Source of the DNA: an uncultured Candidatus Saccharibacteria bacterium
GTDB taxonomy: Bacteria > Patescibacteriota > Minisyncoccia > Phycocordibacterales > UBA2100
NCBI GenBank assembly: GCA_964471165.1
Contig: CAYYEX010000002.1
Coordinates: forward strand, 60,965-124,964
DNA length: 64,000 nucleotides
Direction of reading: 5' to 3'
Made by a program: the position numbers and the translations under genes. This document shows, one piece after another, positions 1-64,000 of the stretch. Below the pieces are notes generated by a model. The model ran no database searches and was not told the DNA's origin. It saw only the letters and a program-made list of their open reading frames with translations. How positions within the stretch are numbered: the stretch's first letter is position 1; the number at the start of each line of letters is the position of its first letter.

Positions 1-25
1 ACAGGGCATAGGGTGTCGACATCGT

Positions 26-1018
26 ATGAATACGGCATCCCGCATCCAGCGTGGCATCGTCGGAACCATCATTGCAGTGGCTGTACTTACGGCGCCTGCA
101 TTTGCTGCAGCGGGAAGCGCATCCGTTCTCACTAAGCAGGTAGTACCAGTAGGGGGTAACTCGTGCGCGCCATTGTTCGTGAAGGCAGTTACACCATACA
201 TCTATGATGGTGAACTTCACTCGTTCGACATTGTGCTTTCTGACGCCTCCTACGTGGCAATTCTGGGTGCGGCAGGGGAGGCATCGATTCCATTCAACTA
301 TATGAGCCGCCGCTTTGATGCCGATGGTTCGCTTCGCATTCACGCAGACACAACAGTGGTAATAAATGGAACAGTTCCAGTTACTGTTACGCTGCTTTCG
401 GCACTTCCTGGTGCACCGGTGTGTCTCTCAACTGTTTCATTCACAACTGATACACAAGGGAACATTGAGACGAGTAACCCAATTTCAGTACCAACAAGCC
501 CAATAGACACAGGGGAGCCAGGTATTGACTCTTCGACTGGTTCGGGAAGCGGTGTAACACAGGGCGGGGGATCCCAGACTGGTTCTACAGGCAGCTCGAA
601 GCCAACCCCAGCTGTAGGTACCACTTCGGGCACATCGACCACAATCGGGGCGATAGTGGCGAATATGTGCACCAAGAATGGCGCATACCAACTGTGGTTC
701 ATCCTCCTTGCGGTATTCTTCGTAATCGCAGCATTCGTTGGGCTCTCGGAGCCAGCACTTGCACTGCGCCACGGCGCTCTGCCAGCTGTCTTGATTGGCG
801 TTCCGCTTATCGGACTACTCCTCTTCTGGTACTACGCCACAGGTTGCCGCTTGAGCTACTTTATCCCGGTGATTCTGCTCGTAGCAGCTGCTATCGGCCT
901 CTATAGCGCCTATCGGACAGGCCCGGTTATGCGCCCGATGATAGAGCTGCCCGCCGAAAAGAAGAACACGGTAACCACGGTTACCAAGACCGAGGAGAAA
1001 AAGACAGACATTCAATAG
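26..1018 (+). CDS. hypothetical secreted/membrane-anchored protein with Ser/Thr/Gly-rich linker and C-terminal hydrophobic helices
   Basis: 330-aa ORF; N-terminal hydrophobic signal-like segment (IAVAVLTAPAFAAAGSAS); low-complexity STG-rich stretch; three hydrophobic helices near C-terminus. Confidence 0.5.
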   Translation: MNTASRIQRGIVGTIIAVAVLTAPAFAAAGSASVLTKQVVPVGGNSCAPLFVKAVTPYIYDGELHSFDIVLSDASYVAILGAAGEASIPFNYMSRRFDADGSLRIHADTTVVINGTVPVTVTLLSALPGAPVCLSTVSFTTDTQGNIETSNPISVPTSPIDTGEPGIDSSTGSGSGVTQGGGSQTGSTGSSKPTPAVGTTSGTSTTIGAIVANMCTKNGAYQLWFILLAVFFVIAAFVGLSEPALALRHGALPAVLIGVPLIGLLLFWYYATGCRLSYFIPVILLVAAAIGLYSAYRTGPVMRPMIELPAEKKNTVTTVTKTEEKKTDIQ

Positions 1019-1110
1019 GTAATTGAAGAGGGGAATATTGCTGGAGCGCTTAACTGCTGTATAATCCAGCCATTGCGGAGCGGCTTCGAAGGATGCCGTT
1101 TCGCTCGTGA

Positions 1111-1145
1111 GTACATAATGCGGATATGGCTTCGGTGGATGATAC
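1111..1145 (+). repeat. pseudo-copy of the 5' part of tRNA-Gly (gtacataatgcggatatgg... repeated at 1176-1194 where it starts the real tRNA)
   Basis: 19-nt identical direct repeat 1111-1129 vs 1176-1194, followed by a diverged D-arm-like sequence; seen by eye. Confidence 0.6.
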
Positions 1146-1184
1146 TTTGCCACCAGTCATGAGAGAGTAGGGGAAGTACATAAT

Positions 1185-1255
1185 GCGGATATGGTTTAGT
1201 GGTAGAACACGTCCTTGCCAAGGACGGGATCGGGGTTCGATTCCCCGTATCCGCA
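1185..1255 (+). tRNA. tRNA-Gly (anticodon GCC), CCA not encoded
   Basis: cloverleaf folded by hand: acceptor GCGGATA/TATCCGC, D-arm, anticodon stem CGTCC/GGACG with loop TTGCCAA, T-arm GGGGTTCGATTCCCC, discriminator A. Confidence 0.85.
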
Positions 1256-1258
1256 CAT

Positions 1259-1298
1259 GAAATACAAAAGGGGCGCGACAAGCGCCCCTTTTGTATTT
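1259..1298 (+). terminator. long perfect hairpin (aaatacaaaaggggcgcg-acaa-cgcgccccttttgtattt) with T-run: intrinsic terminator after tRNA-Gly
   Basis: 18-bp perfect inverted repeat with GC-rich core followed by TTTTG. Confidence 0.75.
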
Positions 1299-1301
1299 CA
1301 G

Positions 1302-1428
1302 GCGAGAGGAGGGGAATCGAAGGCGAGCACTGGGGCCCCGTCAGAAGACGGGGATGTGCGAGCAGGGCCGAGCGGAGAAATGTTCTGACGAGAACATTTC
1401 GAGCGCTTGGCCGCTTCCCCATATCCGC
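1302..1428 (+). ncRNA. tRNA-linked structured element, copy 1 (unnamed family)
   Basis: 5' end GGGGAATCGAA = reverse complement of the tRNA-Gly T-arm; 3' end TTCCCCATATCCGC repeats the tRNA-Gly 3' end (13/14 identical); conserved hairpin CCCCGTC-AGAA-GACGGGG; GACG-loop hairpin AAATGTTCT-GACG-AGAACATTT. Copies 2-4 share the architecture. Confidence 0.6.
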
Positions 1429-1541
1429 TTGACAGAGAACGTGCGACGGCAAAGCGAGAGGCGAGGGAGATTCCTCGTATTGGGCAGTAATCTGTCAGTC
1501 TCCACAAACAAAACAATCTTTGCGCGTGCTAAAATGCCGCA

Positions 1542-2294
1542 ATGCTTAAGGAATTGCAGGATATCGGTTTGTCGGAGAAGGAAGCACGAGTCTACTTGTC
1601 TGCACTCGAGCTCGGCCGCACAACAGCCGAAAAGCTCGCAAAACACGCCAAGGTCAATCGATCCACCACCTACGTGCAGATTGAGACACTCATGAAAAAG
1701 GGCCTCATGAGCACCTACGAGGAGGACAAGAAGACATACTTTGCTCCTGAGTCACCAGAACTCCTACGACGCTTCCTCACAAAACAAAAAGACGATCTCT
1801 CTGCACGCGAACGCGACCTGGCAGTCGTGCTACCCACACTCCTGCAGCAGTTTGATGGTGCAGGGGAGCGCCCCGTGGTGCGTTTTTTTCCAGGAAAAGA
1901 GGGAATCACTTCGGTTCGCGAGGAGATGCTCAACGTAAAAGATAAGCATATTTTTATCACGCTTACATACGAGCATCTTTCGAAGATTTATACGGAAAAG
2001 GAACTCGACGACTACTCTGACCGCAGAAAAGCCCTCGGCGTTCACTCTAAGGGAATCTACCTTCACAAGGAGTACTTCAGCAAGGCGGGGCTCGATAGCT
2101 TAACCGAGCGACGATTGTTGCCTCCTGACACGCTCCCACTCACCATAGATTTGTATATATACGACGACAAAACTGCAATTCTTTCTCTGCAGGGCACGTT
2201 GTTTGCGATGGTTGTACAAAGCGTACAAATCTCCTCGAGTATGCGCCTCATCTTCGACTTCTTGTGGGATAGGGCACAGGGACCAACTAAATAA
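1542..2294 (+). CDS. TrmB-family helix-turn-helix transcriptional regulator
   Basis: N-terminus LKELQDIGLSEKEARVYLSALELGRTTAEKLAKHAKVNRSTTYVQIETLMKKGL matches the TrmB HTH signature; 250 aa. Confidence 0.7.
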   Translation: MLKELQDIGLSEKEARVYLSALELGRTTAEKLAKHAKVNRSTTYVQIETLMKKGLMSTYEEDKKTYFAPESPELLRRFLTKQKDDLSARERDLAVVLPTLLQQFDGAGERPVVRFFPGKEGITSVREEMLNVKDKHIFITLTYEHLSKIYTEKELDDYSDRRKALGVHSKGIYLHKEYFSKAGLDSLTERRLLPPDTLPLTIDLYIYDDKTAILSLQGTLFAMVVQSVQISSSMRLIFDFLWDRAQGPTK

Positions 2295-2639
2295 AAAAGA
2301 GACCGGGGAAACTGCAAGCGTTAGCTCACAATTCCTCCGGCTCCATTGTCGTCCAATCGTCCAAGCAATTCTGCTTAGGCGGATGCGTTGACGCTCAGGT
2401 CAACGCGAAGTGGGCCTTGCAATCACCCACCGTCGCCGAAGCGCCTGTGCGTCTGGCCGACCTTCTTCACGGTCATTTTCGGGCGAAGCGGCATGTGAAT
2501 GCCGGTCTTGACGTCGGGCATGGTTCTCTCCATTGCCATGAAACCCCGGGGAAAGGGCAAGGGTAGACCCCTGAGCCACGCTCCACCAAAAAGTGCAGTG
2601 ATTCGTTGCCTACACAGGAGTATATTCCGTCAAAAGTTT

Positions 2640-2830
2640 CTGTCAATCATTGTATGTGTATAAGCTCATATTGCGATATACGATTGACATTCATTTATGT
2701 CAAATATGGCTCTATTTAGAGCCATATTTGGGTTTTCCACAGCATGTTTGTCAGCGTTCGTTGACAGAATATGCCGAGGGTATATATTGATTATGTTTAT
2801 GGAAGATAACATTACAAAGCGAAGAGAGAA
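2640..2830. promoter_or_regulatory. AT-rich regulatory region with several perfect palindromes (TTGACAT-n6-ATGTCAA; ATATGGCTCTA-tt-TAGAGCCATAT; TGTCAGCG-ttcg-TTGACAG)
   Basis: local GC drop; three operator-like inverted repeats within about 120 nt; possibly a small acidic ORF (2793-2933) downstream. Confidence 0.4.
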
Positions 2831-3224
2831 CATCATCGAGACGATGCGAACGCTGGTGCTCGCAGGGCAGATGCGCGGCGAGGAGCGGGACGAAAACGAT
2901 GATACGGATCTCCGTGGAGGGGACAGCGATTAAGAGAAAATCTGATTCTTATGAGCTATCTCAACCACAGTCCGCCAACGCTCGCAGAGAGATGTACCAG
3001 ATTTAACATAGAACCATGACAAAAAATCACAACAACGGACCACCAGCTTGAAAAAGAATCCTTATTAACCAAAACACATTTTCATGACTAACGCACAGGA
3101 CCACGCTCCGCCAGAGGAAAACGAGACGAGTCTAGAAGAGGAACAATTACTAGGGGATGGGGGCTAGCTAAAAATATTAAATGTATGGAACCCGTTATTG
3201 AACCGCCGTAGTGGTCGACAAGGC

Positions 3225-3296
3225 ACCGGGATAGCTTAGTGGGCAGAGCATCAAGTTCGGAACTTGAATGTGGAGGTTCGAATCCTTCTCCCGGAA
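3225..3296 (+). tRNA. tRNA-Pro (anticodon CGG), CCA not encoded; position 1:72 appears mismatched (A:A) so the exact 5' end is uncertain
   Basis: D-arm GCTT-AGTGGGCA-GAGC, anticodon stem TCAAG/CTTGA with loop TTCGGAA, T-arm GGAGGTTCGAATCCTTC, acceptor 3' TCCCGGA. Confidence 0.7.
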
Positions 3297-3347
3297 CTAC
3301 AAACAGTTGGGCCCTAACGCATTCGCGCTGGGGTCTTACTGTTTGTT

Positions 3348-3473
3348 TCTGGGAAAGGATTCGAAAGCGAACACTGGGGCCCCGTCAGCAGACGGGGATG
3401 TGTGAGCAGGGCCGAGAGAAGTTTTGATTCGACGGAATCAAAACGAGCTCTTGGCAGAATCCTTCTCCCGGAA
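3348..3473 (+). ncRNA. tRNA-linked structured element, copy 2
   Basis: 5' end CTGGGAAAGGATTCGAA approximates the reverse complement of the tRNA-Pro 3' end; 3' end GAATCCTTCTCCCGGAAC (3457-3474) is an 18/18 direct repeat of tRNA-Pro 3280-3297; hairpins CCCCGTC-AGCA-GACGGGG and TTTTGATTC-GACG-GAATCAAAA. Confidence 0.65.
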
Positions 3474-3483
3474 CAAACAAAGA

Positions 3484-3512
3484 ACGCCCAGGCACTGCCG
3501 TGGGCGTTTTTG
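3484..3512 (+). terminator. intrinsic terminator (CGCCCA..TGGGCG + TTTTTG) closing the tRNA-Pro/element unit
   Basis: GC-rich hairpin followed by a T-run. Confidence 0.6.
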
Positions 3513-3536
3513 CAGAAATCGCAGAGAACAGATTCT

Positions 3537-4121
3537 TCAGATTCGGCGATACCGAACGACACCGAGCTCCTTCCCGAACCGGGGTCCGATGGAACGCCAC
3601 AGTACGTCGATATTGGTTTCGATGCGCTGTTTGCGCTTTCCGACTGGGTCGACCAACGAAACAATGCGCTCCTCGGTGCGAAAGGTCTCCACGAGACTGT
3701 CGTGAATATGCTGATTCACGGGGTCTTCAGGATGAACCTCTTCGGAGTGATACTCGATTTGCAGGTCAAAGTCGAACCGAAGTGCCCCTTCCACCAGTTT
3801 TTGGAAATCGCTGATTTGTCTGAAACGAATGGCTTCGCCCTGGATACGGATGCGCCTACGCCGAAAGAAATTGTTGATTTCGGGCACAATGTCCATCGTC
3901 GAGACACCCAAGCTCTTAACGGCCGTCATAACGGCCATTTCAGATCTGAACGCTACAGCATTTTCAGCCGCAACACCGACTCCAATCGCTTTGGCGATGT
4001 CTTCTTGATCGATTAGGCCGTAGCCGTTGCGCTCGACAACCATCTGCACGCACGCTGCCGTACAGGCATTGGGCATCTGGACCAGACGTACGTATTTCCG
4101 ACCCACTGACAATGTAGTCAT
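3537..4121 (-). CDS. hypothetical protein with C39-like (papain-fold) cysteine-peptidase signature
   Basis: N-terminal LVQMPNACTAACVQMV fits the Q-x4-C-x-A-A...M pattern of C39 bacteriocin-processing peptidase domains; His-containing region downstream; 194 aa; inference from motif only. Confidence 0.4.
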   Translation of the reverse strand: MTTLSVGRKYVRLVQMPNACTAACVQMVVERNGYGLIDQEDIAKAIGVGVAAENAVAFRSEMAVMTAVKSLGVSTMDIVPEINNFFRRRRIRIQGEAIRFRQISDFQKLVEGALRFDFDLQIEYHSEEVHPEDPVNQHIHDSLVETFRTEERIVSLVDPVGKRKQRIETNIDVLWRSIGPRFGKELGVVRYRRI

Positions 4122-4286
4122 GTTCGTTCATACCCCCCGCCATGGATACTTTCTGTATAGTGCCGATTGTCCGGAAAATAGCAATAGAACACAAAAAAAG
4201 TTTGTCAATACTTTCTGACAGTTTGGCAGCCCAATTAGGCACGCGTTATAAAAAAACGAAGATGTAATGTAGTATTCCAAAGTTCT

Positions 4287-4358
4287 GCTCTCATAGTGAA
4301 ATGGATATCACGACAGTCTTCGGAACTGTTATTGGGGGTTCGAATCCCTCTGGGAGCA
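4287..4358 (+). tRNA. tRNA-Arg (anticodon TCG), CCA not encoded
   Basis: acceptor GCTCTCA/TGGGAGC (one G-T pair), D-arm GTGA-AATGGATA-TCAC, anticodon stem ACAGT/ACTGT with loop CTTCGGA, T-arm GGGGGTTCGAATCCCTC. Confidence 0.8.
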
Positions 4359-4404
4359 AAAAATTAACGAGGACAACGCGAAGCGTGGGACGACTATAAT
4401 TTTG

Positions 4405-4527
4405 TCGCTCCCAGAGGGATTCGAAGGCGAATCCTGGGGCCCTGTCACCAGACGGGGATGGATGAGTGTGGTCAGGCGGAGTTTTGGTTCGACGGAACCA
4501 AAACGAGCGCTTGACCGAATCCCGAGC
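4405..4527 (+). ncRNA. tRNA-linked structured element, copy 3 (immediately upstream of cca)
   Basis: 5' end GCTCCCAGAGGGATTCGAA (4407-4425) is the exact reverse complement (19/19) of the tRNA-Arg 3' end 4339-4357; hairpins CCCTGTC-ACCA-GACGGGG and TTTTGGTTC-GACG-GAACCAAAA; 3' end CGAATCCCGAG. Confidence 0.65.
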
Positions 4528-4589
4528 AATCTATGCTCATGGCCGAATCCGAAACACAGGAATCCCCAAATCGAAACAAAACAGTTACA

Positions 4590-6068
4590 ATGACCCACAT
4601 GAAAAAAGCGGACCTGGAGATTCCATCGGAAATCCGTGCGCTCCATAAAACTGTGAAAGACGCCGGGTATGAGGCATTCTTGGTAGGCGGATGCGTGCGT
4701 GACCTAATCATTGGTCGCGAACCAAAAGACTGGGACATCACCACAAATGCGACCCCCGAGCAGATTCAAGCACTGTTCGAGGAAACATTTTATGAAAACA
4801 GCTACGGGACGGTGGGTGTGGTTACCCAATCCGAAAACCCCAAGCTCAAGGTGGTAGAAATCACGCCATACCGCATCGAGGGCAAGTACAGCAATGCCCG
4901 TCATCCCGACGAAATTCGCTTTAGCGACAATCTACACGACGACCTTGAGCGTCGTGACTTTACGATAAACGCGATTGCCTACGACCCAGCGACAGGGGAG
5001 CTGGTGGACGAACACGGAGGCCGTGACGATATAGGGCGCAAAGTTCTTGTAACGGTGGGGGACGCGCACGCGCGATTTGAGGAAGATGCACTACGCATGC
5101 TGCGCGCCATCCGTATTGCCGCTGAGCTCGAATTTGCAATCGACGGCACAACCATGGTGGGCATTTCCGGAAACGCCGCCCAGCTTGAAAAGATTTCCAA
5201 GGAGCGTATCCGTGATGAATTCAGTCGCATTCTGCTCTCATCGACACCGCTCACAGCTATTTATATGGCTCAAAAGCTTGGCATTTTGAAGTATGTGATG
5301 CCGGAACTTGAAGCGGGTATTGGCTGTGACCAAAACCAGGCGCACTCGTTTGATGTGTTTGAACACCTTTTGCGGAGCTTGCAGCACGCGGCCGATGAGA
5401 ACTGGCCTCTCGATGTACGCCTTGCAGCCCTTTTGCACGATGTGGGCAAGCCGGCAACGCGTGAATGGTCAGAAGACAAGAAAGACTGGACGTTCCACGG
5501 ACACGACGTGGTTTCTGCCCGTATGGCCAAGAAAATCCTGACTGATTTGAAATATCCCAAAGATCTCATTGAGAAAGTCGTGCTGCTTATCCGATGGCAC
5601 ATGTTTTTCTCCGACCCGGACCTCATTACGCTCTCTGCGGTACGCCGACTCATTGCCCGAGTAGGACAGGAAAACATAGCCGACCTCCTGAACTTGCGCG
5701 TTTGCGACCGAATCGGCACCGGACGACCAAAGGCACACCCGTTCCGACTGCGTAAGTACATGTCGATGATAGACGAAGCGCTGCGTGACCCGGTTTCAGT
5801 GAGCATGCTTGCAGTAGATGGCAGCAGATTGATGGAAATCGGCGAGCCGGCTGGCCCGCGCATTGGTTGGATTCTTCATGCGCTTTTGGAAGAGGTTTTA
5901 GACGAACCAACTAAGAATACAGCCGTATATTTGGAGTCTCGAGCACAGGAAATGATGGCGATTGGGGATGAGGAATTGAAAACCCTAGGCGAGCAGGGGA
6001 AGGACCGCCGCGCAGCGGAAGATGAGGCCGCTATTGCTCTTCTACGCAAGAAGCACCACGTGTCGTAG
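4590..6068 (+). CDS. cca: CCA-adding enzyme (tRNA nucleotidyltransferase) with C-terminal HD domain
   Basis: GGCVRDLIIGREPKDWDITT nucleotidyltransferase motif; RFEEDALRMLRAIR; HD motif LLHDVGK; start taken at MTHMKK (the ORF track begins 19 codons earlier at 4533). Confidence 0.85.
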   Translation: MTHMKKADLEIPSEIRALHKTVKDAGYEAFLVGGCVRDLIIGREPKDWDITTNATPEQIQALFEETFYENSYGTVGVVTQSENPKLKVVEITPYRIEGKYSNARHPDEIRFSDNLHDDLERRDFTINAIAYDPATGELVDEHGGRDDIGRKVLVTVGDAHARFEEDALRMLRAIRIAAELEFAIDGTTMVGISGNAAQLEKISKERIRDEFSRILLSSTPLTAIYMAQKLGILKYVMPELEAGIGCDQNQAHSFDVFEHLLRSLQHAADENWPLDVRLAALLHDVGKPATREWSEDKKDWTFHGHDVVSARMAKKILTDLKYPKDLIEKVVLLIRWHMFFSDPDLITLSAVRRLIARVGQENIADLLNLRVCDRIGTGRPKAHPFRLRKYMSMIDEALRDPVSVSMLAVDGSRLMEIGEPAGPRIGWILHALLEEVLDEPTKNTAVYLESRAQEMMAIGDEELKTLGEQGKDRRAAEDEAAIALLRKKHHVS

Positions 6069-6473
6069 TTCCCCGACCTCTTTCGCTTTTCGCCGTCGCG
6101 AAAAGACATATGAAAAGCCCCGTCCTCGCGGATAGGGGCTTTCAAAGTAAAAAGGCCGACAGACGTAGCAACCCAATTTCTCTCTAATTTGGATTGCCGC
6201 CGTCTGGCGGCCTTCTCTTTGGTCTCGTTCATTCTTTAAAGAACTACGAAATCGTTTTTGGACAAAGTACTTTGCTTTCAATGAGTGCGGAGGCACCCTT
6301 TATATTTTGGCGTTATACATTTGTACCTATATATTTCGTTTATTTTAGAATCAACGAAAACCTGACAAAGAACCGCAGTCCGTAGAATAGCGTCGATAAC
6401 GGACAACGTAAAGGACACCCCTGTGGATAACTATATGAGTGTCCGATATAAAGGACAGCAGCACCGTAGAGGG

Positions 6474-7271
6474 CTAGATATCAAGCTCTAGTGTCACCGG
6501 GCAATGGTCGGAGCCCATAACGTCGGCATGGATTTTTACACGGGAGACAAGCGGAACGAGTGATTCGCTCACAAAGAAATAGTCTATGCGCCATCCCACG
6601 TTTCGCTCACGTGCGTTCGAAAAATGACTCCACCACGTGTAGTGTCCTTTACCCTGAGTTTGAATGCGAAACGCATCAACAAACCCCGCAGCAATCATGG
6701 CGTCGATGCCAGAGCGCTCCTCGAGGGTAAAACCTTTTTTGCCTTCATTGGGTTTTGGGTTGGCGAGGTCGTCCAGAGTATGGGCCACATTCAAGTCTCC
6801 GCAGAATATAACGGGCTTCGTTTTCTCGAGATGTTTCATGTACTCGAGAAACGCCGGGTCCCAGTTTTTGTGACGTAGGGGAATGCGGCTCAGGTCGTCC
6901 TTTGAGTTTGGAGTGTATACCGTCACAAAGTGGAAATCGTCATATTCGGCAGCCACAATACGGCCCTCGTTGTTCGGGTCGCCATATTTATCTACAAAAT
7001 CGTATTTTGCACAGATATCCGCAGGGAAGTCATATGAAACTTCGATTGGGGAGGGTTTGGTAAAGATAGCAGTGCCCGAATAGCCCTTCTTAGTCTTGGA
7101 CGAGTTCCAAAACTCCTCGTAATCCGGAAGGTCTACCAGAGATTGGTGCTGTTCAGCCTTCGTTTCCTGGAAACCAACGATGTCGGGGTTTTCTTTATCG
7201 AAAAATGGTGTGAGTAAACCCCTCTTATGAACGTTGCGTATCCCGTTTATATTCCAGGTGGCCAGTTTCAT
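6474..7271 (-). CDS. xth: exodeoxyribonuclease III / AP endonuclease (EEP family)
   Basis: MKLATWNINGIR N-terminus; GDLNVAHT and SDHCPV motifs typical of the ExoIII family. Confidence 0.8.
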   Translation of the reverse strand: MKLATWNINGIRNVHKRGLLTPFFDKENPDIVGFQETKAEQHQSLVDLPDYEEFWNSSKTKKGYSGTAIFTKPSPIEVSYDFPADICAKYDFVDKYGDPNNEGRIVAAEYDDFHFVTVYTPNSKDDLSRIPLRHKNWDPAFLEYMKHLEKTKPVIFCGDLNVAHTLDDLANPKPNEGKKGFTLEERSGIDAMIAAGFVDAFRIQTQGKGHYTWWSHFSNARERNVGWRIDYFFVSESLVPLVSRVKIHADVMGSDHCPVTLELDI

Positions 7272-7697
7272 ATCGAAAAGGGTATCACAACACGATATGA
7301 AACAACGGCCATCCCCTTCTTCATCTTCATCTCACGGGTCAAAAGGTATAACTGTCACATGTAGGGGACTGAAACGTCTTCACATCAGCGTGAAGAGGCG
7401 CAAACGCCCATTCACGCACACAACTATGAACCGATTCAATCAACACACACATGACTTCTTTGGCCCCCCTGAAAAGGGTTCGCGAGAGTGGTCTGCATTT
7501 TCCGTTACACATGTGAAAAGCACGGGAATGTTTCGAGTTCGACAACCGGTGGAATCAAAACGTTACACACTCTCTGCTGTTGAACGCCACGCTCGCCCGC
7601 TCCAGTTGTTCGTTGCACGGCGAATACACCAATAAATGCACTCAATCAGGTGGAGAAGGCGACACGTCCTTGTGCCGCCTTTTTTAATTGCGCGTGT

Positions 7698-8606
7698 TTA
7701 TCGCCGTCGTTTGCCGTGAAATGCTTTGTGCACGTCGCGAAGATGGGAGTCGGTAACATGCGTGTATACCTGAGTGGTTGCAATATTCGCGTGTCCAAGC
7801 AGCGCTTGAACGGAACGCAGGTCTGCGCCGTTGGAAAGCAAATCAGTAGCAAACGAGTGGCGAATAACGTGCGGTGTAACCTTGCGCGTGATGCCGGCTT
7901 TCATTGCGTAATTTTTTACGAGCCGCTCAACAGAGCGGGGAGTGAGCCGTGAGAGATCCTTTGTCTTACGCGCTTTACTGTAGCCGACAAAAAGCGCTTC
8001 GCCAAAATCTCCACGCTTTTTCAAATATGCCGCGACTGCTTTTTTTGCTTCATCTGAAAGAAATACCACGCGCACCTTTTCGCCCTTACCGCGCACAGAA
8101 AACTCGTCACGCGTTAAATCGAGGTCTTGATTCAAGTTGCACAGTTCGGATACACGCAGCCCTGTTGAAAAGAGGAGCTCGAGAATCGCACGGTCACGCA
8201 ACGCCGAAAGCGAATCGCCCGTCGGCCCTTTCATCAAGCGCTCAAGCTCGGCCGAGGTAATTAAGTCGAGGTCGCGACCGCCCACTTTGGCAAGCTCAAT
8301 GCGCTCTGGATTCAGACTCACCACGTCGCGCTTGCGAAGAAATTTTAAGAACGCGCGTAATGCGATGAGGTGATAATTCTGCGTATTCTTTTTCATCGTG
8401 CCACTGGTGCCAGCAGAGCGATTGAGTGCAATGCGGAATTCACGCACCATCTGCTCGGTAACAGCGCCTGGATTCTTCACTTTTGCGAAATCAAAGAATC
8501 GTTTCAGGTATCGGTCGTAATTCTCAACCGTTTTTACCCCGCGACCTTTTTCGATTTCGAGATATTCGAGGAACTGTGTTTTCAGGAGTCCGAGGTCCGT
8601 TGCCAT
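7698..8606 (-). CDS. tyrosine site-specific recombinase, XerC/XerD type
   Basis: C-terminal HVIRHSFATDLLSNGADLRSVQALLGHANIATTQVYTHV catalytic motif (R..HxxR..Y); 302 aa. Confidence 0.8.
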   Translation of the reverse strand: MATDLGLLKTQFLEYLEIEKGRGVKTVENYDRYLKRFFDFAKVKNPGAVTEQMVREFRIALNRSAGTSGTMKKNTQNYHLIALRAFLKFLRKRDVVSLNPERIELAKVGGRDLDLITSAELERLMKGPTGDSLSALRDRAILELLFSTGLRVSELCNLNQDLDLTRDEFSVRGKGEKVRVVFLSDEAKKAVAAYLKKRGDFGEALFVGYSKARKTKDLSRLTPRSVERLVKNYAMKAGITRKVTPHVIRHSFATDLLSNGADLRSVQALLGHANIATTQVYTHVTDSHLRDVHKAFHGKRRR

Positions 8607-8643
8607 AAAAACATTATGACATGTCGCACAATATAGAGGGTGA

Positions 8644-9840
8644 CTACCGCTCGTCCTCGAGATACTTTTTCTTTTTCAGCTTGTCGGGTAGATACGATTC
8701 TTGGTCGTACATTTTGTATCCTTTGTGATAACCGACGTCTTTCATCAGCTTCGTTGGGGCATTGCGTACCTTCATCGGGATGGGGAGTGTGCCGTGCAGC
8801 TTTACATCCGCAAGCGCTGCAAAGACCGCGTCGTATGAACGACGATCTTTTTTGCACTGCGAGAGATAGGCAACACCGTGCGCGAGGTTAATCGTGGCTT
8901 CGGGGTAGCCGATCTTGTTCACTGCTTCAAATACTGCATTTGCCACCACCAGCGCAGTGGGCTGTGCGAGCCCGATATCTTCGCTCGCAAAAATAACCAT
9001 TCTTCGTGCAATAAACTTCGGGTCTTCTCCTGCATCCACCATACGGGCCAAATAATAGAGCGCGGCGTCTGGTTGGGACGCGCGCATTGATTTTATGAAT
9101 GCAGAGATAGTGTTGTAGTGTTCTTCGCCTTTTTTGTCGTAGCGCAGGTGAGTGGATTGAATTGCCTCTTTGAGTGAATCAATGGTGATGTCTCCATATA
9201 GCTTCTCTGCCGTCTCAAGCGCAGTGAGCGCCTGGCGCGCGTCACCCGCGGCCATTTGCACGAGCCAGTCGCGCGCATTTTTTGGTATGTGTATTTTGGT
9301 TCGTGCAAGTATCTTCTCCATTTCTTTTTCCGAGTGTTCGTTGAGTACGAATACTCGCGCCCGCGAAAGCAGTGGGGAAATAATTTCAAAACTCGGGTTT
9401 TCAGTGGTTGCCCCGATAAGCGTAATGTCGCCTCGCTCAACAAAAGGGAGTAGAAAATCTTGCTGCGCTTTGTTGAAGCGGTGAATCTCGTCTACAAACA
9501 AAACCACCGGTTTCTTTTTGAGTAGCGTGCCCTTTGTCGGCAACACACGCTTAATGTCGTCTTTGCCGGCCTCGACGGCGGAGAGCTCGTGAAATTCCGC
9601 ATCGAGCGCGGTCGCATATATGCGTGCGAGCGTGGTTTTGCCGCTGCCTGGTGGCCCCCAGAGAATGAACGAAAATAATTCTTTCTTTTCTATCGCCACG
9701 CGCAGCGGCTTTCCCTTACCGGTCAGATGCTCCTGCCCGACGAACTCGGAAAGCGCTTTTGGACGCACTTGTGAGGCGAGCGGTTCCACGCCATGAGATA
9801 TGTGGCTTTGGTTCTCTGCGGATTCCGGTTTCATAAACAT
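8644..9840 (-). CDS. rarA: replication-associated recombination protein A (AAA+ ATPase)
   Basis: [23 protein letters not shown] followed by Walker [14 protein letters not shown]; 398 aa; MgsA/RarA-like C-terminus. Confidence 0.8.
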
Positions 9841-9991
9841 CTAAAATTTGTCGGACATGTCGGAGACTTTATCTCACGGGGTCCGAGGCTTCAGTATACG
9901 CTTGTCGTATTTATTGTAGACATGGCTGTTTTCCCGTTTTCCCCGCAAAATTTCCTTGCACGATGTGGCTCACGCGGTATCCTAAGGCGAT

Positions 9992-10495
9992 ATGAACACA
10001 CGCAACATGGTTATCTGGGTCATCGTCCTCATCGTGGTACTCCTCGGCGGCTACGCGACCTACAAATTTATGAGTGGAGATTCGTCGGGTGCAGCATCTG
10101 CACAACAGAATGCTACCTCGACCGCCGCTACTGGCGACCAGGTTCAGGCACAGGAAGTTAAGGTAGGTACGGGCGCTGAAGCGACCCCGGGCTCACAAGT
10201 ATCGGTGCTATACGTCGGTAAATTGACCGATGGCACCGTTTTTGACAGCTCACAGGCACACGGTAATCAGCCGCTTACCTTCGTACTTGGCTCCCAGGAC
10301 ATGATTCCAGGCTTCCAAATCGGGGTAAATGGCATGAAAATCGGTGGTCAGCGCGTTATGGCAGTCCCTCCGGCCCTCGCCTACGGGGACAAGCCAGTTA
10401 CCAACCCTCAAACTGGCGCAACCATCATCCCAGCGAACTCAACTATCGTATTTGAAGTCGAGCTCGTCGACGTGAAGCCAGCCCCAACTCAGTAA
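9992..10495 (+). CDS. FKBP-type peptidyl-prolyl cis-trans isomerase with N-terminal membrane anchor
   Basis: VSVLYVGKLTDGTVFDSS...LTFVLGSQDMIPGFQIGVNGMKIGGQRVMAVPPALAYG FKBP signature. Confidence 0.8.
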   Translation: MNTRNMVIWVIVLIVVLLGGYATYKFMSGDSSGAASAQQNATSTAATGDQVQAQEVKVGTGAEATPGSQVSVLYVGKLTDGTVFDSSQAHGNQPLTFVLGSQDMIPGFQIGVNGMKIGGQRVMAVPPALAYGDKPVTNPQTGATIIPANSTIVFEVELVDVKPAPTQ

Positions 10496-10593
10496 AATTC
10501 TCCCTTTTAGGGCCCAAAATATGCATTTCAGCCCCCTCGGCCCAGAGCCGCGGGGGCCTTGCATTAAGCCATTTAATATGCTATTCTCCCGGA

Positions 10594-10860
10594 ATGCTAA
10601 CGAAGCGAAAGAAGGCAAATGAAATCACGAAGGCGAAGCGCCACGACACCGATACGGGGTCTCCAGAGGTGCAAATCGCTATTTTGACACGCCGCATCGA
10701 GGAGCTTTCTGCTCATTTGAGCAAAAACAACAAGGACAAGCACTCTCGACGCGGACTTTTGGGTCTCGTTGCTGATCGCCGAAAGCATTTGAAATACTTG
10801 GAAGAGAACAACAAGCGCGCTTACGGCACGCTCGTGAAGAAACTCGGCCTCAAGAAATAA
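10594..10860 (+). CDS. rpsO: 30S ribosomal protein S15
   Basis: 88 aa; GSPEVQIAILTRRIEELSAHL...HSRRGLLGLVADRRKHLKYL is the S15 consensus; lies upstream of pnp as in many bacteria. Confidence 0.9.
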   Translation: MLTKRKKANEITKAKRHDTDTGSPEVQIAILTRRIEELSAHLSKNNKDKHSRRGLLGLVADRRKHLKYLEENNKRAYGTLVKKLGLKK

Positions 10861-11029
10861 CCCTCGCTTGGGTTATTGGTCGTTTGCGCCACTTTTATAC
10901 AAAACAGGCGCAACTTAGCCGACGCTCCCCTGAGGAGTACACTTCTCTGTAGATTTTCTACTGTGTTTCCAACGAACGGTTCATTTTAGAACCTTTTTAA
11001 AATTTGTTTCCTCAATTAGATATATTTGT

Positions 11030-11647
11030 ATGGCTATCATTAAACATCCAGAACAGCGTGTCGGCGTTTTCATCGACACACAGAACCTCTATCACAGCGC
11101 GAAAAACATTTATCATGCGCGTGTGAACTTTGGCAACGTCCTCAAGGACTCAGTTGCCGGCCGCCGCCTGATTCGAGCTCGCGCCTACGTTGTAACGACG
11201 GAGAGCGGCGAAGAGAAAGGCTTTTTCGAAGCCCTCGGTAAAATCGGCATCGAAACCACCACGAAAGACCTCCAAGTTTTCTTTGGTGGAGCAAAAAAGG
11301 CCGACTGGGACGTGGGTATGGCGGTCGACGCCATTACCATGTCTCCAAAACTCGACACGGTCATCCTCTTCACAGGAGACGGAGACTTCGTGCCATTGGT
11401 TAAGTACCTCCAGGTACACGGGGGCTGCCAAGTGGAGGTTGCATCATTCGGCCGCTCTACATCGAGCATGCTTAAGGCTGCGGCAGACCACTTCCTCGAC
11501 CTCGACGAAGACCCGCGTCGCTATCTCATCAACTACCGCGGTGGCGCAAAGCGCCAAATCGACCGAATGAACGCGCCAGACGATTCGTCAGACGCAGACG
11601 TGCAGAAGGTCATCGGTGATAACGAAAAAATCTCTAACCAAGACTAG
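11030..11647 (+). CDS. NYN/LabA-like (PIN-fold) domain protein
   Basis: VGVFIDTQNLYHSAKNIY ... ILFTGDGDFVPLVKYLQ pattern of LabA/NYN nucleases. Confidence 0.65.
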   Translation: MAIIKHPEQRVGVFIDTQNLYHSAKNIYHARVNFGNVLKDSVAGRRLIRARAYVVTTESGEEKGFFEALGKIGIETTTKDLQVFFGGAKKADWDVGMAVDAITMSPKLDTVILFTGDGDFVPLVKYLQVHGGCQVEVASFGRSTSSMLKAAADHFLDLDEDPRRYLINYRGGAKRQIDRMNAPDDSSDADVQKVIGDNEKISNQD

Positions 11648-11710
11648 TTACAACCTTCTCGCCGTAACGCTCAGCCCCGACACAGTCGGGGCTTTTGCTA
11701 CAATCCGTCG

Positions 11711-13417
11711 ATGCTTCAGGACGTTGCACTCAAGATAATGAAGACAGGGGCAAATGTCTTTCTCACGGGGGAACCGGGCAGCGGTAAAACACATACGGTA
11801 AATGCATATGTGAAATGGCTCCGAGAACACGGCATTGAGCCGGCCATCACCGCATCAACTGGCATTGCCGCAACGCACGTGGGCGGCATGACGATTCACG
11901 CGTGGACCGGAATCGGCGTAAAGCGTGACCTCACTGAATATGATTTGGACGAGATTATGTCGCGCGAGCGTTTAGTAAAACGAGCAGCAGCCTCGCAGGT
12001 ACTTATCATCGACGAAATCTCGATGGTTGATGCGCGCACACTCTCAATGGCAGAGCGCGCGATTCGTGCGCTCAAACGCACCGATAAACCGTGGGGTGGC
12101 ATGCAGGTAGTACTCGTGGGCGATTTTTATCAACTACCCCCAGTCTCTACAAAAGAAAACGTCGTTGGTGAAGTAATTCAGTTCGACGCTACGGCTCCAA
12201 AGTCAAAACCGCAAACATCTTTTTCCTACACATCTGCGGCGTGGCACGCAGCAAATCCAATTGTTTGCTACTTGTCCGAGCAACATCGACAGGACGATGC
12301 CCCATTCCTTGATTTACTCAATGCAATACGAAAAGGCAGGGTAGGGGATGAACATCACGAACTCCTCAACTCGCGTGCCTCCGCGCTCGAAGATTTGCCA
12401 GAGAGCGCCGCGCGACTCTACTCGCACAACGCAAACGTGGACAGAGAAAACACACAGCGTCTCGCGTCGACCGATGGTGACGAGCGCAGTTATCACATGG
12501 TCTCAAAAGGCTCTGCCCATATTGTTGAAGCGCTCAAGCGCGGCTGTCTTTCGCCAGAAACGCTCGTGCTGAAAGTGGGAGCACGGGTCATGTTTACAAA
12601 AAACGCACTCGATGGCTCGTATGCAAATGGCACACTTGGTGAAGTTATTGAACTCAATGACGTCGGGCCGGTAGTTCGCACAAATAGCGGGCGCACCATC
12701 CTCGCGCAACCTGCTGAATGGTCTGTGACAGACGGTGGTAAAGTGCTGGCCCGTGTTGCGCAGGTACCGTTGCGCCTTGCGTGGGCTGTTACCGTGCACA
12801 AGAGCCAAGGCATGACGCTCGACAGCGCTGCGGTCGATTTGTCCGCCGCATTTGAATATGGCCAAGGCTACGTAGCCCTCTCCCGTGTACGCGAACTCTC
12901 CGGACTCTACTTACTTGGCTACAACGAACGCGCACTCCAGGTGCACCCTGAAGTCACCGCGCAAGACACGAACTTTAAATTGAACTCTGCCTCTGCGCGC
13001 AAGCGTTTTGAAGCAATGTCGTTAGCTGAACACGCTGAATATTCAGACGCATTTGTAACCGCACTTGGGGGCGACCCAAGAGGCGCCGTTGTGCCAACCG
13101 AGAGGGTTGAGCGCGTAGACACCTGCACCGCGACTTTTGAACTGGTTCAGAGAAAACTATCGCTCGAAGAGATTGCAATCGAACGAAAGTTAAAGTCCGG
13201 CACGATTGTGAGTCACCTTGAGCAGCTGCAACAACAAAAGAAACTGACCGCGGACATGCTCGGTGAGCTTATCCCTGCGAAGAAACTTAAGGAGCTCAAG
13301 CCGATTATTTCTGTTATGAAAAAGAAAAAGCTCACTGCGCTCACTCCGATTTTTCAAGCATTGAAAGGCGAACACTCGTTCGAAGACATCCGTCTTGCAC
13401 GACTCTTTGTTGATTAG
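11711..13417 (+). CDS. Pif1/RecD-family superfamily-1 DNA helicase with C-terminal helix-turn-helix extension
   Basis: Walker A FLTGEPGSGKTHTV; LIIDEISMVD; VLVGDFYQLPPV; SH3-like middle; C-terminal HTH-like tail; 568 aa. Confidence 0.75.
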   Translation: MLQDVALKIMKTGANVFLTGEPGSGKTHTVNAYVKWLREHGIEPAITASTGIAATHVGGMTIHAWTGIGVKRDLTEYDLDEIMSRERLVKRAAASQVLIIDEISMVDARTLSMAERAIRALKRTDKPWGGMQVVLVGDFYQLPPVSTKENVVGEVIQFDATAPKSKPQTSFSYTSAAWHAANPIVCYLSEQHRQDDAPFLDLLNAIRKGRVGDEHHELLNSRASALEDLPESAARLYSHNANVDRENTQRLASTDGDERSYHMVSKGSAHIVEALKRGCLSPETLVLKVGARVMFTKNALDGSYANGTLGEVIELNDVGPVVRTNSGRTILAQPAEWSVTDGGKVLARVAQVPLRLAWAVTVHKSQGMTLDSAAVDLSAAFEYGQGYVALSRVRELSGLYLLGYNERALQVHPEVTAQDTNFKLNSASARKRFEAMSLAEHAEYSDAFVTALGGDPRGAVVPTERVERVDTCTATFELVQRKLSLEEIAIERKLKSGTIVSHLEQLQQQKKLTADMLGELIPAKKLKELKPIISVMKKKKLTALTPIFQALKGEHSFEDIRLARLFVD

Positions 13418-14418
13418 ATATGGGCACTACGCGCTTTTCTCGATGAGAGATACGACAAACCAACAAATACAAACCCAACAAGGCCGGTGACCGTTTCCGG
13501 CACGTCCACAAAGATGCCTGCAATCATCGCGAGCGCGAGCCCGAAGATTGCCCAGTGCGCTCCATGTTCCAGATATACGAGTGTTGAGAGCGTTTTCGCA
13601 CGCACGAGTGCGATTGTGAAAGTTCGCACGAAGAGCGCACCAATACCTAAGCCAGCAATGATGACAGGCAGTGAGTTGGTAACCGCAAACGCACCCACAA
13701 CGCCATCAAGCGAGAACGCAGAGTCGAGCACGTTGAGATAGATGAAAAGCGCGACTCCACCACTTGCGACATGGCGCGTTGCGTCGCTGAACGAGTGCGT
13801 GACGCCTTCCATGATGACGAAAATAATTACACCGACGATGCCCGCAATAAGCAGTGTTGCCGCCTCCTCATGCGGCACGAACAACGCACAGACAAGCAGA
13901 ACTCCGAGCGTAAGGGCAAGCTCGATAGCTTCGATGCGCCCCCAACTCGAGAGTCTTTGTTCTACCGCCTCAATCCAATGCATGGTCTTTGCGCGATTAA
14001 AGAAGTATTTGAGCGAAACGAGCATAAGGAATGCGCTGCCGAACGCGGAGATAGCAACATGTGCGTCAATGATGTGAGCGCCGTATGCGGCAGGGTCTAA
14101 GAAGGCGAGTTTTGCGACCGCAAACGGCGAGAGCGATACCGCCACCGCCACAATGATAATCGGCAAAACAAATCGGGTCCCGAATACGGCAAATATGATG
14201 CCCCACGTAAGAAAGCGTTTCTGCCACAGAGGGCTCATTTGGGCGAGAATCTTTGCATTAATGACGGCGTTATCGAAGGAGAGGGTGGTTTCGAGCACTG
14301 CAAGCAGAATCACAAGAAATAATGCTTCATAACCGCCCCAGAAGAACGCTGCCACACATGCCGCAAGCGTGACGAATATCGGAATGACAAACAACCTCAT
14401 GAGGCCGAATCGTAGCAC
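13414..14418 (-). CDS. TerC/DUF475-like polytopic membrane protein
   Basis: nine or so hydrophobic helices; LSFDNAVINA motif reminiscent of the TerC family. Confidence 0.45.
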   Translation of the reverse strand: MLRFGLMRLFVIPIFVTLAACVAAFFWGGYEALFLVILLAVLETTLSFDNAVINAKILAQMSPLWQKRFLTWGIIFAVFGTRFVLPIIIVAVAVSLSPFAVAKLAFLDPAAYGAHIIDAHVAISAFGSAFLMLVSLKYFFNRAKTMHWIEAVEQRLSSWGRIEAIELALTLGVLLVCALFVPHEEAATLLIAGIVGVIIFVIMEGVTHSFSDATRHVASGGVALFIYLNVLDSAFSLDGVVGAFAVTNSLPVIIAGLGIGALFVRTFTIALVRAKTLSTLVYLEHGAHWAIFGLALAMIAGIFVDVPETVTGLVGFVFVGLSYLSSRKARSAHI

Positions 14419-14555
14419 ACTGCGCTCATCATTTGGAGCAACCTCGAGGGACTGGTAGAGTGCCTCTATTAATAGGGCCCTTGGATAGGTAGCTCTTAAG
14501 CCGGGTTTTCACCGGGTTTGAGACCTAAAATCCGAGGGTCAATAATTGATCCAAA

Positions 14556-16727
14556 ATGGAAAAGAAGATTTATTCTCTCGAAATCGGGGGTAAGACCTTA
14601 ACAGCAGAATTCAACGACTGGGCAGACCAAGCCTCCGGCTCGGTACTCATGAAGTACGGCTTGAGCACCGTGCTCGCAACGGTCGTTATGGGCAGCAAGG
14701 AGAGCAATCTCGACTATTTCCCACTCTCGGTAGAATACGAGGAAAAATTTTACGCCGCAGGCGCCATCTTGGGCTCCCGCTTTATGCGCCGTGAAGGTCG
14801 TCCGTCTGAAGAGGCGGTCCTCTCTGGCCGCATCGTAGACCGCACAATCCGTCCATTGTTTCCGAAGGGCCTCAAGCGTGACGTGCAGGTCATTGTTGCC
14901 GTGCTCTCAATCGAAGACTACGACACCGACGTCCTCGCGGTGAACGCAGCATCGCTCGCGCTCGCTACTTCAAATATTCCGTGGAATGGACCAGTCTCCG
15001 CTGTTCGCCTCGAACGAGCAGATGACGGTTCGTTTATCACCAACCCGACCTACAAAGAGCGCGAAGCGGAGGGTGCGCGCATGGACTTGCTCGCATGTGG
15101 TAAAGACGGACTCATAAACATGATTGAAGTCGGCGCATCCGAAGTCTCCGAAGAAGTTCTCGAAACCGCATTTCAGAAAGCGAGCGAGGAAATTGAAAAA
15201 ATCCAGGCATGGCAGAAATCAATCGTTGCTGAGCGTGGCGTTGCAAAGTTCGACTACAAAAAGTCCGAAGACCTCAGTGCCGCGGAATCTTTGTGGGGTA
15301 CATACATGGTGCCGAAAGTGCTCGCATACAAGGGCATTCTCGACAAAGAGGCTCTCGGTACACTCAAGGACGAGTGGACAAAGCATGCAGTTGAAACACT
15401 TCCCGACATTGCACCGGGTAAGTTTGGAGAAATCTATGAACACAAAATGGACGAATACGTGCACGAGCTTGCGATAAACGAAGGCAAGCGAGTCGACGGC
15501 CGCGCGATGGATGAAATCCGTCCACTCTTTGCAGAAGCTGCAACCCTCGCACCAGTCGTGCATGGCTCAGGCCTCTTCTACCGGGGCGCAACACACGTGC
15601 TCGCGGCGCTCACACTCGGTGGACCGGGAGACTCACAGCTCATCGATACTATCGAATACCAGGAGGCAAAGAAGAGCTTCATGCTCCACTACAACTTCCC
15701 ACCGTATTCCGTCGGTGAGACCGGTCGCATGGGTGGCACAAACCGCCGCATGATTGGTCACGGCGCACTCGCTGAGAAAGCATTGCGCGCAGTACTCCCG
15801 ACAAAAGAAGTATTCCCATACACGATTCGTATCGTTGCCGAGAGCCTTGCATCGAATGGCTCTACGTCGATGGCATCAACGTGTGCCGGCACTGTTGCAC
15901 TTATGGATGCGGGGGTTCCGATTACACGCCCCGTGGCAGGTATCGCTATGGGCATGATGTCTGATGCGGTCAAAGGCGAGTATCGTGTACTCACCGATAT
16001 TCAAGGACCCGAAGACCACCACGGTGACATGGACTTCAAAGTTGCCGGTACAACAGTTGGCGTAACCGCAGTACAGATGGACGTGAAGGTTGAGGGAGTT
16101 CCGCTCAAGGTACTTTCTCAAGCATTCGCACAGGCAAAGAAGGCCCGCATGCAGATTCTCGACGTTATTACTGCCGCAATTCCAACACCGCGCGCAGATA
16201 TTTCTCCTCGTGCCCCAAAGATTCTGACCACGCACGTTAAGGTCGACCAAATCGGTCTCGTCATCGGGCCGGGCGGCAAGACAATCAACGGTATCAAAGA
16301 CCGAACGAAGTGCGACGACATTACTATCGAAGAGGATGGAACAATCTTCATTACTGGTCGTGATGGTTCTGCAGAACTCGCGATGAAAGAAATCAACGAT
16401 CTCACTCGCGAGTTCATGGTAGGTGACAAGTTTGAAGGACCGGTTGTCCGTCTCATGGACTTCGGCGCATTCGTGAAGATTTCGCCAAACCAAGATGGAC
16501 TCGTCCACGTCTCCGAAGTTGCACCATTCCGCATCGGAAATATTTCCGAAGCACTACAGGTCGGCGACGTTGTTCCCGTGGTACTGAAGGAAATCGACGA
16601 GAAAGGACGCTATAATCTCTCAATCAAAGCCGCCGATTCGGAATGGGCCGCACGCAAGGGCCTCAAGCCGTCGGAAGGTGATGGAGGAAATCATGGCCGA
16701 AGAGAAAACAGGGAACGACGCATCTAG
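14556..16727 (+). CDS. pnp: polyribonucleotide nucleotidyltransferase (PNPase)
   Basis: 723 aa; two RNase PH domains, KH (LVIGPGGKTINGIKD) and S1 C-terminus; follows rpsO. Confidence 0.9.
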   Translation: MEKKIYSLEIGGKTLTAEFNDWADQASGSVLMKYGLSTVLATVVMGSKESNLDYFPLSVEYEEKFYAAGAILGSRFMRREGRPSEEAVLSGRIVDRTIRPLFPKGLKRDVQVIVAVLSIEDYDTDVLAVNAASLALATSNIPWNGPVSAVRLERADDGSFITNPTYKEREAEGARMDLLACGKDGLINMIEVGASEVSEEVLETAFQKASEEIEKIQAWQKSIVAERGVAKFDYKKSEDLSAAESLWGTYMVPKVLAYKGILDKEALGTLKDEWTKHAVETLPDIAPGKFGEIYEHKMDEYVHELAINEGKRVDGRAMDEIRPLFAEAATLAPVVHGSGLFYRGATHVLAALTLGGPGDSQLIDTIEYQEAKKSFMLHYNFPPYSVGETGRMGGTNRRMIGHGALAEKALRAVLPTKEVFPYTIRIVAESLASNGSTSMASTCAGTVALMDAGVPITRPVAGIAMGMMSDAVKGEYRVLTDIQGPEDHHGDMDFKVAGTTVGVTAVQMDVKVEGVPLKVLSQAFAQAKKARMQILDVITAAIPTPRADISPRAPKILTTHVKVDQIGLVIGPGGKTINGIKDRTKCDDITIEEDGTIFITGRDGSAELAMKEINDLTREFMVGDKFEGPVVRLMDFGAFVKISPNQDGLVHVSEVAPFRIGNISEALQVGDVVPVVLKEIDEKGRYNLSIKAADSEWAARKGLKPSEGDGGNHGRRENRERRI

Positions 16728-18387
16728 TCAAAAGCCGAACAAGGTGAGTCAAACAGGCGTGCCGGGGAAACCCGGCACGCCTGTTCCGTCTCCGGCACAC
16801 CCGCCGGTGTCACATCTCATGCCACACGATGGCGCCGTCTCCGCCGAGCCTGTTATTCATGAATCAGTTATCGCCCCGACTGCAATACCTGTTCCAGATA
16901 TTATGGTGCCTCAAAAAAAGGCCGAGCGAGCATCAATCCCCGAGGTGCAAAAAAAAGCTCCTGCAAAACCAGCGCCCCCCGTACTCCCTCCCATGCCCTC
17001 ACCGAGCAAGCCGCCTGTCTCTCATCTCATGCCGCACGCCGAAATTGTGCCGACACAACCGTTGATTACCCCACCCAAGCCGCCGGTTACCAGCGTCATG
17101 CCCCCAACTCCATCGACAACGATTGAACTCACCACTCCTCCACCCCCCGTGTTTACAGGAGTGGCAATGCAGGAACCCGAGCCGCCGGCTCCGGTTGTAA
17201 TGCCAACGGGCAGAAGCGCTCCGGTACAGGATGCACTTGAGGCAGAAGTTGGCCTCACGAAACCCGCGCCAAAAACCCGTCCGCCGGAGCCGCAGCACTC
17301 CGATATGGATAAAATTCTCAAGGGTATTAAACTGCCGGAGAAACGCGCATACGCCCCGGCAGGCGAATACAGAGCACCCGCGCCAACGATTGAACCGGAT
17401 GCACAAAAGCTCGACGAAATTCTTGCTGCGCAAATTACCGAAAACACTCCCGCCTCAGTTCCCGCAACTGCGCCAGTACAAAATACGGTGCCGGATCAAA
17501 AGGTATTTCACGAGGACCTCCACGTCGCTTCAGTTCATACCCTCAAGCAAGACTTGCAGCATGTTGTTCAAGAACAAAGGATGTCGGTCGTAAAGGCGGT
17601 CGCACTCGAGCAGGAAAAAAGGTCGCGTTTCGACCATACCGAGGAAATTCCGCGTCCGCCAAGTAAGGCCCCGGCAGTGTTGTTCACTATTGCTGTTTTT
17701 ATACTTCTTGGTCTCGGCGCTCTTGGTGGCGTGTATTACATTGCAACAATCCAATCTGCTCCGGGGCCAGTGAGTGAGAACACATCGCTCGTATTCGCGG
17801 AACAAACTGTCGCATTTGCGCTCACCCAAGATTCTCCTCAATCGCTGCGCTCCCAGCTCGCAACCAATCGCAACACCAGCGGTACACTTGGCTCGTTGTT
17901 GCACATTGTGCCCGTGGTACCACATTTCGATGAAAGCGGGAAAGAGGGTGGACGTCCTGCAACACTCGCAGAGTTTTTTAAAGCCATCGGGACAGAGCCG
18001 CCGGAAAATCTCATGCGCGCACTCGGTGACGACTTTTTCCTCGGCATTCACACCGTCGACAAAAACGCGCCAATTCTCGTTATTAAAGTCACATCATACG
18101 ACCGCGCTTTCGACGGCATGCTCTCGTGGGAGAAATCTATGAATGCCGATTTAACACCACTTTTTGCTGTGGTGCCGCGTCTCATTATGGGAACCGATGG
18201 TTTACAAACTGAGCGCCCATTCACCGACCTTGTTATGCGCAACTACGATGTGCGCGCACTCAAAGACGACGACGGTGTCATACAGCTGTACTACTCGTTC
18301 CCAACTCGAGATCTGCTCATTATTGCTGAGAGTCCATACACCTTCACTGAAATCCTGAGCCGTTTGCAGGCCGGACGCCGACTCTAG
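16693..18387 (+). CDS. hypothetical proline-rich membrane-anchored protein with a duplicated KPPVSHLMPH motif
   Basis: long Pro/Ala-rich N-terminal half; one TM helix (VLFTIAVFILLGLGALGGVYYI); overlaps the 3' end of pnp; start uncertain (16678/16681/16693). Confidence 0.5.
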   Translation: MAEEKTGNDASSQKPNKVSQTGVPGKPGTPVPSPAHPPVSHLMPHDGAVSAEPVIHESVIAPTAIPVPDIMVPQKKAERASIPEVQKKAPAKPAPPVLPPMPSPSKPPVSHLMPHAEIVPTQPLITPPKPPVTSVMPPTPSTTIELTTPPPPVFTGVAMQEPEPPAPVVMPTGRSAPVQDALEAEVGLTKPAPKTRPPEPQHSDMDKILKGIKLPEKRAYAPAGEYRAPAPTIEPDAQKLDEILAAQITENTPASVPATAPVQNTVPDQKVFHEDLHVASVHTLKQDLQHVVQEQRMSVVKAVALEQEKRSRFDHTEEIPRPPSKAPAVLFTIAVFILLGLGALGGVYYIATIQSAPGPVSENTSLVFAEQTVAFALTQDSPQSLRSQLATNRNTSGTLGSLLHIVPVVPHFDESGKEGGRPATLAEFFKAIGTEPPENLMRALGDDFFLGIHTVDKNAPILVIKVTSYDRAFDGMLSWEKSMNADLTPLFAVVPRLIMGTDGLQTERPFTDLVMRNYDVRALKDDDGVIQLYYSFPTRDLLIIAESPYTFTEILSRLQAGRRL

Positions 18388-18483
18388 TTTTTCTCATATC
18401 ATTCTTTCCATACCCTACGAGATAGGCATTTGCGAACACATGGCCCGCTCGAACTTTTTTATCTCACGGGGTATACTCTCGGC

Positions 18484-18858
18484 ATGAACAAAATCCCACA
18501 ATCGGAATTAGAGGAACTGCGAGAAATTCTCGAGGTAGATAAAGAGAATCTCGAAGAGGAGCTTGCTGCACACGGCCGCGTCCAGACTGATACAGGTGAC
18601 TGGCAAGGAGCCTCCTCTGGATACGAAGGCACGGAGAGTGACCCGAACGATGTAGCCGACCAGATTGAGGAACTTGCGACAAACGTGCCACTGGTAGAGG
18701 AGCTTGAGGACCGTCACCGCGATGTCGCTGATGCGCTCGAAAAAATGGATGAGGGAGTCTACGGCATCTGCGAAGTGTGTAACGAACCAATCCCACTTGA
18801 ACGACTCGTTGCAATACCGTCTGCCCGCACCTGCATCGAACACGCTGAGGAAATATAA
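18484..18858 (+). CDS. DksA/TraR-family C4 zinc-finger protein
   Basis: C-terminal CEVCNEPIPLERLVAIPSARTCIEHAE (CxxC-x17-C..H) and acidic coiled-coil N-terminus; start at MNKIP preceded by the TATCTCACGGGGTATACT motif. Confidence 0.7.
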   Translation: MNKIPQSELEELREILEVDKENLEEELAAHGRVQTDTGDWQGASSGYEGTESDPNDVADQIEELATNVPLVEELEDRHRDVADALEKMDEGVYGICEVCNEPIPLERLVAIPSARTCIEHAEEI

Positions 18859-18879
18859 CCGTTCAGTTGTTCATACGTT

Positions 18880-18912
18880 TTTGTATACCCCGCCGCGAGC
18901 GGGGTATACTTT
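18880..18912 (+). terminator. palindrome GTATACCCCGC-cgcga-GCGGGGTATAC followed by TTTTTT
   Basis: 11-bp perfect inverted repeat plus T-run between dksA-like and comM-like genes. Confidence 0.6.
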
Positions 18913-18916
18913 TTTG

Positions 18917-20464
18917 GTGACACGGAGTGACGTCGAGTCCGGGTTTGCACGCGTATTCGGCGCACAGCCGGCGCTCCCTCGTGCGCATCTCGTTTCCGTT
19001 GAGTGCGATATCATTCGCGGTCTCCATGCGTTTACAGTTGTTGGACTGCCCGATAAAGCAGTCGAGGAAGCAAAGGATCGCATCGCCGCGGCGATTAAAA
19101 ATTCCCCCGGTGAATTCGAATCCCCGAAACGGAGCAACAAGAAAATTGTATTTTCACTCGCTCCTGCTGAATTAAAAAAAGAGGGGGCCGTCTTTGATTT
19201 ACCGCTCGCACTTTCATACCTGCTCGCATCTGGGCAGCTTGCGTTTGACCCCACGGGAAAACTATTCGCGGGCGAGCTCGCGCTCGATGGGACGATGCGC
19301 CCTGTACGCGGGGCACTCTCGATTGCGCTGTGCGCACGTGACGAGGGTTTCACCGAACTGTTTATTCCCGAAGAAAATTGTGCTGAGGCATCGCTGGTAT
19401 CCGGCATTACTATCTTTCCGGTTAAAACTTTTTACGATGCCGTTGCGCATGTCTCGGAGCACGCACACACAATTACTCCGTATGTCGCTTCCCGCACGCA
19501 ACGTGTACACGAAGAAAGCGGTGTTTCACTGAGTGACATTCGCGGACAAGAGAGCGCAAAACGCGGACTCGAAATCGCAGCAGCGGGTCGTCACAACATT
19601 GCACTCTATGGTCCGCCGGGCACGGGTAAAACAATGCTCGCACGCACAGCCGTTGCACTCCTTCCGGATCTCTCAGAGAGTGAAATGATTGAAGTTACCG
19701 CCATTCATTCGTTTGCGGGAGCAACAAAAGGTGCTGTTACACGCCCACCATTCCGCTCACCCCATCACACCTCGTCGTATGCATCTCTCATTGGCGGTGG
19801 TGCCATCCCCCGTCCCGGAGAAGTTACCCTCGCTCACCGCGGTCTTTTGTTCCTCGATGAATTTCCAGAGTTTCACCGCGATGTTGTGAATGCGTTGCGT
19901 GAACCGTTGGAAGACGCACAGGTGAGTGTTGCACGAGCTCGCGGCAGCTCCACGTTTCCCGCCAACTTTATGCTGGTTGCCGCACTCAACCCCTGTCCAT
20001 GTGGAAGATATGGCAGCCGCGATTGCACATGCATGCCACACGCAATTGAAAAGTATCGTAGAAAGATTTCTGGACCAGTCGCAGACCGCATCGACATGTG
20101 GGTCCAGGTAGGCGACATGCCGCCCGAAAATTTGGCAATCAAAAAGAAACAGGCAGACGACCAAACAGCAAAAGCACGCGAGCGAATCTTGTACGCACGG
20201 AAATGCCAACACGAGCGATTTAAAAACTCAAAAGGAGTAAGTACCAACTCCGACATGCGCCCAAAGGAAATCGAGTCCCTCGCTGGTCTCTCTTTGAAAG
20301 CAGAAGAAACGCTCATGCAGGCTGCACGCACCATGAAGCTCTCCGCGCGCGGTTACCACCGCACCATCAAACTCGCTCGAACTATTGCAGATCTCTCGGG
20401 ATCGGAAACCATCGAACCTGCTCATATGTTGGAAGCCCTCCAATACCGACAGCGCGACCTTTAA
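18917..20464 (+). CDS. comM: YifB/ComM-family Mg-chelatase-like AAA+ ATPase
   Basis: N-terminal Lon-like fold region (FARVFGAQPALPRAHLVSVECDI); Walker A ALYGPPGTGKTMLA; RGYHRTIKLARTIADL C-terminus; start placed at in-frame GTG 18917 because the longer ORF from 18704 overlaps the dksA-like gene. Confidence 0.75.
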   Translation: MTRSDVESGFARVFGAQPALPRAHLVSVECDIIRGLHAFTVVGLPDKAVEEAKDRIAAAIKNSPGEFESPKRSNKKIVFSLAPAELKKEGAVFDLPLALSYLLASGQLAFDPTGKLFAGELALDGTMRPVRGALSIALCARDEGFTELFIPEENCAEASLVSGITIFPVKTFYDAVAHVSEHAHTITPYVASRTQRVHEESGVSLSDIRGQESAKRGLEIAAAGRHNIALYGPPGTGKTMLARTAVALLPDLSESEMIEVTAIHSFAGATKGAVTRPPFRSPHHTSSYASLIGGGAIPRPGEVTLAHRGLLFLDEFPEFHRDVVNALREPLEDAQVSVARARGSSTFPANFMLVAALNPCPCGRYGSRDCTCMPHAIEKYRRKISGPVADRIDMWVQVGDMPPENLAIKKKQADDQTAKARERILYARKCQHERFKNSKGVSTNSDMRPKEIESLAGLSLKAEETLMQAARTMKLSARGYHRTIKLARTIADLSGSETIEPAHMLEALQYRQRDL

Positions 20465-20485
20465 GGTCGCGCTGAAGTCTTTAAT

Positions 20486-21373
20486 TTATTTCAGTGTGTT
20501 AATAGGAATTTTTAGGTATCGGATTCCATTGTTTTCAGGCTCGGGCAACATGCCGGCACGCATATTTACCTGAAGCGACGGAATGATGAGTTTTGGCATA
20601 CCAAGTCTCTTGTCGCGCTCATTGCGAGCGCGCACAAAGTCTGCGCGGTCAACACCCATGCGCGCATGAACGTTGAGGCGTTTCTGTTCGCCGACGGTTG
20701 TCTCCCATGTGTATTCGGTGCGACCTTCTGGGAGGTAGTCGTGACACATAAACATTCTCGTTTCATCAGGAAGGAGAAACAACTTTTGTACGGACTCGTA
20801 AAGCGCATCCGCACTTCCGCCAGGGAAGTCGCAACGCGCCGAACCGAAGTCCGGCATAAAGAGTGTGTCGCCTACAAAAACGGCGTCACCGATTATGTAA
20901 CTCACATCGGCAGGCGTATGCCCGGGTGTATGGATGACGTGCACCGGTAGAGTGCCAATCGTAAACGTGTCGCCGTCTTTCCAAAGCCTGTCGAACTGAC
21001 TCCCATCGCGCGCAAATTCGGTCCCGGCGTTAAATATTTTTCCGAACGTGTTTTGTACGACGAGTATGTTCTCTCCGATTCCTGTCTCACCGCCCACTAT
21101 TTCTTGCAGATATGGTGCGGCAGAAAGATGATCCGCGTGTATATGTGTTTCTAAAATCCATTCGATGACTAGTTTATGCTCACGCACGTAAGCTGCAATG
21201 GCGTCTGCGCTTTTGTACGAGATAACGCCCGCCGCCGCATCGTAATCCAATACACTGTCTATAATTGCTGCGCGTCTTGTACTCGGGTCCGTCACCACGT
21301 GTGTAACCGTGTTTGTGTCCACATCAAAGAATGATGCAACGTCGGGATGTGCTACTGAAGCTTGTGTTTCCAT
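20486..21373 (-). CDS. MBL-fold metallo-hydrolase (persulfide-dioxygenase/glyoxalase-II-like)
   Basis: HIHADH zinc-binding motif; 295 aa; co-oriented with rhodanese and CsoR-like genes. Confidence 0.7.
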   Translation of the reverse strand: METQASVAHPDVASFFDVDTNTVTHVVTDPSTRRAAIIDSVLDYDAAAGVISYKSADAIAAYVREHKLVIEWILETHIHADHLSAAPYLQEIVGGETGIGENILVVQNTFGKIFNAGTEFARDGSQFDRLWKDGDTFTIGTLPVHVIHTPGHTPADVSYIIGDAVFVGDTLFMPDFGSARCDFPGGSADALYESVQKLFLLPDETRMFMCHDYLPEGRTEYTWETTVGEQKRLNVHARMGVDRADFVRARNERDKRLGMPKLIIPSLQVNMRAGMLPEPENNGIRYLKIPINTLK

Positions 21374-21383
21374 ATCGGATTAA

Positions 21384-21704
21384 TTATGCAACGGGCAATC
21401 CGTGTGCGCGCCATGCAGAGGTTCCTCCGGTAACGTTGACTGCCGAAATGCCGGCTTTGATGAGCGCTGATGTTGCGGTCGCACTACGACCTCCTGACTG
21501 ACAGATCACATAGACCTCAGAATAGCCTTTGAGTTTGTCGATATAGTGAGCAATTTGCGGCAGCGGATAGTTTACCGCCCCACGCGCGTGACCCGAGGAA
21601 TATTCGTCGGGGTTACGAACATCGATAAGTATCGTGCTTTCCCCCTGCATTTTCTGTTCTACTTCTGTAACTGCCACTGAAGGTACTGAGGTGAAGAATC
21701 CCAT
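21384..21704 (-). CDS. single-domain rhodanese-like sulfurtransferase
   Basis: 106 aa; active-site loop CQSGGRS. Confidence 0.8.
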   Translation of the reverse strand: MGFFTSVPSVAVTEVEQKMQGESTILIDVRNPDEYSSGHARGAVNYPLPQIAHYIDKLKGYSEVYVICQSGGRSATATSALIKAGISAVNVTGGTSAWRAHGLPVA

Positions 21705-21731
21705 AGATAGGTGTGTTTATACGTATAACGG

Positions 21732-21986
21732 TTACGCTTTGATAAGTGAGTGAACGTCCGCTAGAAGTGCTTTGTCTTTCACGGGCGCATCTCCATAAAT
21801 CTTCGAACTGAGAAATTCACTGATGCATGTCGCCCGGACACTATCGAGTGAACGACTTGCCGCAAGAAGCGTGCGCGCAGCTTTTCCGCAGTCTTCTGCC
21901 TCGAGTGCCACGCGAACTGCGGCAAGTTGCCCTTCGACACGTGCTACATGTGCCATTAATGCGGATACGTGTTTTCTTTGCATTTG
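21732..21986 (-). CDS. CsoR/RcnR-family metal/persulfide-sensing repressor (CstR-like)
   Basis: VARVEGQLAAVRVALEAEDCGKAARTLLAASRSLDSVRATCISEFL fits the CsoR four-helix fold with two Cys and no His in the x-Y-z site; start set at MQRKH because the palindrome ATACCCCCCGGGGTAT lies inside the longer ORF. Confidence 0.65.
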   Translation of the reverse strand, partial: QMQRKHVSALMAHVARVEGQLAAVRVALEAEDCGKAARTLLAASRSLDSVRATCISEFLSSKIYGDAPVKDKALLADVHSLIKA

Positions 21987-21989
21987 CCA

Positions 21990-22007
21990 TGTATACCATA
22001 TACCCCC
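21990..22007. promoter_or_regulatory. candidate CsoR/CstR operator ATACCCC-cc-GGGGTAT
   Basis: perfect 7-bp GC-rich inverted repeat immediately upstream of the repressor gene; resembles known CsoR-family operators. Confidence 0.5.
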
Positions 22008-22121
22008 CGGGGTATGCAAATCGAGTGTGCTCAACCGTTACAGCCACTGCAATGCACGGAGCGAGATTTGTGCGGCTTTGTCTTCTTTGTGTCTTCATAA
22101 GTTGAGGAGTACAGTGCCTTC

Positions 22122-22688
22122 ATGCATACACGCAACATGATTCTGACCCTGCTTATTGCAGTTGTCGCACTCGTCTTTATAGGAGTCATGTGGATGCAAA
22201 ACTCAGTCGGTATTGATTTGGCAACCGTGACCCCCACGAGCACTCCTGAACAAATAACAACAATCCCCGAAACTGCTGCGGCAACATCATCCATCTTACT
22301 TGCCGTGCTCGACACCGCACAGGTTTCAAACGGCATTTCGCGCGGTTGCGATAAAGTCGTTATGGTGAGCACGCAGATTCCAAGCACAACCGCGCCACTC
22401 ACGGCAGCGATGAACTCATTGTTTAACCTATCAACAACAACAATCGATGGATGGTTCAATTACATTGCGCGCACAAGCGCAACACTGCACTTTGACCACG
22501 CAACCGTAATCAACGGAACTGCAAACATTTATCTGACGGGAGCACTCTCGGGCATGGCGGGCATCTGCGACGACCCACGTACGGAGATTCAAATTCAGGA
22601 AACGGCAAAACAATTTGCTACTGTGAGCCAGGTGCAGCTCTATCTCAACAACAATGCAGTGAACACGCTCGCGCCGAGCATGCAGTAA
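22122..22688 (+). CDS. hypothetical exported protein (N-terminal TM/signal)
   Basis: 188 aa; hydrophobic N-terminus; no recognisable motif. Confidence 0.45.
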   Translation: MHTRNMILTLLIAVVALVFIGVMWMQNSVGIDLATVTPTSTPEQITTIPETAAATSSILLAVLDTAQVSNGISRGCDKVVMVSTQIPSTTAPLTAAMNSLFNLSTTTIDGWFNYIARTSATLHFDHATVINGTANIYLTGALSGMAGICDDPRTEIQIQETAKQFATVSQVQLYLNNNAVNTLAPSMQ

Positions 22689-22716
22689 ATTACATCAACT
22701 CAACATCACAAAACAT

Positions 22717-23202
22717 ATGAACAAACAGATTCTCACCGTCGTCGTTGTTATTGCGCTGGTAATCGCGGGATATCTCTATCTACAGAGCAACAAAGCGGAA
22801 TCCGCAACGCGGACCTTTAACTTGTCAGAGTACGGTATATCGCTCACGATTCCCACTTCACTCAAGAAGATGACATATGTTCCGCGAGACGAAAGCGAAA
22901 AAGGACCGGGTACCGTGCTGCACATGTTTACCGAAAACAACTGCGAGTTAGGTGCTCTCTATCAAATTCGTAAAGACGCAGTGGAAAAATCCAACACCAC
23001 ATGGACCGCAGAAACACTCGAACAGTTTACGAGCCCGCAGGGAGTTAATCCCGCGCAAGTCAAAGAGTTTACGGATTTCTATTTGGTGTTTGAACCGACA
23101 CCGACACCATGCGCAACTGATGAAAAGGAGATTGCAAAGGAATCGAAACTCCGCACCGACTTGTGGAACGCACTGGTAAGCGCGCGCTTCATCTCATACT
23201 AA
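22717..23202 (+). CDS. hypothetical membrane-anchored protein
   Basis: 161 aa; N-terminal TM helix. Confidence 0.45.
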   Translation: MNKQILTVVVVIALVIAGYLYLQSNKAESATRTFNLSEYGISLTIPTSLKKMTYVPRDESEKGPGTVLHMFTENNCELGALYQIRKDAVEKSNTTWTAETLEQFTSPQGVNPAQVKEFTDFYLVFEPTPTPCATDEKEIAKESKLRTDLWNALVSARFISY

Positions 23203-23224
23203 AAACCCGCTCTCTCGAGCGGGT

Positions 23225-24313
23225 TTAAAATGGATTTCGAGTTCCGTTACGAATCTCGAAGTGTAGATGATGCCCTGTCGGACCTGATACACGACCTGAG
23301 TTTCCGACCGTACCGATGAGTTGACCCTTCACTACGTGTTGACCAACACTCGCAACAACTGTCGTCTGGTGTGCGTATAGTGTCTGAGAACCATTGTCGT
23401 GTTGGATAACTACATAGCTTCCGTATCCGCCATTGTAGCCTCCTTGTTTTGCAACAATCACATCTCCTTCAGCTGCAGCGTAAATCGATGTCCCCATCGG
23501 GGCAGCCAAGTCAACGCCGTTATATCCGTGAATACCCTGCGTCCTTACGTAGCTCTTGAGCGGAGAGGAGTAGTAGCCAGCTGAAATGGTGGTCGTAACT
23601 TTCTTGCCGCCGACCGATATTTTCTTCGCCGGAGTCGGCGCTGGAGCGGTAATTTCACCGTTCGGAATGATGAGCTCGGTCCCAACCGCGAGGGTGCCGT
23701 CTTCTATGCTGTTGTAGTTGACGATTTCGGTCACGTCTCCGTCGAACTTCTTGGCAACCGATGCAAGGGTGTCACCCTTTCGGATTGTGTATTTCACTCC
23801 GGTAACCGGAAGAATGGTCAGAACTTGCCCCGCCTTTAGCTTGCTTCCCTTTGTCAGGTCGTTTGCCCAAAGGATCGTGCTTGGCGTTACTTCGAACAAT
23901 TCAGCAATCCCCGAAACCGTGTCTCCCTCGCGGACCACGTAGGTGCTGATAGTTGAGTTCTTCGGTCGTGAGTATGAACCTGACGGACCGTCGTCAGAGA
24001 CGAGTGCAGAATCATCGATAATAGTTATGTCTCCTCCGCCCGTGTCCTGACCCGGGTTTAAAGTTGCTTTTGGAAGCGGCATGGTCTGGCTGTTTCCAGC
24101 ACCGGAGACACTTTCCGCCTCCGCAACGTTGCCATGTATTGAATTACTGACAGCAGAAATGATGTCAGCGAAGATTCCTGCCCGTGCAGTAGAGGGGAGC
24201 AGTGCACCGATGATTATCATCATAGAAATCAACGATGCCGCCGCCTGCGCGGATTTGAATTTGCGGTATGTCCGCTTCGGCTTTTTAGCCAAAGAATCCT
24301 TATTTTGAGCCAA
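23225..24313 (-). CDS. LysM-domain M23 family metallo-endopeptidase (peptidoglycan hydrolase)
   Basis: two LysM repeats (YVVREGDTVSGIAELF.., YTIRKGDTLASVAKKF..) and C-terminal HHLHFEIR M23 motif. Confidence 0.8.
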   Translation of the reverse strand: MAQNKDSLAKKPKRTYRKFKSAQAAASLISMMIIIGALLPSTARAGIFADIISAVSNSIHGNVAEAESVSGAGNSQTMPLPKATLNPGQDTGGGDITIIDDSALVSDDGPSGSYSRPKNSTISTYVVREGDTVSGIAELFEVTPSTILWANDLTKGSKLKAGQVLTILPVTGVKYTIRKGDTLASVAKKFDGDVTEIVNYNSIEDGTLAVGTELIIPNGEITAPAPTPAKKISVGGKKVTTTISAGYYSSPLKSYVRTQGIHGYNGVDLAAPMGTSIYAAAEGDVIVAKQGGYNGGYGSYVVIQHDNGSQTLYAHQTTVVASVGQHVVKGQLIGTVGNSGRVSGPTGHHLHFEIRNGTRNPF

Positions 24314-24561
24314 AATACGTCAATTTTTGCCGACCGATTCACTTATGTGTGCCTGTCCGAACTCGCGGTACGTCCGCAATTTTCCGGGGAGGCGAAGTGG
24401 CGTAGGTCGATTTGTGCGATGGCGCGGGCAGACAGGCTGGAAAGTGGCTTAAAACCTCAGATTTGGAGGATTCGTCCACTTCGGAAATTGCTGGTTACCA
24501 TCGACTTGTTAACGGTAGCCAATGCAGCATTCATAGTCAATTCATAAAAGGGAATCGCAGT

Positions 24562-24668
24562 GGATAGCTTTTTTGTCAACCAAGCCCTAGAAACAGTATC
24601 CGTCAACACCCATTTGATTGCCGTGGTGGATAGCCTCTTTGTCAATCGAGGGCTCTGGGTAAGGCTAT
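24562..24668. repeat. two tandem ~50-nt direct repeats containing GTGGATAGC / GCTATCC(G) (DnaA-box-like) half-sites upstream of the uvrD-like gene
   Basis: cagtGGATAGCttttttGTCAAccaagccct...gTATCCGTCaa vs ggtGGATAGCctctttGTCAAtcgagggct...gCTATCCGTCga. Confidence 0.5.
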
Positions 24669-24718
24669 CCGTCGAAAATCCGAAAAACCCTGATTTATAG
24701 CCATGCTATAGTGCACCC

Positions 24719-26614
24719 GTGCAATACTTTGACGAGCTCAACGACCGCCAAAAAGACGCCGCCGGACACCTTGCGGGTCCAATTTTAATCATCGCAGGGG
24801 CGGGGGCGGGAAAGACGAAAACAATCACCCACCGAATCGCACATTTAATTGAGACTGGGGTTCCCGCCCGACAGATTCTTGCCGTAACCTTCACCAACAA
24901 GGCCGCCGGAGAGATGCGCGAGCGAATCCGCGGACTTTTGCCCCCAGACAGGGGCATGCCAACTGTTTCTACATTCCATTCGCTCGGGGTGCGTCTTTTG
25001 CGCGAATTCCACGAGGAAGCAGATTTGCCACGTGGGTTCACTATTTGGGACCGCGACGACAGCACACGGGCCGTTAAAGTGGCACTCGAAAAGATGTCGG
25101 TTGAACAGTGGCCCCCGCGCAGTATTCTTTCGGCAATCTCGCGGGAAAAGGGCGATGGCGTGTCGCAGCGCGACTACGCTGCGAGTCCGAAAAGTTTCCG
25201 CGAGCGCACTGTTGCCCAAGTGTGGGAACACTACGAAAAGGCGCTGCGCGACGAGGGAGCACTCGATTTTGACGACCTCTTGTTCCGAACATTGCGACTC
25301 CTGCGCGAGTCCGAGCGAGTGCGCGGGCTTCTTACTAATCGATGGTCGCATATCACCATCGATGAATACCAGGACACTAACAAAGCGCAGTACGAAATCG
25401 CTCGCTTCCTTGCGGGGGAGAAGAAGAATATTTGTGTCGTCGGAGACATCGACCAAAATATTTACAGTTGGCGTGGAGCGGATATTGCGCACCTCATGGA
25501 GTTTGAGCTTACCTATCCAGGGGCAAAAGTTGTGACACTTGAACAAAACTACCGCTCCACCCGCACTATCCTCTCTGCCGCAAACGCGGTCATTGAGAAG
25601 AACAAGAACCGAAAGCCGAAAGTTTTGTACACCGATAACGCAACAGGGGAACCCATATCGCTCTACGGTGCGAAAAATGAAGTGGATGAAGCGTGGTTCG
25701 TTGCACAGTCAGCGGCGCAACTCATAGAAGCTGGAACAAAGCCGAGCGAAATTGCAGTTTTGTATCGCGAGAACTTTATGTCTCGGACTCTTGAAGAAGC
25801 AATGATTCGACACGGTGTACCGTACCGTGTGCTCGGCACACGGTTCTTCGAACGAAAAGAGGTAAAAGACATGCTTTCATATCTTCGTGCGGCGATGAAT
25901 CCGCAGAGTCGTATTGATCTTATGCGCATCGTTGGTGTTCCTCCTCGCGGCATCGGAAAAGTGACGCTTGAAAAAATGTTTGAGGGTAAGGACAGCGAGC
26001 TTTCCGGCGCAACTGCCGCAAAGGTTGCTGCATTCCGCGCACTGCTGGCAAAAATCACGCACGCAATCAACACACTGCCCGCATCCGAAACTGTTCGCTT
26101 TGCACTTGAAATCTCGGGCATGGAATCGATGTTCGGAAAGTCTGAAGAGGGGAGGGAGCGACTGGCAAACGTGCAAGAGCTCGTAAACTTTGCGACGAAG
26201 TTCGACTTTGAATTGCCCATCGAAGGCATGGAAAAAATGCTCGAGGAAGCTGCCCTGCAGAGCGACCAGGATGAATTAGAAGAAAAACAGGAGCAGGTTT
26301 CGCTCATGACGGTGCATGCATCAAAGGGACTAGAATTTGATGCTGTTTTTATAACCGGACTCGAACAAGGGCTCTTTCCCGCTATCCGTCAGAACGACGT
26401 CGGGCGCGATGAAGAAGAGGAGCGTCGACTGTTTTACGTGGCTCTCACGAGAGCACGAAACCGCCTCTTTCTCTCGTATGCGAGTGAGCGGATGAAATAC
26501 GGCTCACGCGAATACGCAATTGCCTCCGAGTTCATCGACGACATCGACGCTCGCCTCCTTGCTCCCGTCACACGAAAACGCTCGCTTCTCGACGATGAAG
26601 ATGTTATTCGTTAA
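24719..26614 (+). CDS. UvrD/PcrA/Rep-family superfamily-1 DNA helicase (short, 631 aa)
   Basis: ILIIAGAGAGKTKTITHRIAHLI Walker A; TFTNKAAGEMRER; VDEYQDTN; C-terminal VALTRARNRLFLSY. Confidence 0.8.
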   Translation: MQYFDELNDRQKDAAGHLAGPILIIAGAGAGKTKTITHRIAHLIETGVPARQILAVTFTNKAAGEMRERIRGLLPPDRGMPTVSTFHSLGVRLLREFHEEADLPRGFTIWDRDDSTRAVKVALEKMSVEQWPPRSILSAISREKGDGVSQRDYAASPKSFRERTVAQVWEHYEKALRDEGALDFDDLLFRTLRLLRESERVRGLLTNRWSHITIDEYQDTNKAQYEIARFLAGEKKNICVVGDIDQNIYSWRGADIAHLMEFELTYPGAKVVTLEQNYRSTRTILSAANAVIEKNKNRKPKVLYTDNATGEPISLYGAKNEVDEAWFVAQSAAQLIEAGTKPSEIAVLYRENFMSRTLEEAMIRHGVPYRVLGTRFFERKEVKDMLSYLRAAMNPQSRIDLMRIVGVPPRGIGKVTLEKMFEGKDSELSGATAAKVAAFRALLAKITHAINTLPASETVRFALEISGMESMFGKSEEGRERLANVQELVNFATKFDFELPIEGMEKMLEEAALQSDQDELEEKQEQVSLMTVHASKGLEFDAVFITGLEQGLFPAIRQNDVGRDEEEERRLFYVALTRARNRLFLSYASERMKYGSREYAIASEFIDDIDARLLAPVTRKRSLLDDEDVIR

Positions 26615-26617
26615 GGC

Positions 26618-27499
26618 ATGAGCCGCACCGGAGCCAAATTAGGCCAGCACTTCCTCATTCATTCGTGGGCAGCACGAGCGCTCGCGCACGCTGTGCCGTT
26701 GCGTGAAGGGGAGCGATATCTTGAGATTGGTCCTGGAAAGGGAATCCTCACCCGTGAACTACTTACTCTGGGGCCCGTTGTGGCGGTTGAGAAGGACCCT
26801 GAACTCGTGGTGCGCCTACGCGAGACATTTGCCGAGGAAATTGGCACCGGCAAGTTCAGACTCCTCGAAGGGGACGTCCGCGACGTCGTAGTCGAGCCTG
26901 AGAAAACGACGCCGGATGCGAGCCGCGGAGAAAGCGACACACGAGTCGTATCTAGACATACGGCGAGTGTGACGCTGAGGCTCGCGAGCGGAGCAGACGG
27001 TGTTGTTTTGTCTGGCGAATATGTGGTCGCTGCAAATATTCCGTATTACATCACCGGAGAAATTATTCGACAGTTTTTGACAGCTGCACGTCAGCCACGC
27101 GCACTCGCGCTCCTTGTGCAGAAAGAAGTTGCACAACGAGTGACGAGTAAGAAGGAAAGCATTCTTTCACTCTCTGTGAAAGCGTACGGCAAGGCACACA
27201 TCGCTGAAAAAGTCTCAAAGAAACATTTCTCCCCTCCGCCAAAAGTGGATTCGGCCATTCTCGTAATCGAAGACGTTACAAAAGATTTCTTCAACACGAT
27301 TTCGGAGAATGACTTCTTTCGTGTTGTGCATGCAGGGTTTGCATCAAAGCGAAAGTTTGTGTCAAACAATCTCGCCGTTGTATTTGGAAAAGAAAAAACC
27401 CTCGCTGCACTTGCACTCTCCGGCATTCCGGAAAAAGCACGCGCGGAAAATATTGGGGTAGAGCAGTGGAAGGCAATCACGAGGGCGCTTGTTGGGTGA
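26618..27499 (+). CDS. rsmA: 16S rRNA (adenine1518/1519-N6)-dimethyltransferase
   Basis: LGQHFL...YLEIGPGKGILTREL SAM-binding motif; NIPY motif (ANIPYYIT). Confidence 0.8.
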   Translation: MSRTGAKLGQHFLIHSWAARALAHAVPLREGERYLEIGPGKGILTRELLTLGPVVAVEKDPELVVRLRETFAEEIGTGKFRLLEGDVRDVVVEPEKTTPDASRGESDTRVVSRHTASVTLRLASGADGVVLSGEYVVAANIPYYITGEIIRQFLTAARQPRALALLVQKEVAQRVTSKKESILSLSVKAYGKAHIAEKVSKKHFSPPPKVDSAILVIEDVTKDFFNTISENDFFRVVHAGFASKRKFVSNNLAVVFGKEKTLAALALSGIPEKARAENIGVEQWKAITRALVG

Positions 27500-27622
27500 G
27501 TGGGTGACTTTTTTATTGGCTCGGTCACAGATATTTTTATTGCCGTCGCAATAAAAATTCTCTGACCACGCCTCGCGGTCCCGCAAGCTTGCGGGACATC
27601 GCTCCGGCCGAGTAGTCTAAAG

Positions 27623-27649
27623 AAAAAGGATGCGCAGGCATCCTTTTTC
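27623..27649. terminator. bidirectional intrinsic terminator AAAAAGGATGC-gcag-GCATCCTTTTT
   Basis: perfect hairpin flanked by A-run and T-run between convergent genes. Confidence 0.75.
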
Positions 27650-27989
27650 ATTGACTACTCCCCATCATCGTAATGGAGATTCCAGCGTAGACGATAATCG
27701 GTACGATAGAGACGAGGCAGTAGTATGGAGCACCATACAGGCCCAGTAGGTATTGTCCGGTATGCGCCGGTGGACCGAATGGATACGTTACGGTTGACGG
27801 CGTCCAGATGTAAATACCACCCACCGGCGGGCCGACCGTGGTCCAAATCGCCTGGTTGTAGCAGAAAATAATCTGCGTAATAGGGCCGCCGAACGGATTC
27901 GTTTGCGCAACGGCAGCGGTCGGTGCCAAAAGAAGGAGTACACCCGCGAGCATTCCTGCGATTGTGCGCATACGTACAGTATACGACAT
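27648..27989 (-). CDS. small exported protein, VirB2/TrbC-pilin-like candidate
   Basis: signal peptide MSYTVRMRTIAGMLAGVLLLLAPTAAVAQ then about 85 aa with two hydrophobic segments and two Cys; start uncertain (27989 or 27971). Confidence 0.4.
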   Translation of the reverse strand: MSYTVRMRTIAGMLAGVLLLLAPTAAVAQTNPFGGPITQIIFCYNQAIWTTVGPPVGGIYIWTPSTVTYPFGPPAHTGQYLLGLYGAPYYCLVSIVPIIVYAGISITMMGSSQ

Positions 27990-28020
27990 TGATGGACACG
28001 GGTGCGTTATACTTTGAATA

Positions 28021-28890
28021 ATGAAGCACCCGGTGTTCCTGACGCTTTCCGTCGCGGTCATCTTTGTACTCGTTGGCTTGTATTTTATTGAACGTCAGCG
28101 TGCCGTCACCCCGAATGGAGCAAGTGCATCGTGGGAAACTGTCGGGGGATACATCGAGCCCACCGACTCGATTTCTGAGCAACCAACACAAGCACAACCG
28201 CTAGTTGAGACCGATAATAACCCGGAGACTCTCGTGATTCCTGTCGCAACAACATCGGCGACAAAGAAGCCCGCAAACGCGCCTGCAAAAGATGATGGTG
28301 TGTTTGACTACAACGCAATGCTCGCACAACTGCAGCATGAAACTACGTCGAACGCTTCTGCACAGGCAGATAAAACATTTGAAAAATTGATGGGTGCCTT
28401 TTCGTTCGCCCCTGCTATCGCAGCCCCGGCACAAAAAGTGAAGACGCCCGAGCAACAGGCTCTCTATATATACGGCAACGAAATCGGCTCGCGAATTAAG
28501 GGTTTCGCCGCCGTGAACCCAAATATGGCTCAAACACTCACTAATCAGATTAACCACCGCACCGAACCCTCCGCTGGAGTCCCCGTACGTAACCTTGGCA
28601 CCCGCTATATTGCGCTCGGAGAGAGTATTCTTGCAATCCAAAATGTTCCGCCCTCGGTCGAATCTGCCCACCATACGCTCGGAGAATCCTATCTTCATCT
28701 TGGTGAGGCGCTCAGCCGCATACCTGATGCAACCGAAGACCAGGCATTTATTGCTGCTATTACCACATACAACAACAAGGCCGACTCATACACGCGAGCG
28801 TTCGTCGGCATGGTTACACTGTTTTCAGCACTCAATGTCACATTCGAAGAAACTGACCCTGGTTCCGTTTTTAGCTTCCGTCATAACTGA
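28021..28890 (+). CDS. hypothetical membrane-anchored protein (paralog of the next gene)
   Basis: N-terminal TM; C-terminal motif ...ITTYNNKADSYTRAF... matched by ...LLRTYNEKEQGIYDSF... in 28926-29783. Confidence 0.5.
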   Translation: MKHPVFLTLSVAVIFVLVGLYFIERQRAVTPNGASASWETVGGYIEPTDSISEQPTQAQPLVETDNNPETLVIPVATTSATKKPANAPAKDDGVFDYNAMLAQLQHETTSNASAQADKTFEKLMGAFSFAPAIAAPAQKVKTPEQQALYIYGNEIGSRIKGFAAVNPNMAQTLTNQINHRTEPSAGVPVRNLGTRYIALGESILAIQNVPPSVESAHHTLGESYLHLGEALSRIPDATEDQAFIAAITTYNNKADSYTRAFVGMVTLFSALNVTFEETDPGSVFSFRHN

Positions 28891-28925
28891 CAGATATCCC
28901 ATTTTTTCCCGAGATTGAGCCACGA

Positions 28926-29783
28926 TTGCACAAATCGCCGAGGTATACTTTTAGTGTGCAGAAATTACGCGCGATACTCGGCGGCTCTTCTCCTATTGCG
29001 ATGACCGCTCTCGTTTCCGTTCTCGTGCTTGGCGGTGTTACGACGGCGCGCGTTGTAGCAACCATACGCCCCCCAGTTTCACCCCCTGTTGTTGCGGCCG
29101 CAGTGGTAGATACCACGAATGCCGATGAGAGTGCAGATTGGCAGCAGCAAATGCTGCTCCTTGGCCAGACGACCGAGACCGACGCGAGTGCAGCGACATC
29201 GACCGACCATCTCGCGCTCATCGGACCGATGGTAATGGGCGAGATTTTTGGCACCTATGACTCAATCCGTGCAAGTGGTAACTACACACAAACAGATTTG
29301 CGCGCAGCAGCAGAAAAAATTGGCTCGTATATGAAAGCAGCAGTGGCCTACGAAGCGTTCGAGATTACAGACTTTGCAACAGATGCTGATGCCTCAAGTG
29401 AGCGTGTGCGCACATACCGCGCAGAATTGCAATCGGCGCTCGAGCCACTCGCCTCTATTCCTGGAGCTGAATATGAAATCTATGGACGCTATGTGGAAAC
29501 AAGCGATTCTAAATACCTTGAGCAACTGAGAGATGCTGCAAACAAGTACCGCTCAAGTGCGGCGAGTGCCTCCTTGCTCACCGTCCCCCGCGATGCGGTC
29601 AATTATCACAGAGACTTGCTAAACTCGCTGCGCGCATTCGCCTCCGTTCTCGACGGTCTCGCCGGTCACGCCGACGACCCGTATGCATCAATTGCACTGC
29701 TGCGCACATACAACGAAAAAGAGCAGGGTATTTACGACTCGTTCAACCGCATGCGTTCCTACTACGCGAAAAAAGAGCTATGA
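28926..29783 (+). CDS. hypothetical membrane-anchored protein (paralog of the previous gene)
   Basis: N-terminal TM; shared C-terminal motif with 28021-28890. Confidence 0.5.
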   Translation: MHKSPRYTFSVQKLRAILGGSSPIAMTALVSVLVLGGVTTARVVATIRPPVSPPVVAAAVVDTTNADESADWQQQMLLLGQTTETDASAATSTDHLALIGPMVMGEIFGTYDSIRASGNYTQTDLRAAAEKIGSYMKAAVAYEAFEITDFATDADASSERVRTYRAELQSALEPLASIPGAEYEIYGRYVETSDSKYLEQLRDAANKYRSSAASASLLTVPRDAVNYHRDLLNSLRAFASVLDGLAGHADDPYASIALLRTYNEKEQGIYDSFNRMRSYYAKKEL

Positions 29784-31342
29784 AAAAGAAATTTCTCATA
29801 GCAATCACTATTCTGTGCACCGGGCTCTCACCGATAGTAGCTTTTTCAGCGGCTGACGACGTTTTTACGTGCAGCAAAAATGGACAGGCGACGGGAAGTG
29901 CTGGCTCTCAAGTTCCACTTGGTGGTCCGTACGTCCCCGTTGCCGACTATGCAGTAGAGCTCAACACCGGGTTACTGGTTTACAAAGAATGCGTACTGCG
30001 TGTGCTAGCGACCACTAAACGAAAAGCAGCTCTCGCAAGTGTCGACAACCAAACACTGACCCGATTCAACGCATATCCATCACGCGAGCTTGGAAAGGAA
30101 GAGGTGCAATTGAGCGATAAGACCGTCCTGCGGTATCTCAAAAATGACAGCCTTTCGAACTTTAGTCCTACCGTGCAAGGGAAAGTAAAACAAGCAATTG
30201 CTCGTGGCTACAGTGCCTCGCGCGATCCTCGGACGGCATTTATTTGTGAATACACGGGTGACCTCAACGCTGTGTATAGTGGTGTTCCGATTGGAAATTA
30301 CTGGGACGGATTTAATGCAGTCGCCGATGACCCTGCATGCAGCGTCCTCTCCGCATCAGACTTAGGCTACGGCGCGGTCATTGGGCAGGGTCAATACGAA
30401 GTCTATAAAAACATGCAGCGTTACAACGCCGGGCAAGGTGTATACGACGTCTGGCACGAAGATGAGAACGGTTTCCATATTACAGATACACCTGGGCAAG
30501 TTGTACTTCAACAGGGGATTCAGTCGGTGCAGTCCTCGTATAAACAGGCACAAGAAGCCGACGACATTGGAGAGATGGTCGACGGACTCTACCTTGGTGT
30601 TACCAACCAGGTACTCACACCAGGAACTTCCGGAACATCGGGTGGCCTTTCCGCTATTACACAGGCACTCGGTGGAGCACTCTCATACATGGCACAGGTT
30701 GCGCAAGGTGCGGGCACAGCCTACACAGAAGCAAATGCAAACGTCACGGTCGGTATTCTGCAGGGTGCGCTTGCACTTGAGCAGCAGTACAACGCGGTTA
30801 TGTCTTCGACCGCATCTATGTTCACACAAACAAATGCGTCGCTTCGTACAAAAGAAGCACAATGCTTCACGTCGATTGCTGGGGCAATCTGTCAGTCGGG
30901 AACTATTTCTGGCTCTACATGCACGGGAGTATCAGGCGGCACGCTTACCATCGCCACCTCCACTGCATTCTCGCAAAAGGTAATCGATGCGAACGTGCGC
31001 ACTCTCGCCACTGCAACGGTTACAAACCTCAACGCCTCGAATCAAATCATTACCCGTCTAAACGCAATGATTACGGCGCTGCGCGCGAACCCTACAGAAG
31101 CAGCACAAACTGCGGCGCTCGCGCAACTAGCTGCGCTCAACCCACATAATGCACAACAAAAGAACGATGCACAGACGAACCAGCAAGCACTCACGCAAAG
31201 TATGACCACGCTTCTCTCAACGACATTCGATGGTTGGGCTGCAGCCGAGCCTGTTGGGTGGTGCAACATCGAAGTTCAATCGAACAAAGATGCCTGGACC
31301 TCGTGCTGGAGCGGAAACGCTGCCGCATGTCCAACGCCTTAA
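29780..31342 (+). CDS. large secreted Cys-containing hypothetical protein
   Basis: signal peptide MKKKFLIAITILCTGLSPIVAFSA; 520 aa; about 14 Cys; Gln/Thr/Ala-rich C-terminal half. Confidence 0.5.
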   Translation: MKKKFLIAITILCTGLSPIVAFSAADDVFTCSKNGQATGSAGSQVPLGGPYVPVADYAVELNTGLLVYKECVLRVLATTKRKAALASVDNQTLTRFNAYPSRELGKEEVQLSDKTVLRYLKNDSLSNFSPTVQGKVKQAIARGYSASRDPRTAFICEYTGDLNAVYSGVPIGNYWDGFNAVADDPACSVLSASDLGYGAVIGQGQYEVYKNMQRYNAGQGVYDVWHEDENGFHITDTPGQVVLQQGIQSVQSSYKQAQEADDIGEMVDGLYLGVTNQVLTPGTSGTSGGLSAITQALGGALSYMAQVAQGAGTAYTEANANVTVGILQGALALEQQYNAVMSSTASMFTQTNASLRTKEAQCFTSIAGAICQSGTISGSTCTGVSGGTLTIATSTAFSQKVIDANVRTLATATVTNLNASNQIITRLNAMITALRANPTEAAQTAALAQLAALNPHNAQQKNDAQTNQQALTQSMTTLLSTTFDGWAAAEPVGWCNIEVQSNKDAWTSCWSGNAAACPTP

Positions 31343-31346
31343 CAAT

Positions 31347-33929
31347 ATGACTATTTCTCTCTCACGAATCCAAAGTTTCTGCATCGCACTCCTCCTGGGA
31401 CTCGTGCTTATGCTCGGCAGTGCCTCGATTGCAAGTGCCCAAGCAAAGCACATGTCGGGGCAGGACTACCTCAACAAAGTGAATGAGCAGCTCGTCGCTG
31501 CGGGCAGACCGACTATGCAGGGTAGCAGTGCGACAGCGCTGGTGGGAATTATCAATAGCATGGGTGACACCGAGTTTGGGTATCTACAGAGAGCTAACGA
31601 CACTCGTACCGCAAATGGCGCAACATGGCTCACGACTGGTGGAGATATTACAAGGGTCACCGCAGACGCCACTCTCGACCCGGAAACAGGGGTGGTGGAC
31701 CCCACAAAACTCGAAAAAGTCGCAGCCGAAAACGCCATCCAAAAGCCTGCGGGCTGCTCGATATTAAAGTGGAACTTTGAGGACTGTATCGCCGGCCCTA
31801 TCGCACGCTTCGCAAGTCGCATGATGCTCTCGCTCGGTGGAAACATTCTGCGCCTTTCGGGGTCTATCTTCGACTTCGGCGTGAATCACGTCATTATCGA
31901 TTTCAAGGCAACGCTGAGCGGCCCATTGATGACCATCATCGATGGGGGGTGGACATTCTTCCGCGATATCGCAAATATTTTTATAATCGGCATCTTCACG
32001 TTCATTGCAATCAGCCTCATTCTCGGACTCAAAGAGTACGGGCAAAAGAAGCTTGTTGCTCGCGTGCTCATTATTGCGGTGTTAATGAACTTCAGTCTTT
32101 TGTTTACGAAAATCATCATTGATTCATCGAATTTTATTGCCTACGCCATCTATAGTCAGACAGCAGGAGCAGGTGCCCCCACATTCAGTATTGCGGATAA
32201 AGTGCTCTCTCCGCTCCACGTAACAGGTGTGTGGGATACCTCTGCGCTCGCTCAGCAAGTGTACGGTCAGGAAAACAGCGGGGGAGCGCTTAAGGCCTTC
32301 GGGTTCGGACTCTTTGGATTCATTATATTAGTCCTCTTGGCCGCTGTTATTTTCTACGGCGCGTTTCTCATCATTGCGCGGGCCATCATGTTCGTGGTGC
32401 TCATGCTCACCGCTCCGATTGCATACGCCACCTATCTTGCACCGAACTTCGAAGCGAGTGAGTTCGGGTGGAGCAACTGGTGGAAGTCACTCATCAACAA
32501 CGCCGCCTTCGCGCCACTACTCATGATATTTCTTTCGATTGCGATTCTTATCATGCAAACTGCCTCCACTTCGGTCAATCCGGCCGACACACTGGGCGCT
32601 CTCGGCACCGACCCGACTAAACAGGTGCTCGCCGACGGCTGGAAGGTGCTCTTCGTCTACATTCTTGGCACAGGTCTCCTGTTCATCTCGTTCCGTCTCT
32701 CAAGCTCGCTCGCAGGTTCAATTAGCGGCATAAAAGTAGGTCAAATGATTGCTGGAGTACCACTCGCTCTTGGTACCCGCGGTGCGGCGCGCCTCGCTCA
32801 GCTTTCGGCGGGCCGTGCGTCCCAAGCGCTTGCGAACAACGCGGACGATCGTATGAAAAAGGCGCGCTTGCATGCAATTGCAACGCAGGACCAAAAAGAT
32901 TGGGACAAGGTGGAGCGCATCCGCAAGCAAAAAGCTGCATTCGACAAGGGTGCACAGAGCAGCTTCAACCCGCTTAATACCGCACTTGGAAAAGCGCTCG
33001 CAGGAAGTGCCGGTCTCAAGGGCGTCCTCGCGGGAGAGAAGAAAGGCAGCTTTGCTGGTTCGATGGAAGACCGTGCTAAGGCAGCGGAGGCAAAGGCAAA
33101 GGCAATGCAGCTCACCGAAGCGGACAAGAAAGAAATGCGCAAACAGGCTTCAGAGGAAATCCAGGCGGCAAACAATACGAAACTCGATGAGGCAGCAAAG
33201 AACCTCGAGACCGCAAAACTCGAACTTGAAAAGGCAAAGACCGAGCAGGCCGCTTCGCAAAACCCTGAACTCGTCCGTGAGGTTGAGGAGGCAGTTACAA
33301 AGAACGCAATTGCACGTGCCCCAGATATGGATAAGGCACAAACCGAAGTCCATGTCATTGAACAAAGAAAGAGCGAAATCGTTGGCGGTCACGACAGTGC
33401 AATTAACGAAATGGTGAAAAAGACGGAGGAACTCTCGGGTCAAGCACGCGAGAATCATGTACGCCAACTCGAGGCCCGCCGCGCTGAGCGACAAACCGCA
33501 ATCAAACAACAAGACGCCCATATCGCTGACGCTCGAGAGCGAATCACCACACTCAAAAAAGAAATCGAGGCTCCACGTACGGAACTGCTTAAGCGTCAGG
33601 AAAAAGCGGCCCGTGAACTTGCAGAGCGTAATGCAGGAGTTCAATCAGCAGAAGGAACCCTTGCAACTGCCAAGACAAAGGCGGAGGCCGTTCCGAACGC
33701 AGCCGAGGTACAAAAGCTTGGAAACGCTAAGATAAAAACGGCGGAAGAGGCAGTTGCAGGGGGAGTACAGGGCCTTTCGAGGAAGGAGGCCGGTATCCTC
33801 GGTGGGCATGCAGGAGAACACGTGATTCAACATCACATGGACGCAACGTTCAAAAAGAAGACCGGGGCGGAGAGTATCGCAGAGGCGGTGAAGGGCATCC
33901 AGGCAGCGGCAAAGAAAGAGGAGTCGTAG
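31347..33929 (+). CDS. VirB6/TrbL-like polytopic membrane protein with long C-terminal K/E/A-rich coiled-coil tail
   Basis: signal peptide; about 250-aa extracytoplasmic region; at least 6 TM helices (FIIGIFTFIAISLILGL, LIIAVLMNFSLLF, FGLFGFIILVLLAAVIFYGAFLIIARAIMFVVLMLTAPIAY ...); about 400-aa charged C-terminus; start placed at ATG 31347 rather than the overlapping 31230. Confidence 0.4.
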   Translation: MTISLSRIQSFCIALLLGLVLMLGSASIASAQAKHMSGQDYLNKVNEQLVAAGRPTMQGSSATALVGIINSMGDTEFGYLQRANDTRTANGATWLTTGGDITRVTADATLDPETGVVDPTKLEKVAAENAIQKPAGCSILKWNFEDCIAGPIARFASRMMLSLGGNILRLSGSIFDFGVNHVIIDFKATLSGPLMTIIDGGWTFFRDIANIFIIGIFTFIAISLILGLKEYGQKKLVARVLIIAVLMNFSLLFTKIIIDSSNFIAYAIYSQTAGAGAPTFSIADKVLSPLHVTGVWDTSALAQQVYGQENSGGALKAFGFGLFGFIILVLLAAVIFYGAFLIIARAIMFVVLMLTAPIAYATYLAPNFEASEFGWSNWWKSLINNAAFAPLLMIFLSIAILIMQTASTSVNPADTLGALGTDPTKQVLADGWKVLFVYILGTGLLFISFRLSSSLAGSISGIKVGQMIAGVPLALGTRGAARLAQLSAGRASQALANNADDRMKKARLHAIATQDQKDWDKVERIRKQKAAFDKGAQSSFNPLNTALGKALAGSAGLKGVLAGEKKGSFAGSMEDRAKAAEAKAKAMQLTEADKKEMRKQASEEIQAANNTKLDEAAKNLETAKLELEKAKTEQAASQNPELVREVEEAVTKNAIARAPDMDKAQTEVHVIEQRKSEIVGGHDSAINEMVKKTEELSGQARENHVRQLEARRAERQTAIKQQDAHIADARERITTLKKEIEAPRTELLKRQEKAARELAERNAGVQSAEGTLATAKTKAEAVPNAAEVQKLGNAKIKTAEEAVAGGVQGLSRKEAGILGGHAGEHVIQHHMDATFKKKTGAESIAEAVKGIQAAAKKEES

Positions 33930-33941
33930 CACAATCACTCT

Positions 33942-34532
33942 ATGGAACCAGACACAAACAACATCGACTTGAATAAGGCGCTCGCAGAACGTTTTGGAAC
34001 GCTACCGAAAGTCGTTCAAGACGCGATTACATCGGCCGACGTGCAAAAACACATGCGCGACCTGGCAGAAAGTAACAAACTCCATGTCGATCAGTACCAG
34101 TTACTCGAAAACAACGTCATGCTCACGCTGCTCGGTTTCCAGCAGGTTGCAGAGCTCACGTCTCACCTCCAAAAAGACCTCGGTGTAACAGAGGAGGTGG
34201 CAATTCAGCTCGCCTCCTCTGTTTCCGAAATCGTGTTTAGTCCGATTCGGGGGGAAATGGAGCGCGCACTAAGCCATCCGAGCGCTGTGCAAGAAGCAAT
34301 TTCGGATGTTGAGGCTGTGCGTGCGCAGGAAATTGACGCTGCTGCCACACCCGCTGCTCCCGAGTCCACACCAACAACTCCTGCTGCAGCAACTCCCGTC
34401 CTACCTGCAACTCCACCCGCACCTGCCCCAGAAGAAAAGTCAGTTCGTGCACAAATTGCGCCGACGTACGCCACAACCGCAAGCCACGAACGCAAAACAA
34501 TTACCGGGGACCCCTATCGCGAGCAACTGTAA
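33942..34532 (+). CDS. hypothetical protein with Pro/Ala/Thr-rich C-terminus
   Basis: 196-aa ORF in the cluster operon; no motif recognised. Confidence 0.4.
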   Translation: MEPDTNNIDLNKALAERFGTLPKVVQDAITSADVQKHMRDLAESNKLHVDQYQLLENNVMLTLLGFQQVAELTSHLQKDLGVTEEVAIQLASSVSEIVFSPIRGEMERALSHPSAVQEAISDVEAVRAQEIDAAATPAAPESTPTTPAAATPVLPATPPAPAPEEKSVRAQIAPTYATTASHERKTITGDPYREQL

Positions 34533-34658
34533 AGCACTCGAACATCGGATTGCCAAGAAAATCGACGAGCTCTTAGAGAATCCCGCCACAATTCTATAAA
34601 CATATTGGAGTCGTTTGACACGTCGGTCTGTATATCTCACGGGGTATACTGATACTGC

Positions 34659-35165
34659 ATGCAGTTCCAAGTACCTCAATTCATTGAGGTCGAAGATAAG
34701 ATCTTCGGACCGTTCACATTCAAACAGTTCGTCTATATTGCTGGCGGACTTGGTCTCTCATACCTTGTATGGCGATTATTGCCTCATTTAATCGCGGCAC
34801 CGCTCCTTATCGGGGTAATGGGGTTTGCGGTTGCGCTCGCGTTTATGCAATACAATGGCCGCCCCTTCATGATTGCGCTTGAAACATCTTTTTTCTATCT
34901 CGTTCATACAAAACTCTATCTTTGGAACAACAAGACAAAAAAGCGCATGAACGATTCGCGACAAAACCCCACACTACCCCAGGAAAACCTGTATGTTCCG
35001 AAACTCTCGGATAGTCGCCTACACGAACTTGCCTGGAGCCTCGACATTAAGGAGCGAATTGCTGCAGGGGTTGGCAACGAACGAGACCGTTCCGTTGTAG
35101 ACAGGCAGGAAGCGACGCTTGGTATCCGCACGCCACGCGAGGCACTGAAATCGCTCACACAATAA
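34659..35165 (+). CDS. small membrane protein, VirB3/PrgI-like candidate
   Basis: 168 aa; TM hairpin FVYIAGGLGLSYLVWRLLPHLIAAPLLIGVMGFAVALAF; positioned directly upstream of the VirB4 gene as VirB3 homologues are. Confidence 0.35.
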   Translation: MQFQVPQFIEVEDKIFGPFTFKQFVYIAGGLGLSYLVWRLLPHLIAAPLLIGVMGFAVALAFMQYNGRPFMIALETSFFYLVHTKLYLWNNKTKKRMNDSRQNPTLPQENLYVPKLSDSRLHELAWSLDIKERIAAGVGNERDRSVVDRQEATLGIRTPREALKSLTQ

Positions 35166-35169
35166 TTAT

Positions 35170-35829
35170 ATGCCGCAAGCAGGATCAAATACCCGCAACG
35201 ACAATAAATCGACACAGGAGTTTGTGCCGATTAAAGAAGTGCGCGACGGTATTGTGGTAATGAAAGACAATGGCTTGCGTGCGATACTGCTCGCCTCATC
35301 GATTAACTTTGCGCTGAAATCCGAAGATGAGCAGACAGCGTTCATCGTGCAGTTCCAGAACTTTCTGAACTCGCTCGACTTTTCCTGCCAGATATTCGTA
35401 CAGTCGCGTCAGCTCGATATTCGCCCGTATGTCGCAACACTCGAAGAAGCTTACAAAGGTCAACTCGACGACCTCATGCGTATCCAAATACGCGAATATA
35501 TTGAGTTCATTCGGAGCTTCACCGAGGCGGCAAATATTATGACGAAGAATTTCTTTGTCGTGGTCCCGTACACACCAGCGGTGATTCAAACAGGGAAGGG
35601 GTCTTCGTTCAATCCGTTCAGTAAAAAAAAGGCCAACGCCGCAGAGGAGAACCGAACATTCGAAGAACAGGCAACGCAGCTTGAACAACGAATCTCGATA
35701 GTGCAACAAGGCCTTGTGCGCACGGGTGTACGCACCGTGCAACTCGGCACTGAAGAGGCAATTGAGTTGCTCTATAAGATGTTCAATCCAGGTGAAGACT
35801 CAAAACCGATGTCACTTTCACAACAGTAA
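35170..35829 (+). CDS. virB4: VirB4/TraE-type ATPase, N-terminal domain (separated from the ATPase domain by one in-frame TAA)
   Basis: FVPIKEVRDGIVVMKDNGLRAILLASSINFALKSEDEQTAFIVQFQNFLNSL matches the conserved N-terminal domain of conjugative VirB4 ATPases; same reading frame as 35833-37839. Confidence 0.6.
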   Translation: MPQAGSNTRNDNKSTQEFVPIKEVRDGIVVMKDNGLRAILLASSINFALKSEDEQTAFIVQFQNFLNSLDFSCQIFVQSRQLDIRPYVATLEEAYKGQLDDLMRIQIREYIEFIRSFTEAANIMTKNFFVVVPYTPAVIQTGKGSSFNPFSKKKANAAEENRTFEEQATQLEQRISIVQQGLVRTGVRTVQLGTEEAIELLYKMFNPGEDSKPMSLSQQ

Positions 35830-35832
35830 TCT

Positions 35833-37839
35833 ATGGGACTTTTCGAATCAATTTTCAATAAGAAGCCAGAGCAGGGGCCCAATGTGCTCCCGGTTCTTCC
35901 AGACGAAATCTACCAAACTGGCGTACTGGACCTGCAAGACGTAATTGCGCCGCACGCACTCAAAATAAGTTCTCACGAACTTGATTTGGGAGAGAAAATT
36001 GCGCGAACGTTCTTCGTTATTTCGTACCCACGATTCCTCACAACTGGGTGGTTTGCACCAATCATTAACATGGACAAGGTTATCGACATTTCTATCTTCA
36101 TCCATCCGATGGATACGAACGAAATGCTCCGTAAGTTTCAGAAGAAGGTTGCCGAGGTCCAGAGCCAGATTTCTACTCGAGAAGAGAAGGGAATGGTGCG
36201 CGACCCGATGCTCGACACCGCGTATTCCGACCTTGAACAGCTGCGTGATTCGCTCCAGCAAGCGCAAGAAAAAATATTCGATGTGGGTCTGTATATGACA
36301 ATCTATGGTGCCACCCGTGAAGAGGTCGACAAAACCGAGTCCGAGGTTCGCTCGATTCTTGAAAGTCGTCTTGTGTACATTCGCCCAGCACTCTTTCAAC
36401 AGGAGCAGGGATTCCGCTCAGTGCTTCCAATTTCTACCGATGAGCTCGATGTGCACACAAAGCTAAACTCCGCGCCACTTTCATCAATCTTTCCGTTCAT
36501 TTCGTTCGACCTCACCTCTGACAGGGGAATTCTCTACGGAATCAATCGACACAACTCCTCACTCATTCTCTTCGACCGTTTTTCTCTCGAAAACTACAAT
36601 TCGGTAACGTTTGCTAAATCTGGTGCGGGTAAGTCCTACACGACGAAGCTTGAGATTCTTCGCTCACTCATGTTCGATACCGAAGTAATTGTCATCGACC
36701 CTGAACGAGAATATGAATACCTTGCAGAGACTGTCGGTGGTCGCTACTTCAATATTTCGCTCTCGTCCGAACACCATATCAATCCGTTCGACCTTCCCAT
36801 CCCGAGAGAAGACGAGGCACCGTCTGATGTGCTTCGTAACAACATCATCACGCTCGTCGGACTGTTTCGCATCATGCTCGGTGGCCTCACACCAGAAGAA
36901 GATGCGGTAATTGACCGAGCTATTACGGAAACGTACGCCCTCAAAGACATTACTGCTGACGCGAATTTTGCTGCGGTTGAGCCACCGCTTCTCTCAGACT
37001 TCGAACTCGTGCTTTCCGGCATGGAAGGCTCCGAATCTCTCGTGCAGCGACTGTCTAAGTACACAAAGGGAACATGGTCGGGCTTTATGAATCGTCCGAC
37101 CAACGTGGATATGAACAAGAAGCTTGTTGTTTTCTCAGTTCGCGACATGGAAGACGACTTGAAGCCAGTCGCGATGTACATTATTACGCACCACATTTGG
37201 AACACAGTGCGTAAAGAACTTCGCAAGCGACTCCTCATCATCGACGAGGCGTGGTGGATGATGCGCTCTGAAGACACGGCATCGTTCCTGTTCTCAATCG
37301 CAAAACGTGGTCGTAAATACTTCCTCGGTATCTCCACCATCACACAAGACGTGTCCGACTTTCTCAACTCACCGTACGGTGTGCCGATGATTACGAACTC
37401 ATCTATTCAAATGTTGCTTCGACAATCGCCGACGTCGGTTGACCTTGTGCAGCAAACATTCAAACTCTCCGACGAAGAAAAATATCTCTTGCTTGAGTCC
37501 GATGTGGGAGAAGGTATCTTCTTTGCCGGCCTCAAGCACGTGGCAATCAAGGTGATTGCCTCCTACACAGAGGATCAAATCATCACATCAGACCCGTCTC
37601 AGATTCTCGCAATAAAGAAAGCTAAACAAGATCTCCAGGTAGCAAGCGATGCTCGTACCGCCGCGGTTGAACAACAGCGTGCTGCCATCGCTGCACCAAC
37701 CCCCGTTTCTGCGGCGGTCTCCGCAGCCCTCGAAGCAGAAACCCCCGTTGCGGCTGTTGCTGAGATACCCGCTCCTGTTGCAGTCGCTCCAGCAACGCCT
37801 CCTGTAGCTGAACCCCCGCTCGCTCCTGGAGTTGTATGA
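35833..37839 (+). CDS. virB4: VirB4/TraE-type ATPase, C-terminal ATPase domain
   Basis: Walker A AKSGAGKSYTTK; VIVIDPEREY; Walker B LLIIDEAWWM; 668 aa. Confidence 0.8.
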   Translation: MGLFESIFNKKPEQGPNVLPVLPDEIYQTGVLDLQDVIAPHALKISSHELDLGEKIARTFFVISYPRFLTTGWFAPIINMDKVIDISIFIHPMDTNEMLRKFQKKVAEVQSQISTREEKGMVRDPMLDTAYSDLEQLRDSLQQAQEKIFDVGLYMTIYGATREEVDKTESEVRSILESRLVYIRPALFQQEQGFRSVLPISTDELDVHTKLNSAPLSSIFPFISFDLTSDRGILYGINRHNSSLILFDRFSLENYNSVTFAKSGAGKSYTTKLEILRSLMFDTEVIVIDPEREYEYLAETVGGRYFNISLSSEHHINPFDLPIPREDEAPSDVLRNNIITLVGLFRIMLGGLTPEEDAVIDRAITETYALKDITADANFAAVEPPLLSDFELVLSGMEGSESLVQRLSKYTKGTWSGFMNRPTNVDMNKKLVVFSVRDMEDDLKPVAMYIITHHIWNTVRKELRKRLLIIDEAWWMMRSEDTASFLFSIAKRGRKYFLGISTITQDVSDFLNSPYGVPMITNSSIQMLLRQSPTSVDLVQQTFKLSDEEKYLLLESDVGEGIFFAGLKHVAIKVIASYTEDQIITSDPSQILAIKKAKQDLQVASDARTAAVEQQRAAIAAPTPVSAAVSAALEAETPVAAVAEIPAPVAVAPATPPVAEPPLAPGVV

Positions 37840-38837
37840 AATATCTCGCTGCGTTTCTCGTGCTTGTTGTCGCCACACCTGTACTCGCGCTCGATATTGG
37901 TCCCTCTCTCTATATAGCCGTTGCCCCGCAGTATCCAGCCCCCGCTCAGCCCGTTACGCTCACCATACAAAATCCGCTCGTCGACCTTTCGGAGCGAGAA
38001 ATTACGTGGAGAAATAATGGTGTTGTTGTGCTCACGGGGGAGGGTGAGACCATCTATCGAACTACTGCACCGAACGCAGGAGAGCGCATCGACATGACTG
38101 TTAGTGTTGCCGGCCTTGAAGAAATGGCCTCAATTTCAATTGCACCTTCTTCGGTGGATCTCTTGTGGGAATCCAATTCGTTTGCCCCCGGGCTATATCG
38201 TGGGCGACACCTCCCCAGTCGAGGCTCCGTGCTCACACTCCACGCCCTCCCGCATCTCACACAAAAAGGCGTCGAACTCCCCGCGTCACAACTTGTTTTT
38301 ACATGGAAGCAGGAGGGGCAGGTTGTTATGTCCGGAAAGGGAAAAAGTTCATTCTCTATTCCCGTCGCTGAGTTTGTCGATACAAGTACTATTTCGGTCA
38401 GCGTGACAACTTCGGATAAAACTATTGGCGCGGAGCGCTCTGTTGTGATTAACGCCGCAGAGCCAGTTGTGCGTCTGTACTTTGACCACCCGCTCTTTGG
38501 TGTCATGTATCATAATGCACTCACCGCCCGCTCAATCGTATCTGAGACCGAAGTATCATTCGCAGCAATTCCGTATTTTGCCCAGGCCACAGGAGCCAAC
38601 GATAAACTTTTTTCGTACATTTGGCGCGTGAATAGAACTACTATCGAACCAAATAGCGAACAACCCAATACAATTACCATAAATGCTGGCCCGGCAGGAG
38701 GTCCGGCTCAGATTGAGGTGTCACTCACACACACAAAAAACTTTCAACTTGATGCACGCGGCACATGGAATGTAACGTTCGGTTCAATCGCCGGTGGTAG
38801 TAGCGGCGTAGTGGGGGATCCATTCACAGGACAATAA
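37836..38837 (+). CDS. hypothetical secreted protein
   Basis: signal peptide MKYLAAFLVLVVATPVLA; 333 aa. Confidence 0.45.
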   Translation: MKYLAAFLVLVVATPVLALDIGPSLYIAVAPQYPAPAQPVTLTIQNPLVDLSEREITWRNNGVVVLTGEGETIYRTTAPNAGERIDMTVSVAGLEEMASISIAPSSVDLLWESNSFAPGLYRGRHLPSRGSVLTLHALPHLTQKGVELPASQLVFTWKQEGQVVMSGKGKSSFSIPVAEFVDTSTISVSVTTSDKTIGAERSVVINAAEPVVRLYFDHPLFGVMYHNALTARSIVSETEVSFAAIPYFAQATGANDKLFSYIWRVNRTTIEPNSEQPNTITINAGPAGGPAQIEVSLTHTKNFQLDARGTWNVTFGSIAGGSSGVVGDPFTGQ

Positions 38838-38839
38838 TC

Positions 38840-40069
38840 ATGAATAAAATTATCCAATTCGTTACAGCCGCACTTCTTGTAGCTATTGTTGGTGGCTTTG
38901 GCGGTTGGTATTTTTTTATTAAAAACAAAACGGCCGAAACAGACAATCTTATTGCGGGGCGTGGTGAGGATGCCGCATCTTTTACTGGTGAAGTCGGCAG
39001 CACCTATCAAAACATAATCACGGACTCCTCGGAGACTACCCCGGCCTCTACAGGACAGCGTGCGCCGCGTTTGTGGCATGTAACGAAATCCCCCATTGCA
39101 GGATTTGGATTCGGTCCGGGAGGACTGACCGTGTACATCGCTGAGCGAGCAACTGGAAATATTTTGCGTGCCGCCCCTGATACAAGTTCAATCCAACGCC
39201 TCACCAACACACTCGTACCGAAGGTCCGCGAAGCACTCTTTAGTCGCTCGGGGGATGTTATCTTACGCTCGACGAATGATGCAGGCTCAGTTACCACTTT
39301 TGCTGCCACTATCGCTACCACTACTGTTATCACATCCACCTCCACACCAAACACACTCGAGGGTACATATCTTCCGCAGAATATTGTGGCGATTGACGCA
39401 CCAAACAATCAACCAACATCGAAAGGCATCTTCTTTATGACCCGCCTGCCTGAAGGAGGATCTGTTGGGGTATCATCGCTTTGGAAGGGTACCTCGATTA
39501 AAAAAATGGTTTCCTTGCCGCTGTACCAATGGCGAGCGCAGGCACTCTCGGACGGTCGGGTAGTACTCACACAAAATGCAGCAGACGATGTTGTCGGGTA
39601 CTCATTTATAGTGAGTCCTGCAGGTGTTATGAAGCCGCTTGTTGGCAATCTCCCCGGCCTCACACTTACCTATCACGATACGGGAGATGCGTTTCTTTAC
39701 GGAGTTGCCGGCGCAGGCACGCTGTCTTTGTATGTAAAAGCAGGAACGTCAAACGCCGTTAAACTGCCGATTGCAACCACTGCAGACAAATGTGTTTGGG
39801 CCCCCGGCGTGGGACTCATTGCATATTGCGCGGTACCAACTTCAGCACCCGCATCCCCGTACCTGACGAACTGGTACGGAGGGGCAACACATACAATCGA
39901 TGTCTGGTGGAAAATTGAGGCAGCTGAGGGTACCGCAGAACGTTTCTTTGTCCCCGACACGCGAACACAGTACGACGTAGAAGATCCCGCAACTGATGAG
40001 ACCGGTTCTTACCTCGCCTGGAGAAACGCTGCGGATAAGTCTCTGTGGCTGCTTAGAATCAGTGAATAA
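38840..40069 (+). CDS. hypothetical membrane-anchored periplasmic protein
   Basis: N-terminal TM IIQFVTAALLVAIVGGFGGWYFF; 409 aa. Confidence 0.45.
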   Translation: MNKIIQFVTAALLVAIVGGFGGWYFFIKNKTAETDNLIAGRGEDAASFTGEVGSTYQNIITDSSETTPASTGQRAPRLWHVTKSPIAGFGFGPGGLTVYIAERATGNILRAAPDTSSIQRLTNTLVPKVREALFSRSGDVILRSTNDAGSVTTFAATIATTTVITSTSTPNTLEGTYLPQNIVAIDAPNNQPTSKGIFFMTRLPEGGSVGVSSLWKGTSIKKMVSLPLYQWRAQALSDGRVVLTQNAADDVVGYSFIVSPAGVMKPLVGNLPGLTLTYHDTGDAFLYGVAGAGTLSLYVKAGTSNAVKLPIATTADKCVWAPGVGLIAYCAVPTSAPASPYLTNWYGGATHTIDVWWKIEAAEGTAERFFVPDTRTQYDVEDPATDETGSYLAWRNAADKSLWLLRISE

Positions 40070-40076
40070 TGTATCT

Positions 40077-40637
40077 ATGACAAAACGAAAACACCTTATT
40101 GTCTCCAGCTGCGCCTTTGCACTCTCTTTTGCTCTCCCTGCACTCGTTCTTGCCGCCGAAGGATTCGTTCCACTGACAAAAGATGCCGACTTTCAAAAGA
40201 TTTTCGGCGTGGGTAGCAATGCCGGCTCGAATCCTCAGGACCTGAGCACGTTCATCAGCGGCGCATTTAAGGTTACTCTTTCTATCGGAGCAATTCTCGC
40301 AGTGCTTCGAATTGCGTATGCAGGGTATCAGTACATGTCTTCTGACGCGTGGGGAGAAAAATCACACGCAAAAGAAATACTTGGCGATGTAACAATCGGT
40401 ATTTTATTGCTTCTGAGTGTTTGGCTCATCCTTAACCAAATCAACCCAAACATTCTGCAGCTCAAAATAAGTGGTGTGAATAGCTCCGGAGGATCATCGG
40501 GCGCTTCAAGTGCGACAACAAATACAGGCACGACTCAAGCTCGAACTCAAAATCCAACAAACGTAGTACGAAATACAGAAACGGGGGACTGCACCTACTA
40601 CGATGCAATGGGGGTAGCGTATTCAGCGAGCTGCTAG
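40077..40637 (+). CDS. VirB2/TrbC-like pilin candidate
   Basis: signal peptide; two hydrophobic helices (FISGAFKVTLSIGAILAVLRIAYAGY and VTIGILLLLSVWLILNQI) in TrbC-like arrangement; Ser/Gly/Thr-rich C-tail; start at ATG 40077. Confidence 0.5.
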   Translation: MTKRKHLIVSSCAFALSFALPALVLAAEGFVPLTKDADFQKIFGVGSNAGSNPQDLSTFISGAFKVTLSIGAILAVLRIAYAGYQYMSSDAWGEKSHAKEILGDVTIGILLLLSVWLILNQINPNILQLKISGVNSSGGSSGASSATTNTGTTQARTQNPTNVVRNTETGDCTYYDAMGVAYSASC

Positions 40638-41101
40638 GCCTCGGCAGCTGCGTACTTGATGACAACGCGTCGGTTCCGCCCCTCACCCAAGGACTCTGTT
40701 TTTACATTCGGTTCGTCTTGTAGGGTAGTGTGAACAATAAGACGTTCGTATGCACTCATTGGCGAAAGCTCCACATCGTATTGAAAACTGCGAGCTCGTT
40801 CTGCCATCATCAGCGCCTTGGTCTGTAAATCTTTAATTTGTTTTACGCGGTAGTCGTTTACGTCGATGAGGAAATGGAGATCCTGTGCGCCTTCCGTTGG
40901 CACGCGTTTCTCGGCAATCTTTTTTACCAACATATCAATCGCATGTATCGTATCGCCGTGACCACCGATAAGGGCGCGCGCCTCCGATGTTTGTATTGAA
41001 AAAATCATCTGCCCGGCAACTTCGGACCGTGTAACGACGGCATCGGTAACCCCCATCGACGCAAGTAGTTCTCCAAGAATGGTTTCAACCATGTCGTGCA
41101 T
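40634..41101 (-). CDS. jag: Jag/KhpB-like R3H/KH-domain RNA-binding protein
   Basis: GVTDAVVTRSEVAGQMIFSIQTSEARALIGGHGDTIHAIDMLVKK (KH-like) and C-terminal R3H-like region; downstream of yidC as usual. Confidence 0.7.
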   Translation of the reverse strand: MHDMVETILGELLASMGVTDAVVTRSEVAGQMIFSIQTSEARALIGGHGDTIHAIDMLVKKIAEKRVPTEGAQDLHFLIDVNDYRVKQIKDLQTKALMMAERARSFQYDVELSPMSAYERLIVHTTLQDEPNVKTESLGEGRNRRVVIKYAAAEA

Positions 41102-41240
41102 GGAGGGCACTATACCCTATGAGATAAACTCGTAGCAACGTTACGACGGTACCGCGACGTGTCGTAATACTTGAATTGGTTCTAAACCAGCATCTGTATC
41201 TCACGGGGCAGCTTAACGCGCTGCTCCAAAATACATACCC

Positions 41241-41975
41241 CTACATCGGAATCTTCCCGTGGAAACGTCGCCCCACATAAAACTCCTGCCCAATCATAAA
41301 GAGGTTACTCGTTACCCAGTAGAGTGGTGCCGCGGCTACAACAAAGTACGACACAACCCCAATAACACCGGGGAGTACATAGCGGGCTTGGACATCGAAG
41401 CTTTTTGCCATCTCTTCGGAGAATGACGCCTCGGTTGGTGTAATCGTACCCTTGGGACCCATGGAAAGCCGCGTGTATATCGCCTGTGTTACTGCAACCA
41501 AGACTGCAAGAACAATGCTGTGGCTTCCCATATCAATAAGCCCGAGGAAGCGCATGTTTACCAAATCTGGTACCGCAACAAACGAATAGAGCATTTCAGG
41601 GTTTACCAGTGGGAAGCCGCCCTGCGCAAATACCCAGTAAAGACCAAGCAAGATGGGGAGTTGGAGCAAGAGGAGAAGGAACCCCGAAAACGGATTTACT
41701 TTGCGCTCACGGTAGAGTGCAAACATTGCCTTACCCTGTTCTTCGGGCTTGTCTTTATACTTCTTCTTTAACTCTTCTATCTCTGGAGCAACGGCTTTCA
41801 TTGCCATCTGCGACTTGATTGCCTTGCGTGAGAGAGGGAACAGGATGAAACGCACAATAATGGTCACAATAATGACCGCGATACCGATATCGTGCGTTGG
41901 CACGATATCCACAAAATAAACGAGGGCGTTATATATCGGAAGATAGATGACTGCATGAAACGCGGCTCCAATCAT
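41241..41975 (-). CDS. yidC: membrane protein insertase YidC (short form)
   Basis: 244 aa; five TM helices; ...GFLLLLLQLPILLGLY... YidC/Oxa1 signature; between rnpA and jag. Confidence 0.8.
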   Translation of the reverse strand: MIGAAFHAVIYLPIYNALVYFVDIVPTHDIGIAVIIVTIIVRFILFPLSRKAIKSQMAMKAVAPEIEELKKKYKDKPEEQGKAMFALYRERKVNPFSGFLLLLLQLPILLGLYWVFAQGGFPLVNPEMLYSFVAVPDLVNMRFLGLIDMGSHSIVLAVLVAVTQAIYTRLSMGPKGTITPTEASFSEEMAKSFDVQARYVLPGVIGVVSYFVVAAAPLYWVTSNLFMIGQEFYVGRRFHGKIPM

Positions 41976-41999
41976 AGACGATGATTGTACTCTTTTGCG

Positions 42000-42326
42000 C
42001 TACTTCACGCTACGCAATCGCTCGATGAGCTCTGCTACATCTGCTCGTATTACCGCGTATGGAGCGTCAACGGCCTGTCTCTTTGCCGTGAGAACAAGTG
42101 ACATTCCGACAGGCAGAGTGACTCCGTGCAGAGCAGTGCGCATACGGCGTTTTATCCCATTTCGCACCACGGCCTTACTTGAGACCTTTTTTGAAACGAC
42201 GCACGCAACCTTGGATGTGGTGCCTTCATGTTTTGTGCGGGATAGCGAAAAAAGGCTTGAAATAAGCCTTTTATCAGGACTCAGCCGTCGAATTTCCGCC
42301 CCCGTAAGCCGGTGTTTCTTTGGCAT
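42000..42326 (-). CDS. rnpA: RNase P protein component
   Basis: 108 aa; basic; RNR-like motif region; sits between rpmH and yidC. Confidence 0.75.
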   Translation of the reverse strand: MPKKHRLTGAEIRRLSPDKRLISSLFSLSRTKHEGTTSKVACVVSKKVSSKAVVRNGIKRRMRTALHGVTLPVGMSLVLTAKRQAVDAPYAVIRADVAELIERLRSVK

Positions 42327-42349
42327 ACGAACACGGAATCAGGTTGAAA

Positions 42350-42490
42350 TTATACGGTCAGCTTCGCGCGGCCCTTGCGGCGGCGGCGAGTGAGAACGGA
42401 TACGCCTTTCTTGCTCTTGGAGCGGATACGGAATCCGTGAGTTGCCAATCGCTTTTTCTTTTTCGGCTGGTATGTTCGCTTGGTCGACAT
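42350..42490 (-). CDS. rpmH: 50S ribosomal protein L34
   Basis: hand translation of the minus strand: [46 protein letters not shown] (46 aa; too short for the ORF track). Confidence 0.9.
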
Positions 42491-42767
42491 GCGGCACAGT
42501 ATGCCTTTGCGTGAGAAAAAATGCAACGCTCTTACCCCTCACAGAGAGCATGTAGTTTTTTCGGCGTTCGCAGCGCGGCGGCGCGAGACAGAGGGAATTT
42601 TCAACAGAAAATTACCCGGCCGCAAAAACTACATGCTCTCGCACACTTTTCACTATCCCCGCGTTATCCACATGGTTGTCAACATCGCTACGAGGGTCGG
42701 TCAAGATTCCCTCCGCGCTTGATGTGCGTATAATGCTCAGCATTGTTCTCACTGAATCGATGCCGTA
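42491..42767. promoter_or_regulatory. rpmH-dnaA intergenic region with a perfect DnaA box TTATCCACA (42664-42672); candidate oriC half or dnaA promoter
   Basis: consensus DnaA box; divergent origin-type gene arrangement. Confidence 0.55.
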
Positions 42768-44126
42768 ATGAAATATATGATGACTAACCGTGAATTATGG
42801 CAAAACGCACTTGTTCAAATTGAACTTGGTACCACAGAAGCATCGTTTCGAACTTGGTTTCGTAACACCGACATCTCTCATCGCGATGGGGGAACTGTCC
42901 AGGTTGCTGTTCCGTCCAAAATAGTAAAGGAGTGGCTCTCTGACAAGCATCACAAGTTGATTCTCAAGGCGCTTCGCAGCCTCGATAGCTCTATTCGCAC
43001 AGTGGAATACGTTGTGCACCGCACCGCACCGCAAACTGACCGCAAACCACAGAAACAAGAGCCGCAGCAAAATGCATCGTTCGACTTACAGTCGCTCTAT
43101 ATAGACAAGCGCGACAACCTCAATCCGCGCTACACCTTCGAAACGTTTGTAGTGGGCCCGTTCAATCAACTCGCTCATGCCGCTGCAAAGGCAGTGCTCG
43201 AGCGCCCGGGTCTCGCGTACAACCCACTCTTTATCTATGGCTCCACTGGTCATGGAAAGACGCATCTTATCCAGGCTATTGGAAACTATTTCAAGAAGTC
43301 GCACGCGAACAAAAAGGTGCTTTATGTAACGAGTGAACGCTTTGCAATTGACTACATCAATGCAGTTCGTGCAGGACACGCAAACAATTTCAAAGACCAG
43401 TACCGGCAGTACGACGTACTTATAATGGACGACGTACAGTTTATTGCGAACACGGAGAAGACCCAGGAAGAGCTCTTCCACCTCTTCAACGCGCTTCGTG
43501 ATAACAATAAACAGATTGTATTCTCGTCCGATAAGCACCCAGCACTCCTCCCCGGCTTTGAAGACCGTCTCAAGGGCCGCTTCTCAGGCGGCATGATTGC
43601 GGAAATCCCTGAACCCGACGTTGAAAGCCGTACGGCCATAATTTCGGCGAAGATTGAGCAACATGGATTTTCTATCCCCGACGACATCATTCAGTACATC
43701 GCTGAAAACGTGAGGGGCAACATTCGTGAACTCGAGGGCGTGCTCAATATGATTGTTTGTAAGTCTCAGTTGAAGGGAAAGGCTATTTCCCACGCAGACG
43801 TACGTGCACTCATTAAGCACAATGTGAAGCCAAATCGCGGGGTTTCTATCGATGAAGTCGTGCGCCGTATTGCGCAATATTACGAAGTACCGGAAAAGAG
43901 TATCTACGAAAAGACTCGTAAGAAGGAGGTCGTAAAGCCACGACAAATAATCATGTATGTACTTCGTGAAGAATTCGCTGTTTCGTACCCATCAATTGGG
44001 GAGAAGCTTGGTGGTCGTGACCACACGACCGTTATTCACTCGTGCGAAAAAATCAAGGAAGAAATGAAAACATCCAGTTCACTCGAACAGGAGCTTGATC
44101 ACATTCGCGCACTCATTCACGCCTAG
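42768..44126 (+). CDS. dnaA: chromosomal replication initiator DnaA
   Basis: 452 aa; Walker A GSTGHGKTHL; box VII; C-terminal domain IV ...GGRDHTTVIHSCEKI... Confidence 0.9.
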   Translation: MKYMMTNRELWQNALVQIELGTTEASFRTWFRNTDISHRDGGTVQVAVPSKIVKEWLSDKHHKLILKALRSLDSSIRTVEYVVHRTAPQTDRKPQKQEPQQNASFDLQSLYIDKRDNLNPRYTFETFVVGPFNQLAHAAAKAVLERPGLAYNPLFIYGSTGHGKTHLIQAIGNYFKKSHANKKVLYVTSERFAIDYINAVRAGHANNFKDQYRQYDVLIMDDVQFIANTEKTQEELFHLFNALRDNNKQIVFSSDKHPALLPGFEDRLKGRFSGGMIAEIPEPDVESRTAIISAKIEQHGFSIPDDIIQYIAENVRGNIRELEGVLNMIVCKSQLKGKAISHADVRALIKHNVKPNRGVSIDEVVRRIAQYYEVPEKSIYEKTRKKEVVKPRQIIMYVLREEFAVSYPSIGEKLGGRDHTTVIHSCEKIKEEMKTSSSLEQELDHIRALIHA

Positions 44127-44363
44127 GGTATGTGGATATCGCGTGTATACCAGGGGGGAGAACACGGGGTACAGCAGTATGGAGTTTCGATGAACAACGT
44201 GGTGATATTCTCATTCGCTCGTGAATCCACTCGTTACACATCGCTCGCACAGCAGTTATCCACCACTCATCAATACAAGAATTATCGCGTGTTTCCTAGC
44301 TCAATTTGAGTTATCCAGTTATCCCCGTAACTAGTAGTAGTAATAGTCTTTAATTAAATAACT
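44127..44363. promoter_or_regulatory. dnaA-dnaN intergenic region with several DnaA-box-like 9-mers (TGTGGATAT, TTATCCACC, TTATCCAGT) and an AT-rich stretch before dnaN: candidate oriC
   Basis: boxes found by eye at about 44131, 44256, 44311; AT-rich 44320-44363. Confidence 0.55.
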
Positions 44364-45461
44364 ATGAAGATAGCCACGACGAAGGAAAAAATACTCAATG
44401 CGATTCTCATCGCTGAACGAGTCGTTGGTAAAAAAGAATCACTCCCAATTCTTTCTTGTATTTTGATTGATGCACAAAAGGAATTAGTAATACGAGCAAC
44501 AAATCTAGAAGCAGGGGTGGAAGTTGTTGTTCCAGCTGATATCCAAGAAAAAGGAACGATTGCAGTACCTGCCACGATTCTTTCTCAGACAATTCGTTCT
44601 ATCAACGGGGAAACAATTACATTCACAAGTGAAGAAGGAAATCTTTTGATTGAATCACGTGGTACGAAAACGCTCATAAAGGCCGTGCCACAAGCTGAAT
44701 TCCCACTCCTACCTACCACCACCACTAAAAAGGGTATTTCAATCAATAGGGAGCGTGTTATGCGCGGATTACAGGCTGTTAGCTATGCAGCATCCCCCTC
44801 AATGATTCGTCCGGACCTTGGAAGTATCTACATTGTGATAAAAGACGGCTCAATGGTGAGTGTTGCAACGGATTCATTTCGGCTCGCTGAGAAGACGATT
44901 ACAGGCACAGGGGCAAAAGATGATAATGAGCTCTTGATTCCTCTCAAGCACGCGCTAGAACTCACACATATTCTCGAACGCGTAGACGATGAGATGGTTG
45001 TAATAGCTATCGAAGATGCCCAACTCGTACTCTCTGGTGGTGGGGTACGGTTTGTCTCGAGAGTGGTAGACGCTACGTTTCCGAACTATAAAGAGATTGT
45101 CCCAAAGGCAACAGCAACCGAGGCAACTATATTAAAAGCCGACCTTGCTGAGATGCTTCGTAAAGCACGAGTGTTCTCCGGGAACGACCAGCATGTTGGA
45201 CTTCATATATACCCAAAGAAAAAGATATTTACTGTAACAGCTCGTTCGAGTGATGTGGGGGAGATGTCGGACTCATTCGATGCGGCTCTTACTGGGGACG
45301 ACCTCGATATCAATTTTCATATCGGATACCTTTCGGAATGTTTACCGAGTGTAGAGAGTGACAGTGTCACGTTATCCTTTGCGGGGCCCGGGAAGCCACT
45401 GGTTATTCGCGGTTCGTCTGACTCCTCGTTTATGTACCTCGTGATGCCTCTCAATCGCTAA
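44364..45461 (+). CDS. dnaN: DNA polymerase III beta sliding clamp
   Basis: 365 aa; three-domain clamp pattern; follows dnaA. Confidence 0.85.
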   Translation: MKIATTKEKILNAILIAERVVGKKESLPILSCILIDAQKELVIRATNLEAGVEVVVPADIQEKGTIAVPATILSQTIRSINGETITFTSEEGNLLIESRGTKTLIKAVPQAEFPLLPTTTTKKGISINRERVMRGLQAVSYAASPSMIRPDLGSIYIVIKDGSMVSVATDSFRLAEKTITGTGAKDDNELLIPLKHALELTHILERVDDEMVVIAIEDAQLVLSGGGVRFVSRVVDATFPNYKEIVPKATATEATILKADLAEMLRKARVFSGNDQHVGLHIYPKKKIFTVTARSSDVGEMSDSFDAALTGDDLDINFHIGYLSECLPSVESDSVTLSFAGPGKPLVIRGSSDSSFMYLVMPLNR

Positions 45462-45470
45462 GAGTCACCC

Positions 45471-46079
45471 TTACAGTACCGGTTTGATTTGTTCCAATAG
45501 TCGAGCAAACGCCTGCTCATCGTTAAAGTCGATGCCCGAGCGGTCAATGTGCACTGTGGGTACTGGAAACGTTGTGGTGTCTATAAATTTCTCGAATGAG
45601 CGTTTTACAGCCAAGAGGTGATTTTGAAAATAGTCTGTATCGAATGCTTCCGGACCGCTTTGTTTCAAAAGATTTTCACTCGTCGCGTCATCTTCACTTA
45701 ATATAATCAGTGCGTCGGGCCAAGGAAGTGTTCTCATATCTAAACCAAAGAGCTGTTTAAGGAGGGTGCGCTCGAATTCGTCAATGGGATATATATCGAT
45801 GTACGGCCCGCAGTTAACCCAGGCGGCGTCGAGAAAAGTATATGCACTCTGTGCAGTGAACGCTCGTGAGTTTTGTTGCATATCAACCGCCCTTCCCCGG
45901 AAATAGAGGTGTCGCTCCAAATAGTTTACCGGCGTACCGGGGACGTAGCGGATTTTTTCTGGTATCGGTACATCAGATTCGTAGAGAGCAGGGCATGAGA
46001 AATGCCGGGAGAGTTTCTTTGTAAGAAAAGTTTTGCCGCTGCGTGAAGGAGCAACAAATGCGATTACCTTTCCGTTCAT
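45471..46079 (-). CDS. P-loop kinase, deoxynucleoside-kinase-like
   Basis: N-terminal Walker A IAFVAPSRSGKTFL; 202 aa; family assignment tentative. Confidence 0.4.
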   Translation of the reverse strand: MNGKVIAFVAPSRSGKTFLTKKLSRHFSCPALYESDVPIPEKIRYVPGTPVNYLERHLYFRGRAVDMQQNSRAFTAQSAYTFLDAAWVNCGPYIDIYPIDEFERTLLKQLFGLDMRTLPWPDALIILSEDDATSENLLKQSGPEAFDTDYFQNHLLAVKRSFEKFIDTTTFPVPTVHIDRSGIDFNDEQAFARLLEQIKPVL

Positions 46080-46082
46080 GCG

Positions 46083-48506
46083 CTACTGGACCGTAAACGG
46101 TATTTGGGACGTCTCGGTTCCTTGTGTTGTCTGAGCGACCGCCTGTAAGCTTGCTGGCCCAGGACTCATGGGCACGTGTGTGACTGCGTATGGTGGCTGC
46201 GTTGCGGTGCCTATTGGAATACCGTTGAGCATATACGTGATTTGAATAACATTTGCAGGACTTGGGTGCGACGATGTGATTGTCATTGGCATACTGACGC
46301 GTACGTATGTCCCCGGGGTAGGAGAGGTGATTGAGAATGCCGAAACGGGGGTTACAGGAGTTTCAACGACACCTCCAGCACCTGGTGGGGTGGGCTGACC
46401 CGCAGCCCACAGCTGCACAGGATAGTCCCAGTATTGGTACTGTGAGTCGCCAGCACTTCCTCCACCACCTGCACGTGGATTGTCCTTATCGATCCAGTAG
46501 AGGATGTCGTGGATACCTTGCGAAGGGTTTGTGTTCCACTCACCGCGCAGAACTGGCGGCAGCGACCCACGCTCGGGATCCGGAGCAGGCTCAATAAATG
46601 GTTCTGACGGATACTTTGTGAGCGCGTAGGCCATGAACTCATGCCACATCGGTGCAATGATAAATGCCGCGATTTTTCTTTGCATCGGACTGTTGTTGTT
46701 GTTTCCCGCCCATGCGCCAACAGCTACACCCGGGGTGTATCCGATAATCCACACGTCGCGGTAATCATTTGTAGTTCCGGTTTTATCTGCAACCTTGAAC
46801 TCTGAGAAATTGAGTGGAGAATCCGCACCGAACTCTGGTGTGCGTGCAACGTTGTCGGAGAGCACATCGTTCATCTGGCGAGCAATCTCGGGATCGAGTA
46901 CTCGCTCATTGGCTTCTTTGTATTCCTCGAGCACCGCCCCATCACGGTCTTCAACACGAAGGATACCTGTTTCAGGTGCTCGCACACCATCATTTGCAAA
47001 TACGCCGTAGGCACCAGTGAGTTCAAGGAGTGTCACTTCGCCGCCGCCGAGCACGAGTGTGAGTCCATAACGGGAGGCATCGGTGAGTGTGGTGATACCA
47101 AGCTTCTGTGCCATTTGTAGCGAATCGTTTACACCTGCAAGGTACAGGGTTTTAACAGCGGGAATGTTTTTCGATTGTGCGAGCGCATTTCGGAGTGACA
47201 TTGGACCGGCAAAATTCAAATCGTAGTTTTCGGGGCTATAACATGGTGGCTCGCTAGAAAAGTCGTTGGGTTGGCATGAGGTAGAGAACTGTGTTTTCAA
47301 ATCGAACACCATAGTCTCCGGCGTATAGCCTTTTTGGAATGCGGTCGCATAAACAATCGGTTTGAACGATGAGCCAGGCTGACGGTGGGCAAGTGTCACG
47401 TTTACTTTGCCATCGATTGTATCGTCGAAATATCCCTTTGAGCCGACCATTGCAAGAATCTGACCAGTCGCGGGCTCTACTGCAACCATGCCCTGGTTCG
47501 AGGCATCGAAGTTTTTCAGCATTCCCGGAGCAAACTTTGCGACCGATTCCTCGGCTTTCTTCTGCAACTCGTAGTCGAGTGTGGTTATAACCTTGAGGCC
47601 CTCTTGCTGCACAGCGTCTACACCATACTTACTTTCCAAATATTCTTGAATGTAAAAGACGAAGTGTGGTGCTTTAATGCCAGCCTCAGCAACGCCACGA
47701 AACTGCACCTGGTCAGCGCGTGCTGCATCGTATTCCTTTTGGGTAATCATTTTATGGTCAAGCATTTCCTGCAGGACGCGATTTTTTCGGCTGTCGAGCG
47801 CTTCGCGGTGGTTGCCATGCGGAGAGAAATACGTGGGAGCCTGTGGAAGTGCCGCTAGATACGCTGCCTGCGCGAGGGTGACGTCGAGCGCACCGACACC
47901 GAAGAAGTATTGACTCGCTTCTTCAACGCCATAAATGGTGCCGCCGTACGGATTCTCGTTGAGGTACACGGTGAGGATTTCCTCCTTTGAAAACACACGC
48001 TCGAGGCGGATTGCAAGAATTATTTCCTGAATTTTTCTAGTCACCGTTTTCTTGCGGGTGAGCAATGCATTCTTTACTACCTGTTGGGTGATGGTGGAAC
48101 CGCCTTGGCTGAAGCTACCCGTTGTAATGTCGGCAAGAGCCGCACGAGCAAAGGCCATCGGACGGAAACCGAAGTGTTCGTAAAAGCTTGCGTCTTCGAT
48201 GGCGACAGTGGCTTTCTGGATGAATGGTGAAATCTGTTCAAGTGGGACAGATGTGCGGCGCATTGAACCATGCACATCGTAGAGCACGATGTTGCCGGTG
48301 CGGTCGTAAATCTTTGTGCTCTCAGCGACCTGCCGGTTTTCGAAATTATTAATAGAGGGAATCGGCATGAACGTGGCCCACGCAATCACCGCGCCGAGTC
48401 CGAAAAAAGTGAGTGCCGCAAGACCTGTTAAAGAGAGCCGCGCCCATTCGGGTAAGCGGTTGAAGAGGTGGCCTGTGCGCCTTTTTGCCTCACGTATTCG
48501 ACTCAT
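46083..48506 (-). CDS. class A penicillin-binding protein (glycosyltransferase + transpeptidase) with Pro-rich C-terminal extension
   Basis: GT51 motifs EDASFYEHFG, GGSTITQQVVKN; transpeptidase SSFKP; 807 aa. Confidence 0.8.
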   Translation of the reverse strand: MSRIREAKRRTGHLFNRLPEWARLSLTGLAALTFFGLGAVIAWATFMPIPSINNFENRQVAESTKIYDRTGNIVLYDVHGSMRRTSVPLEQISPFIQKATVAIEDASFYEHFGFRPMAFARAALADITTGSFSQGGSTITQQVVKNALLTRKKTVTRKIQEIILAIRLERVFSKEEILTVYLNENPYGGTIYGVEEASQYFFGVGALDVTLAQAAYLAALPQAPTYFSPHGNHREALDSRKNRVLQEMLDHKMITQKEYDAARADQVQFRGVAEAGIKAPHFVFYIQEYLESKYGVDAVQQEGLKVITTLDYELQKKAEESVAKFAPGMLKNFDASNQGMVAVEPATGQILAMVGSKGYFDDTIDGKVNVTLAHRQPGSSFKPIVYATAFQKGYTPETMVFDLKTQFSTSCQPNDFSSEPPCYSPENYDLNFAGPMSLRNALAQSKNIPAVKTLYLAGVNDSLQMAQKLGITTLTDASRYGLTLVLGGGEVTLLELTGAYGVFANDGVRAPETGILRVEDRDGAVLEEYKEANERVLDPEIARQMNDVLSDNVARTPEFGADSPLNFSEFKVADKTGTTNDYRDVWIIGYTPGVAVGAWAGNNNNSPMQRKIAAFIIAPMWHEFMAYALTKYPSEPFIEPAPDPERGSLPPVLRGEWNTNPSQGIHDILYWIDKDNPRAGGGGSAGDSQYQYWDYPVQLWAAGQPTPPGAGGVVETPVTPVSAFSITSPTPGTYVRVSMPMTITSSHPSPANVIQITYMLNGIPIGTATQPPYAVTHVPMSPGPASLQAVAQTTQGTETSQIPFTVQ

Positions 48507-48511
48507 TCTGA

Positions 48512-49021
48512 CTATTGTACAATTTTTCGTGTTTGTTCGCGATGTGCGAGGCTGCGCGCGTGTGCTAGGTGTGTAACACCGACGGCAATAGCGTCGTATT
48601 CATCGTCGTGCGAAATCTTTTTCTCAATCTTTACGAGCATGTGGAGCATGGTTGCAATCTGCTTTTTGTCGGCGCGGCCGGAGCTCGCCACCGCGCTTTT
48701 GATTTCGGCAGGGGAATATTCGTAAACGGTAAGCGAGGCGGAGGTTGCGGCATGTAAAAGCGCGCCACGCACTTCTGCAACACGCATGGCGGTAGTGCGA
48801 TTGGCCTTGAAATAAAGTTTCTCCATCACGACGCAATCAGGCTTGTGTGCAGTGATGAGTTCTTCGCACACGGAGACAACGGTATGCAGGCGTGCAACAA
48901 AATCAGATTTTGACTCTGTTTCCACACACGTCGAATACAAGAGTACATCTTTGATGCCGACTCTCTCGACTACTGCCATGCCGCATCGACCATATCCCGG
49001 GTCGATGGCAAGGACTTTCAT
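48512..49021 (-). CDS. ruvC: crossover junction endodeoxyribonuclease RuvC
   Basis: MKVLAIDPGYGRCGMAVVE N-terminus with catalytic Asp; 169 aa. Confidence 0.8.
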   Translation of the reverse strand: MKVLAIDPGYGRCGMAVVERVGIKDVLLYSTCVETESKSDFVARLHTVVSVCEELITAHKPDCVVMEKLYFKANRTTAMRVAEVRGALLHAATSASLTVYEYSPAEIKSAVASSGRADKKQIATMLHMLVKIEKKISHDDEYDAIAVGVTHLAHARSLAHREQTRKIVQ

Positions 49022-49222
49022 ATTGCCTGCTCCGGTTTGATTTCAAGGGCGCTACTTCCTTCGAAGCACGACATGCACAAGTTTTGTGACGCCTGATTAT
49101 CACCGGGAGGGGTAAAGAGAATGCCGCCCATGGATAAATCCGTGTGGCAGCGATTGCAGGTACCTTCCATATGAGGGCCAGTATACACCCGTATATGGCA
49201 AAGGGCCGCCCGCAGGCGACCC

Positions 49223-49948
49223 TTATGAATGGTGCAAAGCCGCCCTGATATGACGGATTACAAGCGTCAGCTCGAATACGAGGATACCGCGGCGACTGAA
49301 GACGGGCATCAAGTAATGTTCGGTTTCGCCGAGGGTGTGCTTGATTTTCCGTTTGCTTTTCGGCCAGAGGGTAAGCAAGTTATCCAACCGGTCTACGGCT
49401 TTCAGGAGAATCACCCGATAGTCCACATGCTCGTTGGCGAGCCACGAGAAATATTCGAGATTGACCGCGTGTTTTGAAGGGTACCTTTTGCCTCGGGCAC
49501 GCTTGGTGAGTGCAAGCACAAGCTCGGCGACTTCTGCATTGAACACCGCCGCAACACGGTCGTGGCTCCAGAGTGTGCGCTTTGTCTCAATCAGGTCATG
49601 AAGAATCATCGCAACAATCATGTTGATGTTGCGAATTCCCATGTACAGAACGAGGATGAGAGCACACCGCCGGAGATGTTCGAAATATGGCTCACCGCTC
49701 ATGCGATAGATGCCGTTGAACTCACGTTCGGCGACGTCGTATGCCTTGCGGATGAGCTCGAGCTCATCTTCTGTGTATATGTGCCAACTCGTGATGGTCT
49801 CGAAAAACTTCTCACGAGTGCGGGCATACACAAGAAAGTCGAACTTTGGACGCAGAATCATCGGAAGATTCATCTTCTCGAATATCTCGCGCGGAGTCGG
49901 TTCAGATGAGGCGAACGCTACGCTCGCCAATAAGCGCTGGCGAGCCAT
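49223..49948 (-). CDS. HD-domain protein, RelA/SpoT-type (p)ppGpp hydrolase-like
   Basis: FEHLRRCALIL...MILHDLIET (H...HD motif); start uncertain (longer ORF to 50101 has a non-native-looking N-terminus). Confidence 0.55.
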   Translation of the reverse strand: MARQRLLASVAFASSEPTPREIFEKMNLPMILRPKFDFLVYARTREKFFETITSWHIYTEDELELIRKAYDVAEREFNGIYRMSGEPYFEHLRRCALILVLYMGIRNINMIVAMILHDLIETKRTLWSHDRVAAVFNAEVAELVLALTKRARGKRYPSKHAVNLEYFSWLANEHVDYRVILLKAVDRLDNLLTLWPKSKRKIKHTLGETEHYLMPVFSRRGILVFELTLVIRHIRAALHHS

Positions 49949-50018
49949 AACGGGCCTCCTTGTATGTGGAATCTGGCGCGACAATACCAAGCTTGCCTCT
50001 GGGCCGCAATGGAGTAGG

Positions 50019-50498
50019 ATGCCCGCCATGACATTTAACCCGCGAGACCCACACTTCGTAAAAGCCCTCGTTTCGAACGTGGAAGAGGGTCTTGTGCTCA
50101 CTGCGGGCCTTCTTGCCGGGATTGCTATCGCGGGGATTTCTCAGACAACCATCGTGCTCGTGGGTATGATTTTTGTATTTACCGGGGGCATTGCCGCAGC
50201 GTCACGCTACAAACTCAGCCATCAGAATCATCCTGAATACGGGGCATCGTCAACCACGGCATGCATCATGATTGGCCTGCTCTATATTGTGGCGGCTCTC
50301 GTGCCAATTCTGCCCTACATGGTGCTGCCGGTAAGCAGCGGGTTTACGAGTTCTATCGTTTGCTCGTTTGCGGTTGCGTTCATAATCGGCATTTGGAGCG
50401 GCCACACCGGCTCTGCTGTGTGGAAGAGTGCCTGGCACCTGGCGTACGTAGCGGCAGCTGGCGCCATCATTGGTGCAATCGTGCACGCTGTCCTCTAA
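50019..50498 (+). CDS. small polytopic membrane protein
   Basis: ATG 50019 preceded by GGAG; 159 aa; four hydrophobic helices; the longer ORF from 49710 overlaps the HD gene on the other strand. Confidence 0.45.
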   Translation: MPAMTFNPRDPHFVKALVSNVEEGLVLTAGLLAGIAIAGISQTTIVLVGMIFVFTGGIAAASRYKLSHQNHPEYGASSTTACIMIGLLYIVAALVPILPYMVLPVSSGFTSSIVCSFAVAFIIGIWSGHTGSAVWKSAWHLAYVAAAGAIIGAIVHAVL

Positions 50499-50500
50499 GC

Positions 50501-51034
50501 CTATTCCGCGTTTGTGTACACATCCTCGACGTCGTCGTTTGCGTCAATCTCCTCGAGTATTTTCATGAGCGCCGCATTGTCGCCCTCGTTCAGAGGGACG
50601 GTTGTTTTTGCTGTGAACCCGCCTTCGACATCTTTTTCAAATGCCCACATCGCAGAACCTTGTGAGGCGAGGGCAAGACCGTTTTTTGTGAGGAGGTGTT
50701 TGATTTCCTGTGCAGTGCGGTTGCGGGAGTCGGTAACGGTGTTGATGAGGATGGCAGCACCGCCTGGCCCGTAGCTCTCGTACATGATGCTCTCCATCGA
50801 GCTCGCGTCGTTTGAAATTCCTTTGGCAACCGCGCGCTCAATGTTTTCTTTCGGCATGTTCTCTTTCTTGGCCTTTTCAATCATGGTGCGAAGCGTGGGC
50901 GAGGTAACGTCGCCGGCAGCCAGGCGACTCTCAACAATAATGCGCTTAGCGAGTTTGCCCCACACGTTGGACTTCGCCTTATCGGCCGCCCCCTTACGGT
51001 GTTTGATTTGTGACCATTTGTTGTGTCCGGACAT
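50501..51034 (-). CDS. yebC: YebC/PmpR-family DNA-binding regulator (short version)
   Basis: MSGHNKWSQIKHRKGAADKAKSNVWGKLAKRIIV is the highly conserved YebC N-terminus. Confidence 0.75.
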   Translation of the reverse strand: MSGHNKWSQIKHRKGAADKAKSNVWGKLAKRIIVESRLAAGDVTSPTLRTMIEKAKKENMPKENIERAVAKGISNDASSMESIMYESYGPGGAAILINTVTDSRNRTAQEIKHLLTKNGLALASQGSAMWAFEKDVEGGFTAKTTVPLNEGDNAALMKILEEIDANDDVEDVYTNAE

Positions 51035-51118
51035 TGAGTGATTTTATGCATTTGGGAGCGAATGGCAAACTTCATGTAAGAGCTATACTGTATTCATAGC
51101 AGTTAACGCTTTACGTTC

Positions 51119-51583
51119 ATGAAATCAATGATGGATGCGTGCGGACGGATGTTGTATAAGCCGTCGCTCGGACTACTTTTAATACGCGTTGGAACCGGTC
51201 TTGTGTTCTTGATGCACGGGTGGGGCAAATTCCAGAATATGGACGGCGCCAACGGATTTTTCTCAAGTATGGGATTCCCGATGGGGACCGCCACGTTTGT
51301 GGGAGGACTCGAGGTGATTGGCGGCATCGCACTTATTCTCGGCATCTTGCCGCGCGTATTTGCGATTCTCTTTGCAATCACGATGGCTGTTGCTATCTAT
51401 GCTACAGGCTTCTTTGCCAATGGCTACAAGCAGCACGAGCTCGAAATTGTCCTCTTGCTCCTCTCGCTTGGTGTCGCATTTGCCGGCTCAGGCCGCTGGT
51501 CGCTCTGGGCTGTCGAGTGCCGTAACTGCGGGGGAATGACATGCAAAGACGACCATCCACAGAGCGTTCCGGCACATCTCTAA
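51119..51583 (+). CDS. DoxX-family membrane protein
   Basis: LGLLLIRVGTGLVFLMHGWGKF DoxX signature; 154 aa. Confidence 0.65.
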   Translation: MKSMMDACGRMLYKPSLGLLLIRVGTGLVFLMHGWGKFQNMDGANGFFSSMGFPMGTATFVGGLEVIGGIALILGILPRVFAILFAITMAVAIYATGFFANGYKQHELEIVLLLLSLGVAFAGSGRWSLWAVECRNCGGMTCKDDHPQSVPAHL

Positions 51584-51671
51584 AGTGGCTCTGTAAAGCC
51601 GTGGAATGGCGGGTTTTGGGATATCCCCTGAGTTATCCACCCCACTATCCACATAGATACGCACGACTAAT

Positions 51672-51700
51672 CCCCCGAAACGGGGGATTTCGTGTTATTT
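51672..51700 (+). terminator. intrinsic terminator CCCCCG-aaa-CGGGGG + T-run after the DoxX gene
   Basis: hairpin plus ATTTCGTGTTATTT. Confidence 0.6.
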
Positions 51701-51732
51701 GCATGATTCATGAGCGCAGTATTATTTGATTT

Positions 51733-52001
51733 CTGATACGCCTTACCGTGTGTCAGCGAGAAACAGTCGATTGGTCGCAAGACCAAGAAAACCGAATCTC
51801 AGTTCCCAGGATTGGAGGAAAATGAAAGTTTTCCGGCGGCGTGGGAACAGTCGGTCAGAACAAAGGTCGTCCGGCGGAAGTCTCGTGAAAGCGAAACATC
51901 CAGCTCGAGTAGGGTGAGATCGTATCAAACCTTGCACAACCGAACGATTCGTCCGCAATGACCGAAGACGAAAAAAGGCCCCGAGTAATCGGAGCCTTTT
52001 T
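51733..52001 (+). ncRNA. candidate sRNA unit 1 (promoter-like TTGCAT-n15-TATTAT upstream; terminator GGCCCCGA-gtaa-TCGGAGCC-TTTTT at its end)
   Basis: no convincing ORF; begins with ccTTACCGTGTGTCAG, and the same 13-mer recurs just after its terminator; paralogous to unit 2. Confidence 0.4.
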
Positions 52002-52215
52002 CGTTACCGTGTGTCCTGCCAATTGTATCGGCTCACACGGCCACATATTTTCTTATCCCCACCCGATTCAAATATTTTTTGCAGCCCGTTTCTCGAGGGT
52101 AAACGCAAAATGCGGACGTTACTCACAGAGTTATACACATAGATATACAGTACTTTTCCACCAAATTTCGCTTTTTCGCAAAATTTGCGAAAAAACAAAG
52201 GGGGTATAGTAATCG

Positions 52216-52520
52216 AACTGATGCGCTTTACCGTGTGTCAGTCGATCTCAAGGGAGCGACGGCAACGTCGAAAACCCCGGAAATCAGTTCCTAGGATCTG
52301 TCTCAGCGTAAGCCGAAGTACAGTGCAGGAATGGGCGGCGAGAGCACAGGAGTGATTGCTACGAGACGGGGAGATTATATCAAGCCGAGAAGTGGAGATT
52401 GCTGATTCGAAATCGCCGTGAACACAAAGACCTCCCGCAAGGGAGGTCTTTGTGTTTGTCTCTGGCACGAATTCGAAAATCTGGAAAGGAAAAAGGCCTC
52501 GAATTTCTCGAGGCCTTTTT
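52216..52520 (+). ncRNA. candidate sRNA unit 2 (promoter-like TTGCGA..TATAGT upstream; internal 15-bp hairpin with GCAA loop; terminator GGCCTCGA-atttc-TCGAGGCC-TTTTT)
   Basis: starts ctTTACCGTGTGTCAG; shares gaaaacc..atc.cagttcc.aggat with unit 1; followed again by cgTTACCGTGcGTCc. Confidence 0.4.
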
Positions 52521-52599
52521 CGTTACCGTGCGTCCCGCTCATTCTATAGCCTTTATCAGGCGCGGAATTTGTAACGATGTGTGCATATCTGAGCAATGT

Positions 52600-52983
52600 T
52601 CAGCTTTTCACCATCAGTTTTTCTGGTTCGATGCCGTACGCTTTGCAAAACTTCAGGGCGCAGGCATGGAGTGGCGTGCCAGATTTTGTCTGAATTGCCC
52701 GCGAAACACGCTTTGCACAGAATGTCGCGTCCGATTTCTCCCGGCGGAAGAACTTGCCGATTTTCTCGCGGTCCCACGAAGGGTAGAGCGCACATGCTGC
52801 TGCCATCGCAACGACACGTGCGTGGGATTCGTTTGCGCCGCTCTCCAGGGAGCGCATGGCCTCGACCGTTGAGTTCAGGTGATGCGCTACTGCAGAGGCA
52901 AGGTCATGCATAAGCGACTCGGTGTACACGGTCGGAACCGGACCCTTTTTTGAGGTCAATTTATCCGATGGCGGTGCGTTCAT
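52600..52983 (-). CDS. stand-alone DnaA domain-IV-like (DnaA C-terminal DNA-binding domain) protein
   Basis: HARVVAMAAACALYPSWDREKIGKFFRREKSDATFCAKRVSRAIQT aligns by eye with DnaA domain IV of this genome's own DnaA ([42 protein letters not shown]); no AAA+ domain; start taken at MNAPP. Confidence 0.5.
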   Translation of the reverse strand: MNAPPSDKLTSKKGPVPTVYTESLMHDLASAVAHHLNSTVEAMRSLESGANESHARVVAMAAACALYPSWDREKIGKFFRREKSDATFCAKRVSRAIQTKSGTPLHACALKFCKAYGIEPEKLMVKS

Positions 52984-53049
52984 TTGAACTCCGGTTTTGA
53001 AAAGTGGGTGAATCTGCGCGCATCCTAAGCTTCCTGCGCAGGGAAGCAA

Positions 53050-54066
53050 CTACAACGAGAGTGGTTCCTGAGATGCGGGTGGTTTGAACCCCATGTGGAG
53101 ATACGCCTTCTTTGTTGCGGTGCGTCCGCGAGGCGTTCTATCTATCAAGCCTGTCTGCATCAAGTAGGGCTCGTTTACTTCTTCGATTGTGGCCTCTTCT
53201 TCGGAAAGTGCTGCTGCAATCGTTTTGAGTCCCACGGGCGCGCCATTGAACTTTTCTATCAAGAGCGTCAGGATGTCGCGGTCTGTCTGGTTTAATCCAG
53301 CCTCATCGATTTCAAGCATCGCGAGCGCGCGTTTTACCGTTTTTACGTCGAGCGCTTGCTCGCTTACTGCAGCGTAGTCGCGGGCGCGTTTCAATAGGTA
53401 GTTTGCGGTTCGCGGAGTTGAGCGTGAGCGTTTTGAGATTTCCATCAAAGAATCGGCGTCCGCTTCAATACCAAGAATCTTTCCAGAGCGTCGCAAAATC
53501 TCAGCGATTTCCTCGTCAGTGTAGTACTGCAGGCGGAATGTGCCACCGGAAAATCGTGAGCGCAAAGGTGCTGAGAGCATTGAAATACGCGTTGTTGCAG
53601 CAATCAGGGTAAAGGGCGGCAGCTCAAGTTGCACGGTGCGTGCAGCGGGGCCCTTGCCAATCACAATATCGAGCACGCCGGACTCCATTGCCGGGTACAT
53701 AACTTCTTCAATGGTGCGGTTCAGGCGATGAATTTCGTCGATAAAAAGCACGTCGCCGGGGGACAGGTTGGTGAGAATTGAAGCCAAATCACCCACGCGC
53801 TCAATCGCAGGGCCCGATGTGGCGCGCAAATTAGCCCCGACCTCTTTGGCGATGAGGTGGGCGAGGGTAGTCTTACCCAAACCAGGGGGACCATACAAAA
53901 GCACGTGTTCCGGTTGGTGGTTTCTGCCCTTTGCGGCAGTGAGAAGGATACGGAGATTCTCCTTTATAGCTGATTGGCCCACATATTCAGCCCACGAATC
54001 TGGGCGGAGGGCTTGGTCGAGGGTCCGGGAGCCCTTCTGGGTCGCGGAATCGTCGGGGGTCACCAT
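53050..54066 (-). CDS. ruvB: Holliday junction branch-migration helicase RuvB
   Basis: Walker A LLYGPPGLGKTTLA; FIDEIHRL; sensor and winged-helix C-terminus; 338 aa. Confidence 0.9.
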   Translation of the reverse strand: MVTPDDSATQKGSRTLDQALRPDSWAEYVGQSAIKENLRILLTAAKGRNHQPEHVLLYGPPGLGKTTLAHLIAKEVGANLRATSGPAIERVGDLASILTNLSPGDVLFIDEIHRLNRTIEEVMYPAMESGVLDIVIGKGPAARTVQLELPPFTLIAATTRISMLSAPLRSRFSGGTFRLQYYTDEEIAEILRRSGKILGIEADADSLMEISKRSRSTPRTANYLLKRARDYAAVSEQALDVKTVKRALAMLEIDEAGLNQTDRDILTLLIEKFNGAPVGLKTIAAALSEEEATIEEVNEPYLMQTGLIDRTPRGRTATKKAYLHMGFKPPASQEPLSL

Positions 54067-54576
54067 ACTTGACAGTTAGTTATACTATGATATATTACCT
54101 ACAGAAGCGCTGGAAGGCGCTTTTTGTCTACCGTTTCTCAGAGACGCATAACTTCGGGCAATCGCGGTTTCTTCGAGGACGTGAAAGTTTAGGCTCTCAC
54201 TATCCTTAGATCTCAACTGCAACTTTTCCTACAAAAGGATTGCCCGAAATTGTGCATCTCCATCTCAGATATTCTTGAGAGGCGGCTATCCGAACCATAA
54301 CACCCGAAAAAAAATTGAGAAGCGCGTTCTAGCAATAGACCGCGCTTCTTTACATGGTGGCAACTAATGTAGTGCAGCCTACTTGCCCCAGGCACGCTGG
54401 TTTTTGTGGTGTAACCCCGCCGTTACACCGGGGTTCAGGCCGCCGAAGCATCGGCGTGCCCATCAAAACAAAACGCGCCGGCAAATAGCGGCGCGAGGTT
54501 GTCATTCGAATGCAGTAGCTAAACCGCAGCTGCATTTTTTGGGCAGAGGATACGACGCCTGCTCCCGAGTCGAGCT

Positions 54577-54864
54577 TCATTTCTCGGGCTGATTGACTGC
54601 CGTTATTTCATTGATATCGAGCACATCGCGTTGGATGTGAACGCCAGTCGGCAGCACAGTCTTTTTCCGTTCGTTCACGTCGCCCACGCGCGCAATCTTC
54701 GCGCGCTCGGCATCGGTGAAGTGAGGATCGGCGATAATCATATCGACGTCGCCCGTCGGTGCAGTAACCGCGGTCCACGTACGGCCGCGTGCAGTAACGG
54801 TATCTCCCCGCTGGATTGTCATCGGCATCTCCTCGTGAAAAAGCCCCAAGACACACTGCCACAC
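54577..54864 (-). CDS. small hypothetical protein downstream of pilB
   Basis: 95-aa ORF co-oriented with pilB; start uncertain. Confidence 0.3.
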   Translation of the reverse strand: MWQCVLGLFHEEMPMTIQRGDTVTARGRTWTAVTAPTGDVDMIIADPHFTDAERAKIARVGDVNERKKTVLPTGVHIQRDVLDINEITAVNQPEK

Positions 54865-54882
54865 TCGTCTCCAAGCAGCAAA

Positions 54883-56574
54883 TTATTCTATCGTGGAAAG
54901 CATTACTTCGTCGTTGAGGTCTACAACGCGTGATAATTCGTCGAGCGTGGTGACTCCCTGTAACACCTTCACAACACCATCCTGCGCCATACGACGAATC
55001 TTTTGTGGTTTGGCAGCGGCCCAGATTTCGCGTTCCGACGATGTGTGCCGGATGCACTCTTCTACGTTTTTATCCATGAGGATTACTTCCACTACTGCAA
55101 TTCGTCCTTTGTAGCCGATGCCGCCGCACTTCGGGCATCCCTTCGCAATCCACATCGTGTCTTTGTTTGCTGGCAACTCGTCTCCATGTGGAATGTTGTG
55201 GAGCAATTTATCCATGGTTACACGATCGGCTCCCTGAATCGGCACCGCTTCGCGACAACTCGTACAAAGTCGTCGCACAAGTCGCTGTGCCATTGCAGTC
55301 GTGATAGCTGCTCCTAAAATGTCTGGCGATACGCCCATGTCGATAAGGCGGGGGAATGTGCCACCGGCATCGTTGGTGTGCAGTGTAGAGAACACCAGGT
55401 GGCCTGTGAGCGATGCATTCACTGCGGTCGAGGCCACTTCGCCGTCGCGGATTTCTCCGACCATGATTACATCGGGGTCCTGACGGAGTGTAGAACGCAG
55501 TCCCTGTGCAAATGTGTAATCTTTTGATACCTGTGTCTGCACAACTCCCGGAAGGTGATATTCAATCGGGTCTTCAATAGTTACGATTTTTATTTCGGAA
55601 CTCATAACGCCGCGCAAGAAGGCATAGAGCGTGGTCGTTTTCCCAGAACCCGTTGGGCCTGTATTCAAAATCATCCCGTTGGGCTTGGCGATTTCGTGTT
55701 TGAAAATATCCATCAGGTATTTATCAAAACCAAGCACTTCCATCGGCAGCGCAATTGTCGACGGGTCGAGAATACGCATAACGATAGTTTCTGCGTATGC
55801 GCCCGGGAGCACCGAAGTACGAATTTCGATTTCTTTTCCACCGACCACAATCGAGAATCGGCCGTCTTGAGCCATGTTTTTTATGTTGAGTTTGAGCCCC
55901 GAGAGTAGTTTCAGACGTGCAGAAATAAGTGCGTACGTTGGCGCGTCGAACATGAGCACCTGCAAGAGCACGCCGTCCATGCGGTACCGCATACCCACGC
56001 CCGCGTCTTCTGGTTCGAGATGCACATCGGATGCACCAAGCGAGAGAGCCCCCGCCATGAGGATTTCAAGCACCCGAGAGATACGGTGGGCGTCTTTCGA
56101 GCCAGTGTTCGAAGCGATTTCTGCTTTCACGTCTTCAATAGTGTGCAGCTTCTGCAACATTTCCTGGATTGTTTCGTTGGATAGTGTGAGCACGCCTGCT
56201 TCGGTTTGCGTGGCCATCGAGATGTCGTGGTAGCGGTCCCACGCATGTTTGAGCGATGCCTCGGAAACGATGAACCGCTTTGCTTGGTAGCCAAGGCGCT
56301 CAATCGCTTCGATTTGTTTCAGTGCATCGGGGCGGTCCGGAGAGCGCATCGCAACCATGATTTGTTTGTTCATTTTGCGGAATGCTGCGATTTCGGTTGC
56401 GCGGGCGTCTTTTTCCGTAACGAGGCCGAGCGCATCGGTGTCAATTGACTTCGACGTGAGGTCCACGTATTCAACCCCATATTTGTGGGAGAGCATTTCG
56501 GCGAGCTCTTCCTCTTCTTTCAAGCGCAACTCGTGCAAACGTTCCTCCTGCTTTTTTTCGTTGAACTCCGTCAT
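54883..56574 (-). CDS. pilB: GspE/PilB-family type IV pilus / type II secretion assembly ATPase
   Basis: Walker A LNTGPTGSGKTTTLYA; Asp box; His box; tetracysteine CTSCRE...CPKCGGIG; 563 aa. Confidence 0.85.
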   Translation of the reverse strand: MTEFNEKKQEERLHELRLKEEEELAEMLSHKYGVEYVDLTSKSIDTDALGLVTEKDARATEIAAFRKMNKQIMVAMRSPDRPDALKQIEAIERLGYQAKRFIVSEASLKHAWDRYHDISMATQTEAGVLTLSNETIQEMLQKLHTIEDVKAEIASNTGSKDAHRISRVLEILMAGALSLGASDVHLEPEDAGVGMRYRMDGVLLQVLMFDAPTYALISARLKLLSGLKLNIKNMAQDGRFSIVVGGKEIEIRTSVLPGAYAETIVMRILDPSTIALPMEVLGFDKYLMDIFKHEIAKPNGMILNTGPTGSGKTTTLYAFLRGVMSSEIKIVTIEDPIEYHLPGVVQTQVSKDYTFAQGLRSTLRQDPDVIMVGEIRDGEVASTAVNASLTGHLVFSTLHTNDAGGTFPRLIDMGVSPDILGAAITTAMAQRLVRRLCTSCREAVPIQGADRVTMDKLLHNIPHGDELPANKDTMWIAKGCPKCGGIGYKGRIAVVEVILMDKNVEECIRHTSSEREIWAAAKPQKIRRMAQDGVVKVLQGVTTLDELSRVVDLNDEVMLSTIE

Positions 56575-56657
56575 GTATCAATATTGTATCTCAAAACAAG
56601 AGTGTCTCGCTGCCGCGACCCGCTTTGAAGCATGGCGTAAAAGAGTAGAATGCGCAT

Positions 56658-57107
56658 ATGAATATCCTCGAAGTTGCGATGCCTAAAAAAGCAGAAGAGT
56701 TCGTGGCAACGCTGCGACCGCGAAAAACCGCAATGGTCGTTACTCTCTCGGGAGAGCTTGGTGCTGGGAAAACCACCTTTGCCAAAGGTATTGCAAAGGC
56801 CCTCGGGGTGGACGAAACGGTATCAAGTCCTACATTCGTCATCGAGAAAATATATAGTCTGAAAAATCAACTCTTTGACCGACTCATTCACATCGACGCA
56901 TACCGGCTCAAGGATGCGCATGAGCTTGAGGTGCTTGGTTGGAAACAGCTGATAGCAGATTCTGGGAATATTATTGTGCTCGAGTGGCCCGAAGGCGTGC
57001 CCGGGGCCATACCGACAGACGCCATTGGTATTCGATTCGACATTGAGGGGGACGGGCGTATCATCACCATCACCTATGGCAAAGAAAGTTCAGAAAAAAG
57101 CAGCTAA
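56658..57107 (+). CDS. tsaE: tRNA threonylcarbamoyladenosine biosynthesis protein TsaE
   Basis: MVVTLSGELGAGKTTFAKGIAKALGV P-loop; 149 aa. Confidence 0.75.
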   Translation: MNILEVAMPKKAEEFVATLRPRKTAMVVTLSGELGAGKTTFAKGIAKALGVDETVSSPTFVIEKIYSLKNQLFDRLIHIDAYRLKDAHELEVLGWKQLIADSGNIIVLEWPEGVPGAIPTDAIGIRFDIEGDGRIITITYGKESSEKSS

Positions 57108-59571
57108 GCCCGAAGACAAGAATAAGAAAACCACTGCAACGCCCGCAGGTAAGGTAGTCGGGCGCATGGGTAAGGAGGTACCGAAAGACACCGGTAAACC
57201 GACACGCATTGTGCTCCTTGACTCGCACGCAATTTTGCACCGCGCGTATCACGCGATACCCGATTTTTCCAAAGCAAACGGTGAACCGACAGGTGCTCTG
57301 TACGGGCTCGTTCTGATGCTCCTTAAAATCAACGATACGCTCAAGCCCGACTACATAATCGCCACGCGCGATTTGCCTGGGAAAACTGTTCGCCATGAAT
57401 CATTCGAAGCCTACAAAGCAACGCGGGCAGAGGTTGATGAAGCGCTCATCAAGCAACTCATCCAGGCTCCAGAGATTTTTAAAGCATTCGGCATCCCGGT
57501 ATACGAAAAACCCGGCTATGAGGCCGACGACATGCTGGGAACGATTGCGCACGAAACTTCCAAAAGAAAAGACCTTGAAACTATTATTGCTACAGGTGAT
57601 AGCGATACATTGCAGCTCGTTGGTCCGCGTACGCGCGTGTTTATGCTTCGCACAGGGATTTCCGACACAGTACTGTATGACGAAGAAGAGGTGGTGAAAA
57701 AGTACGGATTTGGCCCAGAACACGTGGTTGATTACAAAGGGATTGTTGGCGACACATCCGATAATATTCCCGGTATTCGTGGAGTCGGTGCGGGTAGCGC
57801 AAGTAAGCTGATTATAAAATATGGAAATCTTTCCGAGATTTACAAGGCGCTTGCAAAAAAGGGTATAGAGGAAGTTGCAAAAGAGACCGGTGTTCGCAGA
57901 CAATACATGGACCTTGTGGCGAATCACGAGAAGGAGGCGCTCTTTTCAAAAGAGCTCGCTACTATTCACTGCAATTTACCCATTGGTTTCGAGCTGCCCA
58001 AGGAGCACTATCGAATGAGTGACCACGCCGCCGGCATTGGCGCCGTACTCGAGGAGTTCGAGTTCCACTCCATTCGTCAAAGACTGAAAGGAGCTCTTGG
58101 CTTGAGCGAACCAACCGTGCAGAGAGCCGGCGAGAGTGAGGTAACGGTAGACGCTGCGCGGATAAAGGAAATTGGCATCGCGCTCTGGCTTCTGAAGAGC
58201 GATGTTGTTTCTCCGAGCGTGCAGGATATTCTTTCGTTTGCAAAGACTCAGGACTTCGACGAGGCATGCGCAGTTATCCTGAAGCAACTACACGACACGG
58301 GCCGCTTGGAGGAGGTGTTTAAAAACATCGAGCAGCCGCTCATTGCAGTGGTAAATCGGATGAACGAGGCGGGTGTAATGCTCGATGTAAAATATTTGAC
58401 TTCACTCGAGCGTGAATACGCAGGAGAGCTTTCAAAAATCGGACTCAGAATATTCGGCTATGCAGGACACGAGTTTAATATCAATTCTCCCAAGCAACTC
58501 GGCGACGTGCTTTACGATGAGCTCAAGATTACCCCCGAGCGTCAAAAGAAAACTGCCACCGGGGCACGCACGACGCGCGAAGAAGAGCTACTCAAAATGG
58601 CCGGCCAGCATCCGATTATCATGGATGTGCTCTCGTACCGCGAACTGCAGAAGCTGCTCGGAACTTATATCGAGAAAATGCCCAAGCTTGTAGGGGAAGA
58701 CGGGCGACTGCGCACCGAGTTTGTGCAAAACGGTTCCGCGACGGGGCGCATGTCGTGCCAGGACCCGAATCTACAAAATATTCCGATAAAAACAGAATCA
58801 GGCCGTCGCATTCGCACTGGCTTCATTGCCGCTCCTGGAACGAAGCTTGTCGCAATCGATTATTCGCAGATTGAATTGCGCATTGCCGCCGGCCTCTCGA
58901 ACGATAAAATCCTTACCGAAGTGTTTCGACGCGGGGAAGATGTGCACGCGGCCACCGCCGCGCAAGTGTTTGGTGTGTCGACGGAAAAGGTTGATAAAGA
59001 AATGCGTCGTCGTGCCAAAGTAATAAACTTTGGGATTCTCTACGGTATGGGAGTAAATGCGTTGCGTCAGAACTTGGGTGAGGGAGTAACACGGGACGAG
59101 GCCGCCACGTTCCTTTCTGAATATTTCAAAAAATTTGCAGGGGTGGCGCGCTATATCGAAAAAACTAAAGCAGACGCACAGCGTCAAGGCTTCACCGAAA
59201 CACTCTATGGCCGCAGGCGCTATTTCCCTGGATTCGCTTCGCCACTACCGAACATCAAGGCACAAGCAGAGCGCATGGCTATCAACGCACCGATTCAAGG
59301 AACGCAGGCCGATATTATTAAGCGTGCAATGGTGGTAGCCGATGAAATGATAGAGAAAAAAGGGTGGCGAGAACGTGCAAAACTTATTCTCCAAGTGCAC
59401 GACGAGCTCGTATACGAAATTGCCGAGAATGATATAGAAGAAATCGGCGAGGCCCTGCGCGGAGTTATGGAGAGTGTCGTTGACCCAGCGCAACTTTCGG
59501 GAGTGCCGATTATTGCGGAGATGTCGGTCGGAACAAATTGGGGAAACGTGGAGCGCGTTAAACATTCGTAA
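57076..59571 (+). CDS. polA: DNA polymerase I
   Basis: 5'-3' exonuclease N-terminus (IVLLDSHAILHRAYHA); polymerase motifs A (DYSQIELR), B (RRRAKVINFGILYGM), C (VHDELVYE); start set at MAKKVQ (57076), which overlaps the tsaE 3' end by 32 nt. Confidence 0.85.
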   Translation: MAKKVQKKAAKPEDKNKKTTATPAGKVVGRMGKEVPKDTGKPTRIVLLDSHAILHRAYHAIPDFSKANGEPTGALYGLVLMLLKINDTLKPDYIIATRDLPGKTVRHESFEAYKATRAEVDEALIKQLIQAPEIFKAFGIPVYEKPGYEADDMLGTIAHETSKRKDLETIIATGDSDTLQLVGPRTRVFMLRTGISDTVLYDEEEVVKKYGFGPEHVVDYKGIVGDTSDNIPGIRGVGAGSASKLIIKYGNLSEIYKALAKKGIEEVAKETGVRRQYMDLVANHEKEALFSKELATIHCNLPIGFELPKEHYRMSDHAAGIGAVLEEFEFHSIRQRLKGALGLSEPTVQRAGESEVTVDAARIKEIGIALWLLKSDVVSPSVQDILSFAKTQDFDEACAVILKQLHDTGRLEEVFKNIEQPLIAVVNRMNEAGVMLDVKYLTSLEREYAGELSKIGLRIFGYAGHEFNINSPKQLGDVLYDELKITPERQKKTATGARTTREEELLKMAGQHPIIMDVLSYRELQKLLGTYIEKMPKLVGEDGRLRTEFVQNGSATGRMSCQDPNLQNIPIKTESGRRIRTGFIAAPGTKLVAIDYSQIELRIAAGLSNDKILTEVFRRGEDVHAATAAQVFGVSTEKVDKEMRRRAKVINFGILYGMGVNALRQNLGEGVTRDEAATFLSEYFKKFAGVARYIEKTKADAQRQGFTETLYGRRRYFPGFASPLPNIKAQAERMAINAPIQGTQADIIKRAMVVADEMIEKKGWRERAKLILQVHDELVYEIAENDIEEIGEALRGVMESVVDPAQLSGVPIIAEMSVGTNWGNVERVKHS

Positions 59572-59573
59572 TC

Positions 59574-60203
59574 ATGTTGTATCTCTACTCAGGAACAGAT
59601 ACCGAGCGCTCACGCACACGGCTCAATATTGTTGTCGAAGAAACTACAACAGGCGCAGACGTTTTTCGAATCACCGACGCGCACAGTCTTGCCGACCTCG
59701 AGGCCGCGCTCATGGGTGGGGGAATGTTTGGTGGAAAACGCATAGTCGTGCTCGATAGCACGCTCACGCACGAGGAAATGAACGTGATTGTGATGGCACG
59801 GCTGCCGCAGCTCAAGGCTTCGACCGACACGTTCTATATATACGAAGGCGCACTCGATGCGGCTACTCGCAAACAAATCGAAAAATACGCAGAAAAAAGC
59901 GAAAAGTTCGACGCTGCAAAGTCTGCGGTCAAAGAATCCATTTTTAACTTGGTGCGGCCATTGCAGGAGAGTAAGAAAAAAGATCTCTGGGTTGCGTATC
60001 AGCGCGAAATTCACGCGGGTAAAGCGCCCGAGGCGATACACGGCATTCTTTTTTATGCTGCAAAAGATGCACTGCTTCGAAAACCGAGTGATGCACGAGC
60101 AAAAAAGCTCGTTGCAGAGCTCGCGGAGCTTCCACACACCGCGCGGCGCGCGGGTTTTGAACTCGAATATGCACTTGAACGTTTTGTGCTTGCGAGCGTG
60201 TGA
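59574..60203 (+). CDS. hypothetical protein, DNA polymerase III delta (HolA)-like N-terminal region
   Basis: MLYLYSGTD...LNIVVEE resembles the HolA N-terminus; only 209 aa. Confidence 0.35.
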   Translation: MLYLYSGTDTERSRTRLNIVVEETTTGADVFRITDAHSLADLEAALMGGGMFGGKRIVVLDSTLTHEEMNVIVMARLPQLKASTDTFYIYEGALDAATRKQIEKYAEKSEKFDAAKSAVKESIFNLVRPLQESKKKDLWVAYQREIHAGKAPEAIHGILFYAAKDALLRKPSDARAKKLVAELAELPHTARRAGFELEYALERFVLASV

Positions 60204-60247
60204 TACGATTTCTGTATCGTATGGAAGCTACCAAAGGAGGCTCTTGG

Positions 60248-61906
60248 ATGACTGCTGTGCTGTTCATTACATTGTTTCTCATTGTTGTTCCGCTCGTGAC
60301 TCTTGGACAAGAAGGTAATGCAATGTGTGTACCATCAATTCCCCCATGTGGTTGTGGCAAGATTCTCAAAGATAACAAGTGTGTTGGGGGTACTAATAAG
60401 CTCGGTTGTTCGTGTCAGGAGACGGAGAATGGTTTTACCGCTTCGGGCATTTGTGTTGTTGGTAGCATTTGTAAAACGACTGGCACGAGCGATGGCAAAG
60501 GCCCAGATCAAGGAATGGCAAAGCTCGGCGAAATCCTCGGCAAGTTGATGGAGGCCCTCAAGGGCAAGGATGGTGGAGGTGGTTCGCCCACATCTCCAAC
60601 CGACCAAAACTGCACAACAATGTCGCCGACGAGCGATAAGCAGCTCGCGATGACGAACCCAATGTGTTACTACCTCGACCCGAATGCCACGGACCCGAAT
60701 GCAACCGACCCCTCCGGCGGACTCGTCGCCTCACCAACAGAGGGGCCGGCACCGCTCACTGTGTATTTTGCATTCACCAACGGTACTGTGGGATGCAAAA
60801 CACCGACCCTCGTACTTGATTTTGGCGACGGTAAAACCGAGCAGCAGCAAATCCACTCAGAAACCACGTGCAGTGGCCTGTCTGAAACGACGCAGCACAT
60901 ATACACCACAGCGGGTGCATATTCTGCACGCCTCAAGAATGCATCAACCGACGAAGTCCGTGGTGGCGTAAATCTTACGGTTTCAGAAGGGGATGCAACT
61001 CCAACTCCCGATGATACTGCAACGACAGCCGGCACAAACACGGGCGGCACAAACACAAATATTCAAACGAACGGAAACGCCACGAACCTCGGCGCCACAC
61101 AGTTCACTACTCCGCTCACGAATTTGGGCACTACTGGCACTGTAAAAACGGGAACCACCGGCGGCTCAAATTCAGTAACAGGGAGTTATTCCACAGGAGG
61201 GAGCGTATCAACTGGCGGGTCCAACTTTGGAAACCCGGGAGCAACACTCAATTTCAATACGCCGCAGTCCATTGTGCAGAGCATCATTCAGAAAAATCTG
61301 CCACCCGGTGCATACGGCGACGTAAAGATTCTCGAAAACGGGACCACAATCATTGCCGGTGTCCGCGACAACAACTCTGAAGTGGTTGGATTTTACGGAA
61401 CCAATAGCAAATCTGGTGGGGTCGGAGCAGTTTCCCGATTGTGCACGAACCGACCATGGGCAAGCAATTTCTTGTCATACATTATTCCGCCGTCGTTCTT
61501 TGATTCTCTGTGTACATGGCGCGGGTACACGCCGGGAACGCCACAAAAGGCACCAGTATCGACCAATCCAACTACTGTGGGCACTAAACCTGCCACAGTG
61601 AAAACGACGGTCGGCGGTAAGGCAGCAACGACCACTAAACCGGTAGTCGCTCCGGAAACAGCAAAGGTGGATATTTGGGCTTCGCCACTCGTTGTGCCGC
61701 TTGGTGCACGAACCTCAATCTTTTGGAGTTCACAGGGGGTGAGCGAGTGCGTTGAAACGTCACCAGACGGCAGCTTTACGCATGCCTCGCTCAAGGGAGG
61801 TGCTTCTACAGTGCCGCTCACTGCAGACACAACATTTACGATTTCGTGCATTACGCCAAACGGTGTACATCTCACCAAGGATGTAGTGGTGAAGATGGCT
61901 CTCTAG
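60248..61906 (+). CDS. secreted Cys-rich protein with PKD-like domain and Thr/Gly-rich repeats
   Basis: ATG 60248 preceded by AAAGGAGG; signal peptide MTAVLFITLFLIVVPLVTLG; LTVYFAFTNG...LVLDFGDGKTEQ PKD-like motif; TGT-rich low complexity. Confidence 0.55.
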   Translation: MTAVLFITLFLIVVPLVTLGQEGNAMCVPSIPPCGCGKILKDNKCVGGTNKLGCSCQETENGFTASGICVVGSICKTTGTSDGKGPDQGMAKLGEILGKLMEALKGKDGGGGSPTSPTDQNCTTMSPTSDKQLAMTNPMCYYLDPNATDPNATDPSGGLVASPTEGPAPLTVYFAFTNGTVGCKTPTLVLDFGDGKTEQQQIHSETTCSGLSETTQHIYTTAGAYSARLKNASTDEVRGGVNLTVSEGDATPTPDDTATTAGTNTGGTNTNIQTNGNATNLGATQFTTPLTNLGTTGTVKTGTTGGSNSVTGSYSTGGSVSTGGSNFGNPGATLNFNTPQSIVQSIIQKNLPPGAYGDVKILENGTTIIAGVRDNNSEVVGFYGTNSKSGGVGAVSRLCTNRPWASNFLSYIIPPSFFDSLCTWRGYTPGTPQKAPVSTNPTTVGTKPATVKTTVGGKAATTTKPVVAPETAKVDIWASPLVVPLGARTSIFWSSQGVSECVETSPDGSFTHASLKGGASTVPLTADTTFTISCITPNGVHLTKDVVVKMAL

Positions 61907-62670
61907 ATAACGAAGAAGAAAAAAGCGATTGCGATTACGATTCGGTACACACCGAAGGCAATGAACGTATGGTTGCGCACGTAGTGCAGCAAATAGCGCA
62001 AACTCACGAGAGCGACAAGGAACGAAACAACAAACCCAACAAAGAGTGGTACAAAATCAGACAGGTGGAACGAGGAATAGCTCTTTAACAAATCGAGTCC
62101 TGTGGCGGCCGCAATAGTGGGTACGGCGAGCAGAAATGAAAATTCAACGATAGCTGCGCGCGGCATCCTGAACGACAACCCGCCCACAATTGTGGCTGCT
62201 GAGCGCGATATGCCCGGTATCACTGCGACCGACTGCACGAGTCCGATTAGGGCGGCTCGAGAATACGGCATGGTGCGAATATCACCGCGCGATTCATCGG
62301 GAGTAATGTGGAGCATTTCGAAAAGTATCAGTGCAATACCGCCCACGAAGAGTGCAATAACCACAACGAGTGGGTTCCCAAGCAAAAAAGCTTTCACAAA
62401 TGGGTAAACCGTGAATCCCACAATTCCCGTGGGGATGAATCCGACAATGAGTCGTTTGATGATTTCAATATCAAAGAAAGAGCGTAGGTAGAGCGCAAGC
62501 ACCGCACACATTGCGCCGAGCTGAATGATAATCTCAAAACTTTTGGTGAACTCGGTTACGGGGATGCCGAGAAGCGAGTTCGTGAGGATGAGATGCCCGG
62601 TAGAAGAGATGGGTAGAAATTCGGTAATTCCCTCAACAATGCCGAGGATGAGTGCGTCAAAGAGAGGCAT
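61903..62670 (-). CDS. uppP: undecaprenyl-diphosphatase
   Basis: IVEGITEFLPISSTGHLIL BacA/UppP motif; 255 aa; eight TM helices. Confidence 0.85.
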   Translation of the reverse strand: MPLFDALILGIVEGITEFLPISSTGHLILTNSLLGIPVTEFTKSFEIIIQLGAMCAVLALYLRSFFDIEIIKRLIVGFIPTGIVGFTVYPFVKAFLLGNPLVVVIALFVGGIALILFEMLHITPDESRGDIRTMPYSRAALIGLVQSVAVIPGISRSAATIVGGLSFRMPRAAIVEFSFLLAVPTIAAATGLDLLKSYSSFHLSDFVPLFVGFVVSFLVALVSLRYLLHYVRNHTFIAFGVYRIVIAIAFFFFVI

Positions 62671-62672
62671 AG

Positions 62673-63131
62673 CTATCTATATACGCGAATTGAAAGCAGT
62701 TGTCGCGCGCAGTACACAGCACATACGCCGAGGATGAATCCGCCCAGCACATCGACTCCGTGGTGCACGCCGGCGGCCACGCGCGCTATTCCGACGCAGA
62801 GTGCAACCACAAACAGAGCGACGCCAAGTGTGCGTCGCTTGGTAAATACCAGTGCGGCGAGTGTTGTGGCAACGAGTGTATGCATAGACGGAAATCCGTT
62901 TTCAATCCCGTGGGGGATGAGTGGGTCAAAAGCACCGACAATAAAGGGGCGAGGATTGTCATACAAATGTGTGCCGATTTTGGCAAAAATGTAGGCAAGC
63001 AAGAGTGAAAAAATTGAAAGTGAGACAAAGTGTATACGTTCTTTCTCTGGAAGCATCCAGATAACCTGTAGCAGGGCAAGCGGCACGAGAATGATGAGGT
63101 ACTGAGCGGCAAAAACAATCAATGCGTCCAT
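62673..63131 (-). CDS. PAP2-family phosphatase (membrane)
   Basis: PSMHT...HHGVDVLGG PAP2 motifs; 152 aa. Confidence 0.65.
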   Translation of the reverse strand: MDALIVFAAQYLIILVPLALLQVIWMLPEKERIHFVSLSIFSLLLAYIFAKIGTHLYDNPRPFIVGAFDPLIPHGIENGFPSMHTLVATTLAALVFTKRRTLGVALFVVALCVGIARVAAGVHHGVDVLGGFILGVCAVYCARQLLSIRVYR

Positions 63132-63192
63132 GGAAAAACTTTAGCATGGGCACTCGCTCACTCCTCAAGGGAATGCTATATTTTCGACACTT

Positions 63193-63265
63193 GCGCTCAT
63201 AGCTCAGTTGGTAGAGCAGCTCCCTTTTAAGGAGACGGTCCCAGGTTCGAATCCTGGTGGGCGCA
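63193..63265 (+). tRNA. tRNA-Lys (anticodon TTT), CCA not encoded
   Basis: acceptor GCGCTCA/TGGGCGC, D-arm GCTC-AGTTGGTA-GAGC, anticodon loop CTTTTAA, T-arm CCAGGTTCGAATCCTGG; one G:A mismatch at 27:43. Confidence 0.8.
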
Positions 63266-63278
63266 CACGAATCACAAA

Positions 63279-63300
63279 CGGCACGAAAGTGCCGTTTTGT
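63279..63300 (+). terminator. intrinsic terminator ACGGCAC-gaaa-GTGCCGT + TTTGTGTTT
   Basis: hairpin plus T-rich tail directly after tRNA-Lys. Confidence 0.6.
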
Positions 63301-63342
63301 GTTTACGAGTGAGCCCACAGCAATGTGCCTGCGCACATTGCG

Positions 63343-63449
63343 TCAGGATTCGAACGCCGCAGCGGGGTCCCGTGCAGCAGCACGGGTCGCGAGGCGGTGC
63401 CCAGACAAATCTGAGCGGCGGCGAGGATTTAGTCGAGGGAGAATCCTGG
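63343..63449 (+). ncRNA. tRNA-linked structured element, copy 4 (more diverged)
   Basis: 5' CAGGATTCGAAC = reverse complement (12/13) of the tRNA-Lys T-arm; hairpin CCCGTGC-AGCA-GCACGGG equivalent to the CCCCGTC-AGCA-GACGGGG of copies 1-3; 3' end GAATCCTGG repeats the tRNA-Lys T-arm 3' half. Confidence 0.5.
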
Positions 63450-63452
63450 TTC

Positions 63453-63845
63453 TTACAACCGCCACGAGCCACCAACTTTGCGGGGGGTCTTCGCGGCTGC
63501 AGCTTTTGAGCGATGGTTCCATTTATCCATCACCACCGTGTACACCGCAAAAAACGTCCACGCAGGGAGCACGTCGAGTATCGGCATGAACTCTATAACC
63601 GCCCCAAACGTGTACGACGGTGCGCGGCGCTTGAGTATTCCGCCGCCGTGGTGATGGAGCATGATTGCCATACCTATCATCGCCACAAAATTGAGTACGG
63701 GGGCAAGTAAAATCCCAATGACCAAAATTGCCAGAAGCATCTGGATAAAATCAATCATGACGCCCAATGTAATAAGCCCGAAGGCTAATCCTGCCCCGAT
63801 AGGTTTCGAATCGTCCATACGGCTAGAGCGGAAGGTCGAACGCAA
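63453..63845 (-). CDS. hypothetical polytopic membrane protein
   Basis: 130 aa; three hydrophobic helices; HHHGGG patch. Confidence 0.4.
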   Translation of the reverse strand: MRSTFRSSRMDDSKPIGAGLAFGLITLGVMIDFIQMLLAILVIGILLAPVLNFVAMIGMAIMLHHHGGGILKRRAPSYTFGAVIEFMPILDVLPAWTFFAVYTVVMDKWNHRSKAAAAKTPRKVGGSWRL

Positions 63846-64000
63846 AGGCGCCCGGCCCAGTCACTACAAGTGTGAGTGTCATCACGAGCATCATGGCGAC
63901 CGTTGAACGAGGCCACACGCGCAGGCGGGGAACGAGGAGCGAAATAACGAGTAGTATCACTCCTGCGATTGCTGAGGCTTGTGTCCACGCCCCCACAAAC

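Follow-up and report, generated by a model that had tools for sequence, protein, structure and literature searches.

Integrative elements that target tRNA genes, such as P4-like phages, ICEs and genomic islands, carry tyrosine integrases, and one sublocation class among them uses the T loop. They insert in the 3' part of the tRNA, they have a direct repeat that spans the T loop and everything up to the end of the tRNA, and they can be stacked in tandem. The element supplies a copy of the tRNA 3' end, so the tRNA stays intact. Folded single-stranded recombination sites are found in integrons (attC) and in CTX-phi (the attP(+) hairpin); in CTX-phi, the target site is present in two inverted copies, and their annealing within single-stranded DNA rebuilds a duplex target. 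Casposons are Cas1-dependent, produce target-site duplications (TSDs) of 14–15 bp and often lie at tRNA 3' ends.

The elements that follow the tRNA genes of the 64,000-nt stretch of DNA analysed here (the window) are like tRNA-integrase elements in their insertion at the tRNA 3' side, the intact tRNA, the direct repeat from T loop to end and the tandem stacking. They differ in being 110–250 nt long without an integrase, and in carrying the att core once more in inverted orientation, together with a conserved folded core. Whereas an integrase element corresponds to one att site, the same core and spacer modules occur here at more than 23 different tRNAs. They constitute a family of small non-coding elements of Paceibacteria, tiny bacteria of the Patescibacteria (CPR), that has no match in Rfam; the folded element itself measures 110–170 bases.

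Elements of the window

All four tRNA genes of the window (Gly, Pro, Arg and Lys), called with ARAGORN and Rfam, have a spacer hairpin, an inverted arm (IR), a core and a direct arm (DR) downstream. The copies show a modular order. Segment B, the tRNA's own 3' segment from T-loop position ~57 to the 3' end, is followed by an element-borne spacer module, then by IR (an inverted copy of B), the core and DR (a direct copy of B). The spacer module is S1, or S2, or a complement of the acceptor followed by the 9-bp hairpin P0. The Gly, Pro and Arg genes all lie on the + strand, and none encodes CCA.

The host of the first element is tRNA-Gly-GCC (1185–1255, + strand; Rfam tRNA, 71.4 bits), whose segment B (1236–1255) is the template of the element arms. 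By its sequence, S2 (1257–1301, + strand) is a terminator-like hairpin, AAATACAAAAGGGGCGCG-ACAA-GCGCCCCTTTTGTATTT; among related loci (given here as L numbers), it also stands behind Gly-GCC in L087 and L089 (element E2 in the latter) and behind Gly-TCC in L066. The Gly element has an A-type core (1302–1432, + strand; covariance-model match 1310–1421, E=0.0043) and consists of a 5' arm, the IR (1302–1321), the arms P2 (~1323–1363) and P3 (~1366–1411), and a 3' arm, the DR (1415–1428). Behind tRNA-Pro-CGG (3225–3296, + strand), a spacer hairpin (3297–3349) and an A-type element together occupy 3297–3476 (+ strand; match 3354–3465), with the IR at 3350–3365, the core at 3366–3456 and the DR at 3457–3474; a strong terminator-like hairpin lies 3' of this element (~3484–3512).

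tRNA-Arg-TCG (4287–4358, + strand) is followed by S1 (4359–4406, + strand), which in the alignment reads AAAAATTAACGAG, a small hairpin and GACTATAATTTTGTC, and by an A-type element (4407–4527, + strand; match 4414–4525) with IR (4407–4425), core (4426–4515) and a decayed DR (4516–4527; CGAATCCC..GAGC, with a 5-nt deletion). The T-loop-like fragments CCGAATCC, GGAATCCCC and AAATCGAAAC immediately 3' of it (4528–4590, + strand) are, judging by their sequence, probably remnants of older copies. The fourth copy, B-type and more divergent, follows tRNA-Lys-TTT (63193–63265, + strand) and a terminator-like hairpin (63274–63302, + strand). This Lys element (63311–63450, + strand; match 63343–63449, 96.7 bits, E=5e-21) comprises an acceptor complement (63311–63318), P0 (63321–63340, loop CTGC), a T-arm complement (63344–63354; 12/12 for 63344–63355), a core reaching to 63440 and a DR (63441–63450) that matches the tRNA at 10/10 positions and diverges beyond.

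The Gly, Pro and Arg copies are alignable over ~110 nt, and GGGGCCCYGTCANNAGACGGGGATG of their shared core occurs three times, against zero expected in shuffles; the hairpin and shared-core element that the initial annotation had described behind these three tRNAs is real, and its two internal hairpins with compensatory changes were seen again in the sequence and the alignment. Most of the end matches it gave were also recovered. The IR agrees with the reverse complement of the tRNA 3' part at 19/19 positions for Arg (4407–4425) and 11/11 for Gly (1311–1321), and the DR agrees with the tRNA at 13/14 positions for Gly and 17/17 for Pro (18/18 with the next C). For the Pro IR, put there at about 17/18, recomputation gave 11/11 ungapped, or ~15/16 with one indel. 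The Arg DR matches at only 8/8 positions before its 5-nt deletion. That the outer ends track the adjacent tRNA, as had been proposed, extends across species: a change in the Arg tRNA from ctcTggg to ctcCggg is matched by a change in the IR from ccAgag to ccGgag, and the Arg IR remains 19/19 to its tRNA in the window and in L001, with one co-varying change.

A fifth copy, identified from its covariance-model match (27621–27515, E=1.6e-7), sequence and ORFs, has no tRNA upstream (27508–27660, − strand) and begins at the stop codon of an ORF (27648–28061, − strand). It contains an upstream arm, GAGTAGTC (27660–27653), a P0-like hairpin, GGATGC-CTGC-GCATCC (27643–27628), and an inverted arm, GACTACTC (27617–27610), while AGCCAATAAAAAAG (27521–27508) is a direct copy of AGTCAATGAAAAAG. 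The inverted and direct arms of this copy are local, non-tRNA sequence.

Fold and covariation

The core (only ~95 nt) consists of the arms P2 and P3, which form a three-way junction with the IR/DR stem (P1); its junction nucleotides are invariant, and tandem G.A loops are present. This fold was obtained in each copy; the + strand, with z values between −5.7 and −7.6, folds better than the − strand. Double changes affect 33/36 pairs of the internal helices, in which paired cells make up 90.7%, compared with 70.3% in shuffles. Core pairs read on the tRNA-sense strand include 57 G-U and 14 A-C, whereas in the P1 arms the two are symmetric (29 vs 22). The 30 distinct P0 stems contain 260 Watson–Crick, 6 G-U and 1 A-C pairs. 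Together, the covariation and the G-U asymmetry demonstrate selection on a folded, tRNA-sense single strand. Covariation had initially been taken to argue for selection at the RNA level; the covariation is indeed strong, but the selected strand could be single-stranded DNA as well as RNA.

In at least 16 copies, at at least seven kinds of tRNA, P0 starts 1–2 nt beyond a 7-nt stretch complementary to the acceptor 3' strand, which is exactly the acceptor/T-stem boundary. The direct repeat measures 14–23 nt. Its left edge is fixed within the T loop, and it is mostly a perfect copy up to the tRNA end, with CCA included when this is encoded by the gene; most B-type copies have 0/12 mismatches, and the DR end coincides with the tRNA 3' end. 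In L128, the DR extends 4 nt beyond it. The upstream tRNA is complete at every element, and tRNA-associated copies are always downstream of the tRNA on the same strand. For the co-transcript, in silico folding predicts that a partner swap, with the tRNA 3' half pairing with the IR and the tRNA 5' strand with the DR, would have equal or lower energy (for Arg, −117 vs −100 kcal/mol). A terminator-like hairpin separates tRNA and element in 31/82 copies, and −10 boxes were not in excess upstream of the elements, for which no promoter signal of their own was found.

Distribution and turnover

The genome of the window is Kaiserbacteria-like. The family is widespread in Paceibacteria: the covariance model gave ~110 matches behind tRNAs of at least 23 anticodons. 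Using a B-type core probe that included no tRNA bases, 54 of the 73 evaluable cores were located at most 250 nt behind a same-strand tRNA, with 23 anticodons represented. A tRNA-independent 12-mer test on 196 tRNAs from related loci, chosen regardless of the element, located a complement of the T arm of the tested tRNA itself within 450 nt downstream of 24/196 tRNAs and upstream of 2/196, where chance would give ~0.001 per tRNA. The covariance model added ~10 further copies in these loci, so the true share of occupied tRNAs is above 24/196. The statement that one element stands behind every tRNA holds only in the window (4/4).

S1 is conserved in the alignment between the tRNA-specific blocks of Arg-TCG, Gly-GCC and Gly-TCC from different genomes. 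Similarity is closest among neighbours, namely the Gly, Pro and Arg copies of the window, which lie within 3.3 kb, and the pair in L128, whose cores behind Arg-TCG and Lys-CTT are 98% identical and 260 nt apart on one contig. Hairpin 2 of the Gly copy in L087 is the same as hairpin 2 of the Arg copy in the window.

Orthologous tRNAs were compared in genomes whose CCA-adding enzyme is 77–89% identical to that of the window. Occupancy is patchy. The tRNA-Arg site is filled in the window, L086, L088 and L001, empty in L087 (with an identical tRNA) and L002, and occupied by a different element type in L089. The 'empty' Arg sites retain a motif similar to the left half of S1 and are therefore possibly secondary losses. 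At Gly-GCC, the window and L087 have an A-type element, L088 and L001 a B-type element, and L089 two elements in tandem, of which the proximal one displaces the old 3' end, the terminator and the A-type element. Tandem arrays are present in L135, L033 and L110, a nested insertion in L086, and decayed DRs at the Arg and Lys copies of the window.

Comparison with known classes

No family of Rfam 15 matched at cmscan E≤10 (window 1–6000 and 63100–63520; L088 9400–10000), only tRNAs and sub-threshold noise being returned, and a scan of the whole window at the gathering threshold retrieved only the four tRNAs. This agrees with the initial annotation, which had called the family undescribed, had recognised no ribozyme core or riboswitch in it and had excluded a tRNA intron. 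Group I, group II and archaeal-type tRNA introns are rejected, as the tRNAs are complete and no intron family matched; joining the sequence upstream of solo elements to the DR never gave a tRNA. A tRNA, tmRNA or tRNA-like gene is rejected too, since ARAGORN and RF00005 call only the four real tRNAs and the core takes the place of the T loop. The elements resemble the tRNA-like domain of tmRNA, YrlA (a bacterial Y RNA) and viral tRNA-like structures in stacking an acceptor-like helix on a T-like one and in carrying further, grafted domains. They differ from them in that the core replaces the T loop and a separate mimic stands beside each tRNA gene, and the Rfam models of these families gave no match at E≤10.

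As in tRNA-integrase elements, the direct repeat equals the tRNA 3' segment and the tRNA is restored. An integrase-carrying element is nevertheless rejected, as the elements contain no ORF and the nearby XerC/D-like gene (7698–8606) is syntenic in relatives with and without elements. One lineage per att site or tRNA is rejected as well, as the B-type core occurs at 23 anticodons and S1 at Arg-TCG, Gly-GCC and Gly-TCC. No recombinase or transposase was found; ~170 loci yielded no larger, ORF-bearing relative and no distant DRs, and the viral contigs searched contained no matches to the element. Like attC and the CTX-phi hairpin, the elements are imperfect palindromes of ~60–140 nt with strand-specific signals and conservation of structure, not sequence; as in CTX-phi, the IR would anneal with B or DR and rebuild the target duplex. 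Unlike those sites, they have no R box (GTTRRRY) or dif-like conserved arms, their arms vary with the neighbouring tRNA, and their three-way-junction core has invariant bases. Recombination as folded single-stranded DNA by IntI or XerCD would be no more than a candidate function, to which strand-biased G-U (G.T) pairs and the conservation of structure over sequence point indirectly. An integron attC is rejected, with no R''/R' boxes (RYYYAAC ... GTTRRRY) in the alignments and outer ends that are variable and tRNA-derived.

MITEs and REP/BIME sequences are likewise small, non-coding, repeated, intergenic, hairpin-folding, patchy in relatives and decaying. Here, however, the terminal repeats are taken from the flanking gene, conservation and covariation of the interior extend across genera, and no parent IS was found. 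A classical MITE is rejected because the arms, which match the neighbouring tRNA, are wholly different from one copy to the next, conserved terminal inverted repeats are absent, and the direct repeat of 14–23 nt exceeds the expected TSD of 2–10 bp. Casposons share the tRNA 3'-end target and the unusually long target duplication, but there is no Cas1 here, there are no conserved terminal inverted repeats, and the elements are ~100-fold smaller. A retroelement primer-binding site is rejected, as GTC, CTT or ATA, not TGG(T), precedes the IR (window Arg, L001 Arg, L036 Arg and L012 Gly). A protein-coding gene is rejected, since only short, frame-inconsistent ORFs occur across copies and substitutions are stem-compensatory.

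Interpretation

We tentatively favour, at slightly under an even chance, a selfish, non-autonomous element that inserts by homing to the 3' ends of tRNAs, makes an att-like duplication there and has a folded single strand as its working form. When the unit of spacer, IR and core enters, B would be duplicated in the way known from the att sites of elements that integrate at tRNAs; because of this duplication, the tRNA would be kept intact and the old 3' end and terminator pushed downstream. The working form would be the tRNA-sense single strand, either replication-exposed DNA or a read-through transcript, in which the IR may pair with B or DR and rebuild the target duplex, while the core and P0 may be the scaffold read by a putative trans-acting enzyme. 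Copies would later spread, be swapped between relatives by recombination through tRNA and DR, be homogenised among neighbours by gene conversion, and decay. Its novel part would be the re-matching of the arms to each tRNA; to our knowledge, arms built in both orientations from the target have no precedent among mobile elements.

Patchy occupancy, turnover, tandem arrays, the nested insertion and decayed DRs, read from the comparison of sequences, appear to favour insertion. The target-derived arms, the non-tRNA copy with local arms, and the sharing of S1 and core between different arms also favour it, and we count the covariation, the G-U excess in the core, the P0 stems and the terminator and promoter results in its support. 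Against it stand the missing recombinase, transposase or ORF-bearing relative and the unprecedented target-built arms. Much of the turnover could also be explained by deletion, gene conversion and recombination after DNA uptake, without transposition, and the 'empty' Arg sites may be secondary losses. Moreover, the core, with its invariant junction bases and tandem G.A motifs, is far better conserved than ordinary MITE interiors, and P0 at the acceptor/T boundary looks like tRNA mimicry at the RNA level.

The main rival, possible but distinctly less probable, is a co-transcribed mimic of the tRNA acceptor/T arm, useful to host or element. Read through from the tRNA promoter, it would have a 7-bp helix equal to the cognate acceptor stem, then the side arm P0, then a helix equal to the T stem, with the P2/P3 junction in place of its loop. 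It might be a mimic or decoy, specific to the cognate tRNA, for a reader of the acceptor/T arm such as RNase P/Z, the CCA-adding enzyme, a synthetase or a tRNA-targeting toxin, or alternatively a switch between two states, with the IR paired either to the tRNA 3' half or to the DR, as the modelled partner swap for Arg would allow. The covariation, the invariant junction bases, the excess of G-U over A-C, the position downstream on the tRNA strand and the placement of P0 all suit such an RNA, yet it is dispensable, many tRNAs and whole close relatives lacking the element. The Arg IR stays perfectly complementary to its tRNA across species while the DR decays; this too fits a mimic, but the decayed or truncated DRs of the window Arg and Lys copies do not. 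Further difficulties are the interchangeable element types at one tRNA, the tandem and nested copies, the terminator-like hairpins before the element together with the lack of an own promoter signal, the copy behind a protein gene with non-tRNA arms, and the L128 DR that passes the tRNA end. The initial annotation, whose observation is confirmed and whose interpretation is partly supported, had offered both a mimic RNA and a mobile element duplicating the att core; P0 lends the former some support, and the latter fits the comparative data better because of the turnover, tandem arrays, nested insertion, non-tRNA copy with local arms and DR edges past the tRNA end.

Improbable, in our view, are passive palindromic repeats, that is, ancient REP-like or terminator-associated sequences without dedicated mobility, gained and lost only via recombination and deletion. 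Gene conversion and quasi-palindrome template switching would maintain their similarity and keep IR, DR and tRNA tail in register, which accords with the greater likeness of neighbouring copies, the hairpin 2 common to L087 Gly and window Arg, the G-U/A-C symmetry of the P1 arms and the lack of any enzyme found. Conversion, however, cannot move S1, because S1 sits between two tRNA-specific blocks, and passive repeats do not explain why the structure of the core and its junction bases are under strong purifying selection in many genera, nor do they explain the sense-strand G-U bias or the new proximal insertion in L089.

Very improbable is an intron-like T-loop element, in which a host enzyme or a small new ribozyme would cut B, spacer, IR and core out of the transcript, the IR serving as guide for the 3' exon (the DR), and which would never inactivate the tRNA because it carries a spare 3' exon: the DR edge fixed in the T loop and a predicted lowest-energy fold of the whole co-transcript as a 'giant tRNA' (tRNA 5' strand with DR, insertion in the T loop) are in keeping with it, but splicing is needed at no locus, with upstream tRNAs complete and solo elements never rebuilding one, the short core matches no ribozyme or intron family, and the junctions have no bulge-helix-bulge motif.

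Elements behind the tRNA genes of the window

Each of the four tRNA genes of the window, tRNA-Gly-GCC (1185-1255), tRNA-Pro-CGG (3225-3296), tRNA-Arg-TCG (4287-4358) and tRNA-Lys-TTT (63193-63265), all detected with ARAGORN and Rfam on the plus strand, has downstream of it a spacer hairpin and, beyond this, an element of approximately 110-130 nt. The core common to the Gly, Pro and Arg copies, which align well, occurs three times against an expectation of zero. A fourth, more divergent copy lies behind tRNA-Lys, and a fifth (27515-27621, minus strand) was found with a covariance model. The initial annotation had described tRNA-trailing elements with a shared core and tRNA-matching ends, and the core count and the recomputed ends bear it out. 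The 5' arm is an inverted copy (IR) of the tRNA 3' segment, that is, the reverse complement of the T loop, the T-stem 3' strand and the acceptor 3' strand (19/19 in Arg, 11/11 in Gly and 11/11 ungapped in Pro). That the 3' arm is a direct copy (DR) of the same segment holds for Pro (17/17) and Gly (13/14), whereas Arg keeps only 8 nt before a deletion; the DR of the Lys copy is likewise decayed.

Behind the Arg element, at 4528-4590, lie T-loop-like fragments (CCGAATCC, GGAATCCCC and AAATCGAAAC) that are probably remains of older copies. The gene directly 3' of this element encodes a CCA-adding enzyme (4533-6068), whose homologues assign the genome to Candidatus Kaiserbacteria (Paceibacteria, CPR); CCA is encoded by none of the four tRNA genes. 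Since relatives carry the enzyme gene behind tRNA-Arg with or without the element, the adjacency looks like conserved synteny and not like a functional link.

Distribution of the family

The comparison covered syntenic loci of relatives and 80 loci around CCA-enzyme genes from Paceibacteria and outgroups. In a search independent of the element, the reverse complement of each tRNA's own TTCGAnTCCnnn was sought near that tRNA and was retrieved within 450 nt downstream of 24 of the 196 tRNAs and upstream of two, chance being approximately 0.001 per tRNA. Positive loci were labelled Kaiser-, Taylor-, Yonath-, Zambryski- and Campbellbacteria, among others, and the distant loci (Microgenomates, Firmicutes, Proteobacteria and Spirochaetes) gave no positives. 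At least 120 metagenome stretches matched a probe made from the B-type core alone (the core subfamily of the Lys copy), without tRNA-derived bases. Among the matches listed, 54 of 73 evaluable ones lay at most 250 nt behind a same-strand tRNA, with 23 anticodons represented, and the element was present at 62 of the 107 tRNAs on their contigs, a sample biased to carriers.

In Rfam 15, with which the initial annotation had proposed a comparison, neither A-type nor B-type copies matched any family, even with the cutoff relaxed to E ≤ 10, and full-text literature searches brought up no description of such elements. Phage origin was rejected, as both core patterns are absent from 2.9 million viral contigs. 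An autonomous parent was rejected too: distant direct repeats of the tRNA tail, sought up to 10 kb away, occurred in none of approximately 170 loci. Neither a recombination enzyme nor an autonomous relative was found for the element.

Fold and modules

All copies fold as a three-way junction, with the two arms paired in a closing helix (P1) and two core arms (P2 and P3); folding z-scores range from -5.7 to -7.6 on the plus strand and are better than on the minus strand. The copies are modular in build. The window Gly, Pro and Arg copies have an A-type core, the Lys copy and most metagenome matches a B-type core, and shorter and longer variants also occur. Common to all subfamilies are the three-way junction, a J1/2 reading (U)CGAAC or GAGAAC, tandem G.A loops and, in P2, a G(Y)GAG strand opposite GGA(R)C. 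K-turn and box C/D motifs were rejected by eye for the G.A loops, as bulge geometry and box sequences misfit, and protein coding was also rejected.

Alignment across subfamilies with MAFFT and RNAalifold gave a poor consensus, and the covariance model was therefore built from a hand-set structure on five B-type copies. Among 83 model matches, 90.7% of cells pair, versus 70.3% after shuffling and 34-46% when the partners are slid, a large margin even though an alignment fitted to the model inflates pairing somewhat; 33 of the 36 pairs show changes on both sides. G-U pairs outnumber A-C pairs by 57 to 14 in the core helices and by 29 to 22 in the arms. B-type copies contain an additional conserved 9-bp hairpin (P0), usually with a CUGC loop, whose 30 distinct stems comprise 260 Watson-Crick, 6 G-U and 1 A-C pairs. 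P0 splits the 5' arm 1-2 nt after the 7-nt complement of the acceptor 3' strand, which corresponds to the acceptor/T-stem boundary. One spacer module between tRNA and 5' arm, S1 (AAAAATTAACGAG, a hairpin and GACTATAATTTTGT), occurs in conserved form behind Arg-TCG, Gly-GCC and Gly-TCC and is flanked on both sides by entirely tRNA-specific blocks. Selection clearly acts on a folded single strand of tRNA sense, and both RNA and single-stranded DNA fit the data.

Transcription signals

A promoter belonging to the element was rejected for the family as a whole: of 99 copies, 18 have a -10-like hexamer upstream, compared with 12 for the opposite strand and 28 for control windows downstream. Among the spacers, S1 alone has a conserved hexamer of this kind: its GACTATAAT/GACTATATT is invariant, ends 8-10 nt before the 5' arm and includes a perfect -10-like TATAAT/TATATT (placed 10-14 nt before the arm), at 4393-4398 in the window and at the same position in four loci of other genomes (L086, L088, L089 and L012). 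This hexamer could be an element promoter of the S1 spacer class only, no such signal being found in the other spacer classes. Of 82 copies, 31 have a terminator-like hairpin in the gap between tRNA and element and 25 have one behind the element, which speaks, though not decisively, against obligatory co-transcription.

Arms follow the neighbouring sequence

The DR usually starts at about T-loop position 57 and is perfect to the tRNA 3' end, including CCA where the gene encodes it. Longer DRs (38-81 nt) were found only in tandem arrays, and on the L128 contig the DR extends 4 nt beyond the tRNA end. The IR is less exact, with 0-4 mismatches per 12 nt, and often has other sequence in place of its T-loop part. 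From one species to another, the arms change with the tRNA: where tRNA-Arg changes from ctcTggg to ctcCggg, the IR changes from ccAgag to ccGgag, and the Gly IR changes from ggggaatcgaa to cggagaatcgaa. The fifth window copy starts at the stop codon of an ORF (27648-28061, minus strand), between convergent genes, and its arms consist of local sequence (GAGTAGTC ... GACTACTC around a P0-like hairpin, and a direct copy of AGTCAATGAAAAAG). The arms thus come from whatever is upstream and not from tRNAs as such.

Site occupancy and rearrangement among relatives

Site occupancy was compared in genomes with a CCA enzyme 77-89% identical to that of the window. The tRNA-Arg site is filled in the window, L086, L088 and L001, empty in L087, where the tRNA is identical, and in L002, and occupied by another type in L089. 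Behind tRNA-Gly-GCC, an A-type element is present in the window and L087, a B-type element in L088 and L001, none in L002 and two in L089. In the last, a proximal element and a tRNA-tail copy precede the terminator and A-type element that adjoin the tRNA in the window, as would be expected had a new unit entered at the tRNA tail and displaced the old tail downstream. Tandem arrays were detected in three loci (L135, L033 and L110). On the L128 contig, the cores behind Arg-TCG and Lys-CTT are 98% identical with wholly different arms, and the L087 Gly copy has the same hairpin 2 as the window Arg copy.

The Arg element of L086 (385-640) has an insertion of approximately 90 nt in P2, itself B-type-P2-like (ccggagcgcggcggcgcgaggc), which suggests one element nested within another. 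In the close relatives L087 and L088, tRNA-Gly with its element adjoins tRNA-Arg; in the window they are approximately 2.9 kb apart (1440-4286), the interval comprising a TrmB-like gene (1542-2294), tRNA-Pro-CGG with its own element and an ORF (3537-4121, minus strand). Element copies lie at the borders of this rearranged interval.

Mobile element or tRNA-mimic RNA

The initial annotation offered two readings, a functional RNA and a small mobile element, and is partly supported: mobility fits the comparative pattern, and the selected fold suits RNA or single-stranded DNA alike. Judging from sequence comparison, our best explanation, advanced tentatively, is a selfish, non-autonomous miniature element that would home to tRNA tails with an att-like duplication of the tail. 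The main rival, a tRNA-mimic RNA, is possible but rather unlikely. A purely host-functional RNA is at odds with an element that is dispensable and interchangeable, with the terminator-like hairpin that separates 31 of 82 copies from their tRNA and with the absence of promoter enrichment. A purely DNA-level view, in turn, has against it that P0 is sited in a tRNA-like way, that the junction bases are invariant and that the co-transcript can exchange partners (tRNA 3' half with IR, tRNA 5' strand with DR) at an equal or lower predicted energy. Two further candidates were discarded: a T-loop intron or split tRNA, because no tRNA arose when upstream sequence was fused, at each possible offset, with the DRs of seven solo elements, whereas controls yielded one, and a retroviral-type primer-binding site, because, as read from the sequence, the CCA complement is absent before the IR.

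The most interesting point is that the same conserved modules stand between arms that match now one tRNA, now another. Core identity can be accounted for by gene conversion, since there is homology at both core edges, but the transfer of S1 cannot, because tRNA-specific blocks enclose it on both sides. It is conceivable, if doubtful, that the arms are rewritten and not inherited, the family being either a tRNA-homing element that is 'self-programming' or a mimic RNA specific to each tRNA. The conserved scaffold would then be the spacer hairpin, P0 and the three-way-junction core, which at each new tRNA would gain an antisense and a sense copy of its acceptor/T-arm strand. This would require templated guide-replacement, for instance by fold-back copying or by template switching, with the spacer hairpin as nucleation site; we know of no such step in any mobile element or RNA family.

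If mobile, the family would be a compact natural system landing beside essentially any tRNA gene, harmless to that gene, and swapping its target-matching arms on a constant scaffold would be a new logic of target choice; the scaffold might be put to use for programmable insertion or recognition. As an RNA, the family would represent the first instance in which each tRNA has a dedicated mimic of its acceptor/T-arm encoded next to it, and would bear on how tRNAs are processed or protected in reduced CPR genomes. On either reading, the non-coding inventory of Patescibacteria grows by a large structured family, of which public metagenomes contain hundreds of copies.

Other partial tRNA copies

Partial tRNA-tail copies like those of the element arms, clustered beside tRNA genes, could mislead the annotation of Patescibacteria genomes. 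At approximately 7050-7250 of L001, the two halves of a second tRNA-Pro copy enclose a complete tRNA-Pro-TGG. An inverted repeat (GGGGTGAGAATTTCTTT / AAAGAAATTCTCCCC) delimits this unit, and 30 nt of the tRNA 3' end recur 25 nt downstream. In the window, a partial copy of the tRNA-Gly-GCC 5' end (GCGGATATGGCTTCGGTGGATGATAC versus GCGGATATGGTTTAGTGGTAGAAC) is found at 1112-1137, approximately 60 nt upstream of the gene and past a TGTATAAT box (1060-1067). Such a copy also precedes tRNA-Gly-GCC in L087, L088, L001, L002 and L012 and follows the acceptor sequence of its own species (GCGGGCATGG in L001 and GCGGGTATGG in L002). It is the 5'-side counterpart of the arm-tracking seen on the 3' side.

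What the first reader, a model, noticed from the sequence alone, without database searches (positions are those of the whole stretch)
20486..22034. CstR-like persulfide-sensing repressor + rhodanese + MBL-fold dioxygenase-like operon with palindromic operator
- Three co-oriented genes are present. The first is a CsoR-family repressor that has two Cys (…EDCGK… and …RATCISE…) but lacks the His of the Cu(I) site, which is the CstR-like rather than CsoR-like state.
- The second is a single-domain rhodanese with a CQSGGRS loop.
- The third is an HIHADH MBL-fold enzyme resembling the persulfide-dioxygenase/ETHE1-like fold.
- The CsoR-family-style operator ATACCCC-cc-GGGGTAT sits immediately upstream.
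- This is the composition of the staphylococcal cst sulfide-stress system, which fits a host-associated lifestyle exposed to H2S.
Basis: partly seen in the sequence, partly recalled or inferred. Interest (0 to 1): 0.55.

Follow-up and report, generated by a model that had tools for sequence, protein, structure and literature searches.

The report
Sulfide-stress operon with unusual repressor
A tiny uncultured (CPR) bacterium carries a self-regulated three-gene unit (repressor, sulfur-transfer enzyme, persulfide dioxygenase) that most likely detoxifies reactive sulfur. The enzymes are of known kinds, but the repressor lacks one of the two cysteines that define the known persulfide sensors of its family.

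Summary
**Observation.** It is real. Three tightly spaced minus-strand genes are present:
- a CsoR-family repressor, 21732-21983;
- a 106-aa rhodanese, 21384-21704;
- a 295-aa MBL protein, 20486-21373.

A unique ATACCCC-NN-GGGGTAT palindrome lies at 22000-22015.

**Enzymes.** The MBL protein is a type II persulfide dioxygenase:
- E 6e-113 to P. aeruginosa PDO;
- Fe triad and all three GSH-binding Arg kept;
- fails the glyoxalase II cut-off.

**Operator.** It fills the spacer of a conserved extended -10 promoter, and the repressor ATG follows 6 nt later. This 20-nt block is 90% identical across 11 loci whose flanks are 26% identical.

**Synteny.** Repressor then rhodanese (then PDO) recurs in 10 close CPR loci. 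It also recurs in 65/66 (rhodanese) and 46/46 (PDO) wider metagenomic loci.

- Only Cys32 is the canonical CsoR/CstR cysteine.
- The canonical resolving Cys position is Lys61.
- The second Cys (C53) lies 8 residues earlier and is specific to this clade.
- Most wider relatives have a single Cys.
- SQR, CstA and TauE are absent, so this is not the staphylococcal cst set.

**Prior work.** PDO-rhodanese pairs in CPR were published in 2024. I did not find the regulator, operator or promoter described in the papers I read.

**Verdict.** A new variant of a known kind, of moderate interest.

The parts
22014..22019 (-). Candidate -35 hexamer TTGCAT. Its last two bases are the first two of the operator.
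   Evidence: Identical in all 10 close loci (TTACAT in L019), while the 30 nt further upstream are only 26% identical. It matches TTGACA at only 3 of 6 positions and the consensus scan did not call it. The promoter role is inferred from conservation and spacing.
22000..22015 (.). Operator ATACCCC-NN-GGGGTAT (7-bp inverted arms, 2-bp spacer)
   Evidence: Unique in the window. Conserved with a variable central dinucleotide in 10 close loci and in L019. Resembles the S. mitis cst operator core ATATACCCTTATGGGGTATAT (PMC8643695).
21990..21995 (-). Candidate -10 hexamer TATACA, preceded by TGg (extended -10), 18 nt after the -35
   Evidence: TGn-TAnnnT at the same spacing in 9 of 11 loci by script, plus L003 and the window by eye. 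Near-consensus TATACT/TATAAT in wider relatives. The window's hexamer lacks the final T.
21732..21983 (-). CsoR-family repressor, 83 aa. Cys32 is the canonical sensing Cys, Cys53 is clade-specific, Phe57 sits at the His position and Lys61 at the canonical second-Cys position. The ATG lies 6 nt after the -10, so the mRNA is probably leaderless.
   Evidence: PF02583 27.5 bits. AF2 model pLDDT 85.8 with three helices. Foldseek top hits are SpCstR, then FrmR, CsoR and InrS. Alignments. Most homologues start at this ATG.
21384..21704 (-). Single-domain rhodanese sulfurtransferase, 106 aa, with catalytic Cys68 in a six-residue loop CQSGGR
   Evidence: PF00581 64.3 bits. PDB hits include the rhodanese domains of MBL-rhodanese fusions 3tp9 and 5ve3. 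Follows the repressor in 10/10 close loci and 65/66 wider loci.
20486..21373 (-). Type II persulfide dioxygenase, 295 aa. Fe ligands His77, His152, Asp169. GSH-binding Arg180, Arg250, Arg253.
   Evidence: NCBIfam Blh dioxygenase domain E 2.4e-117. GloB 78.8 bits against a cut-off of 200.8. PaPDO 9G8T E 5.6e-113, ungapped over residues 9-292; PpPDO 4YSK E 2.8e-102. Residue mapping.
20450..20474 (.). GC-rich hairpin CAGCGCGACC-TTTAA-GGTCGCGCTG between the convergent PDO and comM genes. It is the likely end of the operon.
   Evidence: RNA fold dG -22.6 kcal/mol. There is no clear U-tract and the consensus scan did not list it, so the terminator function is inferred.

Best explanation
This is a self-contained, autoregulated reactive-sulfur (persulfide/polysulfide) detoxification operon in a CPR/Patescibacteria genome, probably Paceibacterota.

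**Repressed state (inferred).** The CsoR-fold repressor sits as a tetramer on ATACCCC-NN-GGGGTAT. This site occupies the spacer between the -35 and the extended -10 of the operon's own promoter, so it blocks RNA polymerase.

**Induction (inferred by analogy with CstR).** The invariant Cys32 thiolate at the start of helix 2 attacks sulfane sulfur. The resulting persulfide weakens DNA binding. It may do so on its own or after cross-linking to the clade-specific Cys53 of the partner subunit. The three genes are then transcribed, the first from a probably leaderless mRNA.

**Enzyme step (enzyme identities shown, chemistry inferred from the families).**
- The rhodanese moves sulfane sulfur between carriers: from persulfide or thiosulfate to a thiol, and from persulfide plus sulfite to thiosulfate.
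- The Fe(II) type II PDO oxidises a glutathione-type persulfide with O2 to sulfite plus thiol.
For: **Enzyme identities**
- PDO: NCBIfam Blh dioxygenase domain E 2e-117, and below the glyoxalase II cut-off.
- PDO: full-length, ungapped match to biochemically characterised PaPDO, E 6e-113, and to PpPDO.
- PDO: Fe triad and the three GSH-binding Arg are kept.
- Rhodanese: PF00581 with a CQSGGR loop.

**Regulator**
- PF02583 above its cut-off.
- Confident three-helix model. Its top four PDB matches are S. pneumoniae CstR, followed only by other CsoR-family proteins among the best 14.
- Cys32 is invariant in every relative examined and aligns with the attacking Cys30 of SpCstR.
- The Cu ligand His is absent.

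**Regulatory DNA**
- The 20 nt covering the -35 hexamer and operator are 90% identical across 11 loci. The adjacent 30 nt are 26% identical.
- The hexamer-to-ATG distance is fixed at 28-31 nt.
- TGn-TAnnnT lies at 16-18 nt from the hexamer.

**Functional linkage**
- Repressor then rhodanese in 10/10 close loci with unrelated flanks; PDO is third in 8 of them.
- In 80 wider metagenomic loci, rhodanese follows in 65/66 and PDO in 46/46 where enough DNA is held.
- CstR paradigm: the N-terminal Cys is the nucleophile and the only invariant Cys in cluster 10 (PMC8643695).
Against: - Nothing here is experimental.
- The canonical resolving Cys is missing (Lys61). Cys53 lies 8 residues, about two helical turns, away from it. 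My geometric estimate puts Cys32-Cys53' at roughly 9-14 A, which is uncertain for a cross-link.
- 56 of 80 wider relatives that head the same operon have only one Cys. The CstR dithiol mechanism therefore cannot be assumed.
- Sequence similarity to any solved CsoR-family protein is weak (E 0.06 or worse).
- The -35 matches the consensus at only 3 of 6 positions, the window's -10 lacks the final T, and the promoter scan found nothing.
- No SQR (persulfide source) and no sulfite exporter were seen in about 40 kb of scanned flanks.
- The PDO needs O2 and apparently glutathione. CPR bacteria are generally described as anaerobic fermenters, and no GSH synthesis gene is visible in the window.
Confidence: 0.72

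Rival explanations
1. Energy or thiosulfate-oxidation pathway. The rhodanese and PDO serve dissimilatory oxidation of thiosulfate or sulfur that supports growth of the CPR cell, as proposed when these gene pairs were first reported in CPR. The repressor would merely tune expression.
For: Valentin-Alvarado et al. 2024 (PMC10811913) found adjacent PDO and rhodanese genes in Doudna-, Kaiser-, Pace-, Moran- and Gracilibacteria from sulfide-rich sites and suggested energy generation from thiosulfate oxidation. The operon is conserved and widespread.
Against: - A dioxygenase reaction inserts O2 directly and, from established enzymology, is not coupled to an electron-transport chain.
- No SQR, Sox, sulfite dehydrogenase or quinone-linked gene accompanies the operon in any locus examined.
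- Control by a thiol-switch-type repressor placed on its own promoter is the layout of inducible detoxification systems.
Confidence: 0.08
2. General thiol-oxidant or electrophile sensor. The repressor responds to disulfide stress, peroxide, quinones or aldehydes through Cys32 rather than specifically to sulfane sulfur. The rhodanese and PDO would be part of a broader redox-repair response.
For: - The canonical CstR dithiol pair is absent and most wider relatives have a single Cys.
- CstRs also react with simple oxidants such as tetrathionate in vitro.
- One related locus replaces the PDO with a thioredoxin-fold membrane protein, and two have a neighbouring GST.
Against: The partner that is almost never missing is a rhodanese. 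The third gene is a PDO in 8/10 close loci and 46/46 wider loci. Both enzymes act specifically on sulfane sulfur. No peroxidase, catalase or aldehyde dehydrogenase is linked.
Confidence: 0.12
3. Sulfur assimilation from thiosulfate, as proposed for the Burkholderia PDO-rhodanese fusion BpPRF. The rhodanese would make GSSH from thiosulfate, and the PDO would turn it into sulfite for assimilation.
For: The window rhodanese and PDO both hit the BpPRF structures 5ve3 and 5ve4. That function is cited for BpPRF in PMC10811913 (reference 79).
Against: No sulfite reductase or cysteine synthase gene is linked in any locus. A repressor of the CstR type implies induction by excess sulfane sulfur rather than by sulfur limitation.
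Confidence: 0.05
4. Metal (Cu, Ni or Co) or formaldehyde sensor of the CsoR/RcnR/FrmR type that happens to sit next to sulfur genes.
For: The family assignment is PF02583. JGI names some members 'FrmR family'. One related locus has a multicopper oxidase gene upstream.
Against: - The Y position is Phe and Z is Lys, so no C-H-C, H-C-H-H or H-C-H-C site exists.
- The N-terminus is MQRKH, without the Pro2 of FrmR or the His3 of RcnR.
- No copA, copZ, rcnA or frmA neighbour occurs in any locus.
Confidence: 0.02

Closest known systems
CstR persulfide sensors (S. aureus cluster 4; E. faecalis, S. pneumoniae and S. mitis cluster 10; actinomycete cluster 3) of the CsoR superfamily
   Same: - Same three-helix fold.
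- Invariant N-terminal Cys at the start of helix 2.
- No Cu-binding His.
- Operator of the type ATACCC...GGGGTAT.
- Autoregulated operon that encodes rhodanese-type sulfurtransferases.
   Different: - The canonical resolving Cys (Z) is Lys. A different, clade-invariant Cys sits 8 residues earlier.
- Sequence identity is only 24-26%.
- The operator spacer is one bp shorter than the S. mitis core.
- The regulated enzymes are a free rhodanese plus a type II PDO, not CstA/CstB/SQR or RhdA/RhdB/CoA-persulfide reductase.
Type II persulfide dioxygenases of Proteobacteria (P. aeruginosa PaPDO 9G8T, P. putida PpPDO 4YSK/4YSL)
   Same: - Full-length alignment, ungapped to PaPDO.
- Fe triad, three GSH-binding arginines and the type II C-terminal region are all present.
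   Different: - Encoded in a CPR genome.
- Placed under a CsoR-family repressor. To my knowledge, proteobacterial pdo genes are under FisR or BigR/SqrR-type regulators.
BigR-Blh operon of Xylella/Agrobacterium, and the PDO-rhodanese fusions (Blh, BpPRF 5VE3, CstB)
   Same: - Rhodanese and PDO act together under a thiol-based repressor.
- The window PDO matches the dioxygenase part of the NCBIfam Blh model at E 2e-117.
   Different: - Here the rhodanese and PDO are separate genes.
- The rhodanese does not match the Blh N-terminal domain model.
- The repressor is of the CsoR family, not the ArsR family.
Adjacent PDO and rhodanese genes reported in CPR bacteria (Valentin-Alvarado et al., Microbiome 2024)
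   Same: Same gene pair in the same group of organisms (Kaiser-, Pace-, Doudna-, Moran- and Gracilibacteria).
   Different: That paper does not contain the words CsoR, FrmR, repressor or 'transcriptional regulator', and it reads the pair as energy metabolism. The upstream regulator, operator and promoter are the addition made here.

Membership tests
CsoR/RcnR superfamily (PF02583) | Match to the family profile above the curated cut-off | tested here: met
   27.5 bits against a cut-off of 22.8, covering profile positions 4-75 of 78. The match is weak; some homologues have no precomputed Pfam hit.
CsoR/RcnR superfamily (PF02583) | Three-helix protomer fold | tested here: met
   AF2 model pLDDT 85.8 with helices 3-28, 32-62 and 71-82. 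The best 14 Foldseek PDB hits are all CsoR-family proteins, probability 0.84-1.00. The tetramer was not modelled.
CsoR/RcnR superfamily (PF02583) | Conserved Cys ('X') at the N-terminus of helix 2 | tested here: met
   Cys32 is invariant in alignments A1 and A2 and in the 82-row alignment. It aligns with SpCstR Cys30.
CstR (SSN clusters 3, 4, 10 of Fakhoury et al. 2021) | x-C-x-C W-X-Y-Z motif: non-His at Y and Cys at Z | tested here: not met
   Y is Phe57, which is non-His and so acceptable. Z is Lys61, not Cys. Cys53 aligns with SpCstR Ile51. The motif definition is from PMC8643695.
CstR (SSN clusters 3, 4, 10 of Fakhoury et al. 2021) | Genomic neighbourhood encoding sulfide or sulfane-sulfur detoxification enzymes | tested here: met
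   Rhodanese and PDO lie immediately downstream, conserved in 10 close loci and about 65 wider loci.
CstR (SSN clusters 3, 4, 10 of Fakhoury et al. 2021) | cst-type operator in the promoter region | tested here: met
   ATACCCC-NN-GGGGTAT compared with the S. mitis core ATATACCCTTATGGGGTATAT. The arms are similar and the spacer is one bp shorter.
CstR (SSN clusters 3, 4, 10 of Fakhoury et al. 2021) | DNA binding relieved by persulfides or polysulfides through Cys modification | not testable with these tools
   Needs purified protein, anisotropy or EMSA, and mass spectrometry.
Cu(I)-sensing CsoR | C-H-C (or C-H-H) ligand set and a copA/copZ neighbourhood | tested here: not met
   Phe57 and Lys61 occupy the His and Cys positions. 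No copper-export gene occurs in any locus.
FrmR / RcnR | N-terminal Pro2 (FrmR) or His3 (RcnR) together with His at position Y | tested here: not met
   The N-terminus is MQRKH and Y is Phe57.
Persulfide dioxygenase, type II | 2-His-1-carboxylate Fe site | tested here: met
   His77, His152 and Asp169 correspond to PaPDO His71, His146 and Asp163 in an ungapped alignment.
Persulfide dioxygenase, type II | Three GSH-binding arginines and full-length similarity including the type II C-terminal region | tested here: met
   Arg180, Arg250 and Arg253 correspond to Arg174, Arg244 and Arg247 if those numbers are PaPDO's. The alignment runs over residues 9-292 of 295, E 5.6e-113.
Persulfide dioxygenase, type II | O2-dependent oxidation of GSSH to sulfite | not testable with these tools
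   Needs an enzyme assay.
Glyoxalase II (GloB) | Score above the curated equivalog cut-off | tested here: not met
   TIGR03413 78.8 bits against 200.8. NF007597 49.7 bits against 421.
Rhodanese sulfurtransferase (single domain) | Rhodanese domain with the catalytic Cys at the start of a six-residue active-site loop | tested here: met
   PF00581 64.3 bits. C68-QSGGR-S contains the only Cys in the protein.
Staphylococcal cst operon (tauE-cstR-cstA-cstB-sqr) | Presence of SQR, multidomain CstA, a PDO-rhodanese fusion CstB and a TauE exporter | tested here: not met
   Only a free rhodanese and an unfused type II PDO are present. None of the other genes appears in the operon or among the scanned flanking ORFs.

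The most novel reading that the evidence does not exclude
This CPR clade, and the larger uncharacterised lineage it belongs to (HxxRxEGQL...DC...SRS[LF]), may be a fourth type of persulfide sensor in the CsoR superfamily.
- It would work without the canonical intersubunit Cys pair.
- Sensing would rest on Cys32 alone in most members, with a second Cys recruited independently at different helix positions: 53, 56, the N-terminus, or 61.
- The lineage also uses two operator polarities.
- If so, it would show that ultra-small, supposedly anaerobic and glutathione-less CPR bacteria run an inducible, O2- and glutathione-dependent sulfane-sulfur detoxification. The thiol might come from their hosts.
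Probability: 0.3. Interest if true: 0.6.

Novelty: new variant of a known kind. Interest (0 to 1): 0.42.

Why it matters
- **Reading of the gene pair.** It changes how the PDO-rhodanese pair recently reported in CPR bacteria is read. A thiol-switch-type repressor sitting on its own promoter points to inducible detoxification of reactive sulfur rather than to energy metabolism.
- **Sensor mechanism.** It supplies a natural series of CsoR-fold sensors in which the second cysteine is absent or sits at several different positions. That series is useful for testing what the resolving cysteine of CstR actually contributes.
- **CPR gene expression.** The sharply conserved promoter-operator, with a probably leaderless start, is a rare readable regulatory element in CPR genomes, where almost nothing is known about gene control.
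- **Physiology.** A PDO that keeps its glutathione-binding residues raises a testable question about O2 exposure and thiol supply in these episymbionts.

Tried and rejected
- **TTG start at 22034 (ORF list).** Rejected, because it would place the operator and promoter inside the coding region. Homologues and the conserved spacing support ATG 21983. The public 74-aa call (start 21956) is probably too short.
- **Second regulon member in the window.** The only other near-match lies at 34632-34647, has 2 mismatches and a degenerate left arm, and precedes a PrgI-family gene. I judged it chance.
- **Recent horizontal transfer by composition.** The GC content of the operon (0.49-0.52) equals that of its surroundings, so there is no signal.
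- **Consensus promoter and terminator scan.** It found no promoter and did not list the 20450-20474 hairpin. The promoter claim therefore rests on cross-locus conservation.
- **Direct sequence link to solved CsoR-family proteins.** It is too weak to use alone (best E 0.06), so the fold comparison was used instead.
- **Metagenome scans with the broad alignments A3 and A4.** The narrower A5 worked.
- **GST or DsbD-like partners.** Those seen in L013 and L017 have no counterpart in the window by tblastn.
- **Metal-sensor and FrmR readings.** Rejected on ligand positions.
Full report
**1. What is in the sequence**

Positions 20486-22034 hold three co-oriented genes on the minus strand.
- A small CsoR-like protein. 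The ORF list gives 21732-22034 from a TTG.
- A 106-aa rhodanese, 21384-21704.
- A 295-aa metallo-beta-lactamase-fold protein, 20486-21373.

The genes are separated by 27 and 10 nt. A strong hairpin at 20450-20474 (dG -22.6 kcal/mol) lies between the last gene and the convergent comM-like gene.

The palindrome ATACCCC-CC-GGGGTAT lies at 22000-22015.
- It is the only exact match in the 64-kb window. With up to 2 mismatches allowed, 0.04 matches are expected by chance.
- A looser pattern also hits only here.

**2. The enzymes**

The MBL protein is a persulfide dioxygenase of the proteobacterial type II class.
- It matches the dioxygenase portion of NCBIfam's bifunctional Blh model at E 2.4e-117.
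- It falls far below the glyoxalase II cut-offs: 78.8 bits against 200.8.
- It aligns without gaps over residues 9-292 to P. aeruginosa PDO (9G8T, E 5.6e-113).
- It aligns nearly full-length to P. putida PDO (4YSK/4YSL, E 2.8e-102).

PaPDO is a characterised GSSH dioxygenase with Fe ligands His71, His146 and Asp163. The GSH-contacting residues are Arg174, Arg244 and Arg247 (PMC12856154). With the ungapped offset of 6, these correspond to His77, His152, Asp169, Arg180, Arg250 and Arg253 of the window protein. All are present.

The rhodanese is a single domain (PF00581, 64.3 bits). Its only Cys heads a six-residue loop. Its PDB relatives include the rhodanese modules of MBL-rhodanese fusions (3tp9, 5ve3).

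**3. The regulator**

- Pfam assigns it to PF02583 only weakly: 27.5 bits against a cut-off of 22.8.
- Sequence hits to solved family members are insignificant.
- An AlphaFold2 model built on 33 homologues is confident (pLDDT 85.8) and has three helices.
- Its four best PDB matches are the S. pneumoniae CstR structures. FrmR, CsoR and InrS follow.

The fold and superfamily are therefore secure.

Alignment with SpCstR and a C-H-C-type family member gives the following correspondences.

| Window residue | SpCstR position | Meaning |
|---|---|---|
| Cys32 | Cys30 | universal 'X' Cys, the attacking Cys |
| Phe57 | residue 55 | 'Y' position, His in CsoR |
| Lys61 | Cys59 | 'Z' position, the resolving Cys |
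| Cys53 | Ile51 | eight residues before Z |

The three known persulfide-sensing clusters are all defined by x-C-x-C (PMC8643695). This protein is x-C-x-x plus an extra Cys.

**4. Family and distribution**

A word-indexed search of 5.8 billion proteins found only 34 relatives at 60-100% identity. Both Cys and His12 are invariant among them.

In species-representative genomes the relatives come from CPR MAGs only: Paceibacterota, Saccharibacteria, Pacebacteria and Kaiserbacteria. The window is therefore most likely a Paceibacterota-type CPR genome. A 298-kb ENA contig carries the identical locus.

An exhaustive profile search of 1.84 billion representatives added only about 30 more distant proteins. 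In these the second Cys sits elsewhere:
- at position 56;
- near the N-terminus;
- at the canonical Z position.

One Pacebacteria homologue has only the X Cys.

A metagenome scan seeded with the position-56 group returned 80 loci. Of these 80 loci, 56 have Cys32 only and 23 have Cys32 plus Cys56. In an 82-row alignment of those 80 repressors plus the window protein and an SpCstR fragment:
- position 53 is Phe in all 80 relatives;
- His12 is present in the window protein and all 80 relatives (SpCstR has Ala there in the C9A variant used).

**5. Conserved linkage**

*Close family.* The repressor is followed by a rhodanese in all 10 distinct loci with downstream DNA: the window, L002, L003, L004, L010, L013, L014, L015, L017 and L018.
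- A PDO is the third gene in 8 of them.
- L013 instead has a CcdA/DsbD-like thioredoxin-fold protein.
- L017 has nothing in third position.
- Both L013 and L017 have a divergent GST gene.
- Flanking genes differ between loci, so the unit is a self-contained module.

*Wider set.* A rhodanese follows in 65 of 66 loci with at least 400 nt downstream. The script scored 64; L100's rhodanese was missed because of an over-extended ORF. It is usually a 173-aa form with a C-terminal membrane tail. A PDO follows in 46 of 46 loci with at least 1.7 kb downstream.

This is strong guilt-by-association evidence that the regulator's signal is sulfane sulfur.

**6. Promoter and operator**

When the upstream regions are anchored on the palindrome, TTGCAT + ACCCC-NN-GGGGTAT is 90% identical across 11 loci. 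The preceding 30 nt are at random-level 26%.

The layout is as follows.

| Element | Position or spacing |
|---|---|
| TTGCAT, candidate -35 | 22014-22019 |
| TGn-TAnnnT, extended -10 | begins 16-18 nt after TTGCAT; TATACA at 21990-21995 in the window |
| Repressor ATG | 21983, 4-8 nt after the -10 |

- The operator therefore fills the promoter spacer. A bound tetramer would occlude RNA polymerase, and the first gene is probably translated from a leaderless mRNA.
- This also argues for the 83-aa start rather than the TTG at 22034 or the 74-aa public call.
- The wider single-Cys relatives keep the same layout with near-consensus -10 boxes. They use an operator of opposite polarity, CATAGGGTAnCCCTATG.

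Caveats:
- TTGCAT matches the sigma-70 -35 consensus at only 3 of 6 positions.
- The window's -10 lacks the terminal T.
- The generic scan called no promoter.

The promoter assignment is an inference from phylogenetic footprinting.

**7. Mechanism**

*Shown.*
- The enzyme classes and their catalytic residues.
- The regulator fold and the invariant Cys32.
- The conserved operator-promoter.
- The conserved operon.

*Inferred from the CstR paradigm* (PMC8643695). There the N-terminal Cys is the nucleophile and the only invariant Cys in cluster 10.
- Cys32 reacts with persulfide or polysulfide.
- DNA affinity drops and the operon is expressed.
- The rhodanese shuttles sulfane sulfur.
- The PDO oxidises a glutathione-type persulfide with O2 to sulfite.
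- The rhodanese can convert sulfite and persulfide to thiosulfate.

*Uncertain.* Cys53 may act as a resolving thiol. It lies on the same helix face as Y and Z but one turn on the other side of Y. My rough estimate of 9-14 A to Cys32' is not a computed value. Most relatives manage without any second Cys.

**8. Rivals**

- Energy-yielding thiosulfate oxidation is the published reading of the CPR gene pair (PMC10811913). It is disfavoured by the chemistry of a dioxygenase and by the lack of any electron-transport partner.
- A general oxidant or electrophile sensor cannot be excluded.
- Assimilation, as proposed for BpPRF, lacks linked assimilatory genes.
- Metal and formaldehyde sensing are contradicted by the ligand positions.

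**9. Comparison and novelty**

- PDO plus rhodanese in CPR is already published (2024). That paper does not mention a regulator.
- Persulfide-sensing CsoR-family repressors are well known.
- What I did not find described in the papers I read: a CPR-borne (and wider) CsoR-fold lineage outside the x-C-x-C definition that heads a rhodanese and type II PDO operon, together with a sharply conserved operator-in-promoter and a probably leaderless start.

I rate it a new variant of a known kind, of moderate interest.

The rest of the scanned window is housekeeping plus a type IV secretion-like cluster. It contains no further sulfur genes.

Noticed in passing
window 21981-22019 (minus strand); also L001-L003, L010, L013-L019: The repressor ATG lies only 4-8 nt after a conserved extended -10 box, so there is no room for a 5' UTR or Shine-Dalgarno sequence. 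The mRNA is probably leaderless. The rhodanese and PDO starts also lack obvious SD motifs.
   Followed up: partly
window 21956 versus 21983 versus 22034: The public gene call for this repressor (P0001, 74 aa) starts 9 codons downstream of the start supported by most homologues and by the promoter spacing. The mechanical TTG ORF start at 22034 would swallow the operator.
   Followed up: yes
L029-L102 (metagenome loci), e.g. L053, L059, L089: Wider single-Cys relatives heading the same repressor-rhodanese-PDO operon use an operator of opposite polarity (CATAGGGTAnCCCTATG) in the same promoter position. They mostly carry His at the canonical second-Cys position. Their rhodanese has a C-terminal membrane tail (YgaP-like, by my recollection of that family).
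   Followed up: partly
L013 4289-7401; L017 4309-4938: In two related CPR loci a glutathione S-transferase gene lies divergently next to the repressor. In L013 the PDO is replaced by a 587-aa CcdA/DsbD-like membrane protein fused to a thioredoxin fold. This hints at glutathione use in these CPR bacteria.
   Followed up: partly
window 20450-20474: A perfect 10-bp GC-rich hairpin sits between the convergent PDO and comM-like genes. The comM stop codon (20462-20464) lies in its loop.
   Followed up: partly
window 34632-34647: An operator-like site with 2 mismatches (ATATCTCACGGGGTAT) lies 11 nt before a PrgI-family gene. Only the right arm is intact, so it is probably chance.
   Followed up: yes
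window 27600-40100: A run of ORFs without Pfam matches surrounds a PrgI-family gene (34659-35165) and a TraG/VirB4-like P-loop ATPase (35833-37839). It looks like a type IV secretion or pilus-like cluster.
   Followed up: no
window 42768-44126: A dnaA gene is present, so the window may lie near the chromosomal replication origin. In L017 a dnaA gene sits directly after the repressor-rhodanese pair.
   Followed up: no
window 13414-14418; L015 6846-7841: A TerC/DUF475 membrane-protein gene lies 6 kb from the operon in the window and immediately after the operon in L015. This could be remnant synteny or a functional link.
   Followed up: no
L010 3406-4635: A multicopper oxidase gene lies 366 nt upstream of the repressor in one Paceibacteria-like locus, on the same strand. 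It is not conserved in other loci.
   Followed up: no
window 16678-18387: A 569-aa ORF has no Pfam match.
   Followed up: no
window 7698-8606: A tyrosine recombinase gene (phage-integrase family) is present.
   Followed up: no

Follow-up and report, generated by a model that had tools for sequence, protein, structure and literature searches.

[quoted passage not shown] Publications from 2023 to 2025 already describe this system, including its pilins, its lack of a relaxase and its place near the origin (Wang 2023; Quiñonero-Coronel 2025). Across the phylum, TrsD, PrgI, VirB6 and pilins of the PF18895 family are found with no relaxase, and in Paceibacteria the T4SS is near dnaA, dnaN, rnpA, rpmH and ksgA (PMC12102498). 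Southlakia epibionticum requires its T4SS genes and pilins for epibiotic growth (PMC10633639), and a role as a pilus or conduit has been proposed in a review (PMC12857230). [quoted passage not shown]

The locus described here is in a 64-kb window, namely the whole stretch of DNA that was analysed. It comprises 11 tightly packed, co-oriented genes, g2 to g12 (28021-40637, + strand; Table 1), for a VirB4 split over two genes, a PrgI/VirB3 protein, an extended VirB6-like protein, a single VirB2-type pilin (PF18895) and six accessory envelope or cytoplasmic proteins. Intergenic gaps range from -4 to +12 nt, except for g2-g3 (35 nt) and g6-g7 (126 nt), and the G+C content of the cassette equals that of its flanks. 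All open reading frames reported in a preliminary description of the window are present, and its placing of the cluster next to jag, yidC, rnpA and rpmH, followed by dnaA and dnaN, agrees with Pfam matches and translations. The top homologues of the VirB4 ATPase g9 (85-100 % identity) are all from Patescibacteria, named as Kaiserbacteria or Paceibacterota, and the locus resides on a Paceibacteria (Kaiserbacteria-like) chromosome. We consider, with a probability of roughly 85 %, that the cluster is a T4SS of the Patescibacteria chromosomal type: a core-genome operon passed on vertically, which descends from the conjugation machinery of monoderms (MPF-FATA), no longer has relaxase or coupling functions here and would serve episymbiosis.

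Table 1. Features of the T4SS locus and its surroundings. Presence is the number of loci with the gene over the number of loci whose sequence covers its position.
Feature	Position	Strand	Description	Basis or characteristics	Presence
ksgA/rsmA	26618-27499	+	Conserved left boundary of cassette	RrnaAD 3.3e-40	
g1	27648-27971	-	Small secreted protein	Signal peptide; Gly/Pro/Trp-rich; two invariant Cys	27/54
g2	28021-28890	+	Bitopic membrane protein, paralogue of g3	N-terminal TM helix, low-complexity linker, extracellular helical domain	53/55 (g2/g3 family)
g3	28926-29783	+	Paralogue of g2	TM anchor, disordered linker, extracellular four-helix bundle	
g4	29780-31342	+	Secreted Cys-rich all-helical protein	11 Cys	
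g5	31347-33929	+	Candidate extended VirB6-like polytopic membrane protein	Topology; weak TrbL	59/60
g6	33942-34532	+	Small soluble helical protein, Ala/Pro-rich tail	No TM segment	64/68
g7	34659-35165	+	PrgI/VirB3-like membrane protein	PF12666 PrgI	70/72
g8	35170-35829	+	TrsD-like protein, equivalent of VirB4 N-terminal domain, separate gene	NCBIfam profiles	76/76
g9	35833-37839	+	VirB4 ATPase (CD1110/MPF-FATA type)	Ala/Pro-rich C-terminal tail	80/80
g10	37836-38837	+	Secreted protein, apparently three Ig-like repeats	Signal peptide; threefold motif	70/71
g11	38840-40069	+	N-terminally TM-anchored protein, apparent extracellular TolB-like beta-propeller	TM helix; family profile	62/62
g12	40077-40637	+	VirB2-type T4SS pilin	Signal peptide; two hydrophobic helices; PF18895	59/62
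jag	40634-41110	-		Pfam match/ORF translation	
yidC	41241-41975	-		Pfam match/ORF translation	
rnpA	42000-42326	-		Pfam match/ORF translation	
rpmH	42350-42490	-		Pfam match/ORF translation	
dnaA	42768-44126	+		Pfam match/ORF translation	
dnaN	44364-45461	+		Pfam match/ORF translation	

Relative to the arrangement described for Paceibacteria within the Patescibacteria T4SS clade (Quiñonero-Coronel et al. 2025, Microb Genom, PMC12102498), nothing essential differs. Both include a VirB4 of FATA descent with an adjoining TrsD, PrgI/VirB3, VirB6 and a PF18895 pilin, both are without a relaxase or a nearby coupling protein (T4CP), and both are chromosomal and located by dnaA, dnaN, rnpA, rpmH and ksgA. 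What is added here are fold-level descriptions of the unannotated g2/g3, g4, g10 and g11, together with the conservation of the accessory genes, the variable tail of the pilin and a gradient of conservation. The T4SS of S. epibionticum ML1 (SEML1_0005-0019; Wang et al. 2023, Cell, PMC10633639) is also origin-proximal, directly after dnaA-dnaN-recF, and it shares VirB4, a small protein upstream, PrgI, VirB6-like proteins that are extended at length, an Ig-like protein that is exported, and PF18895 pilins, again with neither relaxase nor coupling protein. However, only in ML1 are there six pilins in tandem, a pair of VirB6-like genes, an NTF2-like protein and, next to virB4, lysozyme/peptidase genes, whereas the window locus has one C-terminally tailed pilin, one VirB6-like gene, an apparent TolB-like propeller and the g2/g3/g4 module in an operon that contains no hydrolase. 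The ML1 system is required for epibiotic growth.

The MPF-FATA T4SSs of monoderms (CTn2/CD1110, pCF10 Prg, pGO1 Trs and pIP501) resemble the window locus in having PrgI and TrsD homologues, a VirB4 above the CD1110 equivalog cut-off and no outer-membrane core components. The window locus differs from them in that it lies outside any mobile element, is without a relaxase, T4CP, oriT, PrgK/CwlT-type hydrolase, VirB8-like protein or PrgB-type adhesin, and includes a VirB2-type pilin, which Gram-positive systems do not have (PMC12102498, PMC12857230). The nearest plasmid homologues of g9, from Actinobacteria and Firmicutes, are only 28-36 % identical to it. Bordetella Ptl and Brucella VirB also operate without a coupling protein or relaxase, but these are MPF-T systems of diderms, equipped with VirB11 and with core complexes of VirB7/9/10, and homology to the window locus is confined to VirB4, VirB3, VirB6 and VirB2.

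In profile searches of the cluster proteins, VirB4 and PrgI were matched above cut-off, whereas matches of the window proteins to TrbL and PF18895 fell below it. The VirB4 with N-terminal and ATPase domains of the preliminary description was recovered, with the N-terminal domain as a gene of its own. The g9 protein scored 367 bits against NCBIfam conju_CD1110 (cut-off 325) and matched P-loop_TraG (4.5e-24) and PDB 4AG5 (4.9e-41), the Thermoanaerobacter VirB4, which is its closest solved structure; the Walker A (AKSGAGKS, residue 261) and Walker B (LLIIDE, residue 467) motifs are intact. As the match of g9 begins at CD1110 position 181 and g8 matches only the N-terminal part of VirB4 profiles (VirB4_plasma positions 96-233, 1.1e-10; CD1110 positions 2-117), VirB4 is split over two genes. 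A TrsD match (1.8e-6) and a precomputed match to PF26593 (TraC-like) are in agreement for g8. Earlier assignments of the two platform proteins were upheld to different degrees. The VirB3/PrgI-like g7 is well above the Pfam gathering cut-off (GA) for PF12666 PrgI (1.9e-10; 41.5 bits, GA 27). For g5, proposed as a VirB6/TrbL-like polytopic protein with a tail, the topology agrees (an N-terminal exported domain, about six hydrophobic segments and a cytoplasmic A/E/K-rich tail of ~390 aa). Its own matches to TrbL (E 0.033) and to the CD3337/EF1877 mobilome membrane protein (6e-5) are under the curated cut-offs, and the VirB6-like assignment is weak in the window protein itself. However, 10 of 55 orthologues match TrbL (best 6.5e-7).

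Two paralogous membrane proteins and a secreted Cys-rich protein had also been recognized previously, and both claims hold. The g2 and g3 proteins aligned over 185 columns (hhalign 99.65 %, E 3.6e-25); each has an extracellular four-helix bundle, the fold of g3 being a generic one, and the TM helix of g2 occupies residues 1-25. Their family was found in two copies in 18 loci. Eight of the Cys residues in g4 are invariant or nearly so. That g4 might be a VirB5-like or tip-like component is a weak lead, as the resemblance is within the noise of helical bundles. No family match was found for g6 in profile searches, and it is presumably cytoplasmic. The g10 alignment contains the motif W..NG..G.G three times and the family profile matches the Ig-like domains of T4 Hoc (5.5e-5), so that g10 looks like an Ig-repeat protein. 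Similarly, g11 (TM helix, residues 1-23; invariant Cys pair C318 and C330) looks like a membrane-anchored TolB-like propeller, its family profile matching 12 TolB structures (7.9e-5 to 2.6e-3). The label periplasmic, previously applied to g11, is a misnomer in a monoderm and was rejected. Several proteins of the cluster carry a Sec signal peptide as well as conserved disulfide cysteines.

The order ksgA-[g2...g12]-jag-yidC-dnaA-dnaN is kept in 80 related GTDB species from several candidate orders, and ksgA precedes the cassette in 50 loci. With g1 set aside, every component was found in 94 % or more of the loci covering its position. Because order and place are the same in 80 species, the cassette has been inherited vertically and is not an integrated conjugative element. 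Identity among relatives is graded, with medians of 78 % for g9 (range 74-96 %), 64 % for g8, 55 % for DnaA, 37 % for g12 and 27-29 % for g5, g10 and g11. This gradient is what an essential motor with a fast-evolving surface might be expected to produce and, judged from sequence comparison, purifying selection on g9 is stronger than on DnaA.

No VirD4/T4CP, relaxase or VirB11 was found in any open reading frame of at least 150 aa in the 64-kb window, as had been stated earlier, nor was any integrase found near the cassette within it. Remote VirD4 homologues occur in most Patescibacteria (PMC12102498), and the absence recorded here covers these 64 kb only. Within the cluster, the searches revealed neither a VirB8-like (NTF2) nor a VirB1-like component. 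If the cluster were an integrated conjugative element, intact or in decay, with relaxase and coupling protein just beyond the window, the homology of VirB4, PrgI and TrsD to Gram-positive conjugative elements would be explained, and a tyrosine recombinase is indeed encoded at 7698-8606. However, this recombinase is XerC/D-like and lies 20 kb away amid housekeeping genes, core genes flank the cassette on both sides (ksgA and uvrD; jag, yidC and dnaA), and relaxases are present in just 103 of 3,035 genomes phylum-wide (PMC12102498). The matching G+C content and the apparent strength of selection on VirB4 also argue against such an element, and with the synteny largely refuting it we give it next to no credence. 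The chromosomally fixed, non-conjugative, MPF-FATA-like apparatus envisaged in the preliminary description is thus favoured by the synteny, the flank-like G+C, the CD1110/FATA-type VirB4 and the missing relaxase, T4CP and integrase.

In such an apparatus, the g9 ATPase and its separately encoded N-domain g8 would dock on a platform of g7 and g5, and ATP hydrolysis would pull the g12 pilin from the membrane and polymerize it into a short tube across the cell wall. The conserved extracytoplasmic parts (the g2/g3 four-helix bundles, g4, g10 and g11) would probably act as a scaffold for the tube or as points of contact with the host. The whole may be a contact-dependent conduit, which would either export effectors or take in host material, or an attachment organelle to the host cell, suited to an episymbiotic lifestyle and not to conjugation, and it is probably used at the host interface.

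A T4CP-independent exporter of effectors comparable to Bordetella Ptl and Brucella VirB would deliver Sec-exported cargo (possibly g1, g4 or g10) to the surface or the interior of the host, and its pilin would form no more than a short internal piston or stalk. This reading overlaps with the host-contact apparatus and differs solely in what passes through. Protein-secreting T4SSs without a T4CP exist (PMC12102498, PMC12857230), protein export was suggested by Wang et al. (PMC10633639), and the signal peptides and cysteines noted above would suit such cargo. However, profile searches found no recognizable toxin or enzyme domain in the cluster proteins, and the accessory proteins look like structural modules (Ig repeats, propeller, helical bundles) and are conserved, unlike variable cargo; we regard effector export as possible, with the odds against it. 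Considerably less probable is a competence-like machine that imports DNA, as in archaeal Ced, and feeds nucleotides or DNA to a cell that does not synthesize them. Patescibacteria are without nucleotide synthesis (PMC10633639), the T4SS of the ABY1 class adjoins comF, recG and radA (PMC12102498), and neither a relaxase nor a T4CP is in the cluster. There is also a P-loop match to CedB (2.6e-9), but it is weak, lies far under cut-off and spans only ~70 residues. The cluster has no DNA-binding or DNA-translocating component and no adjoining competence genes. Moreover, deletion of comEC in S. epibionticum abolished competence but left the cells viable, whereas the T4SS is essential (PMC12857230).

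The cumulative GC-skew minimum at 42-44 kb and three DnaA boxes, one perfect (42664) and two nearly so (44131 and 44256), mark 40634-45461 as a putative origin region. The cassette ends in this region, g12 and jag being convergent and overlapping by 4 nt. A high gene dosage from this position has so far simply been suggested in the literature.

Of the two pilin candidates put forward in the preliminary description, g12 was retained and g1 was not, leaving one pilin in the cluster. The topology of g12 is as expected and, while the window protein falls just short of the PF18895 threshold (26.3 bits; GA 26.6), 54 of 71 orthologues match this family and 3 match TrbC. Its C-terminal tail (63 aa; Ser/Gly/Thr-rich, 2 Cys) ranges from 1 to 358 aa among orthologues. 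The g1 protein had no Pfam match, none of 28 members of its family matched a Pfam pilin, the hhalign probability relative to the g12 family was 0.1 %, and the architecture is different. This small, secreted protein with disulfide bonding has no relationship to the true pilin, and it is doubtful that it belongs to the T4SS. The conserved residues in the g1 alignment are FGG...C...IWTP...GQWLLG...C...MMGSS, and an LTD domain is found at the C terminus of three orthologues.

[quoted passage not shown] Eleven of them, g2 to g12, form a compact operon with intergenic gaps of -4 to +12 nt, except for a 35-nt gap after g2 and a 126-nt gap after g6. The remaining ORF, g1, is small and divergent from the operon. 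The G+C content of the cluster (0.50-0.53) is the same as that of its flanks, and the remainder of the 64 kb carries housekeeping functions (PNPase, UvrD, KsgA, PolA, RuvABC, PBP1, DnaA/DnaN and tRNAs). A scan of the operon for promoters and terminators was uninformative, as the counts were no higher than those in shuffled sequence. Four tRNAs were the sole matches in an Rfam scan, with no RNA elements within the cluster, and inspection of the 126-nt gap revealed no convincing promoter or structure. Low-complexity tails end three cytoplasmic components (g5, g6 and VirB4), and four sizeable ORFs of the window remain without a Pfam match at E <= 1e-3. The positions of these and other features are listed in the table.

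Features of the window and of two related loci, with their coordinates
Feature	Position	Strand	Remarks
ORF, 330 aa	26-1018	+	no Pfam match
ORF, 569 aa	16678-18387	+	no Pfam match
LysM-M23 peptidase	23225-24313	-	11.5 kb upstream of virB4
g1	27648-27971	-	small gene
T4SS operon	28021-40637	+	12.6 kb
Tail of g5	33300-33929		A/E/K-rich, about 390 aa
Tail of g6	34300-34532		Ala/Pro-rich
Tail of VirB4	37620-37839		Ala/Pro-rich
g12	40077-40637	+	63-aa tail after second helix
Cumulative GC-skew minimum	42-44 kb		
Putative origin	42500-44400		
DnaA boxes	42664, 44131, 44256		box at 42664 perfect
T2SSE ATPase	54883-56574	-	563 aa
ORF, 209 aa	59574-60203	+	no Pfam match
ORF, 568 aa	60200-61906	+	no Pfam match
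LysM-M23 peptidases beside the core in related loci	L075:85-1041; L078:7519-8478		from a Wolfebacteria genome and a MAG

The g9 protein matches P-loop_TraG (4.5e-24) and the NCBIfam VirB4-like profile conju_CD1110 (367 bits, cut-off 325), among solved structures it comes closest to the Thermoanaerobacter VirB4 4AG5 (4.9e-41; R388 TrwK, 1.3e-7), and its Walker A (residue 261) and Walker B (residue 467) motifs are intact. From these matches, g9 is assigned to the VirB4 family of ATPases, and hence to the T4SS superfamily. The CD1110 alignment in g9 starts only at profile position 181. The g8 protein, encoded immediately upstream, covers CD1110 positions 2-117 and VirB4_plasma positions 96-233, matches TrsD (1.8e-6), and has a precomputed PF26593 TraC-like match in agreement with the N-terminal part of VirB4; no match to g8 was found among PDB sequences. 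[quoted passage not shown] The VirB3/PrgI-like protein listed there is g7, which scores above the Pfam gathering cut-off (GA).

A VirB6/TrbL-like protein had also been proposed. The candidate, g5, is polytopic and 860 aa long, with an exported N-terminal domain, about six hydrophobic segments and a long tail, and 10 of 55 g5 orthologues match TrbL (best 6.5e-7). The scores of g5 itself are below threshold (TrbL, E 0.033; CD3337/EF1877, 6e-5), and a comparison of its sequence profile with solved VirB6/TrwI returned no match. We refer to g5 as an extended VirB6-like protein, with a weak signal in the window protein itself.

Only one of the two pilin candidates originally put forward was retained. 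The g12 protein combines a signal peptide with two hydrophobic helices and reaches 26.3 bits on PF18895 (GA 26.6). Among its 71 orthologues, 54 match PF18895 at E <= 1e-3 and three match TrbC, and g12 is accordingly classed, from family membership, as a VirB2-type pilin. The C-terminal tail that follows the second helix is 1-358 aa long in the orthologues (L001-L080; median about 100), paired cysteines are frequent in it, and Peptidase_S8, SLT or 3D domains are each matched by single orthologous pilin ORFs. This variability and these domain matches suggest that the pilin may be used as a display anchor carrying variable surface domains.

The second candidate, g1, was rejected. Neither the window protein nor 28 members of its family matched any pilin family (Pfam, E <= 0.1), and alignment of its profile with that of the g12 family (hhalign) gave a probability of 0.1%, i.e. 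no profile similarity. The g1 alignment reveals a domain rich in Gly, Pro and Trp in which two cysteines are invariant. The family to which g1 belongs consists of small secreted proteins, lacks annotation and has the motif FGG..C..N....GPP.GG.YIWTP....GQWLLG...PYYC....MMGSS. In three orthologues (L009, L010 and L015) the domain runs on into a lamin-tail (LTD) domain. Only 27 of the 54 loci that cover its position contain g1; where present, it is always located between ksgA and the T4SS operon.

The remaining members are accessory proteins. The two paralogous membrane proteins of the preliminary description, g2 and g3, are genuine paralogues: they align with an hhalign probability of 99.65% (E 3.6e-25), and independent iterated HMMs of the two arrive at one shared set of 73 ORFs. 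Their bitopic topology would fit VirB8 (NTF2 fold), yet AF2 predicts a four-helix bundle and this assignment was rejected for that reason. The secreted Cys-rich protein of that description, g4, is all-helical with eight conserved cysteines; because both Foldseek and sequence profile searches with g4 were empty, a VirB5-like role is treated as a lead and not as a result. Of the others, g10 is secreted and has three Ig-like repeats, g11 has an N-terminal transmembrane anchor, a TolB-like beta-propeller and an invariant Cys pair, and g6 is a small soluble protein for which family searches gave no recognisable family. A LysM-M23 peptidase is found some distance from virB4 in the window, directly upstream of the PrgI-TrsD-VirB4 core in two distant loci, and, in four further loci, at the far end of the upstream side. 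It may be the VirB1-like wall hydrolase of the T4SS.

VirB4 homologues number in the thousands. Identities are 85-100% for the top homologues, of which those that are named are from Kaiserbacteria, Paceibacterota or Patescibacteria, and the best plasmid or FATA VirB4 homologues share 28-36% identity with g9. Scanning the GTDB species genomes yielded 80 loci, with VirB4 identities of 74-96%, in which gene order and presence were determined using tblastn and iterated HMMs on the locus ORFs. The common order is ksgA-[g2...g12]-jag-yidC-dnaA-dnaN. Counted as loci with the component over loci covering its position, presence was 53/55 for the g2/g3 family, 57/58 for g4, 59/60 for g5, 64/68 for g6, 70/72 for g7, 76/76 for g8, 70/71 for g10, 62/62 for g11 and 59/62 for g12. 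The sole rearrangement, from g10-g11-g12 to g10-g12-g11, is found in more distant Paceibacteria lineages (L022 and L027-L080), and the window and its close relatives are unswapped. Poor conservation of the accessory proteins in relatives had been named beforehand as an argument against the proposed system; in this comparison, they are kept together with the VirB4 core.

Conservation is unevenly distributed among the parts. In a comparison of 40 matched loci from Paceibacteria, the median identity was 78% for VirB4, encoded at 35833-37839 of the window, and 55% for DnaA, encoded at 42768-44126, with VirB4 higher in 37 of 40, a contrast that is somewhat inflated because loci were ranked by VirB4 similarity, though a difference exceeding 20 points is beyond what this bias can explain. 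Other medians were 40% for DnaN, 45% for YidC, 44% for KsgA and 54% for UvrD. The exported parts of the operon are only 27-37% identical; medians are 27-29% for g5, g10 and g11 and 37% for the pilin g12.

Conjugation genes are absent from the locus. No relaxase, VirD4/TcpA-type coupling protein (T4CP) or VirB11 was found among ORFs of at least 150 aa in the 64-kb window, in agreement with the preliminary description. The only T2SSE ATPase in the window was considered as a VirB11 candidate and rejected, as its length (563 aa, against about 330 aa for VirB11) and MshEN domain identify it as PilB/GspE-type; its distance is 14 kb. It adjoins ruvB, upstream of polA, and no other pilus-assembly domains were detected among the scanned window ORFs of at least 150 aa. 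An integrative conjugative element (ICE) would also carry a VirB4-type machine, and the window does include a single tyrosine recombinase. However, this is XerC/D-like and 20 kb away, there is no integrase adjacent to the cluster and no shift in G+C, and the position and order of the cassette are fixed in 80 species. The ICE explanation was rejected because of this synteny, and the cassette is chromosomally fixed and probably non-conjugative, as had been suggested from the sequence of the window.

The cluster directly adjoins the jag/yidC/rnpA/rpmH-dnaA genes, also as described: g12 and jag are convergent and share 4 nt, and beyond jag come yidC, rnpA and rpmH on the reverse strand and then dnaA and dnaN on the forward strand. 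Together, this gene order, the GC-skew minimum and the DnaA boxes are consistent with a replication origin at this position.

Most of this is already known. Southlakia epibionticum has a T4SS near the origin, with pilins and without a relaxase or coupling protein (Wang et al. 2023, PMC10633639), and it is essential for epibiotic growth (PMC10633639). In a survey of 3,035 genomes, Quiñonero-Coronel et al. (2025; PMC12102498) found that Patescibacteria VirB4 form a monophyletic clade inside MPF-FATA, accompanied by TrsD, PrgI/VirB3, VirB6 and PF18895 pilins. Relaxases were almost absent and T4CPs were mostly far from virB4, with remote copies in most Patescibacteria (PMC12102498). Here too, the TrsD-like g8, PrgI g7 and VirB6-like g5 adjoin virB4, and the nearby PF18895 pilin is g12. 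The same survey places the Paceibacteria T4SS cluster near dnaA, dnaN, rnpA, rpmH and ksgA, an arrangement found in the window and kept in the related loci, and makes a gene-dosage suggestion like that of the preliminary description (PMC12102498). A 2025 review highlights Patescibacteria T4SSs and proposes a role as a pilus or conduit (PMC12857230). As the system had been published, the earlier interpretation is a correct re-discovery. The present finding repeats observations of 2023-2025, raises no new question and adds minor detail, namely a corrected Paceibacteria parts list, fold-level hints for unannotated accessory proteins, and a concrete, testable link to a tube seen by cryo-ET.

The feature is nevertheless real, well conserved and biologically important. 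Patescibacteria, possibly a quarter of bacterial diversity, spend their lives attached to other microbes, and the question touched on is by what means they acquire the compounds that they are unable to make. The T4SS is among the few envelope machines proven essential to the attached lifestyle, in one cultured relative. This essentiality, and a motor more conserved than DnaA combined with fast-evolving surface parts, indicate that the locus matters biologically.

We infer a tube-building mechanism in which VirB4 (g8 and g9) would sit on a VirB3/VirB6 platform (g7 and g5) and polymerise the pilin g12 into a tube across the wall, with the extracytoplasmic g2/g3, g4, g10 and g11 scaffolding the tube or touching the host. 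Conjugative pili of the VirB2 type are reportedly about 8-9 nm wide. Cryo-ET of Mycosynbacter amalyticus revealed a tube that extends from the epibiont inner membrane into the host, has a density at its tip and measures 8.6-9.0 nm in width and 61-70 nm in length (PMC11880426). The authors do not tie this tube to the T4SS, but it lends circumstantial support to the mechanism. A further proposal is that the extracytoplasmic proteins conserved in the Paceibacteria operon, namely the tailed pilin g12, g4 (as a VirB5-like tip), g10, g11 and the g2/g3 anchors, build the tip-barbed tube of about 9 nm that cryo-ET revealed between a Saccharibacterium and its host, and that this tube is a VirB4-powered conduit by which the epibiont imports host cytoplasmic material. 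We consider this unlikely, at roughly one chance in five; if true, the T4SS would be run as an importer and would serve the phylum as its central organ for feeding.

The operon reads towards the putative origin, head-on to the leftward fork, an orientation shared by every one of the 80 related loci. From the gene strands in Table S1 (PMC10633639), SEML1_0004-0013 of S. epibionticum seem to be oriented likewise. For an operon that is essential and presumably well expressed, a head-on orientation is unusual.
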